64,000 bases of DNA from a virus, in IMG/VR virus record IMGVR_UViG_3300032229_000588, positions 13,457-77,456 of that record; one strand, written 5' to 3'. How positions within the stretch are numbered: the first letter of the stretch is position 1; each line of letters begins with the position of its first letter. The position numbers and the translations under genes were made by a program. This document shows, one piece after another, positions 1 to 64,000 of the stretch. Below the pieces are notes generated by a model. That model had not been told where the DNA came from and searched no databases. It was given only the letters and a program-made list of their open reading frames with translations.

Positions 1-2058
1 CACAATATCCCAACTTAAACTACCACTTCTACTTGTATTTTTATAAGTATAAATTGGTTCAGGTCTTCCAATAAAGTCATTACCTTGCCAACTTGCCTGA
101 ACGGACTCATTGAATGTTAGATTATATGGTGGGAACCACATAACTCGACCTCCATTAGGTCCTCTCTCACACACCGCCAAATCTGAAACCGAATAACCTG
201 GAGTATTTGATGTTGCCCATGCCAAGTTTTCTAATGAGAACATATACTTTTTAGCATAAGCGTTATTCATTGTTCCAATTATATTTGTTGAGTCTTGCCC
301 CCCTTCTTGTTTGTTTGGAGCAATGTTAAGGTTGTATGTCTTATCTAAAACAGACCAAGCAAATCTTCTACCTTCGGTTGTAATACCGTCAGTTTTTTGA
401 AGGTCGTTGTATTGTAAGTAAGGAATGTCTTTGGCAAATACACGACAATATTCAGTTCCGACTTCTTGTCCAATAGCCCCAACATAACTTAACACTCTTG
501 AACCTTTAGTCATTTCTTTGTATCCATCGTTGAATACCTTACTGACTTGGTCAATTGCATTACCCGCATGTTTTAAACGATTACCACCTTGTGGTTGACT
601 ATCAATAATTCTTTGGGTGTCGTCAAGGATTGAACCTTCTCTGAATGTTCTTTGAGTAGACTCAGTCGAGTTGTATGATGATGGTTTAAAGTCCTCATCT
701 TCGTTTGTAATCTCTCCACCAATACCAACTTTCTTACCCGCATTACCTTTATACTTTGGAGATACCCATGTGAATCCACCTTCAATACCCCCACCATTAC
801 TGTAAGTCGGTCCGTTAGCACCAAGTCTAATCTCTTTACTTGGTCCCTCATATAATTGAGCCAGTACTTCAGGTCCATAAACAGGTGATTGTTGTTCAAA
901 TCCAAAGGCATTGTTTGGAAGTGCCCCTGATGGAGAAAAGATTCTTGATGGGTCTGATGTTGTTGAACCAATATAATAGTTGGCATTGTTTGTGTTGGTA
1001 CCAACAAGAGCACCACCCAATCTATCAATTAAAGTTCTATCGTAACTTGGTTTATATTTGTTAAAGTTAATGTTCTTAAACAATAACGATTTTTGACCTT
1101 GTCCTGTATTTTCGTAAAATATTTGAGAACCAGTCTTACCAGCACCTAAAAGATTACTAATTAAATTACCTACCGCAGCAATAGGATTACCAAGAAGTGC
1201 TTGACCAATCGTTGAAGGCTGTGGTGGGTTAACATTTGGGTCCCAATATGAACCAGGTATAGTTGAGAACGGTACTTGACTTCCCGCAAGACTCAATCCA
1301 AATTGTGCAGCAGCACCAATTGGGTTAGAAGGTACCGTAATATTATAATTTGGTTCAATTAAAGGTACATTACCTGTTAAAATATTAACAAGATTACTAC
1401 TACTATTAACATTTAATATGTTGGCTTTACCTAAAGTTTCTCTAATGATTGCTCGTCCAATTCGGTCTTCAAATTCTTTCTTTAAAGTTTTGGCACCTAA
1501 ACGAGCAATAAACGAGTCAGCACTCAATAAACCATTACTACCTTGAGGGTCAGGGTTTAATAATATTGATATTGGTCTATAGGATGATGGATTAAATCTT
1601 GGGTATGGTTGTCCGTTTGCAGGTCTATCTTGGTCAGGAGTAACAACTTCTAAAGACACAACCGCTTCACCCGCATCAAAATTATTTGGACTTGAGTAAG
1701 CGTTTAATGGTCTCCATAATTGAGTTGCTGCAAATCCTGTATCAACAATGTGTGCGTCTTGTTGTCCAGGTCCGTATTCACCTTGGTTAGACGTTGTGTT
1801 TAAATTACCCGTTAAGTCAGGAGCAAACTCATATCCCCCCTCATTACCCCACCTGTTAAGTGGATATTGTTTGTCGGCAAAAAATGTTGTATCAATTAAG
1901 AAATCGGGTGAATCAACAGGTGTTAAATCTTGTTGAATTACTTCATAAGTAATTGGTGGCGTAGCAGGACTTGGCGATTTAGCATAAGGTACTAAATTAC
2001 GAGTCATCAGTTTTTTTCTGAATCCTTCGGTGCTAATATAATCTAACGGACTACCCAT
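1..2058 (-). CDS. Tail tube initiator/baseplate protein (gp48/CIS-tube-like domain); runs off the window edge; missing from the ORF track
   Basis: Hand translation from ATG 2058 (MGSPLDYISTEGFRKK...) is open to position 1. It contains WFPPYNLTFNESVQASWQGNDFIGRPEPIYTYKNTSRSGSLSW, typical of tube-initiator domains, and follows the tape measure gene. Confidence 0.75.
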   Translation of the reverse strand, partial: MGSPLDYISTEGFRKKLMTRNLVPYAKSPSPATPPITYEVIQQDLTPVDSPDFLIDTTFFADKQYPLNRWGNEGGYEFAPDLTGNLNTTSNQGEYGPGQQDAHIVDTGFAATQLWRPLNAYSSPNNFDAGEAVVSLEVVTPDQDRPANGQPYPRFNPSSYRPISILLNPDPQGSNGLLSADSFIARLGAKTLKKEFEDRIGRAIIRETLGKANILNVNSSSNLVNILTGNVPLIEPNYNITVPSNPIGAAAQFGLSLAGSQVPFSTIPGSYWDPNVNPPQPSTIGQALLGNPIAAVGNLISNLLGAGKTGSQIFYENTGQGQKSLLFKNINFNKYKPSYDRTLIDRLGGALVGTNTNNANYYIGSTTSDPSRIFSPSGALPNNAFGFEQQSPVYGPEVLAQLYEGPSKEIRLGANGPTYSNGGGIEGGFTWVSPKYKGNAGKKVGIGGEITNEDEDFKPSSYNSTESTQRTFREGSILDDTQRIIDSQPQGGNRLKHAGNAIDQVSKVFNDGYKEMTKGSRVLSYVGAIGQEVGTEYCRVFAKDIPYLQYNDLQKTDGITTEGRRFAWSVLDKTYNLNIAPNKQEGGQDSTNIIGTMNNAYAKKYMFSLENLAWATSNTPGYSVSDLAVCERGPNGGRVMWFPPYNLTFNESVQASWQGNDFIGRPEPIYTYKNTSRSGSLSWDIV

Positions 2059-2099
2059 TTATATCTTTACTAATAAATAGGTTGATTGAGTTTTTTTTA

Positions 2100-3941
2100 T
2101 CATTGGTAACTAATAACACCTGAACCTTTTGTATCTTTTCCAAGAGTGGCAACATATTGTTTAAATCCTTCACTATTGAATATTTGAGTTAATTGTTGTT
2201 GTGTTAATCCATTGGCACCAACAGGACCATCTATAGTTATTTTAATACTACCCGTTACGTTATTTGTAACATTAGTTGTTTTTGGTTGAGTGGTTTCAAT
2301 TTGTTTTGACGCCATTTTAGATTGTATTGTTTCACCTAAAATTTGAGCATCACTAATTGGTTTTACATTTGCTCTTTCTTTTACCGCCTCAGCAGCTGCT
2401 GTTGGTCTACCCACAGCATTTAAAACTTCATTAGCATATGTCCTAAATTCTTTTTCAATACCACTTGAACCTTTAACATTTTTACTTGTTATTTCTAAAA
2501 CATCTTTAAGTGCTTCCATACCTTTATCACCAAGAGTTCCAGCCTGTTTAAGAATACCATCTTCCAAAGCCTTAATCTTTTTGGCAAAATCATCTTGGGA
2601 CAATTTACCAGCATCTTTTTCAACAAACAACGCCCTCATCTTATCAATTGCACCTGTAACACTTTTAGTAATCTCAGCACTTTCAGGAACTGTTTTATCA
2701 ACAGCCTTTGCTAATGCCCCCATAATTCTGTCCGCACCCATAAGGTTTTCACGAATTACTGGTGTAGCTGCAACACCAAAAGTACCTTTAGCAAGGTTAG
2801 CCCTAAGGGACGCATCTATATTTTCTAAAACCCCTAATTGACTTATCGAAATATCTTCAAGTGTTTTAGGTCTGTTTTCTTGAATCTCTTTTAATTTATT
2901 AAATTCGTCTTGAGTTAAATCACTTAATTTCTTTTGTTCAATAATACCTGTTTGGTCATTTTTAAGTTGGACAACATATTGACCGTCTTTCATTGTCGCC
3001 ATATTTGCCAACAATTGTTTGTCCTCTTCTTTTTCAAATTGTATTTCAGGACTAATCGCAGATATTCTTTTGTCCAAATCTGCCGCAGCTAAAGCCGCCT
3101 TACTTAAAGAACCAGCCGACATTCCCGCTTCTTGTTCAATTTCCTTTAACATTAAAACACCTTGTGGGTTTATTTTAAATGTTTTCGTTTTTTCGTCAAA
3201 CTCTGTAAATTGTTTTGCGGCTTTAATAATACTATCTTGTAATCCTGAAGGGTCAGTCAATGATTGATTCATTAATGCAAATGGGTCAGTTAAGTTCCCA
3301 ATAGACACTCCTAATCTTTGTAAACCTGCCGCGGTTTCAATTGCACCTTCAGGCGTTAAAACTTTTTCAGCGAAATTAAACGTCTCTTGCATATCAAACC
3401 TCAACATTGAAGCTTGAGCCGCCATTTTTGCCATACCTTGAACCCCACCTTCAAATTGGTATCGGTTCATTTTGGACATGTTTTCATTAACATCTCCCAT
3501 TACATCCTTAGCATTTAATCCAACACTTTGAATGTATTCAATTGAACTTTCAAGGTTTGTACCTATTTGAGATGCTTCAATACCGACTTCCGCAAAATTA
3601 TTAACTAAGTCCTTTGATGTTCCACCTAATAATGTCGTAGCCGCATATAACTTTGAAACTTGTTCTTCAGTGGCAATTACATTTCGTTTTGAACCTTCAG
3701 CAATTTCTGCCATTGTTCTAGATGCCGCAGCAGCATCCCCACCTAAACGAATGACACCCGCAGCAGACCTTGCAACCGCGTCCGCCATTTCATCCATTCG
3801 GGTTCTTCCTTGGAGAAACGCTTTGTTCAGCTCTTCAGCTTGTTCAAACATGTCTCCCATTGACTCAAGAATTCTGTCAATTGGTTTACCAATACCCTCA
3901 ATCGATTTTTTTAGATTTTCAAAATCTTCTTGTGATGCCAT
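2100..3941 (-). CDS. Tape measure protein
   Basis: 613 aa, helical and A/K/E-rich; lies downstream of the tube and chaperone genes. Confidence 0.7.
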   Translation of the reverse strand: MASQEDFENLKKSIEGIGKPIDRILESMGDMFEQAEELNKAFLQGRTRMDEMADAVARSAAGVIRLGGDAAAASRTMAEIAEGSKRNVIATEEQVSKLYAATTLLGGTSKDLVNNFAEVGIEASQIGTNLESSIEYIQSVGLNAKDVMGDVNENMSKMNRYQFEGGVQGMAKMAAQASMLRFDMQETFNFAEKVLTPEGAIETAAGLQRLGVSIGNLTDPFALMNQSLTDPSGLQDSIIKAAKQFTEFDEKTKTFKINPQGVLMLKEIEQEAGMSAGSLSKAALAAADLDKRISAISPEIQFEKEEDKQLLANMATMKDGQYVVQLKNDQTGIIEQKKLSDLTQDEFNKLKEIQENRPKTLEDISISQLGVLENIDASLRANLAKGTFGVAATPVIRENLMGADRIMGALAKAVDKTVPESAEITKSVTGAIDKMRALFVEKDAGKLSQDDFAKKIKALEDGILKQAGTLGDKGMEALKDVLEITSKNVKGSSGIEKEFRTYANEVLNAVGRPTAAAEAVKERANVKPISDAQILGETIQSKMASKQIETTQPKTTNVTNNVTGSIKITIDGPVGANGLTQQQLTQIFNSEGFKQYVATLGKDTKGSGVISYQ

Positions 3942-3970
3942 TTAGTTTTTTTGGTTTCTATATAAATAGA

Positions 3971-3997
3971 AGAAGGACTAATTTTTTTAGTCCTTCT
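3971..3997 (-). terminator. Hairpin overlapping the stop of the gp51-like ORF
   Basis: Perfect 10-bp inverted repeat agaaggacta/tagtccttct; weak U-tract. Confidence 0.45.
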
Positions 3998-4166
3998 GAT
4001 TATCTTCTATCCATTTATTAAGTAGATATTTTCTAACAAATATTGGCATCCTCTCAAAATCTTGATAAGAAACCTTCATTAACGTAGTTAAATAATAAAA
4101 TTCGTCGATTTGACTTTTCCTATACTCAGAAGAAAGGGCGAAAAAAGTCGACCCCAAAACCAACAT
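3987..4166 (-). CDS. Small gp51-like tail/baseplate assembly chaperone segment, possibly made by frameshift from the upstream gene
   Basis: Frame +1 relative to the gp26-like gene: (MLVLGST)FFALSSEYRKSQIDEFYYLTTLMKVSYQDFERMPIFVRKYLLNKWIEDNQKD*. The SYxDFxxMPxxxR pattern resembles gp51/GT-type chaperone C-termini. Confidence 0.65.
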   Translation of the reverse strand: MLVLGSTFFALSSEYRKSQIDEFYYLTTLMKVSYQDFERMPIFVRKYLLNKWIEDNQKD

Positions 4167-4869
4167 TTACTGTTAGTCTTTCTCCTGACGGGGTCATAAT
4201 TGTTTTGTTCATGTCTAATCTTGGTTCATTTTCATTCATAAAGTTTCTAATGAACTTTGAATCAGCAATTGGCATTGACTCAATAAACTTAGCAATTTGT
4301 GCCTTATCTCTTGAACCGTCAACCTCTAATATTTCTTTTTCCATTCTCCAAGTAACTCTCGGAACAACTCGACCTTGTGGGTATGTTGAAGCCATACGAT
4401 TAATATCTTGAATCTCACCGTATGATAATGGTTTAATTTTAATTGTTGATTGTGATTTTGGTAGCATTATAGTAAATGTTCCGTCCTCATTTGGTTTTTG
4501 ATTACTAATAATAGACAATTCATCTAACATTACTGTGGTTTGGAATTGTTTCTTAGTGGTGGGGTCTGTAACATTTAATGTCATTTCAGGACCAAACGCA
4601 GTATTTCTTAAAAAGATAAGAATCGCCTCAACGTCACCTTCAATTAAGTCTTCAACTTTAATATCTGGTTCGTATATTTTAGCTCTTAACAAACTCATTG
4701 TTAAGTCATTAGCACCACCCATCAAAATGTTTTCATCTGATGCGGTAAGGTAACCAACTTTAATTGCCTTCTTCTTATTTTTGTAAAACACACCTTGTGA
4801 AGGTAGTTGAACCACGTCATGTGGTAGTGTGAAATTGTCTTGACCGTAGTCTCTTGCTTGATTGTCCAT
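4126..4869 (-). CDS. T4 gp26-like baseplate hub assembly / tail assembly chaperone
   Basis: V.LPS.G..Y, YLTA.DENIL, DLIEGD..AIL.FLR...FG and C-terminal FFRP motifs; located between tube and tape measure genes. Confidence 0.75.
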   Translation of the reverse strand: MDNQARDYGQDNFTLPHDVVQLPSQGVFYKNKKKAIKVGYLTASDENILMGGANDLTMSLLRAKIYEPDIKVEDLIEGDVEAILIFLRNTAFGPEMTLNVTDPTTKKQFQTTVMLDELSIISNQKPNEDGTFTIMLPKSQSTIKIKPLSYGEIQDINRMASTYPQGRVVPRVTWRMEKEILEVDGSRDKAQIAKFIESMPIADSKFIRNFMNENEPRLDMNKTIMTPSGERLTVNVGFGVDFFRPFF

Positions 4870-4870
4870 A

Positions 4871-4908
4871 TAAAAAAATAACCGTAAAGTTTATTAGCTT
4901 TACGGTTA
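4871..4908 (-). terminator. Intrinsic terminator after the tail tube gene
   Basis: Stem taaccgtaaag (4879-4889)/ctttacggtta (4898-4908), followed on the - strand by a T7 tract just before the next ATG. Confidence 0.65.
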
Positions 4909-4941
4909 AATATAAATGAATATGATTTTATGTAAATAGTA

Positions 4942-5430
4942 TTAGTATACTAACACACATCTGTCCATTCTTAAAGAAGCTGTGATATCCGCTAACGCAT
5001 CCTGACTGTAAGATAACGCTCCGAAGTTTACATCAGTTAAGAATGTTCCATAAAGAATCCATTTCTCAACAACAACTCCTGTAGGGTCCAACATTTCAAG
5101 GTCAATGTCTTTTTTGTAACCCGCAGCATAACCCATACGACCTGTCACTGATTCAGCGTGTAAACGAACCCACTCCATAAGTGCTTGAGCCGCAGAAGGT
5201 CCAATAGGGTCACGGAACTTAACACTAATTGGGTCCCAGTTAAATCTACCTGCAACGAATGTAGATGTGTTTAAGAATTGAATTTCAGTTGCTCCAATCT
5301 TGATAGATGGTCTTGAAGCACTTTCAACAAACCATTCGTTAATACCTAAACTTGATGGAAACCTTAAGATGAAACGGTTCTGGCGTTTCGGTTCGTAAGG
5401 TATCGGCATTTTCATTAATAAATCAGCCAT
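4942..5430 (-). CDS. Tail tube protein (T4 gp19 family)
   Basis: EPKRQNRF, WDPI...RDPIGPSAAQALMEW, GY...YKKD, VVEKWILYGTF; 162 aa, downstream of the sheath gene. Confidence 0.9.
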   Translation of the reverse strand: MADLLMKMPIPYEPKRQNRFILRFPSSLGINEWFVESASRPSIKIGATEIQFLNTSTFVAGRFNWDPISVKFRDPIGPSAAQALMEWVRLHAESVTGRMGYAAGYKKDIDLEMLDPTGVVVEKWILYGTFLTDVNFGALSYSQDALADITASLRMDRCVLVY

Positions 5431-5528
5431 GTTATTTTAATTTTTGTTTTTTTTTGTTGTTTATATCCTATAAATATAGTCTTGTTAAAAATTTTTTCTC
5501 TTTACTTTTAATTTGTCGGGATTATAAT

Positions 5529-6359
5529 CTACTTATATTCCTTCTTAACGCCTCCAGCAGTAGAATAAGTTTTAACTATATTATCTGGTTTATCTTTAAA
5601 ATGTTTACTCATTACTTCTACATTTCTAACATCATCATCTGAGAATCCAATACTAGGTTGCTCTGGAACAAAGTTATTAGATACATCATTTTTAAAAAAT
5701 GCTCTTTTATTTAAGTCATTTGCCATTTGTTTAATATAAGAAACAAATCCTTCCATAGCACGAACTTTTGCTTCTTCGGGGTTGGCGGCACCTTCTTCAT
5801 CGTCAAAAGACACTGGATGATATTTGTTAAGGTCTAAATACGACTTGATTAATTCATCGTCCGTCATATCGTCCTCGTCATAAAACGACCTGTATTTTTT
5901 AAGGTTCTTAACGAGTTGGTCTTTATCTATACCATTAAATCCGTCAATAATATAATTGTAAACGGCTTGTTTTAAAGTGTTGGGGTTATGACCTCTTGCC
6001 GTGATGATGGAAAATATTGAACCATTATTAATTGCTTCTCTAAAATCATTAAACGCTGGTCCAAGTTTTGCTCTCATCGCATCGACCAAGAAATCTTTAT
6101 CACCTTCAGTTCTAAAATTTTTAAAAGGGTCTTCACCGAATCCAACAATAGTATCTCCGTTATATTCAAAATCTTCTTTTCCGATTATACTTCTGTATTC
6201 GGCAAAATCATCAGTACTCATACCAACTTCGTCACCATCTTCAGTTTTTAATATTATCTTTGTTGGCATATGGACAATATTATCATCCCAATCAAAAGCA
6301 TAATATTTCATATCTGGTGTTCCCTCACCTTTAAATCCCTCTCTAAGTTGTCTTTTCAT
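5529..6359 (-). CDS. HAD-superfamily phosphatase-like protein
   Basis: Motif I FDWDDN, motif II ITARG, motif IV GFSDDD. ATG 6359 (MKRQLRE) preferred over the track start. Confidence 0.7.
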   Translation of the reverse strand: MKRQLREGFKGEGTPDMKYYAFDWDDNIVHMPTKIILKTEDGDEVGMSTDDFAEYRSIIGKEDFEYNGDTIVGFGEDPFKNFRTEGDKDFLVDAMRAKLGPAFNDFREAINNGSIFSIITARGHNPNTLKQAVYNYIIDGFNGIDKDQLVKNLKKYRSFYDEDDMTDDELIKSYLDLNKYHPVSFDDEEGAANPEEAKVRAMEGFVSYIKQMANDLNKRAFFKNDVSNNFVPEQPSIGFSDDDVRNVEVMSKHFKDKPDNIVKTYSTAGGVKKEYK

Positions 6360-6370
6360 ATTTGGCAAAT

Positions 6371-6395
6371 AAAGGGGGTATGATTAGTACCCCCG
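6371..6395 (-). terminator. Terminator after the tail sheath gene
   Basis: Stem ggggta/tacccc followed by tttattt on the - strand. Confidence 0.6.
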
Positions 6396-6404
6396 TTAAG
6401 TTTA

Positions 6405-9400
6405 TTAAATATTCTCAAACGAAGCTCCTGTTGGAGTGATGAAGAATTCGATATCGATGAATTCTAACGCCTTCGTAGGTTTTAAGTAGATTTTACCTGT
6501 TAATGTATTTCTATCTAAGTCTTCAGGTGAAGATGATACAGTTACACGGAAATCGTATAAACCTCTGTCTCTTCTGATTGAATCTAAGATAGGGTTAACA
6601 CTATCCAAGAATTGTTGTCTAACAATTTGGTCGTTTTGTTCGAACAATAATCTTACAGCTACTGCGGAAATCAACTTACGAGCCTGAAGTAATAATCTTC
6701 TTACGTTCAATCTGTTAAGTGCTGTGTCAGCAACTTGTAATGTTTTATTACCCCAAATTACAGTTCCAACATCAGAGAAAGTTGCGATAGGGTTAATTCT
6801 ACCTTGATACAATGTATCTCTATCTGTTTGTGTAAGTTTTTGTCTAGCTTTGATTGAATTAACAAGACCTCTTGTGTAACCCGCTGATGCGAACCATGGG
6901 AATGAAATGTTATCGGTCAATGCCAAGTTTCTACAAACTTCACCTGTTGGTGGTAAATAGATTTGTGTGTTATTAACAGTATCACGAACTAAAATCCAAG
7001 GATAGTAAGTCGCTGTGTAGTTAGAGTCAATTCCTGTATTATCCAAGTTGTCAACCGCTTCCTGTGAGTAGATAACATCTAAAGAGTTAGTTGAGTCTGG
7101 TGTATACATTCTATAGTCAGGTGTTGTTGCAATATAAACAGAATCAGCTCTTGAGTATTGAACCATATCAATTGCTTCCTCAACTAGGTTTGAGTTGTTT
7201 ACATAGTCAATACTCGCAGTTGCAAATACATTTATATTTGTAGCTTCAGGGTTTGCAAATGTTAAGATACCAAGTAAGTATGCGTAGTAGTCAGTGTTTG
7301 CAAAATCCTGAGTATTGTTTTGAACAACAATTCTCTTAAACATACCGTCACCTGTTGCAGTTGGGTATCTTGATGAAGGATATGCTCCAGCCAAATAACC
7401 TGATGCCCCTAATTGGAATCTATCTTCGTTAGTTCTCCACTCTCTGTAGATATCCCAACCATCAAATCCACCTGCAAAACATACTGTATATTTTCTTGAG
7501 TAGATGAAGTAGTATGGGTTTTCTTGAGTTTCAGGGTCATTTCTAAAATCCGCAGTACCACATTCAAATGCTGTTTGTCCACTTGACATTGAAGTATTTG
7601 AAATAGTTACAACAGTCGCTCCTGAGTCCATGTGGAAACCTTTACTTAATACATTCCATTTAATTGAATCTGTTGCAGTTTCCCAACCTGTTTGTGGGTT
7701 TTGTTTTCCTTTATAAGTTAAGAATGATTCATCAATACCATATTGAGTTGAGAAACCTAAATACGCTCTTCTTACAATATCACCTGGAGACTCAATAGAA
7801 TTTGAACCTCCTGTTGCAGTACCAAATGGTGGATTAGCAATAACTTCACCAGGGTAGTCATATTTTGTTTTGTATTTAGGGTAAGGTGATGGATATACCG
7901 CAACATCTTCATATTCTCTTTGTGTATATCCGTAGAATCCACAAGGAATTGCGTCGATTGGTGCCTCATCCGCCATCTCAACCATTATATACTTTGAAAT
8001 TAATGCGAATTCACCGTTAGATGAACCTATCTTTTTAGCGATGAAATTATTTGATGCTGGGTCCAAATTACAATTTGTGAATTTTTCAATTACAACAGGA
8101 TTAGCATCAGTATCAAAGAAATTTCTAACCAATACATCAAACGACATATTGTTAAATGATAAGTTTGCGATTGAAACTTTAATTTCAGTGTTTGCAGAAT
8201 CACCGTCAGAAATTGAAATAAATTTAAATAAGTTATAAACTTTATTACCTCTTAATTCAGAAACTAAGAATGGTGTTTCAGGTGATTGATATTTTTCTAA
8301 ATTCCATGCGATTGATTGACTTGACTGACTTCTTGCATCAGGTAGTGCAATTAATTGAGAATTTAAACCTCTGATGTAACCTTGATTATAAGCATAATTT
8401 AAACTTCCTTGGTAAACCTCCTCAACAAAAATCGGAACTTCAAATCTTGATTTTCCGAAATTATCAACACCTAAAACTTTAGTTAAGTATTTTGACGATG
8501 ATGCCAACAATGAAGTCTCAAATGAGAATGTGTCATTATCTCTAGTAATACCTGATAGTAAGAAAGTTGCGAATGGTGAATCTGTAATACCTGAGTATTG
8601 ACCAGTACTTATAAGTTGTAAATCTGTAAGACCACTTACTTGATAAACAGGTCCGTGATTTTCACTTGTTGAACTATTACTATATAATGAAATACCTCTT
8701 GAACGAAGTGTTCCAACAACCATGTTATTAAACTCAGTATAAGCAGTACCTGTGAAAGTATAAGATTCACCTGTAATTACACCTGTAAATACACCTGTTC
8801 CACCTGTACTTAAACTACTTACAGAATAATAGAAAGAATAACCTGTATATGCATTTCCACTTGAGATGTCAAAGTTTGCGTAAAACCATGGGTCATTTGA
8901 TGAAGATGATAAATCATTATCATTAAATGTGTTAACACAATTGTATGGGTCAGTAACCGCATTGTATGTTGCAACTAAAGTATCGTAATCTGCGTTTGGT
9001 ATTGCACCGTAAACAACTGAAGTAGTTGCCGATAATGATGGTGTATCTAATATATTACCTAAAGTCGTATTGAAATCAGATTGTAGTGTAGATGTAGAAC
9101 CATCACTTAATCTATATTGTGTATTCAAATTTACTTGCACTTGTGCAGGTAATTGACTAATATTAGTGAATGAGATAGTACTACCTGAAGAATATCCTGT
9201 AAATGTGGCACTAAAGGTAGTTGCGTTTGATGGGTTACCAATAGTCGTTGGGTCAACGTTGGCGATTAAGGATAAACTCCAAGATGGACCCGCATCATAA
9301 CCCGACAAACCTAATACTCTCGTAACAAACAATTGGTTTGATTGTTGCAAGTATGATTTAGCAATGTATGCTGCCTCATATTTTGGGATTTGGGTGTTAT

Positions 9401-9608
9401 AAAATTTAACGGGTTCGGTTCCGCCAAAGTAGGCTTGGAACTCGTCGTAGTTAGTTATGAATACTGGTTCGAACGCTGGACCTTTTAAAGTCTCACCAAC
9501 AATACCTAATGTAGTTACCCCAACGCTCTGAGCTACAAATGATAAGTCGGTTTCAGATGTGTATACGCCTGGTGATACGAATACTTTTTGATTTACTTGT
9601 GTTGCCAT
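6405..9608 (-). CDS. Tail sheath protein (gp18-like)
   Basis: N-terminal VSPGVYTSETDLS...GETLKGPAFEP; C-terminal PWFASAGYTRG, LY..RINPI..F...G.VIWGNKTL, RLNVRRLL, LEFIDIEF. Confidence 0.95.
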   Translation of the reverse strand: MATQVNQKVFVSPGVYTSETDLSFVAQSVGVTTLGIVGETLKGPAFEPVFITNYDEFQAYFGGTEPVKFYNTQIPKYEAAYIAKSYLQQSNQLFVTRVLGLSGYDAGPSWSLSLIANVDPTTIGNPSNATTFSATFTGYSSGSTISFTNISQLPAQVQVNLNTQYRLSDGSTSTLQSDFNTTLGNILDTPSLSATTSVVYGAIPNADYDTLVATYNAVTDPYNCVNTFNDNDLSSSSNDPWFYANFDISSGNAYTGYSFYYSVSSLSTGGTGVFTGVITGESYTFTGTAYTEFNNMVVGTLRSRGISLYSNSSTSENHGPVYQVSGLTDLQLISTGQYSGITDSPFATFLLSGITRDNDTFSFETSLLASSSKYLTKVLGVDNFGKSRFEVPIFVEEVYQGSLNYAYNQGYIRGLNSQLIALPDARSQSSQSIAWNLEKYQSPETPFLVSELRGNKVYNLFKFISISDGDSANTEIKVSIANLSFNNMSFDVLVRNFFDTDANPVVIEKFTNCNLDPASNNFIAKKIGSSNGEFALISKYIMVEMADEAPIDAIPCGFYGYTQREYEDVAVYPSPYPKYKTKYDYPGEVIANPPFGTATGGSNSIESPGDIVRRAYLGFSTQYGIDESFLTYKGKQNPQTGWETATDSIKWNVLSKGFHMDSGATVVTISNTSMSSGQTAFECGTADFRNDPETQENPYYFIYSRKYTVCFAGGFDGWDIYREWRTNEDRFQLGASGYLAGAYPSSRYPTATGDGMFKRIVVQNNTQDFANTDYYAYLLGILTFANPEATNINVFATASIDYVNNSNLVEEAIDMVQYSRADSVYIATTPDYRMYTPDSTNSLDVIYSQEAVDNLDNTGIDSNYTATYYPWILVRDTVNNTQIYLPPTGEVCRNLALTDNISFPWFASAGYTRGLVNSIKARQKLTQTDRDTLYQGRINPIATFSDVGTVIWGNKTLQVADTALNRLNVRRLLLQARKLISAVAVRLLFEQNDQIVRQQFLDSVNPILDSIRRDRGLYDFRVTVSSSPEDLDRNTLTGKIYLKPTKALEFIDIEFFITPTGASFENI

Positions 9609-9709
9609 TATTAAATTATTCTGTTACAGATTTATTTTATTGATAAATATTAGAGATTTTACGAAAAAACTTTACTTTTGGATAAGTATTTATAAACGGT
9701 ATGAATTAA

Positions 9710-9728
9710 TTCTACCTTTTTTCTACCT
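9710..9728 (+). promoter_or_regulatory. Direct repeat TTCTACCT x2, candidate RHH operator
   Basis: ttctacct at 9710-9717 and 9721-9728 (11-bp period), directly before ATG 9729. Confidence 0.4.
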
Positions 9729-9890
9729 ATGAAAATCAAGAAAGAAATAAAGAACATTAAAATATCCCCTGAATCACATGATATCCTAAAAAAGTATTGT
9801 GATAAGCGTGGAATAAAGATTTATAAGTTTTTGGAAAATTTGATTTTTGAAAACTGTAAAGAAAAGAAAGATATCTATGGGGAAGATTAA
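9729..9890 (+). CDS. Ribbon-helix-helix (CopG/Arc-like) DNA-binding protein, 53 aa; not in the ORF track
   Basis: MKIKKEIKNIKISPESHDILKKYCDKRGIKIYKFLENLIFENC...: alternating strand KNIKI followed by helix-G-helix. TATTTATA upstream at 9687-9694. Confidence 0.7.
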   Translation: MKIKKEIKNIKISPESHDILKKYCDKRGIKIYKFLENLIFENCKEKKDIYGED

Positions 9891-10930
9891 ACTAATTTGT
9901 TTTCGTATTTCACAACTGCTTCTTGAGTATTGTCATTTTTTGTAACTTCGATTCGTAATACATCGTTTGTGGTAATTTCAATTCTTTGTAAATCACTACC
10001 ATAATAATCACCATTAATATAGACATCAAACGTATCAACATTATCAGTTGATATTAAACTCATATTCGCAGTAAAATCAATTATATCGGTTAAAATCGTG
10101 TTACCTGAAACAAATAAAAACGGCATTTCAAATTCATCAGGATTTTCAGGAAATTTGTTTCTTCTTTGTTTTCTTGTTGAAGTATCAAGTTCAATAAGTT
10201 GGGTAACCCTTTGAATTGCAGGTTTTACTTCAAACTCTTCTTCATCAATTAGGTAACCTAACATGGTAAAGTCATAACTTTGAACATAATACTTTCTTGA
10301 ATCCATATTCAATTGAGATTCATCAGAAACATTATTTAATATAATTGGGACATATTGACCTTTAATAAAGGTGTAAGCTTGTCTTGATGAAAAAGTTTGC
10401 ATTACAATTTTATTTAATTGGTTCAACTCTCTCATTCTGTTGCAAATAATTTTAACTTGATAGTTGATGTCAACAGGTACAGGTTGTGGAATTGTGTAAA
10501 TGTCCATTCCTTGTTCGTTTCCATTCCAAGTCGGAACAGAAGCATAATAAAATTGTTTTCTGTTTGGTATTGTATATTGAAGTGATGGGTTGCTACCATA
10601 CTTAACTTCAGGCGTTCTAACTACTGTAATAAATGGTGGGGATGCGTTATAATCTAAATCCACAAATTGCCATGTCTCCAAGTATTGAGTCCAATTTTGA
10701 GTTGTAATGATAATATCTAATAAAGGGACAACTTTACCTGCAGTTACAACTTCAAGGTCTGTTTTAACAAAATCAAGCATACCTCTATCCAAGTCGGCAT
10801 GTAAAACTGACTTAGGTAAATAAGTTCCATCCTCTTTAATATATTCTAAAAGTTGTTCTCTTCTTTCAGACAAAACTTTTTTTGGTACTAAAGGTAAGGT
10901 AGGTTTGACTATTGTTCTTGGTAGCGGCAT
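9887..10930 (-). CDS. Tail terminator / sheath stabiliser (gp15-like)
   Basis: IPQPVPVDINYQVKIICNRMRELNQL motif; between neck and sheath genes. Confidence 0.6.
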   Translation of the reverse strand: MPLPRTIVKPTLPLVPKKVLSERREQLLEYIKEDGTYLPKSVLHADLDRGMLDFVKTDLEVVTAGKVVPLLDIIITTQNWTQYLETWQFVDLDYNASPPFITVVRTPEVKYGSNPSLQYTIPNRKQFYYASVPTWNGNEQGMDIYTIPQPVPVDINYQVKIICNRMRELNQLNKIVMQTFSSRQAYTFIKGQYVPIILNNVSDESQLNMDSRKYYVQSYDFTMLGYLIDEEEFEVKPAIQRVTQLIELDTSTRKQRRNKFPENPDEFEMPFLFVSGNTILTDIIDFTANMSLISTDNVDTFDVYINGDYYGSDLQRIEITTNDVLRIEVTKNDNTQEAVVKYENKLV

Positions 10931-11343
10931 TATTCTTTTGTTACAAATATTTTATCTCTTAAGTTGGCAAGCACTACTTCTTTAGCCGAGTATATTGGTT
11001 CACTTGTTGATTTATATATAAATGAATCATATTCATTGGGATAGTAAGTTACCGTAATATTTGAATTTGGGTTTGGTATGTCATCACAAGGATATTCACA
11101 ATAATCCATTAATGTTCCAATTACAAATGCGTGAACATTTTTTTGTTTCTCTCTTTTAACCCTTTCATTTCCACCCTTTCTCACTCTAAATTCAACATCA
11201 TCTAATTTAACATAGTCGGCATGCATAATTACTTTACTCTTATATGTTATGGAGAATGTGTGTTTGTGTAAGTTGTAATATACCATTACTTTTTTACCCA
11301 AAAATAAATTATCGAATTGTGATTCTGTTATTATTACTTGCAT
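10930..11343 (-). CDS. Conserved phage hypothetical protein (YYNLHK...KNVHAFV)
   Basis: 137-aa ORF coupled to both neighbours; N-terminal IITESQ motif. Confidence 0.6.
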   Translation of the reverse strand: MQVIITESQFDNLFLGKKVMVYYNLHKHTFSITYKSKVIMHADYVKLDDVEFRVRKGGNERVKREKQKNVHAFVIGTLMDYCEYPCDDIPNPNSNITVTYYPNEYDSFIYKSTSEPIYSAKEVVLANLRDKIFVTKE

Positions 11344-11867
11344 TATATTCCTCTAAATTCGTTTTCACTTACCCATGTTGCGGTAATTGTTCTATAGAAC
11401 GGTTTGTACCCACCGTAAGTGTGTTTATTATCTGACTTAACATATCCATCATCACTGACAACATAATATCTAACTCGGTCTTCACTTTCGTAATATCCAA
11501 AATAATCGCCCATCCATATCTCAACCCCTAAATCATCAAGAGTTTTTTGATAAACCGAAAACTTCATACTTCCTGGTTCTTGAATCTCAACTCTTGAATT
11601 ACCATAGAACTTATTGGTTGGTGCCATAACTTGAACCAAACCTTTTATTTCTACAGGTGCCATGAATTGAACTCCGTCTTCAACTACTTCACCGTATACT
11701 GAATCCTTTTTGGTTTTGTAACGGTCAATACGATATAAAACCACTGTAAAGTTCATATCACCTTCTAACCACTCTTGTCCCATCCCAACATCAAGGTCAT
11801 AATCCTCACCTCCGAAGAACATACCCAATCTTGTAATTGGAACTAACTTTTCTGATGTCTTTTTCAT
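11343..11867 (-). CDS. Neck/head-closure protein (gp14-like)
   Basis: VLYRID...VYGE, GDYFGY, RYYVV motifs; adjacent to the gp15-like gene. Confidence 0.55.
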   Translation of the reverse strand: MKKTSEKLVPITRLGMFFGGEDYDLDVGMGQEWLEGDMNFTVVLYRIDRYKTKKDSVYGEVVEDGVQFMAPVEIKGLVQVMAPTNKFYGNSRVEIQEPGSMKFSVYQKTLDDLGVEIWMGDYFGYYESEDRVRYYVVSDDGYVKSDNKHTYGGYKPFYRTITATWVSENEFRGI

Positions 11868-11923
11868 ATATTGATAAATACCTAAACTTTTACTATATTT
11901 AAGATAAAATTTACGAATATTAA

Positions 11924-13678
11924 ATGAGTGATGTTAGTTTAGAGTCAAAAGCGATGACGATACTTGAATCTTATGAAGGATTCAATAACTATATCTTGGA
12001 ATTAAAACGCAAATCACAAATCAATAAAAAGTTTTATCCGACACGAAGTCAATCAGAATACATTATTAATTTCCACGACCAAAAACCAAAGGTTGCTAAG
12101 AAGTGGGTTATCCTTGACGCATACTTCGCTCAAAAATTAGCCGATGATAAATTGTATACTGAAATACCACAGAAAGTGTGGGTGGAGAAGTTATTGGCGG
12201 ATAAAGAAAAGGCATATCACATTTGGGGTAGGATTTTAGAAACTGAAGAATTACACGATTTTTGGTTACCGAAAGCGGCAATCATTAAGGATAATTCAGT
12301 CAAAGACGTGGTAATTGATTATTCAAAGTATTCACACCGACCACCACTTGAACACCAAAAAGAAGCAATCCAAAAATTAGTTGAGAACAAAAAGTTTATC
12401 CTTGCCGATGACATGGGTCTTGGTAAAACAACTTCAACAATTATTGCGGCATTAGAATCAGGTTCAAAAAAAGTATTAATTATTTGTCCTGCAACATTAA
12501 AGATTAACTGGAAACGTGAGATTGAAAACTATTCAGACAAATCAATTTATATCGCTGAAAGTAAAAACTTTAGTACCGAAGCAGATTTTGTAATTATAAA
12601 CTACGACATAATAAAAAATTTCCATGACACTAAAAAGAAAGATGACTCTCAAGTTCTTGCTGCCAATTTTGATTTGGTCATTGTCGATGAAGCACACTAT
12701 ATCAAAAATGCTACGGCTCAAAGAACGAAACTAATTAACGACATCGTTAAAAAAACTGAACGACTTTGGTTGTTGACGGGGACACCGATGACATCAAGAC
12801 CAATAGATTATTTCAACTTATTAAGTATTATTGATTCTCCTGTGGCAAAGAATTGGATGGCTTACGCAATCCGTTATTGTTCAGGGTACCAATTCAAAGT
12901 TGGAAATAGAAAAGTTTGGAACGTAACAGGAGCATCTAACTTGGAGGAATTAAGAGACCGAACTGTTGGTCTTACATTAAGAAGACTAAAAGAAAACGTA
13001 CTTGACTTACCTGACAAGATTATCACACCAGTATATTTAAGATTGAAGTCGAAAGAATATGAAAATGTAATGGGTGAGTATTACGATTGGTACGACAAGA
13101 ACCCTGAAGAATCAAAATCACTTACAGTTCAGTTCACTAAACTTACAAAAGTTCGACAAATCATAGCCGATGAAAAAATTAAGCAAACTATTGAACTCGC
13201 TGAAAACATTCTTGAACAAGACAAGAAAGTTATTATTTTCTGTAATTTCACTGATTCCTTAAATAAAATTACAGAACACTTTGGTAAGTCGGCAGTTAAA
13301 CTTGATGGTTCTATGTCAAAACCTGAAAGACAAAACTCAGTTGACCAATTCCAAGACAACCCCAAGGTTAAAGTATTTGTGGGTAACATCAAAGCGGCTG
13401 GTGTAGGTATTACACTAACCGCAGCTGAAGCTGTTATTATGAATGACTTATCATTCCTTCCATCTGACCACGCACAGGCTGAAGACCGAGCTTATCGTTA
13501 TGGACAAAAAAATAATGTTTTGGTTTATTACCCAATATTCGAAAACACAATTGAAGGTATCATCTACGATATCTTAAATAACAAAAAACAAGTTATTGCG
13601 ACGGTCATGGGAGACAACCAACACCCCGCAGATATGGCAGAAGAAATACTACAAAGAATCAACGAACTGCGACATTAA
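11924..13678 (+). CDS. SNF2-family (HARP/SMARCAL1-like) helicase/ATPase
   Basis: LADDMGLGKT, DEAH, LTGTP, GVGITLT, QAEDRAYRYGQ. Confidence 0.9.
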   Translation: MSDVSLESKAMTILESYEGFNNYILELKRKSQINKKFYPTRSQSEYIINFHDQKPKVAKKWVILDAYFAQKLADDKLYTEIPQKVWVEKLLADKEKAYHIWGRILETEELHDFWLPKAAIIKDNSVKDVVIDYSKYSHRPPLEHQKEAIQKLVENKKFILADDMGLGKTTSTIIAALESGSKKVLIICPATLKINWKREIENYSDKSIYIAESKNFSTEADFVIINYDIIKNFHDTKKKDDSQVLAANFDLVIVDEAHYIKNATAQRTKLINDIVKKTERLWLLTGTPMTSRPIDYFNLLSIIDSPVAKNWMAYAIRYCSGYQFKVGNRKVWNVTGASNLEELRDRTVGLTLRRLKENVLDLPDKIITPVYLRLKSKEYENVMGEYYDWYDKNPEESKSLTVQFTKLTKVRQIIADEKIKQTIELAENILEQDKKVIIFCNFTDSLNKITEHFGKSAVKLDGSMSKPERQNSVDQFQDNPKVKVFVGNIKAAGVGITLTAAEAVIMNDLSFLPSDHAQAEDRAYRYGQKNNVLVYYPIFENTIEGIIYDILNNKKQVIATVMGDNQHPADMAEEILQRINELRH

Positions 13679-13719
13679 CGAACTACGGATTATTTATATA
13701 CAACGGATAATCCAAAACT

Positions 13720-15249
13720 ATGAAAAAAACAGAAGCGAAAATCCAACAACTAGAGTTACAGATACTTGAAAATCACGTAACCAAAGAAAAAGAGTTGTTG
13801 ATTACAGAAATGAAGAAAATCGGAATAGAAAAACTACCTTATTCCTACTCAGCCCTCAAACAGTTTATTGACCCTGAAACCATGAGTTTTCACTACAATA
13901 AACACTACAAAGGGTATGTCGATAAACTAAACGACGCATTATCAAAGAAAAAATACGGGGATTTAGATTTAGAAAAAATCATCAAAACAATCAGTCGTTT
14001 TGATAAAACAATTCGAAACAACGCAGGTGGAGCATTTAATCACGCTTTGTTTTGGAACATGTTAACTCCCGAACCCAAAAAACTTACTGGTGAACTTTAC
14101 AAAAAGATTACAAAACAGTGGGGGACATTTACAAACTTTAAAAAAGAATTTGAAAAAGTTGCCAAAGAAAGATTTGGTTCAGGTTGGGTGTGGTTAGTTT
14201 TGACATCTCGAAACACCTTGAAAATTATGTCGACCCCAAACCAAGACAATCCATTAATGAATGTGATTGAAGGTGGGGGATTTCCGTTATTAGGTTTGGA
14301 CCTATGGGAACATGCATACTATTTGAAGTATAGAAACAAAAGAGATGAATATATTTTAAACTTTTGGAAAGTTGTGAATTGGGACTTTGTTACTAAAATG
14401 TATGAAATGAAAATTGAAACTAAATTATTAGAGTCGACAAAGATGAAACAAGTTATTAGTGAAGGTAAATCTGAAATGTGTTCCAAGTCTGAAACAGAAT
14501 TTTACAGAATGTTATTCAATGTAAACCAAGAAGTTAAATGGACTTACATGAATGGTATTAATAGAATCCTTAGAGATGCGTTTAGTGAAAACTTTATTGA
14601 AAAACCTGACAACAATCAATTATCGGGTGTCTACGATTTAGAAGGTACTGGTAGGTCGGTGATTAATAAATTGAATACGAATTACACAACGTTCTGTATT
14701 TTATTGAGAGATTTGAATCAAGTCATCTCAAAGATTCCAAACAAACAACCAATCAGTTTTACAGACAAAACTCCTGCAGAACAAAAGAAAGAAGTCGAAA
14801 GATTTATAAGTGCATTGAATTACTTTAAAGATAGAATCTTTGATAAAGACAGTTCAACCCTTCACAACATATTAAGAGTCTTAACTGAAAAAGATAAGGC
14901 GGGTAGTAAAAGAGAAGAAATCACCGCATCAATTCTTAAAAGATTTTTTGGTAAATCCGCCAAAGTTGAATTGGTTGGTGAGTTAGGAAATAAGAAAGAC
15001 GCAATACAAGGTGTAGATTTAGAAATAATTAAAGACGGTAAGTTATATACCGCTCAAGTTAAACCATTCAGAGAAATGAAAGAAACTGAAGATGGGATTT
15101 CTTTAGAGGGTACCGCAAGTGTTAAATTATATAAGACGGATTGGATGGTATTCCAACGAGGTAAGAACGTTTTAGTGTTCGACCAAAAACCAAAAATAGT
15201 TGATGGTAATTTTCTTTTCCCGTCTGACTCACTTTTATATAACATATAA
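13720..15249 (+). CDS. sod: Fe/Mn superoxide dismutase fused to a C-terminal PD-(D/E)xK-like domain
   Basis: LPYSYSAL, HYNKH, NNAGGAFNH, FGSGW, NQDNP, DLWEHAYY; about 270 extra residues containing DAIQGVDL...TAQVKP. Confidence 0.85.
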   Translation: MKKTEAKIQQLELQILENHVTKEKELLITEMKKIGIEKLPYSYSALKQFIDPETMSFHYNKHYKGYVDKLNDALSKKKYGDLDLEKIIKTISRFDKTIRNNAGGAFNHALFWNMLTPEPKKLTGELYKKITKQWGTFTNFKKEFEKVAKERFGSGWVWLVLTSRNTLKIMSTPNQDNPLMNVIEGGGFPLLGLDLWEHAYYLKYRNKRDEYILNFWKVVNWDFVTKMYEMKIETKLLESTKMKQVISEGKSEMCSKSETEFYRMLFNVNQEVKWTYMNGINRILRDAFSENFIEKPDNNQLSGVYDLEGTGRSVINKLNTNYTTFCILLRDLNQVISKIPNKQPISFTDKTPAEQKKEVERFISALNYFKDRIFDKDSSTLHNILRVLTEKDKAGSKREEITASILKRFFGKSAKVELVGELGNKKDAIQGVDLEIIKDGKLYTAQVKPFREMKETEDGISLEGTASVKLYKTDWMVFQRGKNVLVFDQKPKIVDGNFLFPSDSLLYNI

Positions 15250-15272
15250 TAAACTAAAAGATATTTATTAGC

Positions 15273-16394
15273 ATGTCAGTTATACCAGAACCAGAAAGGT
15301 CAAAAATTTATACAAGAGTAAAGCATCTCTTGGGAGCTCCATTACGTAGTGTTGAAGTCACTGACGAAATGATGGATTCTTTAATGGAATTATCTATTCA
15401 GGATTACGAACAGTATATCTTGAATTGGTTGATTGATAGTCAGTGGGTTAACTTGGTTAATCTTAACATGACTGAGAAATCTGTTGCTCAAGCGTTAATC
15501 ACAAGAACTATGGACTTTGAACAACAGTTCTCATATTCATATTCTAAAATTGTTGGTCTTCAGACACAAGGTCCTTGGGTCTTGAAAAAGGACTATATTG
15601 TTCTTGAAAGAGACAAACAAAACTATGAAATCCCTGCTGGTCGTGAAATCAATGAAGTGTTATGGTTTAGTAATCAACCATGGACCGCCTTTGGTATGGG
15701 TGGTATTGGTGGATTTGGTGGTGTAGGTCTTGGGGCTAAAGAAGCAGGATTTGCTCAAATGGGTTATCAAGGTTCTTACTTCATGATGTCAGGTTTTGAT
15801 TATCTAATCAGAATGCAAGAGGCAAACATCTTAAATAGAATTTTAGGTGGTTCTTTAACTTATAGAATCACAGCATTACCTGACGGTAAAAAAGATTTAC
15901 AACTATACAACGCACCTGGTAATAACTTTAACTGGAGTCAGTATAGTAATTATGTTGGTAAAGCGGTATGGTATTGGTATTATGATGTAACACCTGATAG
16001 TAGAGCAGATTGTTTAAAGAACAATCCTGACGTAATTAAAATGCCAAACGAAGTTCCTTTAGAAGAAATGACTTGGACTGATTTAAATGTTCCTGCACAA
16101 CAATGGGTAAGAAGATGGTTTACCGCTTATGTAAAAGAAACATTAGGTCGTGTTAGAGGAAAATATAGTGGTAATTTAAAAACTCCTGACTCGGAACTAC
16201 AGATGGATTATACAAGTCTATTGACGGAAGGTAAGGATGAAAAAACAAAATTAATTGAAGAACTTACAGGTGCTGAAGGATGGTTAACCAGATTAAGACC
16301 TGAAAAAGTTATGGAGAAAGAAGCATTACTTGCTGAAAACTTGAATAAACAAATGAAGTTTAGAGCAATGCCTCGTCAAATATACGTAATATAA
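15273..16394 (+). CDS. Neck protein (gp13-like head-tail adaptor)
   Basis: LGAPLRSVEV.DE at the N-terminus; WVRRWFTAYVKETLGRVRGKYSG...L..EG..EK..L.EEL at the C-terminus. Confidence 0.75.
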   Translation: MSVIPEPERSKIYTRVKHLLGAPLRSVEVTDEMMDSLMELSIQDYEQYILNWLIDSQWVNLVNLNMTEKSVAQALITRTMDFEQQFSYSYSKIVGLQTQGPWVLKKDYIVLERDKQNYEIPAGREINEVLWFSNQPWTAFGMGGIGGFGGVGLGAKEAGFAQMGYQGSYFMMSGFDYLIRMQEANILNRILGGSLTYRITALPDGKKDLQLYNAPGNNFNWSQYSNYVGKAVWYWYYDVTPDSRADCLKNNPDVIKMPNEVPLEEMTWTDLNVPAQQWVRRWFTAYVKETLGRVRGKYSGNLKTPDSELQMDYTSLLTEGKDEKTKLIEELTGAEGWLTRLRPEKVMEKEALLAENLNKQMKFRAMPRQIYVI

Positions 16395-16397
16395 TTT

Positions 16398-16733
16398 ATG
16401 GCAATTATTAGAACAATACCGTCCACAAGATTAATCAATGGTGAGATTCTTGAAACATCGGAAATTTCAATCGTATCTGAAAAAGAATACAGAACAAACG
16501 GTGAAGCGTGTGTTATTATTAGAAACGTACAAGAATCAACAGTAATATTGGATTCAAAAACAACAGACCACGTTGTAGTTAAATCCATGACATTACTAAC
16601 AATCAAACCAGATATCGGTAAAATTGATGAAGATTACGATGAAATCGTTGCGGACAAATATTCTTGTATTGAGTTTAGATTCTGTGCAGGAAATTGGTAT
16701 ATCCTATCATCAGACGGTCTCAAGAATTCCTAA
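16398..16733 (+). CDS. Hypothetical beta-rich protein, probably virion-associated
   Basis: 111-aa ORF directly after the neck gene; ends in ...GNWYILS. Confidence 0.5.
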   Translation: MAIIRTIPSTRLINGEILETSEISIVSEKEYRTNGEACVIIRNVQESTVILDSKTTDHVVVKSMTLLTIKPDIGKIDEDYDEIVADKYSCIEFRFCAGNWYILSSDGLKNS

Positions 16734-19439
16734 TTTTTCTTTCCAATCTGCTTCAGCAAAATCATACATGTAGTCTGGTTCAAGACCTCGTTTTTCCCAA
16801 TATTTCAATTCTTGTTCAGTAATATCAAGTACGTCTTCTTGTAGTCTATCTTGGTCACCTTCACCTAATGGATGTCCATTGATAAGTTCACATTGTGATT
16901 TAGTGAAGATACCTCTTTTTTCAGGGTCATTAACAATTAAGTTATTTCTTACCTCATCTTGGAATACAACCATTAATGGTTCCATTCTTTTGTTAAATGT
17001 GGTAATCGCTCTTGGTACATTGTAATCACCTGTTAAGTTTGGATTGTTTTCCAAGATGTCCTTACTCAACATATAACAGTTAATCTGAACACCATCACCT
17101 TTTTTCTGAACATCACCATGAGATGCCTTCAAACCATTATTTACATACATGATAACATCCCCAAGATTTACTGCAAGGTTTTCTTGTAGTGCAAGTTCCA
17201 TGTGAGCCATTCTACTCATACTATTACCCGCCTTAGTTTTTGTGGTTAATCGTTTCTTATAATCATCAAGAGTCAACTTAACCTTAGCTCGTTGTGCAAT
17301 CTTACTTAATGGAATTTGTTTGTCAAAAATCTTTTGTAGGTATTCGTAGTAGTATTCAACAAATGCCTGACCATCACCTTCTAACAACATCTTAATACCT
17401 TTGTCCAAGAACTCCTCGATATAGATTGGAAGTTTCTTTGACTTGATACTGTTACCTGTCAATTTGATTTTACCCTTGGCATCCATAACCGCATAGTTCT
17501 TACGAGCCAAGTTAATACATGAAGGCCAAACACCATCCGTATCGAGTGCCATCTCACCTCTCATGAAGATATCGTTATACTCGGCAACGTCAGCTTCGGG
17601 ACCATAATATTCTTTACCCTCTTTAACTTTCCAATTCAATCCACGACCAACATATACTCTGTCTTTAGCGTCGTCAGGAGTCGAGAAGTTCACACCGTCC
17701 GTATCCATTACCAATGGAACATATCCTTTCGTCATAAAGAACTTAATCATTTGACGAAGGTATTGTCTACCTGTACAAGTAATTTGTTCTCCCATATACA
17801 TGTCACCCCAAGCAAATACCTGTGGTGCTGACAACGCACCGAACATCGAGTTGATGAAAATCTTAATCGGTAATTGTTTGTTACCGTATGACTCTGATTT
17901 CTTACGGTCAGTATCATAGTATTGTTCCGCAAGTTGTTTGTACTTGATACGAGTATCACGGAAATACTTTAACATTCCTTTCATCGCACCTGTAACATCA
18001 CACTTAGGGAATACATCATGTACCAACTGAATAGATGGATACAGAGACGAGAAGTCGAGCTTAAGTACGTTCTTACTATAACCAACCTTAAGTAGTCGTG
18101 AAAGACCTCCTACGAAGTCTGTCTTACCCTGTTTAGCGGGGATTGCAAGTCCGTGTTTGTAAGACCAAGCCAACATCAACATTTTCCATAATGTGGCGGT
18201 ACCCATGGTTGAAACCCTTTCATATGTTGTTGGAATCATCGCCGCCAACAAGAACGAACCTTGGTTGAACTCTTGGTCAACCTTTAGGGTTTCATCTAAG
18301 TCATCGTCAAGATACATCTCGACAATCTTATCACCTGTAACTTTTTTGTAGACGTTAGGGAATTTAATATCTAAGTTATCGTATTCAGGATTGTCAGCTT
18401 TTTTGTATTTACCGTTCTGAGTATTTAACCAAAACTCTTCTTTGTTAAGATATAACTTACCGATGTTATCGTGTTCTATATAAACACGACTCGGTGATTC
18501 AGCATTGATGTACTTGGTAATGTATTTCAAACCTGCCGCTTTGATACTTGAATTGATTGCCTGAGCTCTACGAACTGCGTGGATAATATCAATTACATTA
18601 TATCCCCAAATTGAAGTTTGAGTATATGTCTCTACCTCGTTGGCAAGTTTCAACATCCCGTCTTTTCTTGTAAATGAATGTTGGGGGTGTAGAGATTTAC
18701 AAATCTTTTTTGGGTCAAGTCCCAAGATTTTACAACGTTCAAATATCCAATGCCAGTCAAAGTTCGCCGAGTTATATCCACCAATGATACTTGGTTTTAA
18801 TTCGTCAATTACTCGGAAGAATTCGATAATCGCATTTCGTTCTTCAGATTCATCGAAACATTCAATAACTCTGTGGTATCCTTTATTTGTTTTAATTCCA
18901 ATCATGAATATACGACCGTCCTGTGGTTCAAGAGAGGTCGTCTCCAAGTCATATACGAGTCGGGTGACTTCATCGTAGTTCTCGAATCCCTTAAATAGTC
19001 GTTTTTCTTTTGAGATGAGGTATTGTTCTACAGGTGGGAGGATAATAATTTTATCCTTCGTTTTTTCTCCCCATGGGTCACATCCACCTTCTCTAAAGAA
19101 TTGGATAAGTTCACGATAACCTTTAAGAGATTTAACCATAAAGGTCATACCCTTTTCTAATCGCTCATCACCATGAGTTTCCAATTTGTCAATCATGATA
19201 CCATGTTTGGTCATGGCTTCCTTTTGAGCGGCTTTGGAACCACCGTAAAAGTTGATATTGCGTAAATCACCTACCCAAGCGAATGGGGTAAATGTATCCT
19301 TACGGATTTCTTTTCCTTTACCAGGAATTTCTTTTATTTTGTAAATGGAGTTGGATGCGTAGTCAAATTCGATTGCTACAATAAATTCTTCAGGGTCATT
19401 ACCATGTAAGAATGATTCAATTTCTTCGTTAGATATCAT
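16710..19439 (-). CDS. polB: Family B DNA polymerase with 3'-5' exonuclease
   Basis: ExoI YDLET, ExoII GYNSANFD, motif A LDFSSLYPS, motif B KIFINSMFG, motif C MDTDG. Confidence 0.93.
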   Translation of the reverse strand: MISNEEIESFLHGNDPEEFIVAIEFDYASNSIYKIKEIPGKGKEIRKDTFTPFAWVGDLRNINFYGGSKAAQKEAMTKHGIMIDKLETHGDERLEKGMTFMVKSLKGYRELIQFFREGGCDPWGEKTKDKIIILPPVEQYLISKEKRLFKGFENYDEVTRLVYDLETTSLEPQDGRIFMIGIKTNKGYHRVIECFDESEERNAIIEFFRVIDELKPSIIGGYNSANFDWHWIFERCKILGLDPKKICKSLHPQHSFTRKDGMLKLANEVETYTQTSIWGYNVIDIIHAVRRAQAINSSIKAAGLKYITKYINAESPSRVYIEHDNIGKLYLNKEEFWLNTQNGKYKKADNPEYDNLDIKFPNVYKKVTGDKIVEMYLDDDLDETLKVDQEFNQGSFLLAAMIPTTYERVSTMGTATLWKMLMLAWSYKHGLAIPAKQGKTDFVGGLSRLLKVGYSKNVLKLDFSSLYPSIQLVHDVFPKCDVTGAMKGMLKYFRDTRIKYKQLAEQYYDTDRKKSESYGNKQLPIKIFINSMFGALSAPQVFAWGDMYMGEQITCTGRQYLRQMIKFFMTKGYVPLVMDTDGVNFSTPDDAKDRVYVGRGLNWKVKEGKEYYGPEADVAEYNDIFMRGEMALDTDGVWPSCINLARKNYAVMDAKGKIKLTGNSIKSKKLPIYIEEFLDKGIKMLLEGDGQAFVEYYYEYLQKIFDKQIPLSKIAQRAKVKLTLDDYKKRLTTKTKAGNSMSRMAHMELALQENLAVNLGDVIMYVNNGLKASHGDVQKKGDGVQINCYMLSKDILENNPNLTGDYNVPRAITTFNKRMEPLMVVFQDEVRNNLIVNDPEKRGIFTKSQCELINGHPLGEGDQDRLQEDVLDITEQELKYWEKRGLEPDYMYDFAEADWKEKLGILETV

Positions 19440-19450
19440 AATATTAATTT

Positions 19451-19495
19451 CGTTGGTTTATTAGCTTTCACACCATCGTGAAATTTACCTTCGTA
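19451..19495 (-). promoter_or_regulatory. Structured leader of polB, candidate translational operator
   Basis: - strand GGT-AAA-TTTCAC-gatggt-GTGAAA-gctaataa-ACC, ending about 15 nt before the ATG. Confidence 0.4.
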
Positions 19496-19497
19496 AA

Positions 19498-19528
19498 TAA
19501 ATATAAATGAAATAACGAATTAATCAAA
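19498..19528 (-). promoter_or_regulatory. Bacteroidota-like promoter variant TTTG-N19-TATATTTA upstream of polB
   Basis: TTTG (19528-19525), 19-nt spacer, TATATTTA (19505-19498). Confidence 0.45.
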
Positions 19529-19906
19529 TTAACAACAAGCAGTTTCTGAAATAAAACTTGGTTGGACGTTAATATACAATTCCTCTCTAATTGGGAGAAT
19601 TAAATTACCCTCATCGTTCTTAATTAAGAATTGACCAACGTATCTACCAGGTTCGTCCGTATCTCTTGAACTAAACTTGAAATAGATGTAATATTCAGGT
19701 GCAGCACCTAATGGTAGGATAAGTGAAACGATTTCACAAGGTGCAGATACTATTTTAGGAATTTCGGTTTCAACATTAATCATTGTAAAGAAAATAGTAG
19801 AAACTTCCAAGTCCTGCATTAGTTCCAAGTAACCAGCTCTACCATCTTTTACTACTTGCATTTTTAATACAGGTAGCGTCGCATTTTGTTTAATAAAGAA
19901 TTCCAT
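19529..19906 (-). CDS. BppU-N-like Ig-fold virion protein
   Basis: FFIKQNATLPVL...F...DTDEPGRYVGQF.I......LP pattern; TATTTAT upstream. Confidence 0.5.
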   Translation of the reverse strand: MEFFIKQNATLPVLKMQVVKDGRAGYLELMQDLEVSTIFFTMINVETEIPKIVSAPCEIVSLILPLGAAPEYYIYFKFSSRDTDEPGRYVGQFLIKNDEGNLILPIREELYINVQPSFISETACC

Positions 19907-19922
19907 AACAATAAATATATTG

Positions 19923-21599
19923 TTAAGACTCTTTTCTTAAACTTCTTTCATAATGTTCAAATCTATCGTGTTCTGTTGGTGTCATCAGTAACAATCCAGG
20001 GTATAACTCACCTTTCTTAACCAACTGATACATATGACTCATCCAAGTCTGTTCAAATGGATGACCCCATGTTGTATCTAAAAACATTTTTTGATTTCCT
20101 GTTCTTGTAACTATCTGAGGCCAATTACAATAATAAACTTCACCTGTCACATATGGTATTCCTTGAAACGAATTAATTGAATCGTATACGGCTCTTGGAG
20201 CATTTGGGTCCAACCCTTGAACAGGTAATCTATTTTTGCCAGGCCAAAATTGCTCTCTAACATTTTGAGGTACATTATACCAAGACCATTGGGTTCCGTT
20301 GTCACCAAAAAATTCACTGTAATTAAGTTTTAAGAAATCAAAGTTTTCTTTTTTAACAATCTGTAATGTCTTTGAATATAAATTTGGGACGTATCTGTTA
20401 AAACCATTACGACATACCTCACCTTCGTGTGGGTAGAAAAACATATCATCTTCAAAGAACAAATAGAAGTCTAAATCAGTTTCATTTTGAAAATGTTCTG
20501 CAATCCATTGACGACCGCCACAAATACCTAAATTATCTTTTTTAATATGTTCAAATCCATATTCTTCACATAACTCAGCATAATCGTCAAATGTTGATTT
20601 ATCACTGGAGTTATCTAATAAAAACTTTTTAGTTTTTAATAAATAATCTTTATCATACGCCTCCATTGACTCAATTAGAGTTAAGAATTGTTTTGGACTA
20701 TTAAAAGTAATAACATATAAACCAACTTTATTCACATCTAAAGAATTTGTAGTCCCTCTAATATTTTCTGATTTAGCAACTAAGTTATTGTTTTTTAAAT
20801 CTTCGAAAAACTTACCAACTAATCCGTTTGGTTCAATTTCAAAATAGTTAATTAAATCAGAATGTTTGTAACACATGATACTAAAGATTGATTCTTCAGT
20901 TCCCATGTAACCCTCATCTAACGTTGTCTTTAGTAAATTATAATATATTCCATTAATATCCGCAATTGAATGTTTTGGACCACCAAAAAACCCACCACGA
21001 GCAACTTTATTTACCTTTGCTCCCGCAAGAGAATTTAATTTATTATATTCAAATCCATGAATTTCTCTTTCCGCGTCGTATGGGAAACAAATAAATGAAA
21101 ACTTTGAAATGTATTTTGATAAATTATTAAAAACTTTATCATGGGTAAAATAACCTTGGTGAACGGTATTTGTTAATCCTCCATCAATCCAAAACATATA
21201 TTCAGAATCAAATCTGTCCATAATTTTTGCATCATGTAATAAGAATACTTTGGACATTACTAATGGATTATAATTTTCTAATCTACCTTGAGTCGATTCT
21301 TTTAACCATCCTGCCAAGTTTTGCCAGTTTTCATCAGTTCTGATAGACTGAATCTTATCAAAAAATTCAGAATCAGTGAACCAAGATAATGGTCTTAAAA
21401 CAAATTGGGTGTTGTCCGAACTACGTCTTTCAAATACAAACTTTTGAAGTTCTTCATCACCAAAAATTATCATATTCTCCTCACACTTTAAAAGTTGTTC
21501 GAACTTATCTAAATAATGTTGGAATGGTCTTGACCATCCTTCTGATAATTCACCTCTACCGATGTCCCAAATTCCTGTTACTAATGTTATATTACTCAT
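19923..21599 (-). CDS. Two-domain glycosyltransferase (HtrL/YibB/WlaTC-like N-terminus + GT-A C-terminus)
   Basis: TLVTGIWDIGR, YNPLVMSK, FWIDGG, GGFFGG, GTEE; second domain has DNS and FFEDD. Confidence 0.7.
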   Translation of the reverse strand: MSNITLVTGIWDIGRGELSEGWSRPFQHYLDKFEQLLKCEENMIIFGDEELQKFVFERRSSDNTQFVLRPLSWFTDSEFFDKIQSIRTDENWQNLAGWLKESTQGRLENYNPLVMSKVFLLHDAKIMDRFDSEYMFWIDGGLTNTVHQGYFTHDKVFNNLSKYISKFSFICFPYDAEREIHGFEYNKLNSLAGAKVNKVARGGFFGGPKHSIADINGIYYNLLKTTLDEGYMGTEESIFSIMCYKHSDLINYFEIEPNGLVGKFFEDLKNNNLVAKSENIRGTTNSLDVNKVGLYVITFNSPKQFLTLIESMEAYDKDYLLKTKKFLLDNSSDKSTFDDYAELCEEYGFEHIKKDNLGICGGRQWIAEHFQNETDLDFYLFFEDDMFFYPHEGEVCRNGFNRYVPNLYSKTLQIVKKENFDFLKLNYSEFFGDNGTQWSWYNVPQNVREQFWPGKNRLPVQGLDPNAPRAVYDSINSFQGIPYVTGEVYYCNWPQIVTRTGNQKMFLDTTWGHPFEQTWMSHMYQLVKKGELYPGLLLMTPTEHDRFEHYERSLRKES

Positions 21600-22473
21600 A
21601 GATTCTGTTAAATTCTTCTAATATTCTAAAAAAGCTTTTATTTACTGTGAACATTTCATCCGTCACTCCTGCGGGTGCATTATCTCTACACCACCAAATG
21701 TCAAAATGTTTACGTTCAAACAATTCACGATGATTTACATACATGAGACTCATAACTTGTTCTTCATGTGGAAGACCCTCATCCTCAGTTAAAATGTCAC
21801 TAACATATTTCTCAAACAAAGTTACAACCTCATCCCATTTATCTCTATGACCACCAAACATACCACCAATGATGTGAATACTTCTATCAAACTCTTTATA
21901 CCATTTTGGGTCAACAGTTCCCGACCAATAGTTTCGGTCGTTCTCTTTACCAAGAAGTAAAAACTTATCGTTAGTGTCGGTTATCACGTTTTTAAGAAAT
22001 TCATTATTGAATAGAGTACTTTCATAATATCTCGCTTGAGGATGTTCTCCAACAAGATATTTGTTTGGTATTAAACCACAATGTGAAAGACCAGCATCAA
22101 TCCAATAATAGTAGTCGTAAGATTTATCTTCGTTCCACCACCAATGGAATTTAGAGTATTGAATCTCAATACATCTATCTCCTTGTTTAATTTGGTCTAC
22201 ATTTTTTCTTAATTTGATTAAATCCCTGAATTTTGTTTCAGAAATGTCAAATATTTGAAATTTTAATTTTTCAGGTGAGATTGAGTGTTCGTCGTAAAAG
22301 AAAGACTTTAACGATTCGATTTCACGGTCTGATGTATAACATAGGAAATCTGCGTCGGTCATCTTTAACAATGAAAGAAGACTATATCTGTAATGACCAT
22401 TTCTACCTACCCTACCACCGAATTCTGTTCCGTGTAAATCACTGTATATTGATGTGATAAATTTAACTGACAT
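21592..22473 (-). CDS. HtrL/YibB-like glycosyltransferase
   Basis: YYWIDAG, IGGMFGG, EEQVMS. Confidence 0.65.
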   Translation of the reverse strand: MSVKFITSIYSDLHGTEFGGRVGRNGHYRYSLLSLLKMTDADFLCYTSDREIESLKSFFYDEHSISPEKLKFQIFDISETKFRDLIKLRKNVDQIKQGDRCIEIQYSKFHWWWNEDKSYDYYYWIDAGLSHCGLIPNKYLVGEHPQARYYESTLFNNEFLKNVITDTNDKFLLLGKENDRNYWSGTVDPKWYKEFDRSIHIIGGMFGGHRDKWDEVVTLFEKYVSDILTEDEGLPHEEQVMSLMYVNHRELFERKHFDIWWCRDNAPAGVTDEMFTVNKSFFRILEEFNRIYE

Positions 22474-23197
22474 ATGTAAATTCTTTGTGTTGTTTATTTT
22501 TTTTCATTTCATCGGTTAGTGTTCCATGTAAATACTCTGAAGGTATCTTACAAGGACTGTATAAATTCCAATTATATGTTTGAGTATAAAAATTATTGTA
22601 TTGTCCTTGAGACACATCAGACCAACTACTCATTTGAGGAGCAATTGGTAAAATTGGACAATAACTTTGTTTTAATGGGAGAATAAATTGATAGATGAAA
22701 TCATCAATTGCATAATAATTTAAATTTTCAGGAATCTCCATTTTAAGAACTTCGTCGTATATTGACTCATGATATAATATCATATTTGTTGCAAATATAC
22801 CCCTTTCGTGTTCTTTTTTTGGAGGTAAGTTTGTTATGTCTAAAAACAATGGTTGTTCTTCACTACGATTAACAGGTCGATTTAATGTTGGTGCAAAATT
22901 AATTATACCGAAATCAAACTCACCAGTTTCAGTTTCAATCTTATTAATTAAATCTTTTGAATATGGTAAGAAGGTACAATCATCTTCTATTACCAAAACT
23001 GATTTATATCCACGTTCTTTAGCGATTTTAATAATTTCAGTATGAGACAAAGTACATCCACCATGATGATTTAAATCAACCGCTTTAAACAATTCATAGT
23101 CCCAACCCATATAGTCCAATTCTTTTTGGATATGTTCTAATCGGTCAGGTCGTCTTTCTAAATTAACGACAAACTTAGGTATACTTGTGATATTCAT
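22463..23197 (-). CDS. GT25-like glycosyltransferase
   Basis: VVNLERRPDR, GCTLSH, VLVIEDD, AIDD. Confidence 0.75.
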   Translation of the reverse strand: MNITSIPKFVVNLERRPDRLEHIQKELDYMGWDYELFKAVDLNHHGGCTLSHTEIIKIAKERGYKSVLVIEDDCTFLPYSKDLINKIETETGEFDFGIINFAPTLNRPVNRSEEQPLFLDITNLPPKKEHERGIFATNMILYHESIYDEVLKMEIPENLNYYAIDDFIYQFILPLKQSYCPILPIAPQMSSWSDVSQGQYNNFYTQTYNWNLYSPCKIPSEYLHGTLTDEMKKNKQHKEFTYVS

Positions 23198-24462
23198 TAA
23201 CTAACGTGGTTGTGGGTTAATCTACCTGTGATTCTATCACACCATCCTTTTGATTCTGAGTGAGGCCATACAACCCAATAAGATGGCATCTCATCTGTTT
23301 GGAATTCTCTCCATACTTTACAATATCCATCAGGGTCTCTCATGAAACCTGCAATTTCATTTTTGTCCGCATCTTTTCTAAATAAAGTTTCATCTTTATC
23401 GTTATGGAATGCAACAACCCAAAAATCATAATCTGTTTCAGGAACTTGAGAATAACCAATATCAATGCAATGTTTGAACATCATACAGAAACTATCTTTC
23501 CATTCTTGTTCGGTTTCAAAATTATATGGGTTTGGTGGATAGTTTTTATCTAATGTGTGTTTGTCGATTGCTCTTTTTGAAAAAAGGATGCCTGTATATT
23601 TTTCATAATCAGTTAAGGTTCTAACAGGACCAAAACCATAAGGACCATCATGACCCTCTTGAGTTTCACCATCCATACCAAACAACTTTCTATTTGTTAA
23701 ATGTGAGTGAGTATTTCGTTGACCCCAAGTTTTGTCATCATCCCACTGTTTTGTTCTACCTTTACGAGTGTACTCATGGTAAACAACAGGGATGTGTGGG
23801 TGGAATAAATCGTAACCCCAAGTGTAAGCTCTTGCAGCAATTGAAATCTCTTCTCCGTGGAAATAATATTCAGGGTTGTGTTGAACTTCAGTTGAGAATT
23901 GTCCTAATGTAAAACAGAAGTGAGCCGAGTAGAATCTTGCAGTTACAGGTTTTGTCATTTCTCTCCAACCTGGAATTGTTTCAGGTAAGAAGAACACCGC
24001 ACCTTCAGGAATAAAACGGTCAAACACCATTCTCCAAGCGTCTTGAGCTCTCCCTGCAGGGTCATTTTCGGGGTCAAAAGAAGGAACGTAGCCCGTAAGT
24101 AGAGGCTTCTTATACCCGTCCTTCTGTAACCCCTTTATCATTTTGATAAGGATATCATCCCAATCCTTAACAAATCTCATGTGAGAATCAATTTGTAGTG
24201 TGTATGTTTCACCCTTGTAAAGTTGTTGAACTTGATGTCTTGCCCAACATACACCTTTGGCATCTTGATAAGGAATATCTAAGATTCTAAATCTTTTGTC
24301 TTTTCTGTATTCATCTAAGTTATCAAACCCATCTTCGTCGCTATATTGTCTTGCAATACCGATAACAAGGTTATTTGGTTTCTTGGCATTTGCCAACATG
24401 TCTTTAATTGTTGGGACCAACTGTGGGTCTCTGTACGATGCGATTTGAACGAATATTTTCAT
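23197..24462 (-). CDS. GT60-type polypeptide N-acetylglucosaminyltransferase (Gnt1/OGNT-like; GT27 ppGalNAc-T relative)
   Basis: IFVQIASYRD, G.CWAR, LQIDSHMRF (DxH), FHGEE, VYHEY. ATG 24462 is the likely start. Confidence 0.8.
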   Translation of the reverse strand: MKIFVQIASYRDPQLVPTIKDMLANAKKPNNLVIGIARQYSDEDGFDNLDEYRKDKRFRILDIPYQDAKGVCWARHQVQQLYKGETYTLQIDSHMRFVKDWDDILIKMIKGLQKDGYKKPLLTGYVPSFDPENDPAGRAQDAWRMVFDRFIPEGAVFFLPETIPGWREMTKPVTARFYSAHFCFTLGQFSTEVQHNPEYYFHGEEISIAARAYTWGYDLFHPHIPVVYHEYTRKGRTKQWDDDKTWGQRNTHSHLTNRKLFGMDGETQEGHDGPYGFGPVRTLTDYEKYTGILFSKRAIDKHTLDKNYPPNPYNFETEQEWKDSFCMMFKHCIDIGYSQVPETDYDFWVVAFHNDKDETLFRKDADKNEIAGFMRDPDGYCKVWREFQTDEMPSYWVVWPHSESKGWCDRITGRLTHNHVS

Positions 24463-24488
24463 GTAATAATATTTTATACATAAAAATA

Positions 24489-24518
24489 AAAAACCCTCCA
24501 CGAAGGTGAAGGGTTTTT
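24489..24518. terminator. Terminator-like hairpin between the mucin-like genes and the GT operon
   Basis: aaaaaccctccac-gaag-gtgaagggttttt. Confidence 0.55.
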
Positions 24519-24539
24519 GAGTATATTAATTTTGTTTTT

Positions 24540-25655
24540 TTAGATACATGCGTTAGGGTCAACTCCAGTAACTTCACCCAATCCTCCTGATACTATGAAC
24601 GCTGCAGTTCCATTAGAGTAGTATCCGTCAATAACAGGTACTGTTAATGCTGTATCGAAGTATAAGTACTCACCCGCGTTTGGACCAGGTCCTCCTGCTA
24701 CTGTACCATAGATTGTATTAGGTGCTGAAATAAAGTCAGTACATGCATCATTTGCCGTTGCTCCTGTTCCTAAACTATAAGTGTAATAACCAAATGTTGC
24801 CGTTGGTGTTGATGTAACTGTTGGTGTTTGTGTTGTAGTTGTTGTTACTGTTGGAGTTATTGTCGGTGTTAATGTGTTTGTCGGTGTTGGTGTTAAGGTT
24901 GTACATAATGAACCAAACCCTGTAGGAACACCAAAGTCATCCAATTCAGTAACATAATTACCATTTTTATAGAAACCACTCAAATCAACAGTTGAATTAC
25001 CTGTTGGTACATTCCAGAATTCAGTAGATAAATCAAATTGTGGGTTATTACCGTAAATTGTTACTGTTGAGTTATATTGACCACAAGCCTCATCTTGAGT
25101 TGTACCAGTATAAACTGTGAAAGCAACTCTAGCAATTGTTGGAGTTGGTGTCGGTGTTGCCGCTGCAGTTCCTGTTTGTGTATTTGTTGGAGTTATACTT
25201 GGTGTTGGAGTTACAGGTGAAGTTCCTGTAGGTGTAGGTGTTGGAGTTACTGCCGCAGTTCCTGTGTTAGTTGGTGTTGGGGTTACTGCCGCAGTCCCTG
25301 TTTGAGTTTGAGTTATTGTTGGTGTTGGTGTTGGAGTATGAGATGCGGTAACACTTGGTGTCGGTGTATTAGTTGCAGTAACACTTGGTGTTGGTGTATT
25401 AGTTGGTGTAACTGATGGGGTCATTGTAGGTGTTGGACTTGGGTAAACAGGTGGGAATACACCTTCATTTACCAATACAATACTACTTTGATATAGTTGT
25501 GCAATTGAATACGTGTTATTGATTAACCAAATATTTTTGGTTTGGTTAGGGTACAATTCTACCTGGTATTCCCACATAGAATCATCACATCTTCTATAAT
25601 TGAAGTTGATTATAGTAGAACCTGTGTTCGTCAAAGTATATTTACTACATGCCAT
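24540..25655 (-). CDS. Thr/Pro-rich mucin-like modular protein, probably virion surface
   Basis: Cys-containing N-terminal module (MACSKYTL...RRCDD), a ~100-aa TPTPT tract, and two 'G.T..AC...TIYG...GYY' modules separated by a second TP tract. Confidence 0.7.
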   Translation of the reverse strand: MACSKYTLTNTGSTIINFNYRRCDDSMWEYQVELYPNQTKNIWLINNTYSIAQLYQSSIVLVNEGVFPPVYPSPTPTMTPSVTPTNTPTPSVTATNTPTPSVTASHTPTPTPTITQTQTGTAAVTPTPTNTGTAAVTPTPTPTGTSPVTPTPSITPTNTQTGTAAATPTPTPTIARVAFTVYTGTTQDEACGQYNSTVTIYGNNPQFDLSTEFWNVPTGNSTVDLSGFYKNGNYVTELDDFGVPTGFGSLCTTLTPTPTNTLTPTITPTVTTTTTQTPTVTSTPTATFGYYTYSLGTGATANDACTDFISAPNTIYGTVAGGPGPNAGEYLYFDTALTVPVIDGYYSNGTAAFIVSGGLGEVTGVDPNACI

Positions 25656-25725
25656 CGTTTTGTTTTCTTTTAATATAAATACTTTATACAGGTTAAAGTT
25701 TACAACTAATTATTTTATTTTTTAA

Positions 25726-27687
25726 TTACGGTGTATAACTTGTCCTGATGTCAAGTTTATTTGTTGGTTGAGGTGGAACTAATGAAGAAATATAAAGACC
25801 TGTAAATGTATAAGTTCCACTTGCAGTAATTGTTTGAGTATACTGAACTCCATTAGAATCTGTCACAGTAAGGTCAATAGTACCCGATGGAACTGACTGT
25901 AAATCAATACCAACCTGAGCAGTATAGTTATTACTCCAATTTGATGTAGTAAATCCTGAATTAAATTGTGAAAATAATAATGGGAATCCATCACCACTTG
26001 CGGGTTGTCCAAGAGGTGAGGAACCTGTAACACCTGAAATGGTTACTCCTGTGATTGTACTTGCACTTGAACTATCGTAGTTTTCAACGTAAACAAATGT
26101 TGTTGGTTCAGGTAATAAACCTAACGATAATAAAATGGAATTACCATATAATTCATTCATTGTTGACGATGTAAATGTTGATATGTTGGCAACATATGCG
26201 TTTATACTCACCAATGTTGCCCCACTAACTTTCTTATAAGCCATCGCACTATAACTTGGTGAAACCCAAGTTGCTAATGATTTAGCTCCTGTTGATGTAG
26301 AAATTGGTGTTGCTGGTGTTGTGGTACTACTACCATTTATTGAAATCGAAGTTCCAAATCCGCTATTAGTTAAACCTGAAGTGATTGGATTACTTAACAC
26401 TTGATTAACCCATATAGTATTACCTGCAAATACAGTACCAACAGTATTTCTTACATTATATGCCGTTAGTTCTGAATGATTAAATCCTGAAGGATATGAT
26501 GACCATAATCTAGCCCCCGATACAAAGCTACCTCCACTACTCACATAATTATATAATGCGGTACTCAAAGTTGATGAGTATGGACTTCCACTCAATGAAT
26601 CTATGGTGTACATAACAACTGCATCATAATTCGAAGGTGTTATTCCATCACTACCTGTATAAGATGCGTCTAAAGTAACTGCCGAGAATGTTGATGAATA
26701 CCCCGTACTACTTAAGTAATTTTGTATTGATATTACTTCATCCGCAGCATTTGGACCTCCAATATATAATACATTAAATGCTGAAGTTGCAGTTGGAGTT
26801 GGTGTTGGGGTTGTTGTTGTAGTATTAGTTGGTGTGACCGCAGGTGTTCCCGTATTAGTTGGTGTTGGTGTGACATCAGGTGTTCCCGTATTGGTTGGTG
26901 TTGGTGTGACATCAGGTGTTCCTGTATTGGTTGGTGTTGGTGTTACAGACGCAGTCCCTGTGTTAGTTGGAGTTGGTGTGACATCAGGTGTTCCCGTATT
27001 GGTTGGTGTTGGTGTTACAGACGCAGTCCCTGTGTTAGTTGGAGTTATTGTAGGGGTTGGTGTTTGAGTTTCAGTTGCCGTTGGAGATGCACCAATTGTA
27101 CCTGTTGGAGTTGGGGTCGAAGTTTCAGTACTTGTTGGAGTTGGGGTCGAAGTTTCAGTACTTGTTGGAGTTGGTGTTGCACCTGCAGTTCCTGTATTAG
27201 TTGGTGTTGGTGTAACATTAGGCGTTCCTGTAACTGTTGCCGTTGGTGTCGGAGTTGATGTTTCAGTTGCGGTTGGGGTTGCCCCTATAGTTGCGGTTGG
27301 TGTTGAGGTTGCGTTTGGTGTACCCGAATTTGTTGGTGTATTTGTTGGTGTACTTGTATTCGTAGGAGTAACTGCTGGTGTTCCTGTATTAGTAGGTGTG
27401 ACTGAAGTAGTCGTAGTTTGTGTTGGGGTATTACTTGGGGTTACACTTGGCGTAGGTGTAGGTGTTGGTGTTACATAAACTGGTGGAAATACACCATTAT
27501 CCTCCAAAATTAAATTTGTATTATACAATGGAGCGATTGAAAAAGTATCATCCATTAACCAAATATTTTTGGTTTGATTAGGGTATAACTCTACTTGGTA
27601 TTCCCACATAGAGTCATCACATCTCCTGTAATTAAAGTTTATTACGGTAGTTCCAGTATTTGTTAAAGTATATTTACTACAAGCCAT
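25726..27687 (-). CDS. Thr/Pro-rich mucin-like protein with globular C-terminal domains
   Basis: N-terminal module nearly identical to that of 24540..25655; ~230-aa T/P tract; S/T-rich globular C-terminus. Confidence 0.7.
26840..27046. repeat. Intragenic 36-bp tandem repeat ([12 protein letters not shown]) with 72-bp higher-order units
   Basis: Units such as gtgacatcaggtgttcccgtattggttggtgttggt repeat about 5-6 times. Confidence 0.8.
27103..27174. repeat. Intragenic perfect 30-bp tandem repeat ([10 protein letters not shown])
   Basis: tgttggagttggggtcgaagtttcagtact x2 plus a partial third copy. Confidence 0.8.
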
Positions 27688-27711
27688 CTTAATTTTTTAT
27701 TGTTAAATATT

Positions 27712-29808
27712 TTATATTATAATTGATTCTACCGCAATAGTCCCTCCACTTAAGAAAGTCACTTTTTGACTACTATCCGCAGCATCTAACACAACATTTA
27801 CAGGAATATTTGTGTAAAGTATTGGATTTCCACCTGTACCACCTGAAAAAGTTAAGTTTTGATTAAAGTTGGTAAATGTAAAATTATTATTTCTACATTG
27901 ACCTGAAGTATCTAAATCGGCAAATGTTGTACCATTCATCCCATAAGAAATTTTATTATTTATAAAAAAATCTTGAATTACGTTAAACGTAAATAAGTCA
28001 CCAATCGTATTGTCGTAGAAATATTCTCCAATGTCGTTACCTTGGAATCCATTTCCAATTACATTACCTCTATAGTTTCCGCCTCCGTAACCAAAGTCAC
28101 TTGCAATTGTATTACTTGTAAAGTAGTCACCAATTTGGTTATATGAAAAATTGGTTGAGATTGTATTACTATAAAACTCGTGTCCGACTTTGTTAAATTG
28201 TGTGTTACCTGTAAAAGTATTATTACGGCAACCACTTTGAAATGAATTATGGTCGAAGCTAAAATTTTGAATATTTGCAGCATCACCTATATTATTACTA
28301 TAGAAATCAGACCCTAAATTATTTTGTGTAACGTTGTGGTAAAAAATATTATTGTAAAGATTTGGTCCACCAGTATTGGTCTGAAAAGACCCGTAGAAAG
28401 TGTTTGTATAAACAGAATCACCAAGTACATTATTGTCGAAGTTTTGTTTAATGATGTTACCGTTAAATACATTACCAATTTGATTGTCATCGAAAGTACC
28501 CGTAATAGTATTATCAGTGAAATTGGTGCCAATTACGTTTCTCGCAAAACCATAATGAATTAAATTCTGATTAAAATTATTACCAATTTTATTATTAACA
28601 AAATCATTATCACTAAAAGTAAAAAAGTTATTTTGGAATCCCCAACCTACTTGATTGAAATCAAAATCTTGTCCATCGTTGTCTCCTAACATATTATAGT
28701 CAAAATTACCAACAATGGTATTCCCTTGCATATCACATTCTATAAAGTTGTATGTAAAGTCAGAACCAACTATATTATTATCAAAATTATTTGTTATAAT
28801 GTTGAATTGGAAAAATGGACCGCAGGTAGAACTAGTCATAAAATTGTCAAACGTGTTACCAACAACATTACCTCCAAATGTCATATCTTCATAGTTACCA
28901 TTCAAAAACACGTTATTAGACAAAATGAAATCATTATAATTTTGATTATCTCCCAAATATGTGTTGAAGTTTTGATTATTGTTGAATGTGTAATATTCTG
29001 AGGAACCTGTATATGACGGTGTAGGTACGTTACATTGGAATGGTGACCTAAGTCCTCCTGAAAGACCTCGTGAATAAAATCTGTTACTTGTAGAATAGAA
29101 GGTTGTACCTGTTACTGTCATATTTGTCGCGTCGGCAATGGTTAAGATTTCATAATACGCGAAGCCACCAATAAGATTAGTGCCTGGAGTAAATATACCT
29201 AAAATATTACCAACTGAAAAAGTGTTATCAAAATCAGTACCGACTCCAACAACATTACCTGAACCATCTATTGATACCGTACCAGTATAATAATCTTCAG
29301 ATAAAAATGCTTGATATCTGATAAACTGAACTGCTCTGAAATCGTACTCCGCTCTGTTATTATTTTGGTCAATTCTTTCAGTAATTCTTCCTTTTGCAGG
29401 TGAACCTGTTACTTCAGTTGTACTCCACGTAAAATCATATGATATTTTATCTTTAGGATAAAGTGTGGAATATACAGTTGGGGAGAATTCATTTGCTGAT
29501 ATTGCCAACAATAAAATTGGTTCTGTAGTTCCTGTTTTATAATTTCCTGTTGTTATTGCAACACCCTCATTAGTATAATTTGGTTGGTCATAACAAGTTT
29601 GGAAATCTGTCATTAAATAATATTGACCAACAACTAAATTACTAGTATTAGATGCTATAGTTAATCCTGAATACGTAGCTTGACTATAGTTAATACCTGA
29701 AAAGGCAATGTGATAAGTCGTACCCGCCTCTTCAACTGGGATTAAAAGGTTATTTGTTGTATAATCTAATGCCGTTAATTCACCGATTGTTTTTCCTGTT
29801 AGTGCCAT
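27712..29808 (-). CDS. Asn/Phe-rich beta-solenoid fibre/spike-like protein
   Basis: Many ~10-aa N.IG..F..N.I repeats in the C-terminal half; N-terminal YLMTDFQT...EP....A..N domain. Confidence 0.6.
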   Translation of the reverse strand: MALTGKTIGELTALDYTTNNLLIPVEEAGTTYHIAFSGINYSQATYSGLTIASNTSNLVVGQYYLMTDFQTCYDQPNYTNEGVAITTGNYKTGTTEPILLLAISANEFSPTVYSTLYPKDKISYDFTWSTTEVTGSPAKGRITERIDQNNNRAEYDFRAVQFIRYQAFLSEDYYTGTVSIDGSGNVVGVGTDFDNTFSVGNILGIFTPGTNLIGGFAYYEILTIADATNMTVTGTTFYSTSNRFYSRGLSGGLRSPFQCNVPTPSYTGSSEYYTFNNNQNFNTYLGDNQNYNDFILSNNVFLNGNYEDMTFGGNVVGNTFDNFMTSSTCGPFFQFNIITNNFDNNIVGSDFTYNFIECDMQGNTIVGNFDYNMLGDNDGQDFDFNQVGWGFQNNFFTFSDNDFVNNKIGNNFNQNLIHYGFARNVIGTNFTDNTITGTFDDNQIGNVFNGNIIKQNFDNNVLGDSVYTNTFYGSFQTNTGGPNLYNNIFYHNVTQNNLGSDFYSNNIGDAANIQNFSFDHNSFQSGCRNNTFTGNTQFNKVGHEFYSNTISTNFSYNQIGDYFTSNTIASDFGYGGGNYRGNVIGNGFQGNDIGEYFYDNTIGDLFTFNVIQDFFINNKISYGMNGTTFADLDTSGQCRNNNFTFTNFNQNLTFSGGTGGNPILYTNIPVNVVLDAADSSQKVTFLSGGTIAVESIII

Positions 29809-29832
29809 AGTTTTTTATTTTATAAATAGTTT

Positions 29833-31209
29833 TTAAAATTCAAGATATTCGTTAGTACCAACACTCAAATATTCATCATTACCAATTAAAATTGCATTTA
29901 TAATAATTGGGTCATTTGTTGGTGTTGGTGTTTGAGTTAATGTTGGTGTTGGTGTCTGTGTTGCACAAAGTGAACCAAATCCTACAGGATTACCTTGTGA
30001 ATCAAGTTGTACCACATAACTAACATTTTTATAATATCCCGTCATGTTAATAGTTGAATCTCCATTCAATACGTTCCAAAATTTTGTTGATAAATCAAAC
30101 TGAGTATTATTACCATAAATGGTAGTTGACGGGTTAATTTCATTACAAGCGTCGTTTTGTGTAACTCCTGAATAAACCGTAAATGCAATTCTACTATGAG
30201 TTGGTGTCGGAGTTGGTGTTAAACCTACAGTTACTGTTGGTGTAACAGTTTGAGTAATGGTTGGTGTTGGAGTATTTGATGTTGTAGTTGTTGGTGTTGG
30301 AGTGTTGGATGATGTATTAGTCGGTGTTGGAGTATTAGATGCCGTGTTACTTGGTGTGTTTGTTTGAGTTGGGGTATGACTTGGAGTTACACTTGGTGTT
30401 GGAGTATTACTTGCAGTATTGGTTGGAGTTACCGTTGGTGTTGGTAAAGGACAACCACCTAAATACGTAATTGTTCCGTCTCCATCGGCAATTATAATTT
30501 CCTCCGCACAGAATATTAATGTTTGGAATACGTCTAAGAAGAAATCAAATACAAATCCGTCACAATCTCTACCAACAAAAGAGGTTTGGTTTGTCACACC
30601 ACCAAATAATAAGTAAGTTTTACAAATTGAATTAGTGGGTGTTTGAGTATTAGTTGGTGTGTTAGTTGGAGTTGTTGTGTTAGTCGTAGTGACTGTCGGA
30701 GTTGTTGTTGGCGTTGACGTGTTAGTCGGAGTAACTGTTGGCGTTTCAGTATTGGTTGGAGTGACGGTCGGAGTTGATGTTTCAGACGCAGTAATACTTG
30801 GAGTAATTGACGGTGTTGGCGTGTTACTTGCAGTTGCGGTCGGAGTCAATCCTATGGTTACTGATGGAGTTGGTGTTTGAGTTACAGTTGGAGTTACAGT
30901 TGGTGTTTCAGTAGTTGTTGGTGTTGGAGTTAATGTTGAGGTTGGGGACGGACTTAATCCTGGTGTTAATGTTGGTGTTTGAGTATTTGTTGGTGTAGGA
31001 CTTGGTGTAGGACCTGGTACATTTACTGAATATGTGTATCCATAAGTTGGAACATAACAGTTGTAAATACCATAATAATAGTCGGAAATATAATTAAATG
31101 GAAATACTTGGGTACCTAAATCAATCGTACCTCCACTATCAGGAAGATACGTCACTTCTGTGGTCTGACCACTTAAATTATCACTTAAAATTCTTACCCC
31201 TATTGCCAT
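29833..31209 (-). CDS. Thr/Pro-rich mucin-like modular protein
   Basis: Three T/P tracts separating a C..Y...C.G...C module and a G.T..AC...TIYG...GYY module. Confidence 0.7.
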
Positions 31210-31236
31210 GTCTATAAATACGTATTTGTTTTCATT

Positions 31237-31791
31237 TTAACCACAAATTCCAGTATTAACTACTAATGTTCCTGAAAGTTGTATAAATGTTGCTCCGTCA
31301 GATATTGTCGAATTTGCATTTATTGGTGGGATTGTTAATGACATATTACCGTAAACATTATCACCAGGACTTAATTCACTGAAAGGTATTAAAGTATAAA
31401 TTGTAACATTTGAAGGAGTTGCAAACATGGTTACATCTTGACACACATCTTGATAATAACCTCCACTCCATAAATTATATGTGTAGATAATAACAGGAGT
31501 TCTTGTTGGTGTTGGTGTAAATGATGGTGTTGGTGTAACAGTTGGAGTTACAGATGTTTGTGTTGGTGTTGGAGTAATTGATGGAGTTGGCGTTGTTGAA
31601 GGACAAAGTCCCATAATTACCACATCCAAAGGAGCCGCATAATCCTCAACATATAAATCATTAGCACAAACGTAACTTGTTTGTAAAGGTTCAACGCCAG
31701 TTACACTGACGATACCTGTACATCCTGTCCATCTGTAAAAACCTTCTTGGACATTATTGTAATTTGTTATTCTATAGTAGTCGCAACTCAT
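31237..31791 (-). CDS. Small mucin-like two-module protein
   Basis: MSCDYYRITN...TGCTG...C module, TP linker, then a DVC...TIY module. Confidence 0.65.
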   Translation of the reverse strand: MSCDYYRITNYNNVQEGFYRWTGCTGIVSVTGVEPLQTSYVCANDLYVEDYAAPLDVVIMGLCPSTTPTPSITPTPTQTSVTPTVTPTPSFTPTPTRTPVIIYTYNLWSGGYYQDVCQDVTMFATPSNVTIYTLIPFSELSPGDNVYGNMSLTIPPINANSTISDGATFIQLSGTLVVNTGICG

Positions 31792-31795
31792 TTGA

Positions 31796-34411
31796 TTAGA
31801 TGAATAAACCGTTAAAGGTGACTAAGTTATACTGTAATGAGGTGATATTTTCACCTTCAATACAATTAGATTCGTTAATTGTCACCGTGGTTCCAGGTGA
31901 TAATGCACCGTACGCGGCAGTAAATGTGTTGTTGTAGAATGTATAGTTATCAGGGTCGGCAACCATAGTTCCCCCTTTATATAATGTAACTCTAATTGTT
32001 ACAGGATTTGAACCAAGTTCTCCATACCAAAATGCTTTAGAATTCATTACTATTACATTTTCACCAGGATATTGAGATTTAAATTCAATTAAGTCAATTA
32101 ACACGGATTCAAATCCTGTACCCGTATTATCTCCACCCCATGTTAAAATTGGATTACCCGTTGTTGGCCATTGTTCAGAACAACACCAACCAATAGAGTC
32201 AGTCAATGTTGTTTGACCTATATCAGGTACAGTAACTTTTGTTCTTGTATCTAAATCTATACCGTCAGTAAACGCATAAGTTAATACGATATAATCGGCA
32301 TCAAATGTGAAACCACCAGGTACAAATGGTATTGAAGTTGGAGTTGGTGTTAGAGTTGGTGTAGGGGTTTGAGTTACTCCATTTGTTGGAGTTGGTGTAG
32401 GTGTTGGAGGAATAGTTGGAGTTGGTGTAGGTGTTGGAGGAATAGTTGGTGTGGGTGTAGGTGAACTAGTTTGTGTTGGTGTTGGATTAATTAATTCGTA
32501 ATACAAATCATTCGCAGGAATACTAATATAATGCAAATCATTTGAAGGTATGAATATTCTACAATTAGGGCAATCAGGGTCTAATAGATTGTATTTTAAT
32601 TTTAATAATCTAAAGTTGTGTTTGATTTGAGACGCGTTTAATGGTTCGGTATACATTCTAAATGCACTAACGTCACCAATCATACTACCACCAAAATATT
32701 CTTCTAATTTAATATGAGTAGTTAAACCTGAGTAAATTGTATTATCTAAATCGTGAGTTGTTAAACATTCTGGGTCTTGTTGATAAACCATCTCTTCAAT
32801 TGTTTCAGGACATACACCTGAGAATGTTAGGTTATCGTGAAGACCTTGAGTTCCTCCACCAATTGAAATGTTATATCCAACTCCAATTTGTTTTTCTTTT
32901 GGAGTGTTCAATAATCTTGGAATAATTTCTTCAAAGTTTTCAGTAACCATGAATAGCTTTCCATTCACATAAAACTTAAGTGTACCCAATCGATACTTTT
33001 GTTCTTCAGTCCACATGTCATTGAACGTAACAACTTCAGTCGATGCTGGGTCATAAGGTTGTTCACGAGTGATTGGTGGTTCAATTAATGAAACACTTCT
33101 ATTTTCAAGGGTTGCATAATAAACATCCTTAACAAGTAGACCAAGTCCCCCCTTATCATATAAGTCACATTTATCTAACCATTCATATCTTTGGAAGACA
33201 GCGTCAATCTGAACCCAATGTTCTACGTTTGAATATGTGGTTCCTGAACAATTGTCAAAAATACCTCTTGTTGAACACCATTCGGTTAATGATGTTCCTG
33301 TCACATAAGTAAGTCCTGTCAAACAAGTTCCTGTACTTTCACATCCACCTGTTATCCTATATGTCTTAACACATAGTCTTGGACTACCTGTATCACCACT
33401 TAATCTTAATGATAGGGCGTTTGAAACCTCATCATATAATGGGTCTTTTTCAGGGTATTCCGCCTTAGATTCACAATCACATGGACAACCACAAGTACAA
33501 TGTGTTATTGTCCCACCTGAAGGTTGGTATACCTGCATACAATCTGATGATGTGTTGGCAGTACTTGCACAACCACAAGTGTGCATACAAGTTAAACCTG
33601 ACGTAACTCTTGTGTAACCCGTGTCTTGTTTTGGACTACCATCGGCGTAATGGTAAAATTTATTTTCGGCTCTTGCCCCCATGTAAAAGAACGTACCCTT
33701 ATTGTCGGGGTATCTATTGTTAAGACCTCCTGATGTATCACCAGTCCATCTATATCTTAACATGAATTCTGCTGTCCAACCTAAAGAAACTCTTTGTGGG
33801 AAAACTTGGTAATCGTATCCTGGTATTTTATAAAATCCTTGGAAGAATCCACCTTTTAAATTGGCAACGTATCCGATATCTCCACCAACATTTTGATACG
33901 ATAAATCGTAGGTATATGAATCATCATCCCATAATCTATTTTCAGTTGTTGTAAAACCTGTGATAGGGTGAAGTTTCATTCTCCTATCATATTTGTATCG
34001 ACTAAACTTGTCTGAAATATTTGTATATAATCCTGTTGTAATTTCGATTGTCTCACCCGACATGTTTTGAACAAGTCCGTTATCAATACCCGTTAACCCA
34101 ACATCACATAATTCTGTTACGATTGGACAAAAATTTGGGTCAACGTCATCAGGGTTCCAATAATTTTCAGAAACGATTGTTTGATAGTCAAAAGAACATG
34201 CAGATGTTTGACATAATGTTGTTCCTGAACTATTGAAATCAAACTTAAATGGCATTCTGTTTCCGTCCAATTCGCCAATTAATAATGGCGAAAAAACGAC
34301 TTCTTGGTCATAGTCTCTCTCGTCCGACGCTAAACAAATGTCGGTGATTTCATTGACAGGTTTTATCCCCCATCTACGAAAATTATACTGATTAATATTC
34401 TGATATGCCAT
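31796..34411 (-). CDS. Large virion protein: Cys-rich / LamG-like region, TP linker, C-terminal domain
   Basis: LKFYVNGKL and G.....FRMYTEPL..SQI..NF (LamG-like); CTCGCPCDC cluster; TPTPT linker; DLDT...WGGDNTGTGFES domain. Confidence 0.55.
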   Translation of the reverse strand: MAYQNINQYNFRRWGIKPVNEITDICLASDERDYDQEVVFSPLLIGELDGNRMPFKFDFNSSGTTLCQTSACSFDYQTIVSENYWNPDDVDPNFCPIVTELCDVGLTGIDNGLVQNMSGETIEITTGLYTNISDKFSRYKYDRRMKLHPITGFTTTENRLWDDDSYTYDLSYQNVGGDIGYVANLKGGFFQGFYKIPGYDYQVFPQRVSLGWTAEFMLRYRWTGDTSGGLNNRYPDNKGTFFYMGARAENKFYHYADGSPKQDTGYTRVTSGLTCMHTCGCASTANTSSDCMQVYQPSGGTITHCTCGCPCDCESKAEYPEKDPLYDEVSNALSLRLSGDTGSPRLCVKTYRITGGCESTGTCLTGLTYVTGTSLTEWCSTRGIFDNCSGTTYSNVEHWVQIDAVFQRYEWLDKCDLYDKGGLGLLVKDVYYATLENRSVSLIEPPITREQPYDPASTEVVTFNDMWTEEQKYRLGTLKFYVNGKLFMVTENFEEIIPRLLNTPKEKQIGVGYNISIGGGTQGLHDNLTFSGVCPETIEEMVYQQDPECLTTHDLDNTIYSGLTTHIKLEEYFGGSMIGDVSAFRMYTEPLNASQIKHNFRLLKLKYNLLDPDCPNCRIFIPSNDLHYISIPANDLYYELINPTPTQTSSPTPTPTIPPTPTPTPTIPPTPTPTPTNGVTQTPTPTLTPTPTSIPFVPGGFTFDADYIVLTYAFTDGIDLDTRTKVTVPDIGQTTLTDSIGWCCSEQWPTTGNPILTWGGDNTGTGFESVLIDLIEFKSQYPGENVIVMNSKAFWYGELGSNPVTIRVTLYKGGTMVADPDNYTFYNNTFTAAYGALSPGTTVTINESNCIEGENITSLQYNLVTFNGLFI

Positions 34412-34420
34412 ATACTAATG

Positions 34421-34447
34421 ATAAATACCTTATGAGCTAGTATTTAT
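34421..34447. promoter_or_regulatory. Back-to-back divergent TATTTAT promoter motifs
   Basis: ataaatac (34421-34428) and gtatttat (34440-34447) serve the genes starting at 34411 (-) and 34464 (+). Confidence 0.6.
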
Positions 34448-34463
34448 AGATAAAAAAGAAGAG

Positions 34464-35294
34464 ATGATTAATACAGACCAAGAATTTTATTCGTCACCAT
34501 ATTATTTTTTATTAAGGGAAAAGAAAGAAAAATACTCTTTATACTTCTCTGTGGAAGAGAATTTAAATGAAGCTCGTAAAAAAGACGAGGTAATTCACTT
34601 CGAAAAAAGTAAAGTTGGGAAAGTTAAAAATCACCTTAAAAAAGTGGTTAAGGATAAAAAAACAAAAACAACTAAGGGACTTAAAACAGATTTGGAAGAA
34701 TTGGTGAATTTGGATGGGGCATTTTCTAACTCAAAAATTCCAATTCTTGACCCAAGACTTCACCCACAAAAAACTATGGACCAAACGGTTGCCGCCGCTC
34801 GTATCACAAACGACCCTATCTCTCGTGGATATAGAACATACTATGGTGAATCAGTTGAAGATATTGAGGATATGGAGAATAGTGATATGCCAAGAATTCC
34901 AAAACCATTTGGATGGGAAGAAACTGAAGATATGGATGGGGCAGAAACCTTCAAATATTTCGTTAAAAAAATGGGAATGGAACCTGATGAGGCAAAAGAA
35001 AGGACAAAGCAAAAAGGTCAGGACCCGACAGGTGAAAAAGATAAAAAATCACCTTATTATAAGGATAAGAATTTTATAACAAGAGCAACTATATCAGAAA
35101 TCCAAAAACAAAAAATGATTAAAGTTGTGGAGGATATCTTGATGGGTAAGAAAAATTCCGACAATTCTGAAGTTGGAAAAAAAGAATCTGAGGTGTCTAA
35201 AGTTTTAAAGAAAAATATTTCATCATTAAAGAAACAAGCGGAAAAAGAAGGTTTGTCTCTTGCAGAATTACTAAAGATGTTTAAAAGTGAATAA
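34464..35294 (+). CDS. Hypothetical charged protein (candidate head protein)
   Basis: 276-aa ORF behind TATTTATA; LNE and ISE motifs. Confidence 0.55.
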   Translation: MINTDQEFYSSPYYFLLREKKEKYSLYFSVEENLNEARKKDEVIHFEKSKVGKVKNHLKKVVKDKKTKTTKGLKTDLEELVNLDGAFSNSKIPILDPRLHPQKTMDQTVAAARITNDPISRGYRTYYGESVEDIEDMENSDMPRIPKPFGWEETEDMDGAETFKYFVKKMGMEPDEAKERTKQKGQDPTGEKDKKSPYYKDKNFITRATISEIQKQKMIKVVEDILMGKKNSDNSEVGKKESEVSKVLKKNISSLKKQAEKEGLSLAELLKMFKSE

Positions 35295-35754
35295 AAGTTT
35301 ATACGATAAAGAAATTGAGTTTCCGTCCGATAAAAGAGAACATATGCGAATATGTTTTCAGATGGTCAAAGGTGCGGATGAAAATACTGAAGGGTTTAAT
35401 AGAAATAAAGAACTACAAGGAAAAAATTTCATATCATATAAACAAATGAAAAGGATTAAAAACTTTTTTGATAATTTCAAAGGTAACCAAAACGAAGCAC
35501 CATTCATTTTAAATGGGGGTGTTAAAATAAAAAATTGGGTTAACGATGAATTAAGAAAAATGAGGGACTATATAAAGAATACCAAGACAAACAAAATGAA
35601 TGCTGGTATGATGAATCAATTTATTGACCCACATGAGAAAAAAGATTTTACAAATGTAAGAACATCTCAAGAACACTCAAGAACCGTTGATAAGTATAAC
35701 CCATCTGTCAATGAAAGTGTTAAGAGAATAAACGAACTAATATCAAAAATATAA
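35287..35754 (+). CDS. Hypothetical protein
   Basis: 155-aa ORF overlapping the upstream gene. Confidence 0.55.
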   Translation: MNKSLYDKEIEFPSDKREHMRICFQMVKGADENTEGFNRNKELQGKNFISYKQMKRIKNFFDNFKGNQNEAPFILNGGVKIKNWVNDELRKMRDYIKNTKTNKMNAGMMNQFIDPHEKKDFTNVRTSQEHSRTVDKYNPSVNESVKRINELISKI

Positions 35755-35758
35755 AATT

Positions 35759-36052
35759 ATGTCAAGTCAAATTACTGTAGATTTAAGTCAAACAGAACCA
35801 AACGCACTTACTGCGATTGCTGACCAAGAAAGAGCAAAATTAATTCCTAAAAATGATTTTAACGCTGTTGGTAATGAATACTCATCAGTTAACCGTGACG
35901 CACTCGCTGACGGTGACTCAATGGGTAGAGGTACTGGTGCGTTCTTGGACGTTTATAACGTAAATGCTGGTACTATTGATGATATCATTGAAAGAAAAAA
36001 TGATATCAAAATTAATAAATTTAACTCATCAAACGTATATCCTAATTTCTAA
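35759..36052 (+). CDS. Hypothetical protein
   Basis: 97-aa ORF with ALADGD..GRGTG motif. Confidence 0.55.
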   Translation: MSSQITVDLSQTEPNALTAIADQERAKLIPKNDFNAVGNEYSSVNRDALADGDSMGRGTGAFLDVYNVNAGTIDDIIERKNDIKINKFNSSNVYPNF

Positions 36053-36534
36053 TGAAACTAAAAGGGGCATTAAAAAGTTTAATTTGTGAAATCGCTTCTT
36101 TAGATAGTATTGTTGATGCTATAAAGAACAGACAAGTCGTAATCATTTACTACGATGGTGATGAGCCAGGTGGTAGAGGTATTCGACAAATTGAACCTGT
36201 ATGCTTAGGAGTTAGTAAAGCGGGAAATAAAGTTTTAAGAGCTTGGGATAGTGAGGGAGCGTCTCACACTGGTTATAAAGGGGAACAACCATTACCTGGG
36301 TGGAGATTATTTAGATTGGATAAAATACTATCAAACAAACCAACTGGTGAGGTTTACAATGAACCTAAACCTGGTTATAATTTTAATGGAGATAAAAGTA
36401 TGGTTAGTGTTATTATAAATGCAAAATTTGATAATAACCCTCAGACACCTCAACCACCACAAGAACAACCAACAACACCAACAGAAGAACCAACTTCCGA
36501 CATTAACCCACAAACACCTGAAGAAGAAATATAA
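36052..36534 (+). CDS. Standalone WYL-domain protein
   Basis: AI.NR..V.IYY.G...RQIEP..LG....VLRAW...WRLFRLDKI. Confidence 0.8.
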   Translation: MKLKGALKSLICEIASLDSIVDAIKNRQVVIIYYDGDEPGGRGIRQIEPVCLGVSKAGNKVLRAWDSEGASHTGYKGEQPLPGWRLFRLDKILSNKPTGEVYNEPKPGYNFNGDKSMVSVIINAKFDNNPQTPQPPQEQPTTPTEEPTSDINPQTPEEEI

Positions 36535-36535
36535 T

Positions 36536-37174
36536 ATGGACAGATTAATGGAAAAATTGGCTTTATCAAAAGCAATTATGGATAAGGCAGATGGAATTAA
36601 AAATTCAAATTCCATGAGCGGTGGATTACCACCAACATCATTACAACAACTTAACTCGCCAGAAACATTTAATGTTCCTGCGGCAAAATATAATATTCCA
36701 CAGGAATTCTTACAAGAGTCAGGCTCAGTCCAAGAACCATATCTTTCTAACGTTCCAAGAGAAAATACCAAGCCAGTTGGTGTACCAACCGTGGATGCAA
36801 TTAAAAACTCTAAATTACCCGATGAAATTAAAAGGTTAATGATGGAACACCCAATTGCTCAACCACAACAACAAGTAACTTCAATCTCTGATGAACTTGT
36901 AGAAAAGGCAACTCGTTTAATGAAGAGAAATGACGGTAACTATATCCCCGAATCCGCAAAGTCTAAACAACAACCACAACAACAGGTTCAACAAACTACA
37001 AACGGGATTGATTATAAATTAATCCAAAAAATGATTAATGAAGCGGTATCAAACGCTCTTAAAGAAAATGGATTGCTTGTTGAAAGTTCAGAAAAATCTA
37101 ACGAAATTTTTAACTTTAAAGTAGGTAAACACATATTTGAAGGGAAGGTAACTAAAATCAAAAAATTGTCTTAA
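36536..37174 (+). CDS. Hypothetical protein
   Basis: Likely ATG 36536 (MDRLMEK); SKLPDEIKRLMMEHPI motif. Confidence 0.55.
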   Translation: MDRLMEKLALSKAIMDKADGIKNSNSMSGGLPPTSLQQLNSPETFNVPAAKYNIPQEFLQESGSVQEPYLSNVPRENTKPVGVPTVDAIKNSKLPDEIKRLMMEHPIAQPQQQVTSISDELVEKATRLMKRNDGNYIPESAKSKQQPQQQVQQTTNGIDYKLIQKMINEAVSNALKENGLLVESSEKSNEIFNFKVGKHIFEGKVTKIKKLS

Positions 37175-37225
37175 CGTATTTCTTTATTCGACAACAATTA
37201 CTATATTTTAAGAAATATAATAATA

Positions 37226-38440
37226 ATGTCGAAAATTAAAATCTTAGTAGTACCATCCGATAGAACAGGAGTTGGTAAATTTAGGTCGGTAGACCCTCAC
37301 GTCTTTTTACAGAATCTTTATGGTGATGATTTCCATGTGGACATCGATTATGAGCCACCTTATGATGATATGTCATATTGGTCTCAATACCAAATTGTTG
37401 CTTGTCACAGAAGTATTGGTCCTGATTTTGAAAAGGCGAATGAACTTATCAAAAAACTTACGGAAAACGGTATAATCACAATTGTCGATATTGACGATTA
37501 TTGGATGCCAGGTAAAGAACACCCAATTCACGATATCATCAGATTCAATAAGATTAACGAAAAAATTGTAGCGAATCTTAAAGTCGCGTCTTACGTAACA
37601 ACTACAACTACGTTATTTGCAGATGAGATTAAAAAATTCAATAAGAATGTAGTTGTATTCCCAAATGCGATTAATCCACAAGAACCACAGTTCAACGAAC
37701 CAACTTTAGAATCTGATAAAATTAGGGTTGGATGGTTAGGTGGTTCATCTCACTTACATGACTTACAGTTATTGGATTCACCATTAGGTAAAATAACTCA
37801 CTTAAAAGACAAGTTACAATTTGTTTTATGTGGGTTCGATACTAGAGGGACTGTAACCGAAATTAACCAACAAACAGGTGAACACAAAAAAAGAGATATT
37901 CTTCCACACGAAACGGTATGGGCACAATACGAAAAGATATTTACCCAAAACCATTTGTTAGTTTCTGAAGACTACAAAAAATATCTTCTTAAATACACTC
38001 AAGAAAAATATCCAAATGAACTTGACGAATCTTATGTAAGGGTTTGGACACAACCTGTAACATCTTACGCTAAGAATTATTCAAAGTTTGACGTATCTTT
38101 GGCTCCAATCAAAAATACAATGTTTAACCGAATGAAATCTCAGTTAAAGGTAATTGAAGCAGGCTTCTATAAAAAAGCTATTATCGCATCCGATTTAGGA
38201 CCATATACAATAGATTTGAAACATTGTTTGAATCACGGTAACTTTGTTGATGGTAATGCGATGTTGGTCGATGAAAATCGAAACCACTCAGATTGGGCAA
38301 AGTATATCAAGAAATTAGTTGAAAATCCTAGTATGATAAAAGACATGGGTGAAAGATTGTATGAGACAGTAAAAGACACTTACGACTTAAATGTTGTTAC
38401 AAAAAACAGAGCGGAATTTTATAAATCATTAATTAAATAA
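37226..38440 (+). CDS. GT-B (GT4-like) glycosyltransferase
   Basis: DIDDYW, GWLGGSSH..DL, LAPI...FNRMKSQLKVIEAG...IIASD.GPY. Confidence 0.75.
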   Translation: MSKIKILVVPSDRTGVGKFRSVDPHVFLQNLYGDDFHVDIDYEPPYDDMSYWSQYQIVACHRSIGPDFEKANELIKKLTENGIITIVDIDDYWMPGKEHPIHDIIRFNKINEKIVANLKVASYVTTTTTLFADEIKKFNKNVVVFPNAINPQEPQFNEPTLESDKIRVGWLGGSSHLHDLQLLDSPLGKITHLKDKLQFVLCGFDTRGTVTEINQQTGEHKKRDILPHETVWAQYEKIFTQNHLLVSEDYKKYLLKYTQEKYPNELDESYVRVWTQPVTSYAKNYSKFDVSLAPIKNTMFNRMKSQLKVIEAGFYKKAIIASDLGPYTIDLKHCLNHGNFVDGNAMLVDENRNHSDWAKYIKKLVENPSMIKDMGERLYETVKDTYDLNVVTKNRAEFYKSLIK

Positions 38441-38442
38441 TC

Positions 38443-38898
38443 ATGGACTCAAAAAAAGGTAGGATAGGGTTTACCGCGGGTAACTTTGATTTATTACATC
38501 CAGGTTACATTTACACATTTGAATCAGCAAAAGAAAACTGTGATTATTTTATAGTTTTCTTACAAAGAGACCCATCTTTAACAAGATTCACAAAATATAA
38601 ACCTGTAGTTCCTCTATATGAACGATACAAAGTTTTAATGTCAATAAAGTACATTGATGAGGTTGTTTGTTATGATGATGAGGATGACTTATTACGTCTT
38701 ATTGAATTTTACAAACCTGACGTAAGAATTCTTGGTGATGACTATATCGGTAAAAGATTTACTGGTGACCACCTACCAATTGATGTTGTCTACACTACTC
38801 GTGCTCACGGTTGGTCTACAACAAAAATCAAAGATTTAATTACAATCCAAACTTTAAAACAAAATCCAGAAATCACTAATAATATAGAAAATGTTTAA
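38443..38898 (+). CDS. TagD-like cytidylyltransferase
   Basis: GNFDLLHPGY, ER...L.SIKYIDEV, LGDDY, R.HGWSTT. Confidence 0.8.
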   Translation: MDSKKGRIGFTAGNFDLLHPGYIYTFESAKENCDYFIVFLQRDPSLTRFTKYKPVVPLYERYKVLMSIKYIDEVVCYDDEDDLLRLIEFYKPDVRILGDDYIGKRFTGDHLPIDVVYTTRAHGWSTTKIKDLITIQTLKQNPEITNNIENV

Positions 38899-39592
38899 TA
38901 TACCACTAACAAAAATTTTATTTTTAGACATCGAAACAGTTGGTGTCCAACCTGATTGGGATTCATTGGTAAAACATAATGAACCTCTCTCATTTCAATT
39001 TGAACATTACTTTGATTGGTTTCAAAAAAGGTTTCCTGAGGATGGTGCTGAAGGTGTTGGTCAAATGTTTGTCAATCGTTCAGCCTTAGTTCCTGAATTT
39101 GCAAGAATCGCATGTGTTAGTGTTGCCTTTGTAACAGAAAAGGGTGAAGTTAAAATGCAATCATTTAGTGACATTGATGAGAAAAAAATGTTATTAGAAG
39201 TCCAAAAACTTTTATATAGAGTTGGAGAACTTGGATTTTACTTATGTGGTCATAATGTTAAAGGATTTGATATTCCGATGTTAGCAAAACGTATGATTAT
39301 GAATGGTATTATGCCACCAAAGATTTTACCTGGTCATGATACAAAACCATGGGAAATCAAAGCTTTAGATACTAAAGAAGTTTGGCAATATGGTGGATAC
39401 GGTTCCATCGCATCTCTTGAATTAATGTGTGTTTGTTTAGGTGTTGAATCATCTAAAACAATGGAAGTAACGGGTAATAAAGTACACGAAGCATTTTGGG
39501 TTAAGAAAGATATCGAAGGTATTGTAAAATATTGTGAGAAAGATGTGTCGGTATTAATTGAGGTAATTAAAAAATTAATAGACTTAAAATAA
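38891..39592 (+). CDS. Standalone PolB-related 3'-5' exonuclease (DnaQ-like)
   Basis: FLDIET, GHNVKGFD, YCEKDV. Confidence 0.8.
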   Translation: MFNIPLTKILFLDIETVGVQPDWDSLVKHNEPLSFQFEHYFDWFQKRFPEDGAEGVGQMFVNRSALVPEFARIACVSVAFVTEKGEVKMQSFSDIDEKKMLLEVQKLLYRVGELGFYLCGHNVKGFDIPMLAKRMIMNGIMPPKILPGHDTKPWEIKALDTKEVWQYGGYGSIASLELMCVCLGVESSKTMEVTGNKVHEAFWVKKDIEGIVKYCEKDVSVLIEVIKKLIDLK

Positions 39593-40212
39593 TGGACAAT
39601 TTAAATGATGTTGGGTTTGACCCAAAAGCTTACGACGAAATTTTAAAACAATTTGAAAAAATTAAATCTGAAGCAGGGATTGAACCTGATGAAGATTATC
39701 AAAAAGAACTTGAAGATTTATTAGGAATTGGATTTGATGAGTTGGAGGAAGAGATTTATCATAATGCAATGTCTAAAACAGTTCATGTAGAAACGACTCA
39801 TCCTGATGCGGTTTTTCCAAAATATGCCTACCCATCAGATTCAGGATTTGATTTACATTCCACTGAAGATTTATCAGTTGGTCCATTCGGTCGAATCTTA
39901 GTTCCAACAGGTATTAAAATATCTTTCCCTGAAAACCACGAAATTCAAGTTAGACCTAAAAGTGGGTTGGCAATTAAACAAGGATTAACCGTTCTTAACA
40001 CACCAGGAACTGTTGACCAAGGATATACAGGTGAAATACAAGTAATTGTTTTTAACACAAACAACTATACTGTAATGATACCAAAAGGTATGAAAATTGC
40101 TCAAGCGGTATTATGTCCCGTTATAAACGGAAAATACGTAAGATTTGAGTCTGTTGAGTCTTTAGATGAAAAAGACAGAGGTGATAATGGTTTTGGTAGT
40201 ACAGGAATATGA
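39592..40212 (+). CDS. dut: Trimeric dUTPase with acidic N-terminal extension
   Basis: SGFDL, RPKSG, GTVDQGYTGE, IAQ, RGDNGFGSTG. Confidence 0.92.
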   Translation: MDNLNDVGFDPKAYDEILKQFEKIKSEAGIEPDEDYQKELEDLLGIGFDELEEEIYHNAMSKTVHVETTHPDAVFPKYAYPSDSGFDLHSTEDLSVGPFGRILVPTGIKISFPENHEIQVRPKSGLAIKQGLTVLNTPGTVDQGYTGEIQVIVFNTNNYTVMIPKGMKIAQAVLCPVINGKYVRFESVESLDEKDRGDNGFGSTGI

Positions 40213-40358
40213 GTACAAAAGAAAAATTAGAAAAGGAATTAAATAAGGTTAAACAACAATTAGTGATGAAAGATGCTAATGATGGTTGGTGGAATCTTTA
40301 CATGGAAGAACGGAAAAGTTTTTTAGAAAAATTAATTAAAGAATTAGATAACAAATGA
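40209..40358 (+). CDS. Small helical hypothetical protein, 49 aa; not in the ORF track
   Basis: MSTKEKLEKELNKVKQQLVMKDANDGWWNLYMEERKSFLEKLIKELDNK; ATGA overlaps at both ends. Confidence 0.55.
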   Translation: MSTKEKLEKELNKVKQQLVMKDANDGWWNLYMEERKSFLEKLIKELDNK

Positions 40359-41995
40359 TTACAGTAGGATATTCAACAAGAGAACATAACCCCCAATTTA
40401 TCGAGTACTTAAAGAAAAGTTCGGGGTTTAAAAAAATAGAAGTTATTGAAAAGATTAATAACGGAGAAAAATCATTATCTGAGGTCTATAACGAAATTCT
40501 TGCAGAATCCACAACTGACATAGTTGTTCTTTGTCACGACGACATTTATTTCGACACATCAAGTTGGTTTCACAAAATAAGAACTCACTTTGAAAAAAGT
40601 GATTTTGGTATCTTGGGTGTTGCGGGTACAACCAATATGTCTGAAACTGGTAGATGGTGGGAAACCAATCGTAGAAAAGACATGATTGGTATTGTTAATC
40701 ATGAAAGTGGTGGAAAGAAATGGACTTCAAAATATTCTGAAGACCACGGTAAGTCAATCAGACAAACAGTTATTGTTGATGGTTTATTCATCGCATTGAG
40801 TAAATCAAGAATCAAACACAATTTTGACGAAGAGTTTAAAGGGTTCCACTTTTACGACATTGCTTTTTGTTTTAAAAACCATTTAGAAGGTGTAAAAATT
40901 GGTGTAATCAGTAACATTAGAATCACTCACAAATCTATTGGTCAAACTAACGAACAGTGGGAAGAAAACAGAGAGTTTTTTGTTCAAAAATATAAAGACA
41001 ACTTACCGTCAAAAATACCGTTTGACCCAAATAGAAGATTGAAGGTTTTATTATCTTGCATTTCATTTAGAAACTTTACAGGGTCTGAGTTGTATGTTTT
41101 TGAGTTAGCCAAATCATTACTTAAATTAAACTGCAGTGTTACCGTCCTTTCACAAATTGGCGGTCCTTTAACTGACATGGCTAAGAAACTTGGTATTAAA
41201 TGTGTTTCATTTGAAAACGCACCAGGTTTTAAGATTGGAGATGGTCAATGGGGAATGAATACACCTGAAGGATTTAAACCTTCAGTTCAAAACATGTTGT
41301 ATAGAATTTCTGAAGTTGATTACGATATCGTCCACATACAACACAAACCAGTTGCCGAGAGAGTTTTAAGTATGTATCCTGAATTAGATAAGATTTGTAC
41401 TATCCACTCTGAGGTAATGTCAAGAGATTTGGAAAATCCTGTTTTGGACCCAACAATTAAAAAATACATTGCAATCAGACCTGAAATTAAAGAACACATG
41501 ATTAATAATTTTGAGGTTCCTGAAGAGATGATTGAGGTAATCTATAATCCTGTAGATAATGAAAAGTTCAAATCAAAATCATTACCATCTGAAAACTATG
41601 TTTTGTTTGTTGGTACCATTGATTACCTAAGAAAAGAATCAATTTTGGATTTGATTGAATACACAAGAGAGATTGGAAAAGAGTTGTGGTTAGTAGGTGA
41701 AGACAATGGTAATTATTTACAAAATGTGTTACTTGAAAGTCATGTTAAGCATTTTCCAGCAACTTGGAATGTTGAAAATTACATTTCTAAATCATATGAA
41801 ACCGCGGGTATCCAATTAGGTAGAACAACTATCGAAAGTTGGTTGTGTGGTAAACCAAGTTGGATTTATAAAGTTGATGCTGGTGGATTTATCCTTTCAA
41901 AAGAAAGACACGAACCACCAACTGATATTGAGAAGTATTATGCTATGAACGTAGCTCAACAGATAAAAGACGAGTATCTTAAAATCCTATCATAA
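40355..41995 (+). CDS. Bifunctional glycosyltransferase (GT2-like N-terminus + GT-B C-terminus)
   Basis: CHDD, GVAG, VDGLF, FHFYD; then TGSELY...ELA...GRTTIESW. Confidence 0.75.
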   Translation: MITVGYSTREHNPQFIEYLKKSSGFKKIEVIEKINNGEKSLSEVYNEILAESTTDIVVLCHDDIYFDTSSWFHKIRTHFEKSDFGILGVAGTTNMSETGRWWETNRRKDMIGIVNHESGGKKWTSKYSEDHGKSIRQTVIVDGLFIALSKSRIKHNFDEEFKGFHFYDIAFCFKNHLEGVKIGVISNIRITHKSIGQTNEQWEENREFFVQKYKDNLPSKIPFDPNRRLKVLLSCISFRNFTGSELYVFELAKSLLKLNCSVTVLSQIGGPLTDMAKKLGIKCVSFENAPGFKIGDGQWGMNTPEGFKPSVQNMLYRISEVDYDIVHIQHKPVAERVLSMYPELDKICTIHSEVMSRDLENPVLDPTIKKYIAIRPEIKEHMINNFEVPEEMIEVIYNPVDNEKFKSKSLPSENYVLFVGTIDYLRKESILDLIEYTREIGKELWLVGEDNGNYLQNVLLESHVKHFPATWNVENYISKSYETAGIQLGRTTIESWLCGKPSWIYKVDAGGFILSKERHEPPTDIEKYYAMNVAQQIKDEYLKILS

Positions 41996-43152
41996 TGAAA
42001 ATTGGTATAGTCGATACCAACATTACTGGTCTATCTTTTGGTTTATTATGTGAAAAAAATGGATACGAGGTTTTGTTCTCCAACAAGGACGAAAACTTCG
42101 TATTCAATTTAAACCAAAGAGTTTGTATTACAAACGAACCCCTAATTCAAAGTTTATTATTTGATTGTCCAAAGTTTAGTGCAACCACAAGCGTATTAGA
42201 TGTTATTAAAGAATCTGATATTGTTTTTGTCTTTTCTGAAACACCAATAAATTTAGAGGGTAATTACGACACAACGGAAGTCTTCAACATCATCACAAAC
42301 TTTTATAGTTTATCGTCTCAAGACGTAGTTCTGTATGAGAAGAAGTTGGTTATTTGTTCCACCACTAACCCTGGTGAAGTTGAACAAATTCAATCAAGAC
42401 TAAACATGTTTAATGTTCAAGTCGCATATAACCCCATGTTTGTTGAAACGGGAGAGGTTGTAAAAAACCTACAAGAATCTGACATGGTTTTAATTGGTAC
42501 AGAACACCAAGAATTATCAAACGAATTGATAAACATTCACACAAGAATAAAGAAGGTAACTATAAACGCTTACGTGATGTCATATAAAGCATCTGAAATT
42601 GTTAAAGTAGGTATTAACTCATTTTTGTGTTCAAAAATTAACCAAGCCAATATGATTGGTCAAATTGCAATTAAATCAGGTATCGAATCAGAAATCGGCA
42701 TGATTTTAACTGCAATAGGTGGGGTTGATGGAATCGGTAAAAAACATATGTCTTACGGATTTGGGTTTGGTGGTCCATCAATTAATAGTGATAATAAAGC
42801 AATCAAACACTATTCTGAAAGTATTGGAGTTGAAACTAACTTACTAACATCAATTAATGAATTTAATAAATCACAATTAAAGTTCATTAAAGATTATTAT
42901 ATTCAACAAAATCCAACAGGTGAACAACCATTCGTTTTTAACTATATAACGTATAAAAATAACGTTAATGTATTAGAAGAGTCCCAACCATTTCAATTAT
43001 GTGTTGATTTATTAGACGATGGATATAACGTGAATGTTATTGAAAAACCTGAAATTATTTCACAATTAAATGATTTATCTGAAAAATATAACGGTAGATT
43101 AAGATTTTATAAACAAGGTACAAAACCTGAAGGAATACTAATTAAACTATAA
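41995..43152 (+). CDS. UDP-glucose/GDP-mannose dehydrogenase-like protein, degenerate
   Basis: NEP, STT.PG, YNP, SE..K...N and YGFGFGGP are retained, but GxGxxG and the catalytic Cys are altered. Confidence 0.7.
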   Translation: MKIGIVDTNITGLSFGLLCEKNGYEVLFSNKDENFVFNLNQRVCITNEPLIQSLLFDCPKFSATTSVLDVIKESDIVFVFSETPINLEGNYDTTEVFNIITNFYSLSSQDVVLYEKKLVICSTTNPGEVEQIQSRLNMFNVQVAYNPMFVETGEVVKNLQESDMVLIGTEHQELSNELINIHTRIKKVTINAYVMSYKASEIVKVGINSFLCSKINQANMIGQIAIKSGIESEIGMILTAIGGVDGIGKKHMSYGFGFGGPSINSDNKAIKHYSESIGVETNLLTSINEFNKSQLKFIKDYYIQQNPTGEQPFVFNYITYKNNVNVLEESQPFQLCVDLLDDGYNVNVIEKPEIISQLNDLSEKYNGRLRFYKQGTKPEGILIKL

Positions 43153-43865
43153 TGGTAATACTAACAACAACATACAATTGCGAAAACTTTGTAGAGAAAT
43201 CACTCGTGTCAATTATGACACAAAGATTCGGAGATTTCAAATGTTATATCACAGATGATTTATCTACTGATAATACGGTGGAGGTAATCAAAAAAACAAT
43301 AAGTGGTGATGATAGATTTGTATTAATCGAAAATAAAACCAAAATGTATCAACCAGGAAATTACGACCAAGTAATTCGTGGTTTAAACATTCCCGATGAT
43401 GAAATATGTGTTGAGGTTGATGGTGACGATTGGTTACCAAACTCAAATGTTTTTGGTTTAATTAATGAAACTTATTCTGACCCTAATGTTTGGATGACAA
43501 GTGGTTCTTTCAAATACAGTAACGGAGCACAAGGATTTTCAACCGCCCCAACAAGTTTTAGTAATATAAGAAAACAAGGATTTACCCTATCTCATTTAAG
43601 GACTTGGAAGTCTTGGTTGTGGAAAAAAATCAAAGAAGAAGACTTAAAAGACTCAGATAATAACTATTGGAGTGTGGCGGGTGACTTAGCATTTATGTTC
43701 CCAATGTTTGAAATGTCAGGTGAAAAACACTATAGACATATACCAACAATAACTTACATTTACAACGAAACTAATCCTTTGAATGACCATAAAGTTAACA
43801 TGCCTAAAGTAAATTCAACGGTTAGTATAATTAGAAATAAACAACCATACGAATTATTATCATGA
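43152..43865 (+). CDS. GT2 glycosyltransferase
   Basis: TYNCE, DDLSTD, VDGDDW, SHLRT. Confidence 0.8.
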   Translation: MVILTTTYNCENFVEKSLVSIMTQRFGDFKCYITDDLSTDNTVEVIKKTISGDDRFVLIENKTKMYQPGNYDQVIRGLNIPDDEICVEVDGDDWLPNSNVFGLINETYSDPNVWMTSGSFKYSNGAQGFSTAPTSFSNIRKQGFTLSHLRTWKSWLWKKIKEEDLKDSDNNYWSVAGDLAFMFPMFEMSGEKHYRHIPTITYIYNETNPLNDHKVNMPKVNSTVSIIRNKQPYELLS

Positions 43866-44512
43866 GTTTTGATTCAAGCATTGAAAACAGAATTAAACAT
43901 TATAATGAAACCAATCCAATTAAAAACATCCTACACATAGGTGCATGTTTAGGTGAGGAAGTTTCATTTTACGAACAATTCAACCCAAATGTAGTTTATT
44001 GGTTCGAACCAAATCCAAAACTACTCACAAGATTAACAGAAAATGTACAAGGTAAATCATTTACCAACATCGTGTTTCCATACGCGGTAAGTAATAAAAA
44101 AGGAACCGCCAATTTCAACATCATTGAAAATAGGGACGGTTCAAATCCTGGATGTTCATCTCTTCAAGATTTAAAATTACATTCAGAATTATATCCCGAT
44201 ATTAAAAAAGTTGACACTTGTGTTGTAGAAACAATCAATGTTGATGAATTCCTTTTGGAAAATAAACTTGAAACACAATTTGATTTAGTGAGTCTTGATA
44301 CACAAGGTCACGATTTTGAAATTTTAACTTCAAGTGATTTTATATTAAACGCTAAATTGATAGTTATTGAAACCGCATCAATTGAGTTATATGAAGGTCA
44401 ACAAACTGATACTAAGATTGAAGAGTTCCTGATGACCAAAGGTTTCATTAAGGATTATTATCACGCCTTCCATAATGTTTGGGGTGATACTTTATTTGTA
44501 AAACAAGATTAA
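43862..44512 (+). CDS. FkbM-family methyltransferase
   Basis: HIGA..GEE, FEPNP, LDTQG.D..IL, LYEGQ, WGD.LF. Confidence 0.8.
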   Translation: MSFDSSIENRIKHYNETNPIKNILHIGACLGEEVSFYEQFNPNVVYWFEPNPKLLTRLTENVQGKSFTNIVFPYAVSNKKGTANFNIIENRDGSNPGCSSLQDLKLHSELYPDIKKVDTCVVETINVDEFLLENKLETQFDLVSLDTQGHDFEILTSSDFILNAKLIVIETASIELYEGQQTDTKIEEFLMTKGFIKDYYHAFHNVWGDTLFVKQD

Positions 44513-44513
44513 T

Positions 44514-45323
44514 ATGATTTCAGCACATTTGATGGGTGGTTTAGGTAATCAATTATTTGAAGCCGCTCATGCCCTAGCACAAGGATGGAAACATAATAGA
44601 GAAGTTAAATTTTTTCCTGATTCATGGACACCTGGTCAAGGACGAAATGCTAGAAATTATGTAGATAACGTTTTTAGAAATTTGGAGTTTTCGGAAAATT
44701 TAGAAGGGTTTACTCACGTATATGAGGGACCTTTTGAATATTCTGAAGTTCATCCATTAGATACCAATACATCTTTTCACGGATACTTTCAAAGTTCAAA
44801 AAATTGGTTTGGATATGATGACAAGATTAGAGACACTTTTGAACCTTCAATTGAGTTTACTAAAAAGATGTATGAAAAATATCCCCAACTTTTAAAACCA
44901 AATACATTATCTCTTCACGTAAGACGAAGTGAATATCTTCAGTTTCCTGAGATTCACCCAACAATTACTTTAGAATATATTCAAGAGGCACTCAAACTTA
45001 TTGGTGAGTATTCCACAGTATTTGTGTTCAGTGATGACCACGATTTTGTAAAAGAAAACCTTAATTTCCCTGACGTAGTTTATGTAAATGAGACTGAAGA
45101 CTGGGAAGAATTATGGTTAATGGGATTGTGTAATAACCACATCATTTCAAATTCAACATTCTCTTGGTGGGGAGTGTTTTTAAATCAAGATAAAAATAAA
45201 AAAGTAGTCGCACCTTCAACTTGGTTTGGACCTAAAGGACCAAATGCTAAAGATATTTACGAACCATATTGGTTAGTAGTTCCAACAAAGTGGGAAGAGG
45301 GTGGATTAATCAAACCAATATAA
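44514..45323 (+). CDS. GT11 alpha-1,2-fucosyltransferase-like
   Basis: GGLGNQLF, GYFQS, LHVRR..Y, FSDD, ISNSTFSWWG. Confidence 0.85.
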   Translation: MISAHLMGGLGNQLFEAAHALAQGWKHNREVKFFPDSWTPGQGRNARNYVDNVFRNLEFSENLEGFTHVYEGPFEYSEVHPLDTNTSFHGYFQSSKNWFGYDDKIRDTFEPSIEFTKKMYEKYPQLLKPNTLSLHVRRSEYLQFPEIHPTITLEYIQEALKLIGEYSTVFVFSDDHDFVKENLNFPDVVYVNETEDWEELWLMGLCNNHIISNSTFSWWGVFLNQDKNKKVVAPSTWFGPKGPNAKDIYEPYWLVVPTKWEEGGLIKPI

Positions 45324-45325
45324 TC

Positions 45326-46159
45326 ATGGAAAAACAAAAAATCAGAAAAGTATCGGATTGGTGGGGTGAATACGATTGTTCATCTAACCGTAACATGCCA
45401 AAGTATCTACAATGGCTATCAAGAGACACACAAGACCCTTACACAGTAAGTGTTTATGTTGATAACTACATTAAAGATGTTGGTTTCAACGACCCATCAA
45501 GAGAAAAAATTGGTTGGTTGTTAGAATCGCCACAAATGAATGAAGGTACCATTAAGTATCTTGTAGATAATTTGGAAATGACAAGAGAACATTACAAATG
45601 TATCTTTACTTGTATGGATAGTTTAATTGAACTTGGTGCTCCATTTACTTACACTATTTCTAACGCAGCTCCTTGGATTTGGGAAAGAAATAGAATGATT
45701 TATCCAAAGACTAAATTGGTGAGTATGATTGCGTCTAACAAAGGTTGGTTACGTGGTCACCAAAACAGATTAGAGTGGGTTGAAAAATTAAAAGATAAAG
45801 TTGATTTGTTTGGTACTGGTAGACCTCACCAACTTAATGATAAAGAAGATGGTTTAAGAGATTATATGTTCTCTGTTTCAATTGAAAACGATGACTCTGA
45901 TGGATACTTCACGGAAAAATTGACGGACAACTTTGTAATGGGTACCGTACCAGTTTATTGGGGTTCAAGAAAAGTTGTTGAAAGATACTTTGACCCTGCG
46001 GGTGTTATCTTCTTGGAGGACGACCCAGATTTATCAACATTAACTCCTGAAAAATATCAATCAATGATGCCCGCTATTGAACGTAATTTTAAAATTGCAA
46101 TGGAAATGGGGACATCAGAAGATTATATGTGGGAACATTATTTAAAAAACTTATTTTAA
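45326..46159 (+). CDS. GT10 fucosyltransferase-like
   Basis: Y.FS..IEN...GYFTEKL.D....TVPVYWG. Likely ATG 45326. Confidence 0.75.
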   Translation: MEKQKIRKVSDWWGEYDCSSNRNMPKYLQWLSRDTQDPYTVSVYVDNYIKDVGFNDPSREKIGWLLESPQMNEGTIKYLVDNLEMTREHYKCIFTCMDSLIELGAPFTYTISNAAPWIWERNRMIYPKTKLVSMIASNKGWLRGHQNRLEWVEKLKDKVDLFGTGRPHQLNDKEDGLRDYMFSVSIENDDSDGYFTEKLTDNFVMGTVPVYWGSRKVVERYFDPAGVIFLEDDPDLSTLTPEKYQSMMPAIERNFKIAMEMGTSEDYMWEHYLKNLF

Positions 46160-46160
46160 T

Positions 46161-46970
46161 ATGAAATATCTTGTATTAGGTTCTGCAGGACAAGTTGGAG
46201 CAGAACTTTGTAAATTTTTAAGAAACGAAAATCACGAGGTAGTTGAATTCGATATTGCATCAGATGACTCACAAGATTTAAGAATACCTAACGTAATTGA
46301 TAATTTGGTTGAGGAGTCTGATTTTGTCATGTTCTTGGCGTTTGATGTTGGGGGTTCAAGGTATTTGAAAAAATACCAACACACTTATGAGTTTATTGAA
46401 AACAACACCAAGTTAACTCTTTATACTTTTGAAAGTTTGAGAAAACATAATAAACCATTTATTTTTGCGTCCTCACAGATGGCAAATATGTCTTACTCAC
46501 CATACGGTATTTGTAAATCATTAGGTGAAGTTTATACGAAAGCGTTAAATGGATTAACAGTTAAGTTTTGGAACGTATATGGTCCTGAACACGATTTAGA
46601 AAAATCTCACGTAATTACTGACTTTATCTTAAAGGCTAAGGAAGGTAAGATTGAAATGTTAACAGATGGTAAAGAAGAAAGACAATTTTTACATGCGGAA
46701 GATTGTTCGCGATGTCTCTTAACATTATCGGAAAAATATGATGAGATTGACCGTGAATCAAATTTACACATTACCAATTTTGGTTGGAATACAATTTTAG
46801 AAGTTGCACAAATTATTCAAGAATTCATTCCTTGTGAAATTATTCCTTCGACAGAAATTGACACAGTACAATTAAATAAAAGAAATGAACCTGATACATA
46901 TATCTTGAATTTTTGGAAACCCGAAATTTCATTAAAAGACGGGATTGAAAAAATTATCAAAGAAATTTAA
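46161..46970 (+). CDS. NAD-dependent sugar epimerase/dehydratase (SDR)
   Basis: LGSAGQVG, FASS, YGICK, NVYG, RQFLHAED. Confidence 0.8.
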   Translation: MKYLVLGSAGQVGAELCKFLRNENHEVVEFDIASDDSQDLRIPNVIDNLVEESDFVMFLAFDVGGSRYLKKYQHTYEFIENNTKLTLYTFESLRKHNKPFIFASSQMANMSYSPYGICKSLGEVYTKALNGLTVKFWNVYGPEHDLEKSHVITDFILKAKEGKIEMLTDGKEERQFLHAEDCSRCLLTLSEKYDEIDRESNLHITNFGWNTILEVAQIIQEFIPCEIIPSTEIDTVQLNKRNEPDTYILNFWKPEISLKDGIEKIIKEI

Positions 46971-46972
46971 TT

Positions 46973-47581
46973 ATGGAAAAGTACCTTATTGAATTAATGA
47001 ACCGTACTTTAAAAACTGTTAATGATGGTGAAACCCAACATTTTGAACACGTTTTAACATTCTTTTCAATTGCACTTCAGATGAAGACAAAAAAGATTTT
47101 AGAACTTGGTGTAAGAAATGGTGGGTCAAGTTATCCATTCTTGGTTGCTTGTAAAGTACTTGGAGGTCATTTAACCTCAGTTGATATAAATAATAGTGTT
47201 TGGAAAGCACCCGAAGATTTAGCACAATACCAAACTTTTATTCAATCAGATGCAATTGAGTTCTTAACAAATAATAATGAAAAATACGATTTAATATATG
47301 TTGATGATTGGCATAGTTATCCTCACGTTAAAAAAGAACTTGAACAAATTGACCGAGTAAGTGATGAAAACACCATCATATTATTACATGATTTGATGGG
47401 ACAAAGTTGTCACCCGCATTATTACAATCCTTTATACTCAAAAGAAAGTACAGAGTGGGGACTAGGTGGTCCATACAGAGCGGTGAATGAATTAGACAAA
47501 AGTAAATGGGAGTGGATGACTATTCCAATAAATCACGGGTTAACCATTTTAAGAAAAAAGGGGAACGTAATAACAACTTAA
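46973..47581 (+). CDS. Class I SAM methyltransferase (Methyltransf_24-like)
   Basis: LELGVRNG, SVDI, DLIYVD..HSY, LHD. Confidence 0.75.
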   Translation: MEKYLIELMNRTLKTVNDGETQHFEHVLTFFSIALQMKTKKILELGVRNGGSSYPFLVACKVLGGHLTSVDINNSVWKAPEDLAQYQTFIQSDAIEFLTNNNEKYDLIYVDDWHSYPHVKKELEQIDRVSDENTIILLHDLMGQSCHPHYYNPLYSKESTEWGLGGPYRAVNELDKSKWEWMTIPINHGLTILRKKGNVITT

Positions 47582-47584
47582 TTA

Positions 47585-48454
47585 ATGGAATTTACTGATT
47601 TTTTATCACCATATTACGATTTTTATAACACTGAAACCAAATTATATACTAATAAACGAGGTGCTGGTTTATACGCGGTTTTAAATTGGATGGTGAGAGC
47701 AATTTGTCTTTTGGAATTAAAGGGGGATAAAGTTGAAAAGATTGAAATGTTCCTTAACGAATATGCGAGTAACGTAGAGATATTTAATTCATTGTTTGAC
47801 ATTTCTCCCCAAGAAATTAAATTACCTGAACTAACGGAATCTGAAAAATTAGACTTTTTAAAAGTTAGTCATTATTCAAATACAGGATTATCTGAAAACC
47901 CTAAATATCTAAATTTAGAGATAACCAATCAAATAATTTCAAAGTTTTTTAATCCAAAACAAGAAGTTTTGGATTGGTACAATATTTTTATTAACCACAT
48001 TGGTTGTGATGTAAATGACATTATTTTTATTTGGGCTAGAAGAACAGATAAATCTTCAGAATCAAAAATACCATCAGTTGATGAATATTTAAGACTATTA
48101 TCCACAATAGATTGTGGAAATAAAAAAGTTTTAATTCAAACTGATGACCATTCAGTTCTTGAGGAATTTAATTCTAAAAATTTATCATTTTACACATTAT
48201 CACAAATACCTTTACCTAAAGATAAGGACAAACCATTTCATGTTGATTTATGGTTGGTGTCAGATGAAGATTTTAAAAAAATGTATGGTATAACAAAAAT
48301 AGACCATTTGAGACAAATGGTTGCACTTTCATTAATTGCTAAAAACGCACATAAATCAATAATATATCCAGGTAATCCAACAACTTTTATTCCATTATTT
48401 AAAGGTTCGTTTGATGACTGTATTTTATATAAAGATGATATAAATTTATTTTAA
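47585..48454 (+). CDS. GT23/NodZ(FUT8)-like GDP-sugar transferase
   Basis: ARRTDK..E (compare HVRRTDK) and IQTDD (compare LATDD). Confidence 0.5.
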   Translation: MEFTDFLSPYYDFYNTETKLYTNKRGAGLYAVLNWMVRAICLLELKGDKVEKIEMFLNEYASNVEIFNSLFDISPQEIKLPELTESEKLDFLKVSHYSNTGLSENPKYLNLEITNQIISKFFNPKQEVLDWYNIFINHIGCDVNDIIFIWARRTDKSSESKIPSVDEYLRLLSTIDCGNKKVLIQTDDHSVLEEFNSKNLSFYTLSQIPLPKDKDKPFHVDLWLVSDEDFKKMYGITKIDHLRQMVALSLIAKNAHKSIIYPGNPTTFIPLFKGSFDDCILYKDDINLF

Positions 48455-48467
48455 AACAAACACAAAT

Positions 48468-49541
48468 ATGAAAAGAGTAGTAATACTTGGTGGTGGTGGT
48501 TTCATTGGAGGTCACTTAGCCAAAAGATTAAAAGAAGAAGGTAATCACGTTAGAATCTGTGATATAAAAAAACACGAATATTTTTACCATGACGAAATTT
48601 GTCATGAGTTTATCTTGGGGGATTTAACTGACCCTAAAGTTGTTGATACCGTAATTGAGGAAGGTGTTGATGAGGTTTATCAGTTAGCTGCAGATATGGG
48701 TGGAGCATTATATATCTTTACTGGTGAAAATGATGCTAATTTGATGCATAACTCAGCAATGATTAACTTAAACGTATCAAGAGAGTGTGTTAAGAAAAAC
48801 GTTAAAAAAGTATTCTATTCATCGTCAGCATGTATGTACCCTGAACATAATCAGTTGGACCCTGAAAATCCAAACTGTGAAGAAAGTTCTGCATACCCTG
48901 CAAACCCTGACTCAGAATACGGATGGGAAAAATTGTTTTCAGAAAGAGTATTTTTAGCATACAACAGAAACTACGGTTTAAATGTTAGAATTGCAAGATT
49001 CCACAACATCTTTGGACCACAAGGTACATGGACAGGTGGTAGAGAAAAATCACCAGCTGCGATGTGTAGAAAAGTCGCTGAAGCAAAAGAAGGTGATGTT
49101 ATCGAAGTTTGGGGTAATGGTCAGCAAACTCGTTCATTCTTATATGTTGATGAATGTGTTGAGGCAGTATTGAGATTGATGAATAGTGATTTTACAGGTC
49201 CTGTTAATATTGGGTCTGAAGAAATGGTAACTATTAATCAGTTGGCAGAAATAGCAATTAATATTTCAGGTAAAAATTTAAGTATCAAAAATATTGAGGG
49301 GGAGGAATTTGTTAATAAATATGGTTTCAAATGTCCTTTAGGTGTTAAAGGTAGAAATTCAGATAACGAATTATATCGTGAAAAAATCGGTTGGGAAGTT
49401 AATCAACCATTATTAGTTGGATTACAAAAAACGTATAATTGGATTAGTGCTAAAGTAATTGAAAAAGAACAGAATACTCTTTGGATTTACGAAAGTCCTG
49501 ATGGTGGTAAAACCGTAAACCGTAGACCTATGAACCAATGA
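48468..49541 (+). CDS. gme: GDP-mannose 3',5'-epimerase-like
   Basis: GGGGFIG, QLAADMGG, YSSSACMYP, AYPA.PDSEYGWEK, RFHNIFGP.GTW.GGREK.PAA.CRK, TRSFLY, GVKGRNSDN. Confidence 0.85.
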   Translation: MKRVVILGGGGFIGGHLAKRLKEEGNHVRICDIKKHEYFYHDEICHEFILGDLTDPKVVDTVIEEGVDEVYQLAADMGGALYIFTGENDANLMHNSAMINLNVSRECVKKNVKKVFYSSSACMYPEHNQLDPENPNCEESSAYPANPDSEYGWEKLFSERVFLAYNRNYGLNVRIARFHNIFGPQGTWTGGREKSPAAMCRKVAEAKEGDVIEVWGNGQQTRSFLYVDECVEAVLRLMNSDFTGPVNIGSEEMVTINQLAEIAINISGKNLSIKNIEGEEFVNKYGFKCPLGVKGRNSDNELYREKIGWEVNQPLLVGLQKTYNWISAKVIEKEQNTLWIYESPDGGKTVNRRPMNQ

Positions 49542-49921
49542 TAACAATTCCTGTCAGTGTTGGTGAATTACTTGATAAGTTATCAATTCTTCACGTAAAA
49601 AAAATAAAAATTTTTAATGAAGAAAAACTATTGTTCATTAATAAAGAATTTGAATTACTATATAATATGTCATCGTATTATTTGAATGACTCTGAGATAT
49701 CAAAATTATATCATGATTTAGTGAACGTTAATACCAAATTATGGGAAGTTGAAGATGAACTTAGAGTTTACGAATCAAAAAATGTGTTTGATGCGTCATT
49801 TGTTGAATTGGCAAGAAAAGTTTATTACACAAATGATGAAAGGTTTTCATTAAAAAATAAAATTAATGAGTTGACAGACTCAGAAATTAGAGAACAAAAA
49901 GAATACATTGAATATAAATAA
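49538..49921 (+). CDS. DUF6165-like protein
   Basis: IPVSVGELLDKLSIL..K...VN..LWEVED..R......F.ELARKVY.TND.R...K..IN. Confidence 0.7.
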   Translation: MITIPVSVGELLDKLSILHVKKIKIFNEEKLLFINKEFELLYNMSSYYLNDSEISKLYHDLVNVNTKLWEVEDELRVYESKNVFDASFVELARKVYYTNDERFSLKNKINELTDSEIREQKEYIEYK

Positions 49922-49936
49922 ATTTAAAACAACATA

Positions 49937-50686
49937 ATGGCAAAATCGACAAGAAAAACCCCAACACCTACTCCTTCATTAAATGAGGAGAGACAGGTTA
50001 GAACTAAAAAAGAAATCATTTGTTCAATAATTAAGAAGAAAACTAAAGAAAAATTTTTAACTCAAACTCAAAAAAATTATTATGATGTTTTAACCTCAAG
50101 TGAGGTAACTGTTTGTTCAGGACCTGCAGGTGTAGGTAAAAGTTACATTACAATGAAAGCGGCTGTTGATTTATTGGCAGACCCAAACACACCTTACGAA
50201 AAAATAATAATTGTTAGACCAGCGGTTGAAGCGGAGGAGAAGTTAGGTAGTTTACCAGGTAATGTAGAAGAAAAACTTGACCCTTATATTTTCCCATCAT
50301 ATTACTTATTAAATAAAATTATTGGTAAAGAAGCTAGAGAAAAATTAAAGGATTTAGAAATTATCGAGGTATTCGCATTGGCATTTATGAGAGGTATGAA
50401 TATTGACAACTCAATTCTAATTTTTGAAGAAGGTCAAAACGCAACCCCAAGTCAAATGAAACTTCTATTGACAAGGATTGGGTTTAATAGTAAATTTTTT
50501 ATTTCAGGAGATGTTGAACAGTCCGACAGGTATAAGAATAAAACACATAGTGGATTGTGGGATGCTATTGAAAAATTTAGAGATTCAAAAGTAATTTCAA
50601 CTTTTGAATTTAAAGATAAAAAAGATATTGTTAGAAATCCTTTAATTACTAAAATATTACAAAAATACGATAACGAAGTAGAATGA
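49937..50686 (+). CDS. phoH: PhoH-family ATPase
   Basis: GPAGVGKS, RPAVEA.EKLG.LPG, FMRG, EEGQN, TRIG, GD..Q.D, VRNP. Confidence 0.92.
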   Translation: MAKSTRKTPTPTPSLNEERQVRTKKEIICSIIKKKTKEKFLTQTQKNYYDVLTSSEVTVCSGPAGVGKSYITMKAAVDLLADPNTPYEKIIIVRPAVEAEEKLGSLPGNVEEKLDPYIFPSYYLLNKIIGKEAREKLKDLEIIEVFALAFMRGMNIDNSILIFEEGQNATPSQMKLLLTRIGFNSKFFISGDVEQSDRYKNKTHSGLWDAIEKFRDSKVISTFEFKDKKDIVRNPLITKILQKYDNEVE

Positions 50687-51279
50687 GAATTGGAATAGAA
50701 TTAAATGGTGTGTTAAGAGATACCTTGAAGAAAATTCAACAGGAATATGAAAAATGGTATTTAGAAAATCCTTTTAAAGAAGAAGAGGAAAAATCAGAAT
50801 ACGAAGTAATTTCAGACTTAACTACTTTAGATATTAGGTCTCATCTTAAATTTAAAGATGAAGACGAATTGTATAATTTTTTATACAAAGAACACACCAT
50901 GGAAATTTTTGGTCATGCAGGTTCAGTTGAGACATCAAGTATGATGGACTTCAATAATTTTTATTTGGATATGAGGGATAATCACGATATTTTAATCGTA
51001 TCAGATGAAATGGGTAAATCAAAACCTGCATCATTATTCTTTATTTCTAAATTTGGATGTTTGGTTGAAACAGTAAAATTTTACAGTGAATCAACAATTA
51101 ATTCTCTTTGGGACTCTGTAGACGTTTTACTTACGGCTAATCCTAAACTATTATTAGATTATCCAAAAGATAAAACAATCATAAAATACGAAACGACGTA
51201 CAACAAAGATATCGAAGTTGAGCATTTTATAACAACATTTAAAGATTTAAACAAAAAAATAACAGAGCTATATGATTAA
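50683..51279 (+). CDS. 5'(3')-deoxyribonucleotidase-like HAD protein, degenerate
   Basis: MRIGIELNGVLRD (DxDGV changed to ExNGV), EIFGHA, YN near the C-terminus. Confidence 0.5.
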   Translation: MRIGIELNGVLRDTLKKIQQEYEKWYLENPFKEEEEKSEYEVISDLTTLDIRSHLKFKDEDELYNFLYKEHTMEIFGHAGSVETSSMMDFNNFYLDMRDNHDILIVSDEMGKSKPASLFFISKFGCLVETVKFYSESTINSLWDSVDVLLTANPKLLLDYPKDKTIIKYETTYNKDIEVEHFITTFKDLNKKITELYD

Positions 51280-51556
51280 GGTATTAGGAGAAAATTATTA
51301 TATCGATTTAGATAAAGTAGAAGAATATCTCGATATGTCATCTCAATATGAAAATGACGAAACAATGTCGGGAGAATCAGAAACAAAAATTAACATTATC
51401 AAATTTGAAATGGTTAAAATGTTAATGGACACAGTATTAACTGAACATGAAGAGATTGACGAAAAATTAGGATTAAAATCAAGCACAAATACAAGTATAC
51501 CTTTCAGACTAGCATTTAACAGCTTATTAAATAAAAAACTTATAAATCACTATTAA
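51272..51556 (+). CDS. Hypothetical protein
   Basis: 94-aa coupled ORF. Confidence 0.55.
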   Translation: MIKVLGENYYIDLDKVEEYLDMSSQYENDETMSGESETKINIIKFEMVKMLMDTVLTEHEEIDEKLGLKSSTNTSIPFRLAFNSLLNKKLINHY

Positions 51557-51557
51557 T

Positions 51558-52610
51558 ATGGACTCATCGTTAAACGAAAAAGTAAAACTATCAATTCAAA
51601 ATCTAAGAGATAAGAAATCAAGAATCTATTTCTTAGTACAAGACACTAAAGGTAACGCCAGAGCATCTGTTAGATTAATCTATCAGATGGCAAAATCTTT
51701 ATTGGATTCAGGATTTAATCCAATCATCTTACACGAAAAAACTGACTATGCGGGTGTAGTTGCGTGGATGGATGAGGAATATATGTCAATCCCTCACAGA
51801 GCAATTGAAGGTCAAAATTTAGAAATTGCACCTGAAGATTTTATCGTAATTCCTGAAATCTTTGGTTTTATTATGGAACAAATTAAAAATCTTCCATGTG
51901 GTAAAATTGTGTTAACTCAAAACTATTCTCACATTGTTGAAACATTACAACCTGGTCAAAATTGGGCTCAGTATGGTTTCTTTAAGTGTGTTACCACAAC
52001 AAAAAAACAACAGGAATATATCGAAAATGTTATGAGACAAAGCAGTTTTGATATCGTAAAACCTTTAATCACTGAAAATTTCTATCCAAAAGAATTACCC
52101 CCAATGCCAATCATTGGTGTTCATACTAAAGAACAAGAAGACACAATTAACATTATCAAAACTTTTTATTTAAAATTCCCACAATATCGTTGGTTTACCT
52201 TTAGAGATTTAAGAGGTCTTTCAGAAAAAGAATTTGGTAATTCTTTACGTGAATGTTTTGTTAGTGTTTGGATGGACGAACAAAGTGGGTTTGGTACCTT
52301 CCCATTAGAATCAATGGCGTCAGGTGTACCTGTAATCGGTAAAGTACCTTATTTACAACCTGAATGGATGAATGAGGATAATGGTGTTTGGTTGACGGAC
52401 CCAAATTTAATTTCAGATTTTATCGCAGACTTTATTCAAAATTGGTTGGAAGATAATATCAAACCTGAATTATACGAAAACATGAAAAAAACCGCAGAAC
52501 AATATATGAATAAACAAGAATTTGATTCAACTGTAACTTCATTATTTGAAGGATATTTAACAACACGAGCAAATTCATTTGAAGAACAAATTTCTAAAAC
52601 CGAAGAATAA
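51558..52610 (+). CDS. GT-B glycosyltransferase-like protein
   Basis: DF.VIPE; W.D..SGFGTFPLESMASGVPVIG. Confidence 0.65.
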   Translation: MDSSLNEKVKLSIQNLRDKKSRIYFLVQDTKGNARASVRLIYQMAKSLLDSGFNPIILHEKTDYAGVVAWMDEEYMSIPHRAIEGQNLEIAPEDFIVIPEIFGFIMEQIKNLPCGKIVLTQNYSHIVETLQPGQNWAQYGFFKCVTTTKKQQEYIENVMRQSSFDIVKPLITENFYPKELPPMPIIGVHTKEQEDTINIIKTFYLKFPQYRWFTFRDLRGLSEKEFGNSLRECFVSVWMDEQSGFGTFPLESMASGVPVIGKVPYLQPEWMNEDNGVWLTDPNLISDFIADFIQNWLEDNIKPELYENMKKTAEQYMNKQEFDSTVTSLFEGYLTTRANSFEEQISKTEE

Positions 52611-52611
52611 T

Positions 52612-53418
52612 ATGAATACTAATTTATCACTATCAGTAATATTACCAATTAAATCATCTAAAGCAAGAAACTTTGATGAGTATTTTGAAAAGGCAATTAC
52701 GTCTATTAAAACTCAAACCGTAGGAATTGAAGAGTTGGTTATTGTACATAGCTCTGAAGAGTCTTTGGTAGAATTTTTAAACTCTTATGATTTTGGAGAT
52801 TTAAACGTCACTAAACTATTGTGGGATAAAGACCCAAGTTATTGTGACCAAGTTAATTATGGTATCAGTCAATCTAAAGGTACTTGGATTTCATTATTTG
52901 AATTTGATGACGAATACTCATCAATTTGGTTTAAAAATGTTAAAAAATATATTGAGTCTTACCCTAATGTACAAGCATTTTTACCTGTTGTTGTTGAAAC
53001 AGACGAAAAGGGTGTATTTGCAGGATTTACTAATGAAGCTACTTTTGCGGCTAATTTCACACAAGAAATGGGATACTTAACAAATGAAACCCTTCAAGAC
53101 TACCAAAATTTCCAAACCGCAGGTTGTGTTATTAAGAAATCAATCATTGAAGATTTTGGAGGATTTAAGTCGTCAATTAAATTAACGTTTGTTTATGAAT
53201 TTTTACTTAGATTAACTTACAATTCAGTATCAATAATGACAATTCCAAAACTTGGTTATAAACATACCAATATGAGAGAAGGTTCTATTTTTTGGAATTA
53301 TAAGTTTGGTGAAGATAAAATGTTAGAAGACGAAGTTAAATTTTGGGTTCAAACTGCAAAAAAAGAATATTTCTTTGTAAATGATAGAAACATAAAATAT
53401 CAATCAGAAAATGTATAA
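52612..53418 (+). CDS. GT2-like glycosyltransferase
   Basis: SVILPI, W.S.FEFDD, GGFK, YEFLLRL, GYKH. Likely ATG 52612. Confidence 0.65.
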   Translation: MNTNLSLSVILPIKSSKARNFDEYFEKAITSIKTQTVGIEELVIVHSSEESLVEFLNSYDFGDLNVTKLLWDKDPSYCDQVNYGISQSKGTWISLFEFDDEYSSIWFKNVKKYIESYPNVQAFLPVVVETDEKGVFAGFTNEATFAANFTQEMGYLTNETLQDYQNFQTAGCVIKKSIIEDFGGFKSSIKLTFVYEFLLRLTYNSVSIMTIPKLGYKHTNMREGSIFWNYKFGEDKMLEDEVKFWVQTAKKEYFFVNDRNIKYQSENV

Positions 53419-54167
53419 TGTCAGAAACTCTATCTGCAACAACAGAAGATGTTTCATCCAAAAAAAGAGGTAGAAAAACGGTAAATGTAAATTATTTTGA
53501 TGTTAGAGAAGAGGATGCGGTTAGAAGTTTTTTATTAGCCGAAACTTCAGAAGAAAAAAACAAAATATATAACGAATACTTACGAGGACCTCTCGATAAG
53601 ATGATTTCATCAATTATACGAAGGTATAAACTATATCGTAAAGATATGGATTTTACTGAAATTCATTGTGATACTCATTCTTTTTTAATGACAAAGGTTG
53701 ACAAGTTTAAACCGTCAAAGGAAAAGAAAGCCTACTCTTATTTTGGAACTATATGTAAAAACTATTTGATGGGTCAAATCATCAAAGACCAAAAAGAAAT
53801 TAATAGAAAGGTATCGTATGAAGATATGTCGGCTAGTATTGAAGAACGACCTGACATGATGTATCGTATAGATGAGGAAGTTATTGACACCACAGTAATT
53901 ATTGCACAATATTTAAAAGAGTTACGAGATTTTATTGAGGTTGAAAACTTAAATGAAAATGAAGTAAAACTTGGTTATGCATTAATCGACTTATTTGAAA
54001 ATTACGAATCTATTTTCTCCAGTGCGGATAATAACAAATTTAATAAAAATGTTATTCTTTTATCGTTAAGAGAGATGACAAATTTAAGTACAAAAGAAAT
54101 ACGTAGTTCAATTAAAAGATTTAAGAAACTATATATTTTGATTCAATCTAAAATGAAAACAGATTAA
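53418..54167 (+). CDS. gp55-like late-transcription sigma factor
   Basis: NYF, KM..SII..Y, KFKPSKEKKAYSYFGTICKNY resembles the sigma region 2 / gp55 F.P.K...FAYFT.I motif. Confidence 0.6.
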   Translation: MSETLSATTEDVSSKKRGRKTVNVNYFDVREEDAVRSFLLAETSEEKNKIYNEYLRGPLDKMISSIIRRYKLYRKDMDFTEIHCDTHSFLMTKVDKFKPSKEKKAYSYFGTICKNYLMGQIIKDQKEINRKVSYEDMSASIEERPDMMYRIDEEVIDTTVIIAQYLKELRDFIEVENLNENEVKLGYALIDLFENYESIFSSADNNKFNKNVILLSLREMTNLSTKEIRSSIKRFKKLYILIQSKMKTD

Positions 54168-54182
54168 AAAGTATTTATAGAT

Positions 54183-54551
54183 ATGCCGAGACCTCAACGT
54201 AAAGAAATTAATTTTAGTAAAGATTCTATTTTATCTTTAATGCAGGAAATCTATAACGAACTTGTAGAACAAAGACAAACTGCAATTAGAATCCAAAATA
54301 AAATGTTGTCCATGTTAAAAGACCCAACTGACATGATGACAATTGGTCCCGTAATTGAGAAACAACAGAAAATCGTAAACGAGTGTGTTGAGAAGAAAAT
54401 TAGTTTATCTAAACTACAATCAAGTATTTGGGAAAAATCAAATAATAACAATACCGAATCTTTTTCACTTGCAGATTTGGATGACGACTTAATTCAAAAT
54501 CTGATTGACAAGGATGTTTCAAACGATGAAGAATCGTACAAAATGAAGTAA
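54183..54551 (+). CDS. Hypothetical protein
   Basis: 122-aa helical ORF behind TATTTATA. Confidence 0.55.
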   Translation: MPRPQRKEINFSKDSILSLMQEIYNELVEQRQTAIRIQNKMLSMLKDPTDMMTIGPVIEKQQKIVNECVEKKISLSKLQSSIWEKSNNNNTESFSLADLDDDLIQNLIDKDVSNDEESYKMK

Positions 54552-54552
54552 C

Positions 54553-56649
54553 ATGCCAATAGATTTAAATCAAGGATATGGTGATGCTAAAAGTCAAATA
54601 TCTTCAATCAAAACATTCATTGAAGTTTCAAAATCCGCAAAAGGATTAAAAAGTACTGCAGGTAATTCTGAATCACAAGGAATACCCGATATTGCATCAG
54701 GTTTAAATAAAATTGCGACTCAACAAAAAAGGTATTTAAGACAACCACCAAACTCATTCAGTCAATTATTAGATATGATTGGATTAGCGAATGGTTCTGG
54801 TTCATCCACATTAGATTATTTAAAAAGGACATTACTACAAACTGTAACAAAAATTGAACCTGACATTAAAAGAATTATTAGTCAAGAGGCGATTCGTGCG
54901 TTAGGTTGTTCTCAAGAGCAGACCTTTGAAGGATTTACGTCTTCTCAACTAGAGTTAACTCCATTAGAAACTTTACCTGTTGGTCAAGGGATTTACATCC
55001 CTGTACAATCTATAGATATTGCTAGTATTTTGAAAATTAATACCAATTCAAAATTAGGTAAATTAATCTATGAAAAACCAATACCAAGTGTTACGCCAAA
55101 TCAATTTAGACCTTATGGTGGATTAACACCATTCCCAATGAATAAAGAATTTAACTTAAGACTAGAAGGTCCAAATTCCTCAAATTCATATAAGGGTCAA
55201 TACGGTAAATTTTATCAGGGCATATCAGGTCAAGACTTATTCGATTTTCAATATAGCCCAACTAATCAGTTTGGTGTTGACCAAGCATGTTATAGGGTTG
55301 CGTTAATATCTAAAGTTAATCCAACCGCAACAATTACTGGAGGTACTGAAAATAAAGTTGTTGATTTTTTAGAAGATTACTATGCAACTATTAAGTTATT
55401 TGATACGGTGGATTTTACCGCAAATCTAATGAACATACTTTCAGGTGCAATATCTATTAAGGCGAATTTGGGTTCAGATGAAATAGAAAAACAGTCCCAA
55501 TTTTTGTTAATATTACAAAGAATATTAGGTTTGTGTTTTGATTCAAGACGAGAAATTGATGTTAGTGGAGTATCTAAAATTGCGGAACTTGATGGGGTGG
55601 ATGAATCATTTTTTGAATTAACTGAAGTAGATTTAAGAAACATTGATTTAAGAATTAATAACATCCAAAATGGTGTTATGGAGTTTCAAGATTGTGATAA
55701 CGTTAAATTACCTGTAGATTTTGAAACTATTGTTGATGAATTAATTAATTTTAGAGAAAACGATAATCTAACCACAGAAGAACAAGTTCAAAATATTGTT
55801 GACATAACTAACTCTTTATTTGAAAATCCTGATTGGAGTGCATTGTTACCAACAAATATTGACTTACAAATTGCGGTTAATAAAGACGTTATCAAACAAA
55901 TTCCAATCGCAGTTGCGGGGTCAGTATTAAGTCCAAAAGTATTATTCCCAATCTTTGTATTATTAAGAGTAATCCAAAATGATTCGACTGGTTTATATAA
56001 TCAAGCGGTCACATCCGCAAATACCTACACCCAAAGCGGTAATACAGTTTTTGGTCAGGTTAATAATATAGTTAACAACCAAGTTGATTTTTTAAAAACA
56101 TTCGAATCGTTTAACATCCAAGTCACATCTAAGATTGGTTCAATTTTTATTAAACAACTTTTTGAATTATTGAAGAGAGACATTATTATGTTAATATCTT
56201 CGGTCGTTAAAGATATCGCAAAGGGTAGGTTAGAAAAAAAATATTTAACAATTCAAAGACTAACTGATATTGCATTAATAATTCAACAAGTTGTTAGAGG
56301 TGTTGATGATTATAGAAAATGTAAATCATTAGTTGATGATATTTTAATAATATTAAAACTATTAAGTGGTTTAGCACCTCCAGGTTCTAAATTACCTGCT
56401 CCGTTATTACTATTAACACAATTTTTACCAGGTACGTCAGCCGAAAGGTCAACTATAAATGTAATTAAAGAATTACAGTCCCTTGGAATCCCGACAGGTA
56501 CTTTACCCGACGGTTCACCAAATTTAATGTTATTATATAATTTAGCATCAAATATAGGGGTAGAAAAAGAAGAGGCTCAAAATGGTACTGTTGATGCTCT
56601 TGGAATTAGTGCTGCAGGACCTGTTGAGGTATACGCAAAAAAGAGATAA
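54553..56649 (+). CDS. Large hypothetical protein, probably baseplate-associated
   Basis: 698 aa in the late unit upstream of the gp5-like gene. Confidence 0.45.
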   Translation: MPIDLNQGYGDAKSQISSIKTFIEVSKSAKGLKSTAGNSESQGIPDIASGLNKIATQQKRYLRQPPNSFSQLLDMIGLANGSGSSTLDYLKRTLLQTVTKIEPDIKRIISQEAIRALGCSQEQTFEGFTSSQLELTPLETLPVGQGIYIPVQSIDIASILKINTNSKLGKLIYEKPIPSVTPNQFRPYGGLTPFPMNKEFNLRLEGPNSSNSYKGQYGKFYQGISGQDLFDFQYSPTNQFGVDQACYRVALISKVNPTATITGGTENKVVDFLEDYYATIKLFDTVDFTANLMNILSGAISIKANLGSDEIEKQSQFLLILQRILGLCFDSRREIDVSGVSKIAELDGVDESFFELTEVDLRNIDLRINNIQNGVMEFQDCDNVKLPVDFETIVDELINFRENDNLTTEEQVQNIVDITNSLFENPDWSALLPTNIDLQIAVNKDVIKQIPIAVAGSVLSPKVLFPIFVLLRVIQNDSTGLYNQAVTSANTYTQSGNTVFGQVNNIVNNQVDFLKTFESFNIQVTSKIGSIFIKQLFELLKRDIIMLISSVVKDIAKGRLEKKYLTIQRLTDIALIIQQVVRGVDDYRKCKSLVDDILIILKLLSGLAPPGSKLPAPLLLLTQFLPGTSAERSTINVIKELQSLGIPTGTLPDGSPNLMLLYNLASNIGVEKEEAQNGTVDALGISAAGPVEVYAKKR

Positions 56650-56650
56650 G

Positions 56651-56854
56651 ATGAATAAAGAAGAATTTGAAAACATCATCAAATTACAGAGTGATTTGAA
56701 GGACCAACCAAACTCAAAATTAATTGAGGTTATGGATAAGTTAACAACCGAGTTTGACTTAACTAAAGAAAGTATTATTAATTCAACTTTATATTTAGAT
56801 AAGGTTGAAGAACTTTATAATAATATGTTAAAAGAATATCAATCAAGAAAATGA
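56651..56854 (+). CDS. Small coiled-coil hypothetical protein
   Basis: Likely ATG 56651 (MNKEEF); overlaps the next start. Confidence 0.5.
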   Translation: MNKEEFENIIKLQSDLKDQPNSKLIEVMDKLTTEFDLTKESIINSTLYLDKVEELYNNMLKEYQSRK

Positions 56855-58383
56855 TGCAGGACAACACAATGTTTTTTCAGGTAACCGTAATGGACAATCA
56901 AGACCCAATGATGTTGGGTAGAATCCGTGCAAAGTTACTTATTGATAATTATGATGACATTGTTAGGTCAATTACAGACCCACCATGGAATGAAGAGAAG
57001 GACGCTTGGACAACAAGAGACCCTTTTGTTTTTAGTCCTCTTATGCCATATTTCATGTATCAAGTACCAAAGCCAACAGAGATGGCTCAGATACTTTACG
57101 TGAACAAAGATTTTAAGTATCAAAACCAATACTACATACAAAATACATTTTCAAGTCCAACAACAACAGGATATGAATTTTATCAAGGTGGAAATAAATT
57201 TACAGGTACTGGTACACAATTAAAAAATCCAAAACCTTTAAAAAACCAAGATGGTACTTATACAGACCAAGCAGTACACAAAGGTGTTTTCCCCGAGCCA
57301 GGTGATAATGCTTTATTGGGTCGTGGAAGCGCCGATGTTGTTGTAAAACAAGATGAGGTTTTAATTAGAGCGGGTAAGTTTAAAGGTACTCAACTACAAC
57401 CAAATATTGTACCTGTAGGTAATCAACAGAGGGGGTTCTTACAACTTTCAAGATTTAATCAATCAAAGGTTCCATTACCTAGTAAAACAGTTGTGCAGAC
57501 AAACGAAGTAACTGTCCAAGTAAAATATTTAATAGAATGGACAATAACTAATCCTGAAAATACTCAGGACAAATTTGCGGGCTCAGTTTATCTTTATCAA
57601 TTAAAACCTGATTTATCAACTAATTCAAAAAATTTAACTGTTGGTACTCAAGTTAATGAGAGTCTTAAATCATTGGTTGCATATGAGTCATTCACTTTAC
57701 TATCAAAGTCTGAGGTTATTAAATTCATTAATGATTTTATTAAGACTTGTAACAGTGGAACTAAGACTGTATCTGGTACTCAATTATTTACTAGCGAACA
57801 AAATAAGTTCCCTATTTTTTATAGACCAAACAATTTAACCTATTCTCAAATTACATCGTCATCAGTAACGGGAGCAACTGCGTCAGATTCGTACACAAAC
57901 GTTTTATCAATATTTAATCAAATAAAGTTATATCCAGCACTTAAACAAGGTGGTTATGGGTTAATATATGCCAAGAATAGAGTTGGGAAACCTATTGAGT
58001 TTAAAACAACCGTTGTTCCTCAACAAACCTACTTAAATTCTCAATCCACTTATGGTGCATTGGCAAGTGATACCCTTTATTTGTTATCTCAACTATCTTC
58101 AATACCTGGTAAAGGGAAAATAAATTTTGACGATACTTTATACGGTATTTCGTTAGATAAATTTGTTGATGAGTTACTACCAAAAACATCAAGTTTAGTT
58201 AGAGGTGAAGAACTTTTAGAGTTACTTAATTTAATTGTTAGGTTCTTAACCACACACACTCACGCGTATCCAGGATTACCTCCAGTACCAGTTACTCAAG
58301 ACGGTTCAAATGTCGCCGACATACTAACGGAGATGCAAAATGCCTACACAAAAATTCTTAATGCGAATATTCGACTTAATTGA
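56851..58383 (+). CDS. gp5/VgrG-like baseplate hub-spike
   Basis: N-terminal OB-fold V.DNQDP..LGRIRA, P...E, LGRG..D; C-terminal LVRGEEL...HTHAYPG (HxH tip). Confidence 0.7.
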   Translation: MMQDNTMFFQVTVMDNQDPMMLGRIRAKLLIDNYDDIVRSITDPPWNEEKDAWTTRDPFVFSPLMPYFMYQVPKPTEMAQILYVNKDFKYQNQYYIQNTFSSPTTTGYEFYQGGNKFTGTGTQLKNPKPLKNQDGTYTDQAVHKGVFPEPGDNALLGRGSADVVVKQDEVLIRAGKFKGTQLQPNIVPVGNQQRGFLQLSRFNQSKVPLPSKTVVQTNEVTVQVKYLIEWTITNPENTQDKFAGSVYLYQLKPDLSTNSKNLTVGTQVNESLKSLVAYESFTLLSKSEVIKFINDFIKTCNSGTKTVSGTQLFTSEQNKFPIFYRPNNLTYSQITSSSVTGATASDSYTNVLSIFNQIKLYPALKQGGYGLIYAKNRVGKPIEFKTTVVPQQTYLNSQSTYGALASDTLYLLSQLSSIPGKGKINFDDTLYGISLDKFVDELLPKTSSLVRGEELLELLNLIVRFLTTHTHAYPGLPPVPVTQDGSNVADILTEMQNAYTKILNANIRLN

Positions 58384-58403
58384 TATTTATATTAAAAAGA
58401 TTA

Positions 58404-59903
58404 ATGTCAATTCTAAGGTCGTACGTAAACAAGAATAATACAATCATATCCAATTCATATGTAAACACGGGTAGAAACCCTGTTATTGAATTGAATTTTG
58501 GTGCTTCAGATTATATAGTTCCCAATTTTGGATACAGTCGTTTATTGTTTGATTTAGACTTAGAATTACTACGTCAGAACATTGCCGAGGGTATTATATC
58601 TACAGGATGTACCACAGGTATGACTCACGTTCTTCAAATGACAAACACCTCATCATTTGATAATGAACTGTTAAATACGTTCATGTCAAACGAAAGAAGA
58701 AGAGCAACATCATTTGATTTAATCTTATTTAGAATCCCTAAAACATCAGGTTCAACAGGTAATCCACAATATTGGGACGAAGGTGTTGGATATGACTACA
58801 ACGATTTTAATTTAACCAAGAATAGTGCTCAGGGAGGTTCTACACCATTAACTTATGTTGATAGTAGAGCATTCTCAACAAGACCATCAAACTGGTATCA
58901 AACAACAACATTAAGTGGTTGGTCTCAATCAGGAGTATATAACAATAAGAATGAGGGTTCTGTTAATTTTTCAGGTTTAACAATTGTTGCAAGACAACAC
59001 TTTGAATTTGGTAATGAAGACATCAATATGGATATGTCTGATGAAATTAACGGAATATTAAATGGTACAATCACTGGTGTTACTGGTTGGGGGATTGCAT
59101 ATCTACCACAAATAGAAAACATCACAGGATTGACTGACAGTTACAGTGTGGCGTTCTTTTCAAGACATACACAAACTTTCTATCAACCATTCCTTCAGAC
59201 AACTTACGACGACTTAATTAAAGATGACCGAAACATATTCTTAAAAAATCAAACAAACAGATTATATCTTTATGTTTATCAAAATGGAGATTTTGTAAAT
59301 TTAGATTCAGACCCTGTTGTTAGAATTGAAGACCGTTTGGGTCATGCGGTTGATGGTATGGCAACATTACCAACATGTTTAAGAACTAAAGGTGTGTATG
59401 AAGTAATTGTTCCGAACGGATTTACAGGGGCAACTCCATGTATGTTTTATGATATTTGGTCAGGACTTACAATTAACGGACAAGCATTGCCAAACGTAAC
59501 CAATCAATTTGTATTACAACAGTACACTGCAGGTATTCAAATTGGTTCAACATCAAAAGACCCAAGTCGATTTGGATTTGAGTTCTATGGTATTTTACAA
59601 GACGAACAAATCCTTAATTCTGATATCAGAAAAGTTGGGGTTACAATTAAACGAGCATATACTGCTCAAGCACCTCTTGAGGATGTGTCAGCATTTTATC
59701 GTATATATGTTAAGGAAGGAACAACTGAAGTTCAGGTACAAGATTGGACTCCAATTAACAGAACACCTAACGAGTACTACTTTATGTTTGACACAAGAGA
59801 TAAAATACCAAATCAATATTACGTAGATATTCAAGTGAATACTTCAGGTAATAAAGATACTTATAAGAAAGAATTAACATTCAGTATCGTAAACAAAAAA
59901 TAA
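58404..59903 (+). CDS. Hypothetical virion structural protein
   Basis: Likely ATG 58404 (MSILRSY), 13 nt after TATTTAT; NTGRNP..EL, SRLLFDL, WDEGVG, FFSRHT.T.Y.P. Confidence 0.55.
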   Translation: MSILRSYVNKNNTIISNSYVNTGRNPVIELNFGASDYIVPNFGYSRLLFDLDLELLRQNIAEGIISTGCTTGMTHVLQMTNTSSFDNELLNTFMSNERRRATSFDLILFRIPKTSGSTGNPQYWDEGVGYDYNDFNLTKNSAQGGSTPLTYVDSRAFSTRPSNWYQTTTLSGWSQSGVYNNKNEGSVNFSGLTIVARQHFEFGNEDINMDMSDEINGILNGTITGVTGWGIAYLPQIENITGLTDSYSVAFFSRHTQTFYQPFLQTTYDDLIKDDRNIFLKNQTNRLYLYVYQNGDFVNLDSDPVVRIEDRLGHAVDGMATLPTCLRTKGVYEVIVPNGFTGATPCMFYDIWSGLTINGQALPNVTNQFVLQQYTAGIQIGSTSKDPSRFGFEFYGILQDEQILNSDIRKVGVTIKRAYTAQAPLEDVSAFYRIYVKEGTTEVQVQDWTPINRTPNEYYFMFDTRDKIPNQYYVDIQVNTSGNKDTYKKELTFSIVNKK

Positions 59904-59904
59904 T

Positions 59905-60396
59905 ATGAAATCAGTAAAATTAACCGAATCAGACTTAAATAGAATTATTAGAAAAGTCCTATTTGAAGGGGACCGTGAAATGATGTCCAATAGATATATG
60001 TTCTTTTCAAATTTACAACAAATGAGAAGACAGTGTGGGCTACTATTGAATTTAGATGAGTCCATGGTTACAGAAATTTTAAATAATGGTCATGATTGGG
60101 CAGATGACCATATTACAGAAGCCAAAAATAATTTAGACCAAGTTTTTGATTTCATGATGAATGAAACAAAAAAAGACGGGATGGAACTTTCTATGGATGT
60201 TGAAGATAAAGACATGGCAATGATGGAAGGTAGAAAGAAAACAGGTACAAAACTTTGTGCAAGAGGTAAGGCAGCAGCTAAAGCTAAATTTGACGTGTAC
60301 CCTTCAGCATACGCTAATGGATATGCGGTACAGGTTTGTAAAGGTAAGATGCCAGGAACTGACGGTAAAAAACACTGTTCAGGGGCTTATTGTTAA
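59905..60396 (+). CDS. Hypothetical protein with LTESDL leader and basic C-terminal 'YPSAYANG' domain
   Basis: MKSVKLTESDLNRIIRKVLFE; KLCARGKAAAKAKFDVYPSAYANGYAVQVCKG. Confidence 0.55.
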   Translation: MKSVKLTESDLNRIIRKVLFEGDREMMSNRYMFFSNLQQMRRQCGLLLNLDESMVTEILNNGHDWADDHITEAKNNLDQVFDFMMNETKKDGMELSMDVEDKDMAMMEGRKKTGTKLCARGKAAAKAKFDVYPSAYANGYAVQVCKGKMPGTDGKKHCSGAYC

Positions 60397-60413
60397 TTTT
60401 TTTTCACTACTTA

Positions 60414-60445
60414 TTGTTTTTATCCAAAAAAAGGTTTTATCTTTG
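60414..60445 (+). promoter_or_regulatory. Bacteroidota sigma-A-type promoter (-33 TTG / -7 TATCTTTG)
   Basis: TTG 60414-60416, 21-nt spacer, TATCTTTG 60438-60445, ATG at 60468. Confidence 0.6.
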
Positions 60446-60467
60446 TCGTAAATACTGACACAAGATT

Positions 60468-60869
60468 ATGAAAAACCTTTCTCACAAATTACGAAGAGCA
60501 ATCCAAAAATCATTTATTAAGTTAAAGAGATTATCAACACCACCTGTTGAAAGGTCGGCTCATGAACGTGATTGCATTGCAATTTGTAAAAAACTAATTG
60601 ATTTAGAAGACACCATTCTACTTCTTACACCTCTATCGGATAAACGATATATTCGAAATGAAGAGCACGAAATTTTTGTTATCTTAGAAGGATACAACGT
60701 GAAGGTGATTAATCACGTTTATTCTTATACCGTTTATTTAGAACAAGATTCGTGGAGAAATATTATCTCCATATTTGATAATGAAGTAGAGAGACGACGT
60801 TTAGTCTTTGAAAAAGAAATTACGTCTAACATTAAACATTCACTCCAAAGTATATTACACAAGATATAA
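60468..60869 (+). CDS. Hypothetical protein
   Basis: 133-aa ORF behind a host-type promoter. Confidence 0.6.
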   Translation: MKNLSHKLRRAIQKSFIKLKRLSTPPVERSAHERDCIAICKKLIDLEDTILLLTPLSDKRYIRNEEHEIFVILEGYNVKVINHVYSYTVYLEQDSWRNIISIFDNEVERRRLVFEKEITSNIKHSLQSILHKI

Positions 60870-61174
60870 TGAAACAAAGCCCTTTTAAAATGACATTTAT
60901 TTTCGGATTAATTATGTTTTTAGTTCCGATTTTTTTGGTCAGTTTAATTTTATTATTTAACTTTGTTGGGAAGTCAAAATCAAATAAAGACATTCAACCA
61001 AAACAAGAAATAATTTTTGAACCTGACAATATAATAGACCATGACACCGTTTATATTGAAAGACCAAAGGTAAAACCAAAACAAGTGGCAAAACCAACAC
61101 CTGATACGGTTACACCTAACATAGTAATACCTAATTCTGAAACAATTACAGATACGTTAAACCTTAAAAAATAA
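60869..61174 (+). CDS. Single-pass membrane protein
   Basis: N-terminal hydrophobic helix (FIFGLIMFLVPIFLVSLILLF); DTVYIE motif. Confidence 0.6.
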   Translation: MKQSPFKMTFIFGLIMFLVPIFLVSLILLFNFVGKSKSNKDIQPKQEIIFEPDNIIDHDTVYIERPKVKPKQVAKPTPDTVTPNIVIPNSETITDTLNLKK

Positions 61175-61179
61175 CTAAA

Positions 61180-61440
61180 ATGAAAAAATTAATTCTACTT
61201 TCTCTTGTTAGCTTATCACTTGTTAGTTGTAAATCTTACACTAATTTTAATGGTGAACAATATGGTAACATTCCGATGACCGATACTGTTAATGTTGTCG
61301 TTGGGTATGACTACATGTTTGAGAGTGAGTATGAAATAATGTCAAAATGGTCTGAAGAAGAAAAAGCGTACTTCTATGAGAATTTTGTATTTAGTTTCGA
61401 AGAATTAGAAGAAGAGACGGGTATTAAAATACCACATTAA
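61180..61440 (+). CDS. Lipoprotein
   Basis: MKKLILLSLVSLSLVS-C lipobox. Confidence 0.65.
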   Translation: MKKLILLSLVSLSLVSCKSYTNFNGEQYGNIPMTDTVNVVVGYDYMFESEYEIMSKWSEEEKAYFYENFVFSFEELEEETGIKIPH

Positions 61441-62525
61441 TTAGTTGCGTAAGATTTTAATCTTTCCTCGTCAGCCTTATTTTGAGCCCTACAAAAATAT
61501 CTTTTATTATTTTCGTAATGAACTAATACTTTATCTTTAGAATCTGGCATTGTTGGGGATTCACCTCTAAGTATTGCATTGATTCTTGATAATGGAATAA
61601 TGTTAACTTGATACGTCGTTGTAGGGTCACCAATCGGACTATCTGGTATTGATGGAGGATTAATTAATTCTAATATTATTCTCCATAACCCTTTTGATGT
61701 TTCATCAACCCCTTGAACTATTGACGGTCCAATTTCAATATTAGGTTTACTTGATGAGGTATTAATATCATTTAATTCAGAATAACAATACAGAGTTCCG
61801 ATTTTATCACCTTGTTCTTCTTTTATTATTGTTCTAATTAACTTCACTATTTCAGATTCAGTTATTCTAATTGTTTTTTTCATAGATTCATTCTTTGGTT
61901 TGTACGATACCATAGTTGGCTTATTACCCTTACCTATTTTTGGGTCTTTTTTCTCAGCTCTTCTTTTTTGAGAACATGCCGCTCTTTTTTGAGAATCAGT
62001 CATTTTAGATGCGACCCCTGCAGCTCGACATTTTGGATATCCCTTTGGGTCGGCATCAGGTCTACCACATGGAGGATGTCCTCCCCCTTCTTTTTTTCTA
62101 CAGATATTTACCCAAGGACCTTTTGGTTGTTTTGAACCTTTTGGTTTTTTCTTTGTTCCAAACCAAACCGCCAAATCCTCTTTAAGAGGACCAACTGCTT
62201 GTTGTATGATTTTTTCAGGTGGTTCCACATCGGCAACATTACTTCCTTCATCATCATTTTGTCCCGTATAAAAACTTTTCAAATATGCGTCTACTTGAGC
62301 AATTCTGTCAGTTCTTCTTTCTATTCTTTTCCTTTCTTCAGGTGTTTCTTTAAAATCTCCATCAGCTTCTTCATATGCCAATTCCGCATTATTATAACTA
62401 TAAACAGGATTAGTGAATGGTGCAACTTGGTCTTCAGTCCACGGTTGTGGTGATAGTACAATAGGTACTTTGAAATGACCTGCATTTCCTGAACCCGTGG
62501 CTTCACTAATTCTATTTCTTTTCAT
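61437..62525 (-). CDS. Multi-segment hypothetical protein (acidic, basic Cys-rich and C-terminal segments)
   Basis: EDLAVWFG...WVNIC...CGR...YPKC...; internal NESMKKTIRITESEIVKLIRTIIKEE; TATTTAT upstream. Confidence 0.55.
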   Translation of the reverse strand: MKRNRISEATGSGNAGHFKVPIVLSPQPWTEDQVAPFTNPVYSYNNAELAYEEADGDFKETPEERKRIERRTDRIAQVDAYLKSFYTGQNDDEGSNVADVEPPEKIIQQAVGPLKEDLAVWFGTKKKPKGSKQPKGPWVNICRKKEGGGHPPCGRPDADPKGYPKCRAAGVASKMTDSQKRAACSQKRRAEKKDPKIGKGNKPTMVSYKPKNESMKKTIRITESEIVKLIRTIIKEEQGDKIGTLYCYSELNDINTSSSKPNIEIGPSIVQGVDETSKGLWRIILELINPPSIPDSPIGDPTTTYQVNIIPLSRINAILRGESPTMPDSKDKVLVHYENNKRYFCRAQNKADEERLKSYATN

Positions 62526-62556
62526 ATACTTATTATAAATATATCGTTAATACATT

Positions 62557-62763
62557 ATGGAACAAGAAAAACAACCGATAGGATATCTTTTTGAGGAGGT
62601 TGCAATATACAATCCTGAAGACATTGATAATCTTATTGATGGGTTAACTGAAGAACAAGCAAAGTTTATGTTAATAAGGGCAGTTCAAATGGCGTATAAG
62701 AATGGATTATACTCATTAACCGAATCTGAACTTATATCTAAATCACTCAGAACATTAAAATAA
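62557..62763 (+). CDS. Hypothetical protein
   Basis: 68-aa ORF ending at a terminator. Confidence 0.55.
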   Translation: MEQEKQPIGYLFEEVAIYNPEDIDNLIDGLTEEQAKFMLIRAVQMAYKNGLYSLTESELISKSLRTLK

Positions 62764-62792
62764 AAAAGGGGTCTCACGGAACCCCTTTTTTT
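62762..62792. terminator. Bidirectional intrinsic terminator
   Basis: aaaaaaggggt...acccctttttt between convergent genes. Confidence 0.75.
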
Positions 62793-62797
62793 ATATC

Positions 62798-63568
62798 TTA
62801 TAATTTGTTACCACAAGTTGGACAAAACTTATATTTTGATTTTGTCTTGGTACCACATTCGGTACAGTAATGTTTAATATCCTCAGAGGTATTATTTTTA
62901 TTACTTAATGGTAAGATTTTAAAATCCAAACGATGTGACATCCAAGAATTAAAAGTTTCATTTGAACTACTAAATTTTTGATTGGATTTTTCACCCTTTT
63001 CAATTCTACCTGTTTCGATAGATTTTTTGGATTTAAGACTTCTAATGTTTGGACCTTCAAATGTATTAGTATTACTATTAAGAGATGTCATAGTAATGTT
63101 CGCACTTGATGAGCTGGTGGTAAAGGTCATATCACCATAATATGGTGAACCTGTATTAATATGTGAAAAACCAGTAGTCCAATTACCACCCGAAAGATGA
63201 GGGTATTGATTAAATGTTTGTTCATCATAGAATTCAATACTAACACCCCCATTTAAATCAATTGCGTCCCTGTTTGACGACGTATCTTTTACTTCGTAGG
63301 TACTGAACTCAAACTTGTTATTTGAGTCAAGGAAACGTTCTAAAAATACTCTTTGACCTGGTCGAATAATAAGTCCACTTGTAAAAACGTACTTACCATT
63401 CAATTTGATTTTACAAAGAATAGAATTTTGGGTTGGGTTATGAATTTCAAATTCAAAATTATCCTTATCGTTAAGGAATACGGTGTTACCGTTGTAGATT
63501 TTAAGACGCGACTTGTTTTTTGTAATGTGAGCAGTCGGCTTGCTCGCGCTAGTTGTTGTGTAATACAT
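62798..63568 (-). CDS. Hypothetical protein with C-terminal double-CxxC zinc ribbon
   Basis: Likely ATG 63568 (MYYTTT); GLIIRPGQRVFLERFLD; YCTECG...KFCPTCG. Confidence 0.7.
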   Translation of the reverse strand: MYYTTTSASKPTAHITKNKSRLKIYNGNTVFLNDKDNFEFEIHNPTQNSILCKIKLNGKYVFTSGLIIRPGQRVFLERFLDSNNKFEFSTYEVKDTSSNRDAIDLNGGVSIEFYDEQTFNQYPHLSGGNWTTGFSHINTGSPYYGDMTFTTSSSSANITMTSLNSNTNTFEGPNIRSLKSKKSIETGRIEKGEKSNQKFSSSNETFNSWMSHRLDFKILPLSNKNNTSEDIKHYCTECGTKTKSKYKFCPTCGNKL

Positions 63569-63597
63569 TTTTTTAATTTTATAATAGTTAATGACTA

Positions 63598-63660
63598 TGT
63601 TACCAATACCTTTGTGTCCGTGAATACTCAACAGCTTGTTAGGGCTGGGGACTGATAAAC
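63598..63660 (-). ncRNA. Candidate structured cis-regulatory RNA in a ~100-nt leader
   Basis: GC-richer leader with pairings GTCC/GGAC, CAGC/GCTG, TGA/TCA, and a competing TTATCAGT/ATTGGTAA. Confidence 0.35.
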
Positions 63661-63704
63661 TAAAATCTATTAATAAATATATACAATTTAATTTTTCTGT
63701 AAAT

Positions 63705-63737
63705 AAAAAAAGGAGACAATTTCTTGTCTCCTTTTTT
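63705..63737. terminator. Intrinsic terminator after the major capsid gene
   Basis: aaaaaaggagacaa-tttc-ttgtctcctttttt. Confidence 0.8.
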
Positions 63738-63754
63738 ATAGGGTAAGATATTGA

Positions 63755-64000
63755 TTATCTCAATTCTCTTAAGTCGAATGTTCTAACTCCATCAACTGTG
63801 ATACGATCGTAGAAACGGTTGTTAACCATCTTCTTAGCGTATCTAGTCATGATACCTTTGATTGGTGTAAAGTTGATTGTATTGTACATTGTAGGATTTA
63901 ATTGTAGAGGTACATACGGTGCGTAGATGTAACCTGTGTCCAATAGAGAAGTTCCTTTGTGACCCATCAATACTTGGTTTGGTGGGAAGTAAGGGTCTCT
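63755..64000 (-). CDS. Major capsid protein (gp23-like), C-terminal fragment
   Basis: RDPYFP.NQVLMGHKG.SLLDTGYIYAPYVPLQ...FTPIKGIMTRYAKKMVNNRFY; frame open to the window edge. Confidence 0.88.
   Translation of the reverse strand, partial: RDPYFPPNQVLMGHKGTSLLDTGYIYAPYVPLQLNPTMYNTINFTPIKGIMTRYAKKMVNNRFYDRITVDGVRTFDLRELR

Follow-up and report, generated by a model that had tools for sequence, protein, structure and literature searches.

A candidate mucin-type protein O-glycosylation system encoded by a freshwater jumbo phage

Does a phage glycosylate its own appendages with enzymes encoded next to them? The question is raised by a locus in an uncultured freshwater jumbo phage, where genes for proteins with long threonine/proline-rich (T/P) tracts are followed by an operon of glycosyltransferases headed by a member of family GT60 (Table 1). 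We read the locus as a phage-encoded, cytoplasmic, mucin-type protein O-glycosylation system and regard this reading as moderately probable. "The window" denotes the whole 64-kb stretch of DNA that was analysed.

Table 1. Features of the T/P gene cluster, the transferase operon and the adjoining sugar island (positions in the window).
Feature	Position	Strand	Remarks
T/P protein, 871 aa	31796..34411	(-)	Tract aa 635-702, a T/P linker between a large N-terminal domain and a C-terminal domain (aa 700-871)
T/P protein, 184 aa	31237..31791	(-)	Small Cys-containing N-terminal domain, T/P linker aa 59-105, C-terminal domain
T/P protein, 458 aa	29833..31209	(-)	Tracts aa 63-186 and 252-342, small globular modules between
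Asn-rich repeat protein, 698 aa	27712..29808	(-)	Co-oriented sixth gene within the T/P cluster, without T/P tract
T/P protein, 653 aa	25726..27687	(-)	65-aa N-terminal module (MACSKYTL start), T/P tract aa 64-305, Ser/Thr-rich C-terminal region
T/P protein, 371 aa	24540..25655	(-)	MACSKYTL module, tract aa 66-176, alpha/beta domain, tract aa 255-285, second small alpha/beta domain
Intrinsic-terminator-like hairpin	24489..24518	(-)	13-pair stem with 5 G-C pairs, then T run
GT60-family (PF11397) soluble glycosyltransferase, 421 aa	23197..24462	(-)	GT-A catalytic domain and all-beta C-terminal domain
GT25-like glycosyltransferase, 244 aa	22463..23197	(-)	PF01755, 2.3e-12; 1-nt overlap with GT60
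Possibly HtrL-like protein, 293 aa	21592..22473	(-)	Resembles the HtrL domain of the 558-aa protein weakly in pairwise comparison, E 0.003
Two-domain protein, HtrL_YibB + GT-A/GT2-like, 558 aa	19923..21599	(-)	PF09612, 1.2e-20
Sugar-nucleotide and glycosyltransferase island, ~16 kb	37226..53418	(+)	Adjoins the locus, outside its coordinates

The T/P gene cluster

An ORF check recovered all five co-oriented T/P genes of a preliminary description (24540-34411, minus strand) at the same starts, and these are the only ORFs of at least 100 aa in the window to pass a filter of at least 60% Thr plus Pro over 30 aa. The cluster, described before as five genes, also has a sixth inside it that carries no tract. 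Summed, the tracts amount to 714 aa (40% Thr, 22% Pro, 7% Ser, no Lys) and are essentially uncharged; the longest single one, in the 653-aa protein, reaches 242 aa. They are predicted to be disordered, with pLDDT values below 50 in the AlphaFold model of the 371-aa protein as against about 80 for its two domains. No recognisable fold was found for the small globular domains of the T/P proteins.

Weak and partial homologies point to tail proteins. In the 871-aa protein, the C-terminal domain matches phrog_24956 (1.2e-21) and, by tblastn, the crAssphage "tail protein" KP06_gp62, cyanophage ORFs and ORF372 of phage XacN1, which adjoins tail sheath genes; its N-terminal domain may be concanavalin-A/LamG-like, a LamG_3-like lead given by language-model neighbours alone. 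The 698-aa protein, found in just 6 of 80 relatives, is probably fibre-like, judging by residues 44-207, which match a Clostridium phage phiCT453A protein annotated as tail fiber (2e-13). The 184-aa protein is the best conserved of the T/P set (homologues of 183-191 aa at 52 of 80 related loci, all with a T/P tract), and the 458-aa protein has only its modules in common with relatives (median best HSP 13% of the protein). The MACSKYTL module is conserved between the 653-aa protein, the 371-aa protein and relatives. In an alignment of 17 homologues of the 371-aa protein, whose gene lies directly upstream of GT60, this module does not vary, nor does Thr at every other position, but the tracts differ in length and in the residues between the Thr, Pro often giving way to N, S, Q, G, A or V. 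One 1104-nt contig from an RNA library spans the whole 371-aa gene.

The motif TATTTAT, said earlier to precede four of the five T/P genes, is present in exact form upstream of three, those for the 871-aa (16 nt), 458-aa (11 nt) and 371-aa (26 nt) proteins, and of the 698-aa gene (20 nt). The 653-aa gene (start 27687) has the variant TATTTAA and the 184-aa gene (start 31791) no TATTTAT upstream. Nor is the motif specific to the cluster: genome-wide, 16 of 24 copies stand in sense orientation no more than 60 nt ahead of the start of a gene, the tail sheath gene among them, as befits a promoter-like element of the whole genome. The transferase genes do follow the T/P genes directly, as described, but because a terminator-like hairpin lies between the last T/P gene and GT60 the two sets do not appear to form one operon and are probably separate transcription units. 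The hairpin covers GTG 24501, where the ORF caller had GT60 begin; this start was rejected, homologues beginning at ATG 24462 (421 aa).

GT60, its partners and the sugar island

Profile search and structure prediction bear out the assignment of the first enzyme to GT60, with an E-value of 1.4e-66 to PF11397 (225.8 bits, cut-off 21) and of 9.6e-167 to phrog_24687. Its AlphaFold model has a pLDDT of 94 and, among the PDB matches listed, ranks 1-43 are all GT27 polypeptide GalNAc-transferases, so that the predicted fold is closest to the GT27 mucin-type initiators, the kinship proposed from the letters alone. The all-beta C-terminal domain covers about aa 335-430 (434-aa numbering). The motifs reported as intact, namely DxH, GEE and a downstream His (D105, H107, E217, E218 and H242), are invariant in 40 diverse GT60 homologues of 33-49% identity. 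The family is not confined to eukaryotes: PF11397/GT60 comprises 4547 representative clusters, mostly prokaryotic or viral, it is common in bacteria, and in the tree the phage enzyme stands beside Bacteroidota copies.

The four transferase genes, GT60 first, overlap by 1, 11 and 8 nt. Of the identities first given to the partners, GT25 and the HtrL_YibB domain of the 558-aa protein stand, and the 293-aa protein is just weakly HtrL-like, with no Pfam match even at E <= 1; its homologues form part of the equivalent cassette in XacN1, Xoo-sp13 and six bacterial loci. Of 80 close relatives, 51 have the GT25-like gene; the bacterial and XacN1 loci all lack it. Judged by gene neighbourhood, the 558-aa HtrL+GT-A protein is the conserved partner of GT60, which it adjoins at 76 of 80 phage loci, in XacN1 and Xoo-sp13, and at 32 of 80 bacterial loci. 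In a Saprospiraceae homologue (62% identical) its C-terminal half scores as PF00535 GT2.

The neighbouring island encodes further transferases (GT4-like, a GT2_5+GT4 fusion, two GT2 genes, GT11, GT10 and a GT1-group enzyme), sugar-nucleotide enzymes (a nucleotide-sugar dehydrogenase, two SDR epimerase/reductases and a cytidylyl/adenylyltransferase) and two methyltransferases (FkbM and CmcI-like). The best NCBIfam match of the SDRs, GDP-L-fucose synthase, is below cut-off. A dUTPase/dCTP-deaminase-like gene also lies within the island, which is the probable supply and extension machinery for a glycan.

Such an inventory could also serve to alter a glycan of the host envelope (LPS, capsule or S-layer), say for blocking superinfection, or to make a free or lipid-linked oligosaccharide, the T/P genes being neighbours by inherited synteny. 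The GT25 and HtrL_YibB families take their names from LPS loci, GT2, GT4, GT10 and GT11 enzymes like those of the island are typical of O-antigen loci, and transferase clusters of jumbo phages have been interpreted as modifying surface polysaccharides (PMC7824862). However, no flippase, polymerase, or lipid-carrier priming or other membrane-embedded enzyme was found among the annotated genes, and no membrane segment is predicted in any T/P protein or transferase, those of the island included; with all components predicted soluble, the set fits cytoplasmic glycosylation. Moreover, the GT60 fold is closest to the polypeptide-modifying GT27 enzymes, all characterised GT60 members act, to our knowledge, on protein, and the GT60-T/P linkage recurs in unrelated genomes (see below), where synteny cannot be inherited. 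We therefore consider envelope remodelling improbable.

Linkage of GT60 to T/P tracts

All 75 related IMG/VR contigs in which the upstream flank reaches at least 1 kb have one to four T/P ORFs directly upstream of GT60 on the same strand, and none downstream. The cassette between conserved anchor genes measures 3.9 to 10 kb among relatives; on these comparisons it is hypervariable and its T/P proteins are fast-evolving. In one complete relative, further T/P genes form a second cluster some 80 kb from GT60. In the more distant jumbo phages XacN1 and Xoo-sp13, whose GT60 forms a separate tree branch with Burkholderiales, GT60 and the HtrL-GT partner adjoin baseplate genes, and 26-29 (TP)3 sites are found in large proteins near tail genes; the related jumbo phages RaK2, Atu_ph07 and SCTP-2, which lack GT60, have no (TP)3 site in 1.28 Mb.

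Bacterial GT60 loci from many phyla extend the pattern. (TP)4-coding tracts are present at 15 of 80 loci (1.32 Mb) against about 0.3 expected, a roughly 50-fold enrichment (Poisson 1e-20) for a background taken from 10 genomes and with some positive loci interrelated (Burkholderiales VgrG). In one Achromobacter (5.7 Mb) and one Gemmatimonadaceae (3.8 Mb) genome, the sole (TP)4 site adjoins GT60. The bacterial carriers are unrelated: T6SS VgrG spikes, PqqD-domain proteins, small proteins with a twin-arginine-like leader, BNR-repeat proteins and large proteins that look LamG-like by eye. The co-occurrence of GT60 and T/P genes, proposed in the preliminary description as a check, is thus strongly positive in close relatives, XacN1-type phages and unrelated bacteria, and the linkage seems to reflect function rather than synteny alone.

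T/P tracts also occur commonly as unglycosylated linkers, and the enzymes might instead glycosylate other phage or host proteins (capsid, sheath, Ser/Thr of folded domains), the tracts being plain flexible linkers of a neighbouring hypervariable fibre cassette. The hairpin parts the two gene sets, and Freeman et al. in 2023 reportedly found the virion glycosylation of mycobacteriophages on subunits of the capsid and tail tube. Among bacteria, the homologue nearest in sequence (70% identity) is encoded with its HtrL-GT partner on a true Saprospiraceae chromosome, in a 7.3-Mb genome with no (TP)4 site anywhere and no T/P ORF near GT60, and at 58 of 80 bacterial loci the 10 kb around GT60 contain no T/P ORF; T/P tracts are therefore not the only possible target of the family. 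Irrelevant tracts would, however, make it hard to explain the enrichment beside GT60 in many lineages, in some genomes as the sole tract, the joint presence or joint absence of tracts and GT60 among RaK2-like jumbo phages, and Thr as the invariant tract residue. We judge this alternative unlikely. The recurrence of the pairing in phages and bacteria that are not related makes glycosylation of the phage's own appendages the most likely reading.

Proposed pathway and known systems

In the mucin-type reading, late infection would yield a variable set of modular proteins, built of small folded domains that are carried on long Thr/Pro tracts, uncharged and disordered; some of these domains are related to proteins of tails or fibres. 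Soluble GT60, using a HexNAc-type donor (UDP-linked) and its DxH/His metal site, would place the first sugar on many tract Thr and fewer Ser. The HtrL+GT-A partner, and likewise the GT25-like and 293-aa proteins, would then extend the glycan, as probably would the transferases, fucosyltransferase-family enzymes and methyltransferases of the island; this order is putative. Glycosylated tracts may form extended stalks or hinges on virion appendages. A virion location is suggested by the weak, partial tail-protein homologies and by the promoter-like motif, common to T/P cluster genes and the tail sheath gene, and the fast turnover of the cassette may reflect a role in recognising the host or in protection against proteases or the environment.

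Modification of phage DNA (glycosylated hydroxymethyl-pyrimidines) against restriction is hardly credible. In its favour, the operon adjoins a DNA polymerase gene, and the XacN1 cassette too has such a gene nearby, together with RNase H and NUDIX genes. A PHROG comparison also links the 558-aa protein faintly, by its C-terminal half, to a T-even DNA glucosyltransferase (E 0.003), and the island holds the dUTPase/dCTP-deaminase-like gene. Yet we know of no DNA-modifying GT60 member, the fold matches polypeptide transferases, and no hydroxymethylase was detected among the window proteins scanned. Known DNA glycosylation systems are much smaller than this set, with its dozen transferases and its genes of the fucosyltransferase families and for methyltransferases, and bacterial GT60 loci are chromosomal, beside VgrG or T/P proteins.

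As to the acceptor, GT60 enzymes of the Skp1/Gnt1 pathway provide a precedent for hydroxyproline (Hyp), which Gnt1 of Dictyostelium and Toxoplasma modifies. The tracts do contain Pro, at the share given above, and one relative (G012) carries a PF13640 gene; that gene, however, lies about 75 kb away from its GT60 and has no counterpart in the studied record or the complete 309-kb relative, in keeping with the earlier remark that no prolyl hydroxylase is visible. Thr outnumbers Pro 2:1 and holds the invariant position where Pro is often replaced. Hyp is thus a very improbable acceptor and, in contrast to the Skp1/Gnt1 pathway, we infer Thr here.

A dedicated cassette of mucin-like substrates and initiating transferase had been thought undescribed in phages, and our literature search likewise returned no description of a phage T/P-protein and GT60 cassette. 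A parallel is XacN1, whose virions stain for glycoprotein, giving periodic-acid-Schiff-positive bands not assigned to given proteins (PMC5852040, Supp. Fig. S4), and whose authors suggested that phage transferases make virion glycoproteins (PMC5852040).

The GT60 enzyme and its Thr/Pro-rich neighbours

Profile search confirmed the proposal, made in the preliminary description, that the first gene of the transferase operon encodes a GT60 enzyme: PF11397 matches with an E-value of 1.4e-66 (225.8 bits against a cut-off of 21 bits) in two stretches, the best of which aligns residues 66-306 with model positions 94-349. The DSH, GEE and YH motifs are indeed intact, D105, H107, E217, E218 and H242 being invariant in 40 homologues of 33-49% identity, and from what is known of GT27 and GT60 enzymes these residues are presumably catalytic. 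As expected from the family, an AlphaFold2 model built with an alignment of 40 homologues (mean pLDDT 94.0, pTM 0.89) has a GT-A fold, and the Foldseek matches listed to rank 43 are all GT27 enzymes (GalNAc-T1/2/4/7/10/12, PGANT9 and TgGalNAc-T3; E 1.5e-10 to 1.7e-8). From about residue 335 on, the model contains a separate all-beta domain, placed as the lectin domain is in GalNAc-transferases. Searches of PDB sequences with the protein and with a 40-sequence profile returned no related solved chain, the sole row being a chance 25-residue match. By analogy with the family, the predicted activity of the enzyme would be transfer of alpha-GlcNAc from UDP-GlcNAc to polypeptide Thr or Hyp, for which its recurrence beside (TP)n proteins gives indirect support. 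The gene itself stood but its start had to be moved, because the GTG chosen by the gene caller lies in a hairpin and homologues begin at the ATG at 24462, giving a protein of 421 aa. Elsewhere in the family, the giant proteins P0122, P0123, P0124, P0135 and P0150 (1600-2500 aa) each carry three to five GT60-like stretches.

The four transferase genes overlap and lie downstream of the Thr/Pro-rich (T/P) genes, as first read. The GT25-like gene matches PF01755 (2.3e-12), and the HtrL+GT-A architecture of the 558-aa protein is borne out by HtrL_YibB (1.2e-20) and by a GT2 score for the C-terminal half in a close homologue. The 293-aa protein, which had been called HtrL-like, is weakly so but gave no family match.

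All five T/P-rich ORFs reported upstream of the operon are present (see the table), and a filter of at least 60% Thr plus Pro in 30 residues found no others among the 65 ORFs of the window. Their tracts total 714 residues (40% Thr, 22% Pro, 7% Ser, no Lys and very few charged residues), which is the composition of a mucin PTS domain, and are predicted to be disordered (pLDDT <50 in the AlphaFold model of the 371-aa protein). The proteins resemble strings of beads, in which a conserved module of 65 residues at the N-terminus precedes disordered tracts and small alpha/beta domains. When 17 homologues of the 371-aa protein were aligned, the alternating Thr residues proved invariant, while tract length and the residues between them varied. 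The fold search with this protein gave no match at E <= 0.001, the small domains being without a fold match, and PHROG gave no structural assignment for the T/P proteins. The N-terminal domain of the 871-aa protein has a weak concanavalin-A/LamG lead in the protein atlas, and proteins of the cluster match annotated tail or tail-fibre proteins in part. Virion appendages are the destination that we infer as likeliest for the T/P proteins, from these partial homologies together with an upstream motif in common with the tail sheath gene.

That motif, TATTTAT, had been reported upstream of four T/P genes. It is exact at three of the five, a fourth having TATTTAA, and the signal is genome-wide: of its 24 copies in the window, 16 are in sense orientation no more than 60 nt ahead of a gene start, that of the tail sheath gene among them, and 16 of 59 genes, tail and neck genes included, have it 11-48 nt upstream in that orientation. 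TATTTAT is probably a phage promoter element; the T4 late promoter core TATAAATA is its reverse complement. A sigma-70 promoter scan was uninformative (72 matches versus 68.7 in shuffled sequence). The T/P genes would be controlled separately from the transferases, since GT60 is divided from the last T/P gene by a strong terminator-like hairpin that includes the caller's GTG.

Features of the GT60 locus, of the surrounding window and of the related loci compared
Feature	Position	Strand	Remark
T/P protein, 871 aa	31796-34411	-	
T/P protein, 184 aa	31237-31791	-	
T/P protein, 458 aa	29833-31209	-	
Asn-rich repeat gene	27712-29808	-	co-oriented sixth gene among the T/P genes, without T/P tract
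T/P protein, 653 aa	25726-27687	-	
T/P protein, 371 aa	24540-25655	-	
Terminator-like hairpin	24518-24489		
GT60	23197-24462	-	
GT25-like	22463-23197	-	
293-aa protein	21592-22473	-	
HtrL+GT-A, 558 aa	19923-21599	-	
Sugar island, 16 kb	37226-53418	+	strand opposite to the cassette; outside the finding of the preliminary description
TATTTAT sites, examples	9643, 19911, 25675, 29822, 31214, 34421	-	
TATTTAT sites, examples	13691, 15262, 34441, 54172	+	
Second T/P group of the complete relative G011	L167 (G011:C1:68000-86000), ORFs 4784-7102, 7423-9891, 12144-13661		
Burkholderiales VgrG-(TP)n loci	L132:15049-17520, L156:12294-15158, L111:13900-16389		also L131, L140, L148, L160
Small T/P-tail proteins	L098:9311-9955, L095:8510-9235		PqqD or twin-arginine-like; also L086, L113, L120, L135, L137
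Saprospiraceae GT60 and HtrL-GT pair	L087:9980-13092		
T/P proteins of the marine contig	L103:614-3445, 7502-9265		on either side of GT60

Linkage of GT60 and Thr/Pro tracts in phages and bacteria

The source record (77 kb, G+C ~33%) is 26% complete by CheckV, which implies a jumbo phage of ~300 kb. The window encodes a tail sheath, a baseplate hub, a head-tail adaptor-like protein, a helicase and a DNA polymerase, and megablast of the region found no DNA-level match to deposited phages. The lineage is very common in freshwater metagenomes, 366 IMG/VR contigs carrying a GT60 relative; in the best 80 of these 366 GT60 is 84-99% identical, and one is a complete 309-kb genome (G011). The protein database holds >7500 GT60 homologues at E <= 1e-5, the best 120 being 73-92% identical. 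RNA-library contigs from four freshwater metatranscriptome studies map to the transferase and T/P genes and in two metatranscriptomes (X12 and X16) cover both gene sets well; a gap at 27765-29417 falls in a gene absent from most relatives and carries no evidential weight. Because such contigs give neither strand, ends nor level and RNA libraries can contain DNA, we describe the locus only as compatible with expression.

Adjacency of GT60 and T/P genes, put forward as a check on the initial proposal, holds throughout the relatives. Wherever the upstream flank reaches 1 kb or more, which is the case for 75 of the 80 loci, one to four T/P ORFs stand immediately upstream of GT60 in its own orientation and none downstream; in the other five, which show no T/P ORF, the upstream sequence is always <1 kb. 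On either side of the cassette the genes keep their order and have 73-88% full-length identity, the T/P genes have only modules in common (the median best HSP covers 7-31% of the protein) and the conserved anchor genes lie 3.9 to 10 kb apart, so that the cassette is hypervariable and yet keeps its T/P tracts. GT60 has the HtrL+GT-A partner at its side in 76 of the 80 phage loci and 32 of the 80 bacterial ones, and likewise in XacN1-type phages.

Three observations on related genomes may be recorded here. G011 has a second group of three T/P proteins (772, 822 and 505 aa) ~80 kb from GT60, one of which has a phrog_24956 domain, as does the window's 871-aa protein. GT60 copies of 57-76% identity (P0085; L085, L091, L092 and L096) are filed under bacterial MAGs ('Candidatus Elulimicrobium', Melainabacteria and Alphaproteobacteria), on mostly short contigs of 29-43% G+C, that of P0085 being ~100 kb; bacterial binning of jumbo-phage contigs may be the explanation. 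On a marine, low-G+C contig labelled 'Planctomycetaceae TMED10' (L103), a GT60 of 49% identity lies between two T/P proteins, one of which starts with a MAC...Y.L module resembling the MACSKYTL domain of the window's 653-aa and 371-aa proteins; the contig is probably a marine relative of this phage group.

Among deposited phages, GT60 occurs only in the Xanthomonas jumbo phages XacN1 and Xoo-sp13 and in two Stenotrophomonas phages. In XacN1 and Xoo-sp13 it heads a cassette with homologues of the 293-aa and HtrL+GT-A proteins and a carbamoyltransferase, adjoining a 3313-aa TP-tract protein that follows the baseplate wedge genes. These two genomes have 26-29 (TP)3 sites (Thr-Pro repeat-coding sites) in many large proteins, ORF325 and ORF372 of XacN1 among them, and ORF372, next to the tail sheath genes, has a C-terminal domain in common with the window's 871-aa protein. 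The related jumbo phages RaK2, Atu_ph07 and SCTP-2, which lack GT60, have no (TP)3 site in 1.28 Mb; T/P tracts and GT60 thus co-vary in presence and absence among RaK2-like phages. Purified XacN1 virions gave at least two Schiff-positive bands, of proteins left unnamed (PMC5852040, Supp. Fig. S4), which is the one wet-lab hint of an attached glycan, and the authors suggested that the phage's transferases make virion glycoproteins (PMC5852040).

GT60 is no eukaryotic speciality. An exhaustive search gave 4547 representative clusters, and homologues of 36-71% identity lie in chromosomes of Bacteroidota, Gemmatimonadota, Verrucomicrobiota, Acidobacteriota, Actinomycetota and Pseudomonadota. A quick maximum-likelihood tree places the phage clade (support 99) within a Bacteroidota-dominated group (98), beside Saprospiraceae and Lewinellaceae, and the XacN1-type enzymes with Burkholderiales (100), which suggests two separate exchanges of GT60 between phages and bacteria. 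The position of the window's enzyme also hints at a Bacteroidota host.

Co-occurrence likewise extends beyond the phage clade. A T/P-rich ORF lies within 10 kb of GT60 in 22 of 80 bacterial loci, in several of them immediately adjacent, and these carriers are unrelated to one another and to the phage T/P proteins. (TP)4 tracts occur in 15 of the 80 loci (1.32 Mb) against 0.3 sites expected, a ~50-fold excess (Poisson about 1e-20) that is to be read with a background drawn from a small sample (12 sites not next to GT60 in 52 Mb) and with some positive loci being related; at least six independent GT60-T/P architectures remain despite this relatedness. The sole (TP)4 site of an Achromobacter genome (5.7 Mb) and of a Gemmatimonadaceae genome (3.8 Mb) is in the GT60 locus, as are the dominant one of three in Ralstonia and two of seven in an Acidimicrobiaceae genome; five genomes without a T/P ORF near GT60 have zero to three such sites each.

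The bacterial carriers are of several kinds. In Achromobacter, Ralstonia, Paraherbaspirillum, Trinickia and Paraburkholderia, VgrG spikes of type VI secretion systems with a long C-terminal (TP)n tail are encoded 1-4 kb from GT60 (the Achromobacter VgrG matches Pfam Phage_GPD with gp5_C, and the others were called from their sequence). In Gemmatimonadaceae the neighbours of GT60 are small proteins that combine a PqqD domain with a hydrophobic stretch and a T/P tail, and in five phyla they are small proteins in which a twin-arginine-like leader (RRxLLQxLG) precedes a T/P tract of 100-200 residues; both kinds may be glycosylated peptides or exported mucin-like proteins. The Verrucomicrobiota carriers are BNR-repeat or large proteins.

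The closest cellular counterpart of GT60 and its partner is a pair on a Saprospiraceae chromosome (70% and 62% identity, same low G+C), an isolated pair whose neighbours are housekeeping genes, a sulfotransferase and a divergent T9SS-cargo gene. That genome contains no (TP)4 tract. The pair hints at a different acceptor in Saprospiraceae as well as at the lineage of the phage's host.

Acceptor, mechanism and rival readings

Other protein targets are one, less probable, rival to glycosylation of the T/P tracts: with the Saprospiraceae genome free of (TP)4 and most bacterial loci lacking a nearby T/P ORF, the family must have further acceptors. The terminator-like hairpin and the second T/P group of G011 also count against glycosylation of the tracts, and the linkage of GT60 with T/P tracts in phages and in unrelated bacteria counts for it. 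A second rival takes hydroxyproline as the acceptor. The absence of a visible prolyl hydroxylase, remarked on in the preliminary description, extends to the whole record and to the complete relative G011, neither of which gave a match to the PF13640 profile; one match occurs, about 75 kb from GT60, in the relative G012 only. As Thr is moreover the conserved residue of the tracts, Thr is favoured over hydroxyproline on these sequence grounds.

A third rival would direct the sugars to host envelope glycans, in line with the way jumbo-phage transferase clusters have generally been read, as modifying surface polysaccharides (PMC7824862). Among the scanned proteins, from sequence amounting to 26% of the genome, Pfam found no lipid-carrier priming transferase, flippase or polymerase, and no membrane segment was predicted in any transferase or T/P protein; cytoplasmic chemistry is expected for these reasons. 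DNA modification, also considered, was rejected as the main reading.

Beyond the cassette described at first, a 16-kb sugar island encodes soluble enzymes, namely seven transferases (GT4-like, a GT2_5+GT4 fusion, two GT2, GT11, GT10 and GT1-group), a nucleotide-sugar dehydrogenase, two SDR epimerase/reductases, a cytidylyl/adenylyltransferase and FkbM and CmcI-like methyltransferases. The best NCBIfam match of the SDR proteins is GDP-L-fucose synthase, far below cut-off, and a clear GDP-mannose dehydratase was not found in the island. Genes for an exonuclease, a dUTPase and PhoH are interspersed.

Under T/P glycosylation, the probable reading, GT60 would add the first sugar to Thr of the tracts. 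It would do so in the host cytoplasm, while the acceptor proteins are nascent or already folded, much as Gnt1 and the chlorovirus system do. The obvious second step would fall to the HtrL+GT-A partner, since it travels with GT60 in phage, XacN1-type and bacterial loci, and the GT25-like enzyme, the 293-aa protein and the island would supply extensions particular to the lineage, among which, to judge from family names only, there are possibly 6-deoxyhexoses, uronic acid and O-methyl groups.

Taken as a whole, we regard the following as possible, though short of probable: that GT60 and HtrL+GT-A form the core of a widespread, hitherto undescribed prokaryotic, cytoplasmic mucin-type O-glycosylation, acting on Thr/Pro tracts of proteins that are later assembled or exported (phage fibres, the C-terminal (TP)n tails of VgrG, and the small PqqD or twin-arginine-like T/P-tail proteins); that jumbo phages captured this pathway at least twice from their hosts' lineages; and that the present clade expanded it, with the 16-kb sugar island, into a virus-made glycocalyx. 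A mucin-type initiator encoded by a phage, along with mucin-like substrates of its own and a dozen other sugar enzymes, would mean that abundant freshwater jumbo phages build a dense glycan coat on their appendages, with consequences for host recognition, particle stability, surface adhesion, and grazing or immune recognition. GT60 next to VgrG spikes suggests a new kind of type VI secretion modification, and the enzymes could serve as tools for making mucin-like glycoproteins in bacteria. With XacN1 and Xoo-sp13 culturable on Xanthomonas and peptide substrates simple, the question is directly testable.

Comparison with known glycosylation systems

Mucin-type O-glycosylation is regarded as a eukaryotic secretory-pathway process. 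The characterised GT60/PF11397 enzymes are polypeptide alpha-GlcNAc-transferases of protists, namely the mucin OGNT of T. cruzi and Gnt1 of Dictyostelium and Toxoplasma, which acts on Skp1-Hyp. The phage enzyme belongs to the same Pfam family and conserves DxH...His and GEE; it is soluble like the cytoplasmic Gnt1, whereas the T. cruzi enzymes are Golgi membrane proteins, and as in T. cruzi its gene adjoins Thr/Pro-rich mucin-like sequences. It differs in its prokaryotic or viral origin, in its extra all-beta C-terminal domain and in its partner, which is HtrL+GT-A and not a protist extension enzyme; of the Skp1-type pathway (PhyA plus Gnt1), the prolyl 4-hydroxylase gave no PF13640 match in the record or G011. 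GT27 enzymes of animals and Toxoplasma have the same order of a GT-A domain and a C-terminal beta-rich domain, and act on Pro-flanked Thr in disordered PTS tracts, as we infer for the phage enzyme. However, phage GT60 is only 11-18% identical to them, belongs to another CAZy family and has no membrane anchor or secretory pathway, and their C-terminal domain is a ricin-type lectin, that of the phage enzyme a predicted all-beta domain.

At Gram-positive serine-rich-repeat adhesin loci, GtfA/GtfB initiate O-GlcNAc on GspB/Fap1-type proteins and further transferases extend it. There, as proposed for the phage, a dedicated repetitive Ser/Thr acceptor gene lies beside a cytoplasmic initiating HexNAc transferase and several extenders, but the initiators are a GT-B (GT4) pair, not GT60, and the substrates are exported by accessory Sec, whereas no export genes were seen in the phage, and virion assembly is the presumed fate of its products. 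On the T/P reading, the phage would resemble chloroviruses (PBCV-1 Vp54), mimiviruses and mycobacteriophages, whose own soluble transferases and sugar-nucleotide enzymes modify the virus's structural proteins in the cytoplasm, yet those systems use other transferase families and modify a few sites on capsid or tail-tube proteins. To our knowledge, glycosylation of phage-particle proteins has been shown only recently, reportedly by Freeman and colleagues in 2023 for mycobacteriophage virions (cited in PMC12801897), and only at a few sites on mycobacteriophage capsids and tails; we know of no virus-encoded virion glycosylation that pairs a GT60 initiator with long mucin-like T/P tracts.

The XacN1 ORF330-334 cassette joins homologues of GT60 (45% identity), the 293-aa protein and HtrL+GT-A in a phage whose TP-linker proteins include one with a counterpart of the C-terminal domain of the 871-aa protein, and for which PAS-positive virion proteins are reported. 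It differs by an added carbamoyltransferase, by the absence of the GT25 gene and by a GT60 of a separate branch, with Burkholderiales; the TP tracts of XacN1, all short, are dispersed among numerous large proteins, while those of the window are concentrated in the adjacent cassette. The parallel with virus-encoded virion glycosylation has already been drawn by the XacN1 authors (PMC5852040). As the preliminary description had supposed, full-text literature searches on GT60/PF11397 with phage, on virion O-glycosylation with Thr/Pro tracts and on VgrG glycosylation gave no described cassette of this kind; the nearest prior statements are the XacN1 glycoprotein remark (PMC5852040) and the surface-polysaccharide reading of transferase clusters (PMC7824862). 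We propose that mucin-type protein O-glycosylation and virus-encoded virion glycosylation are the known elements of the candidate system, and that the GT60 initiator, the dedicated T/P substrates and the prokaryotic cytoplasmic setting are the new ones.
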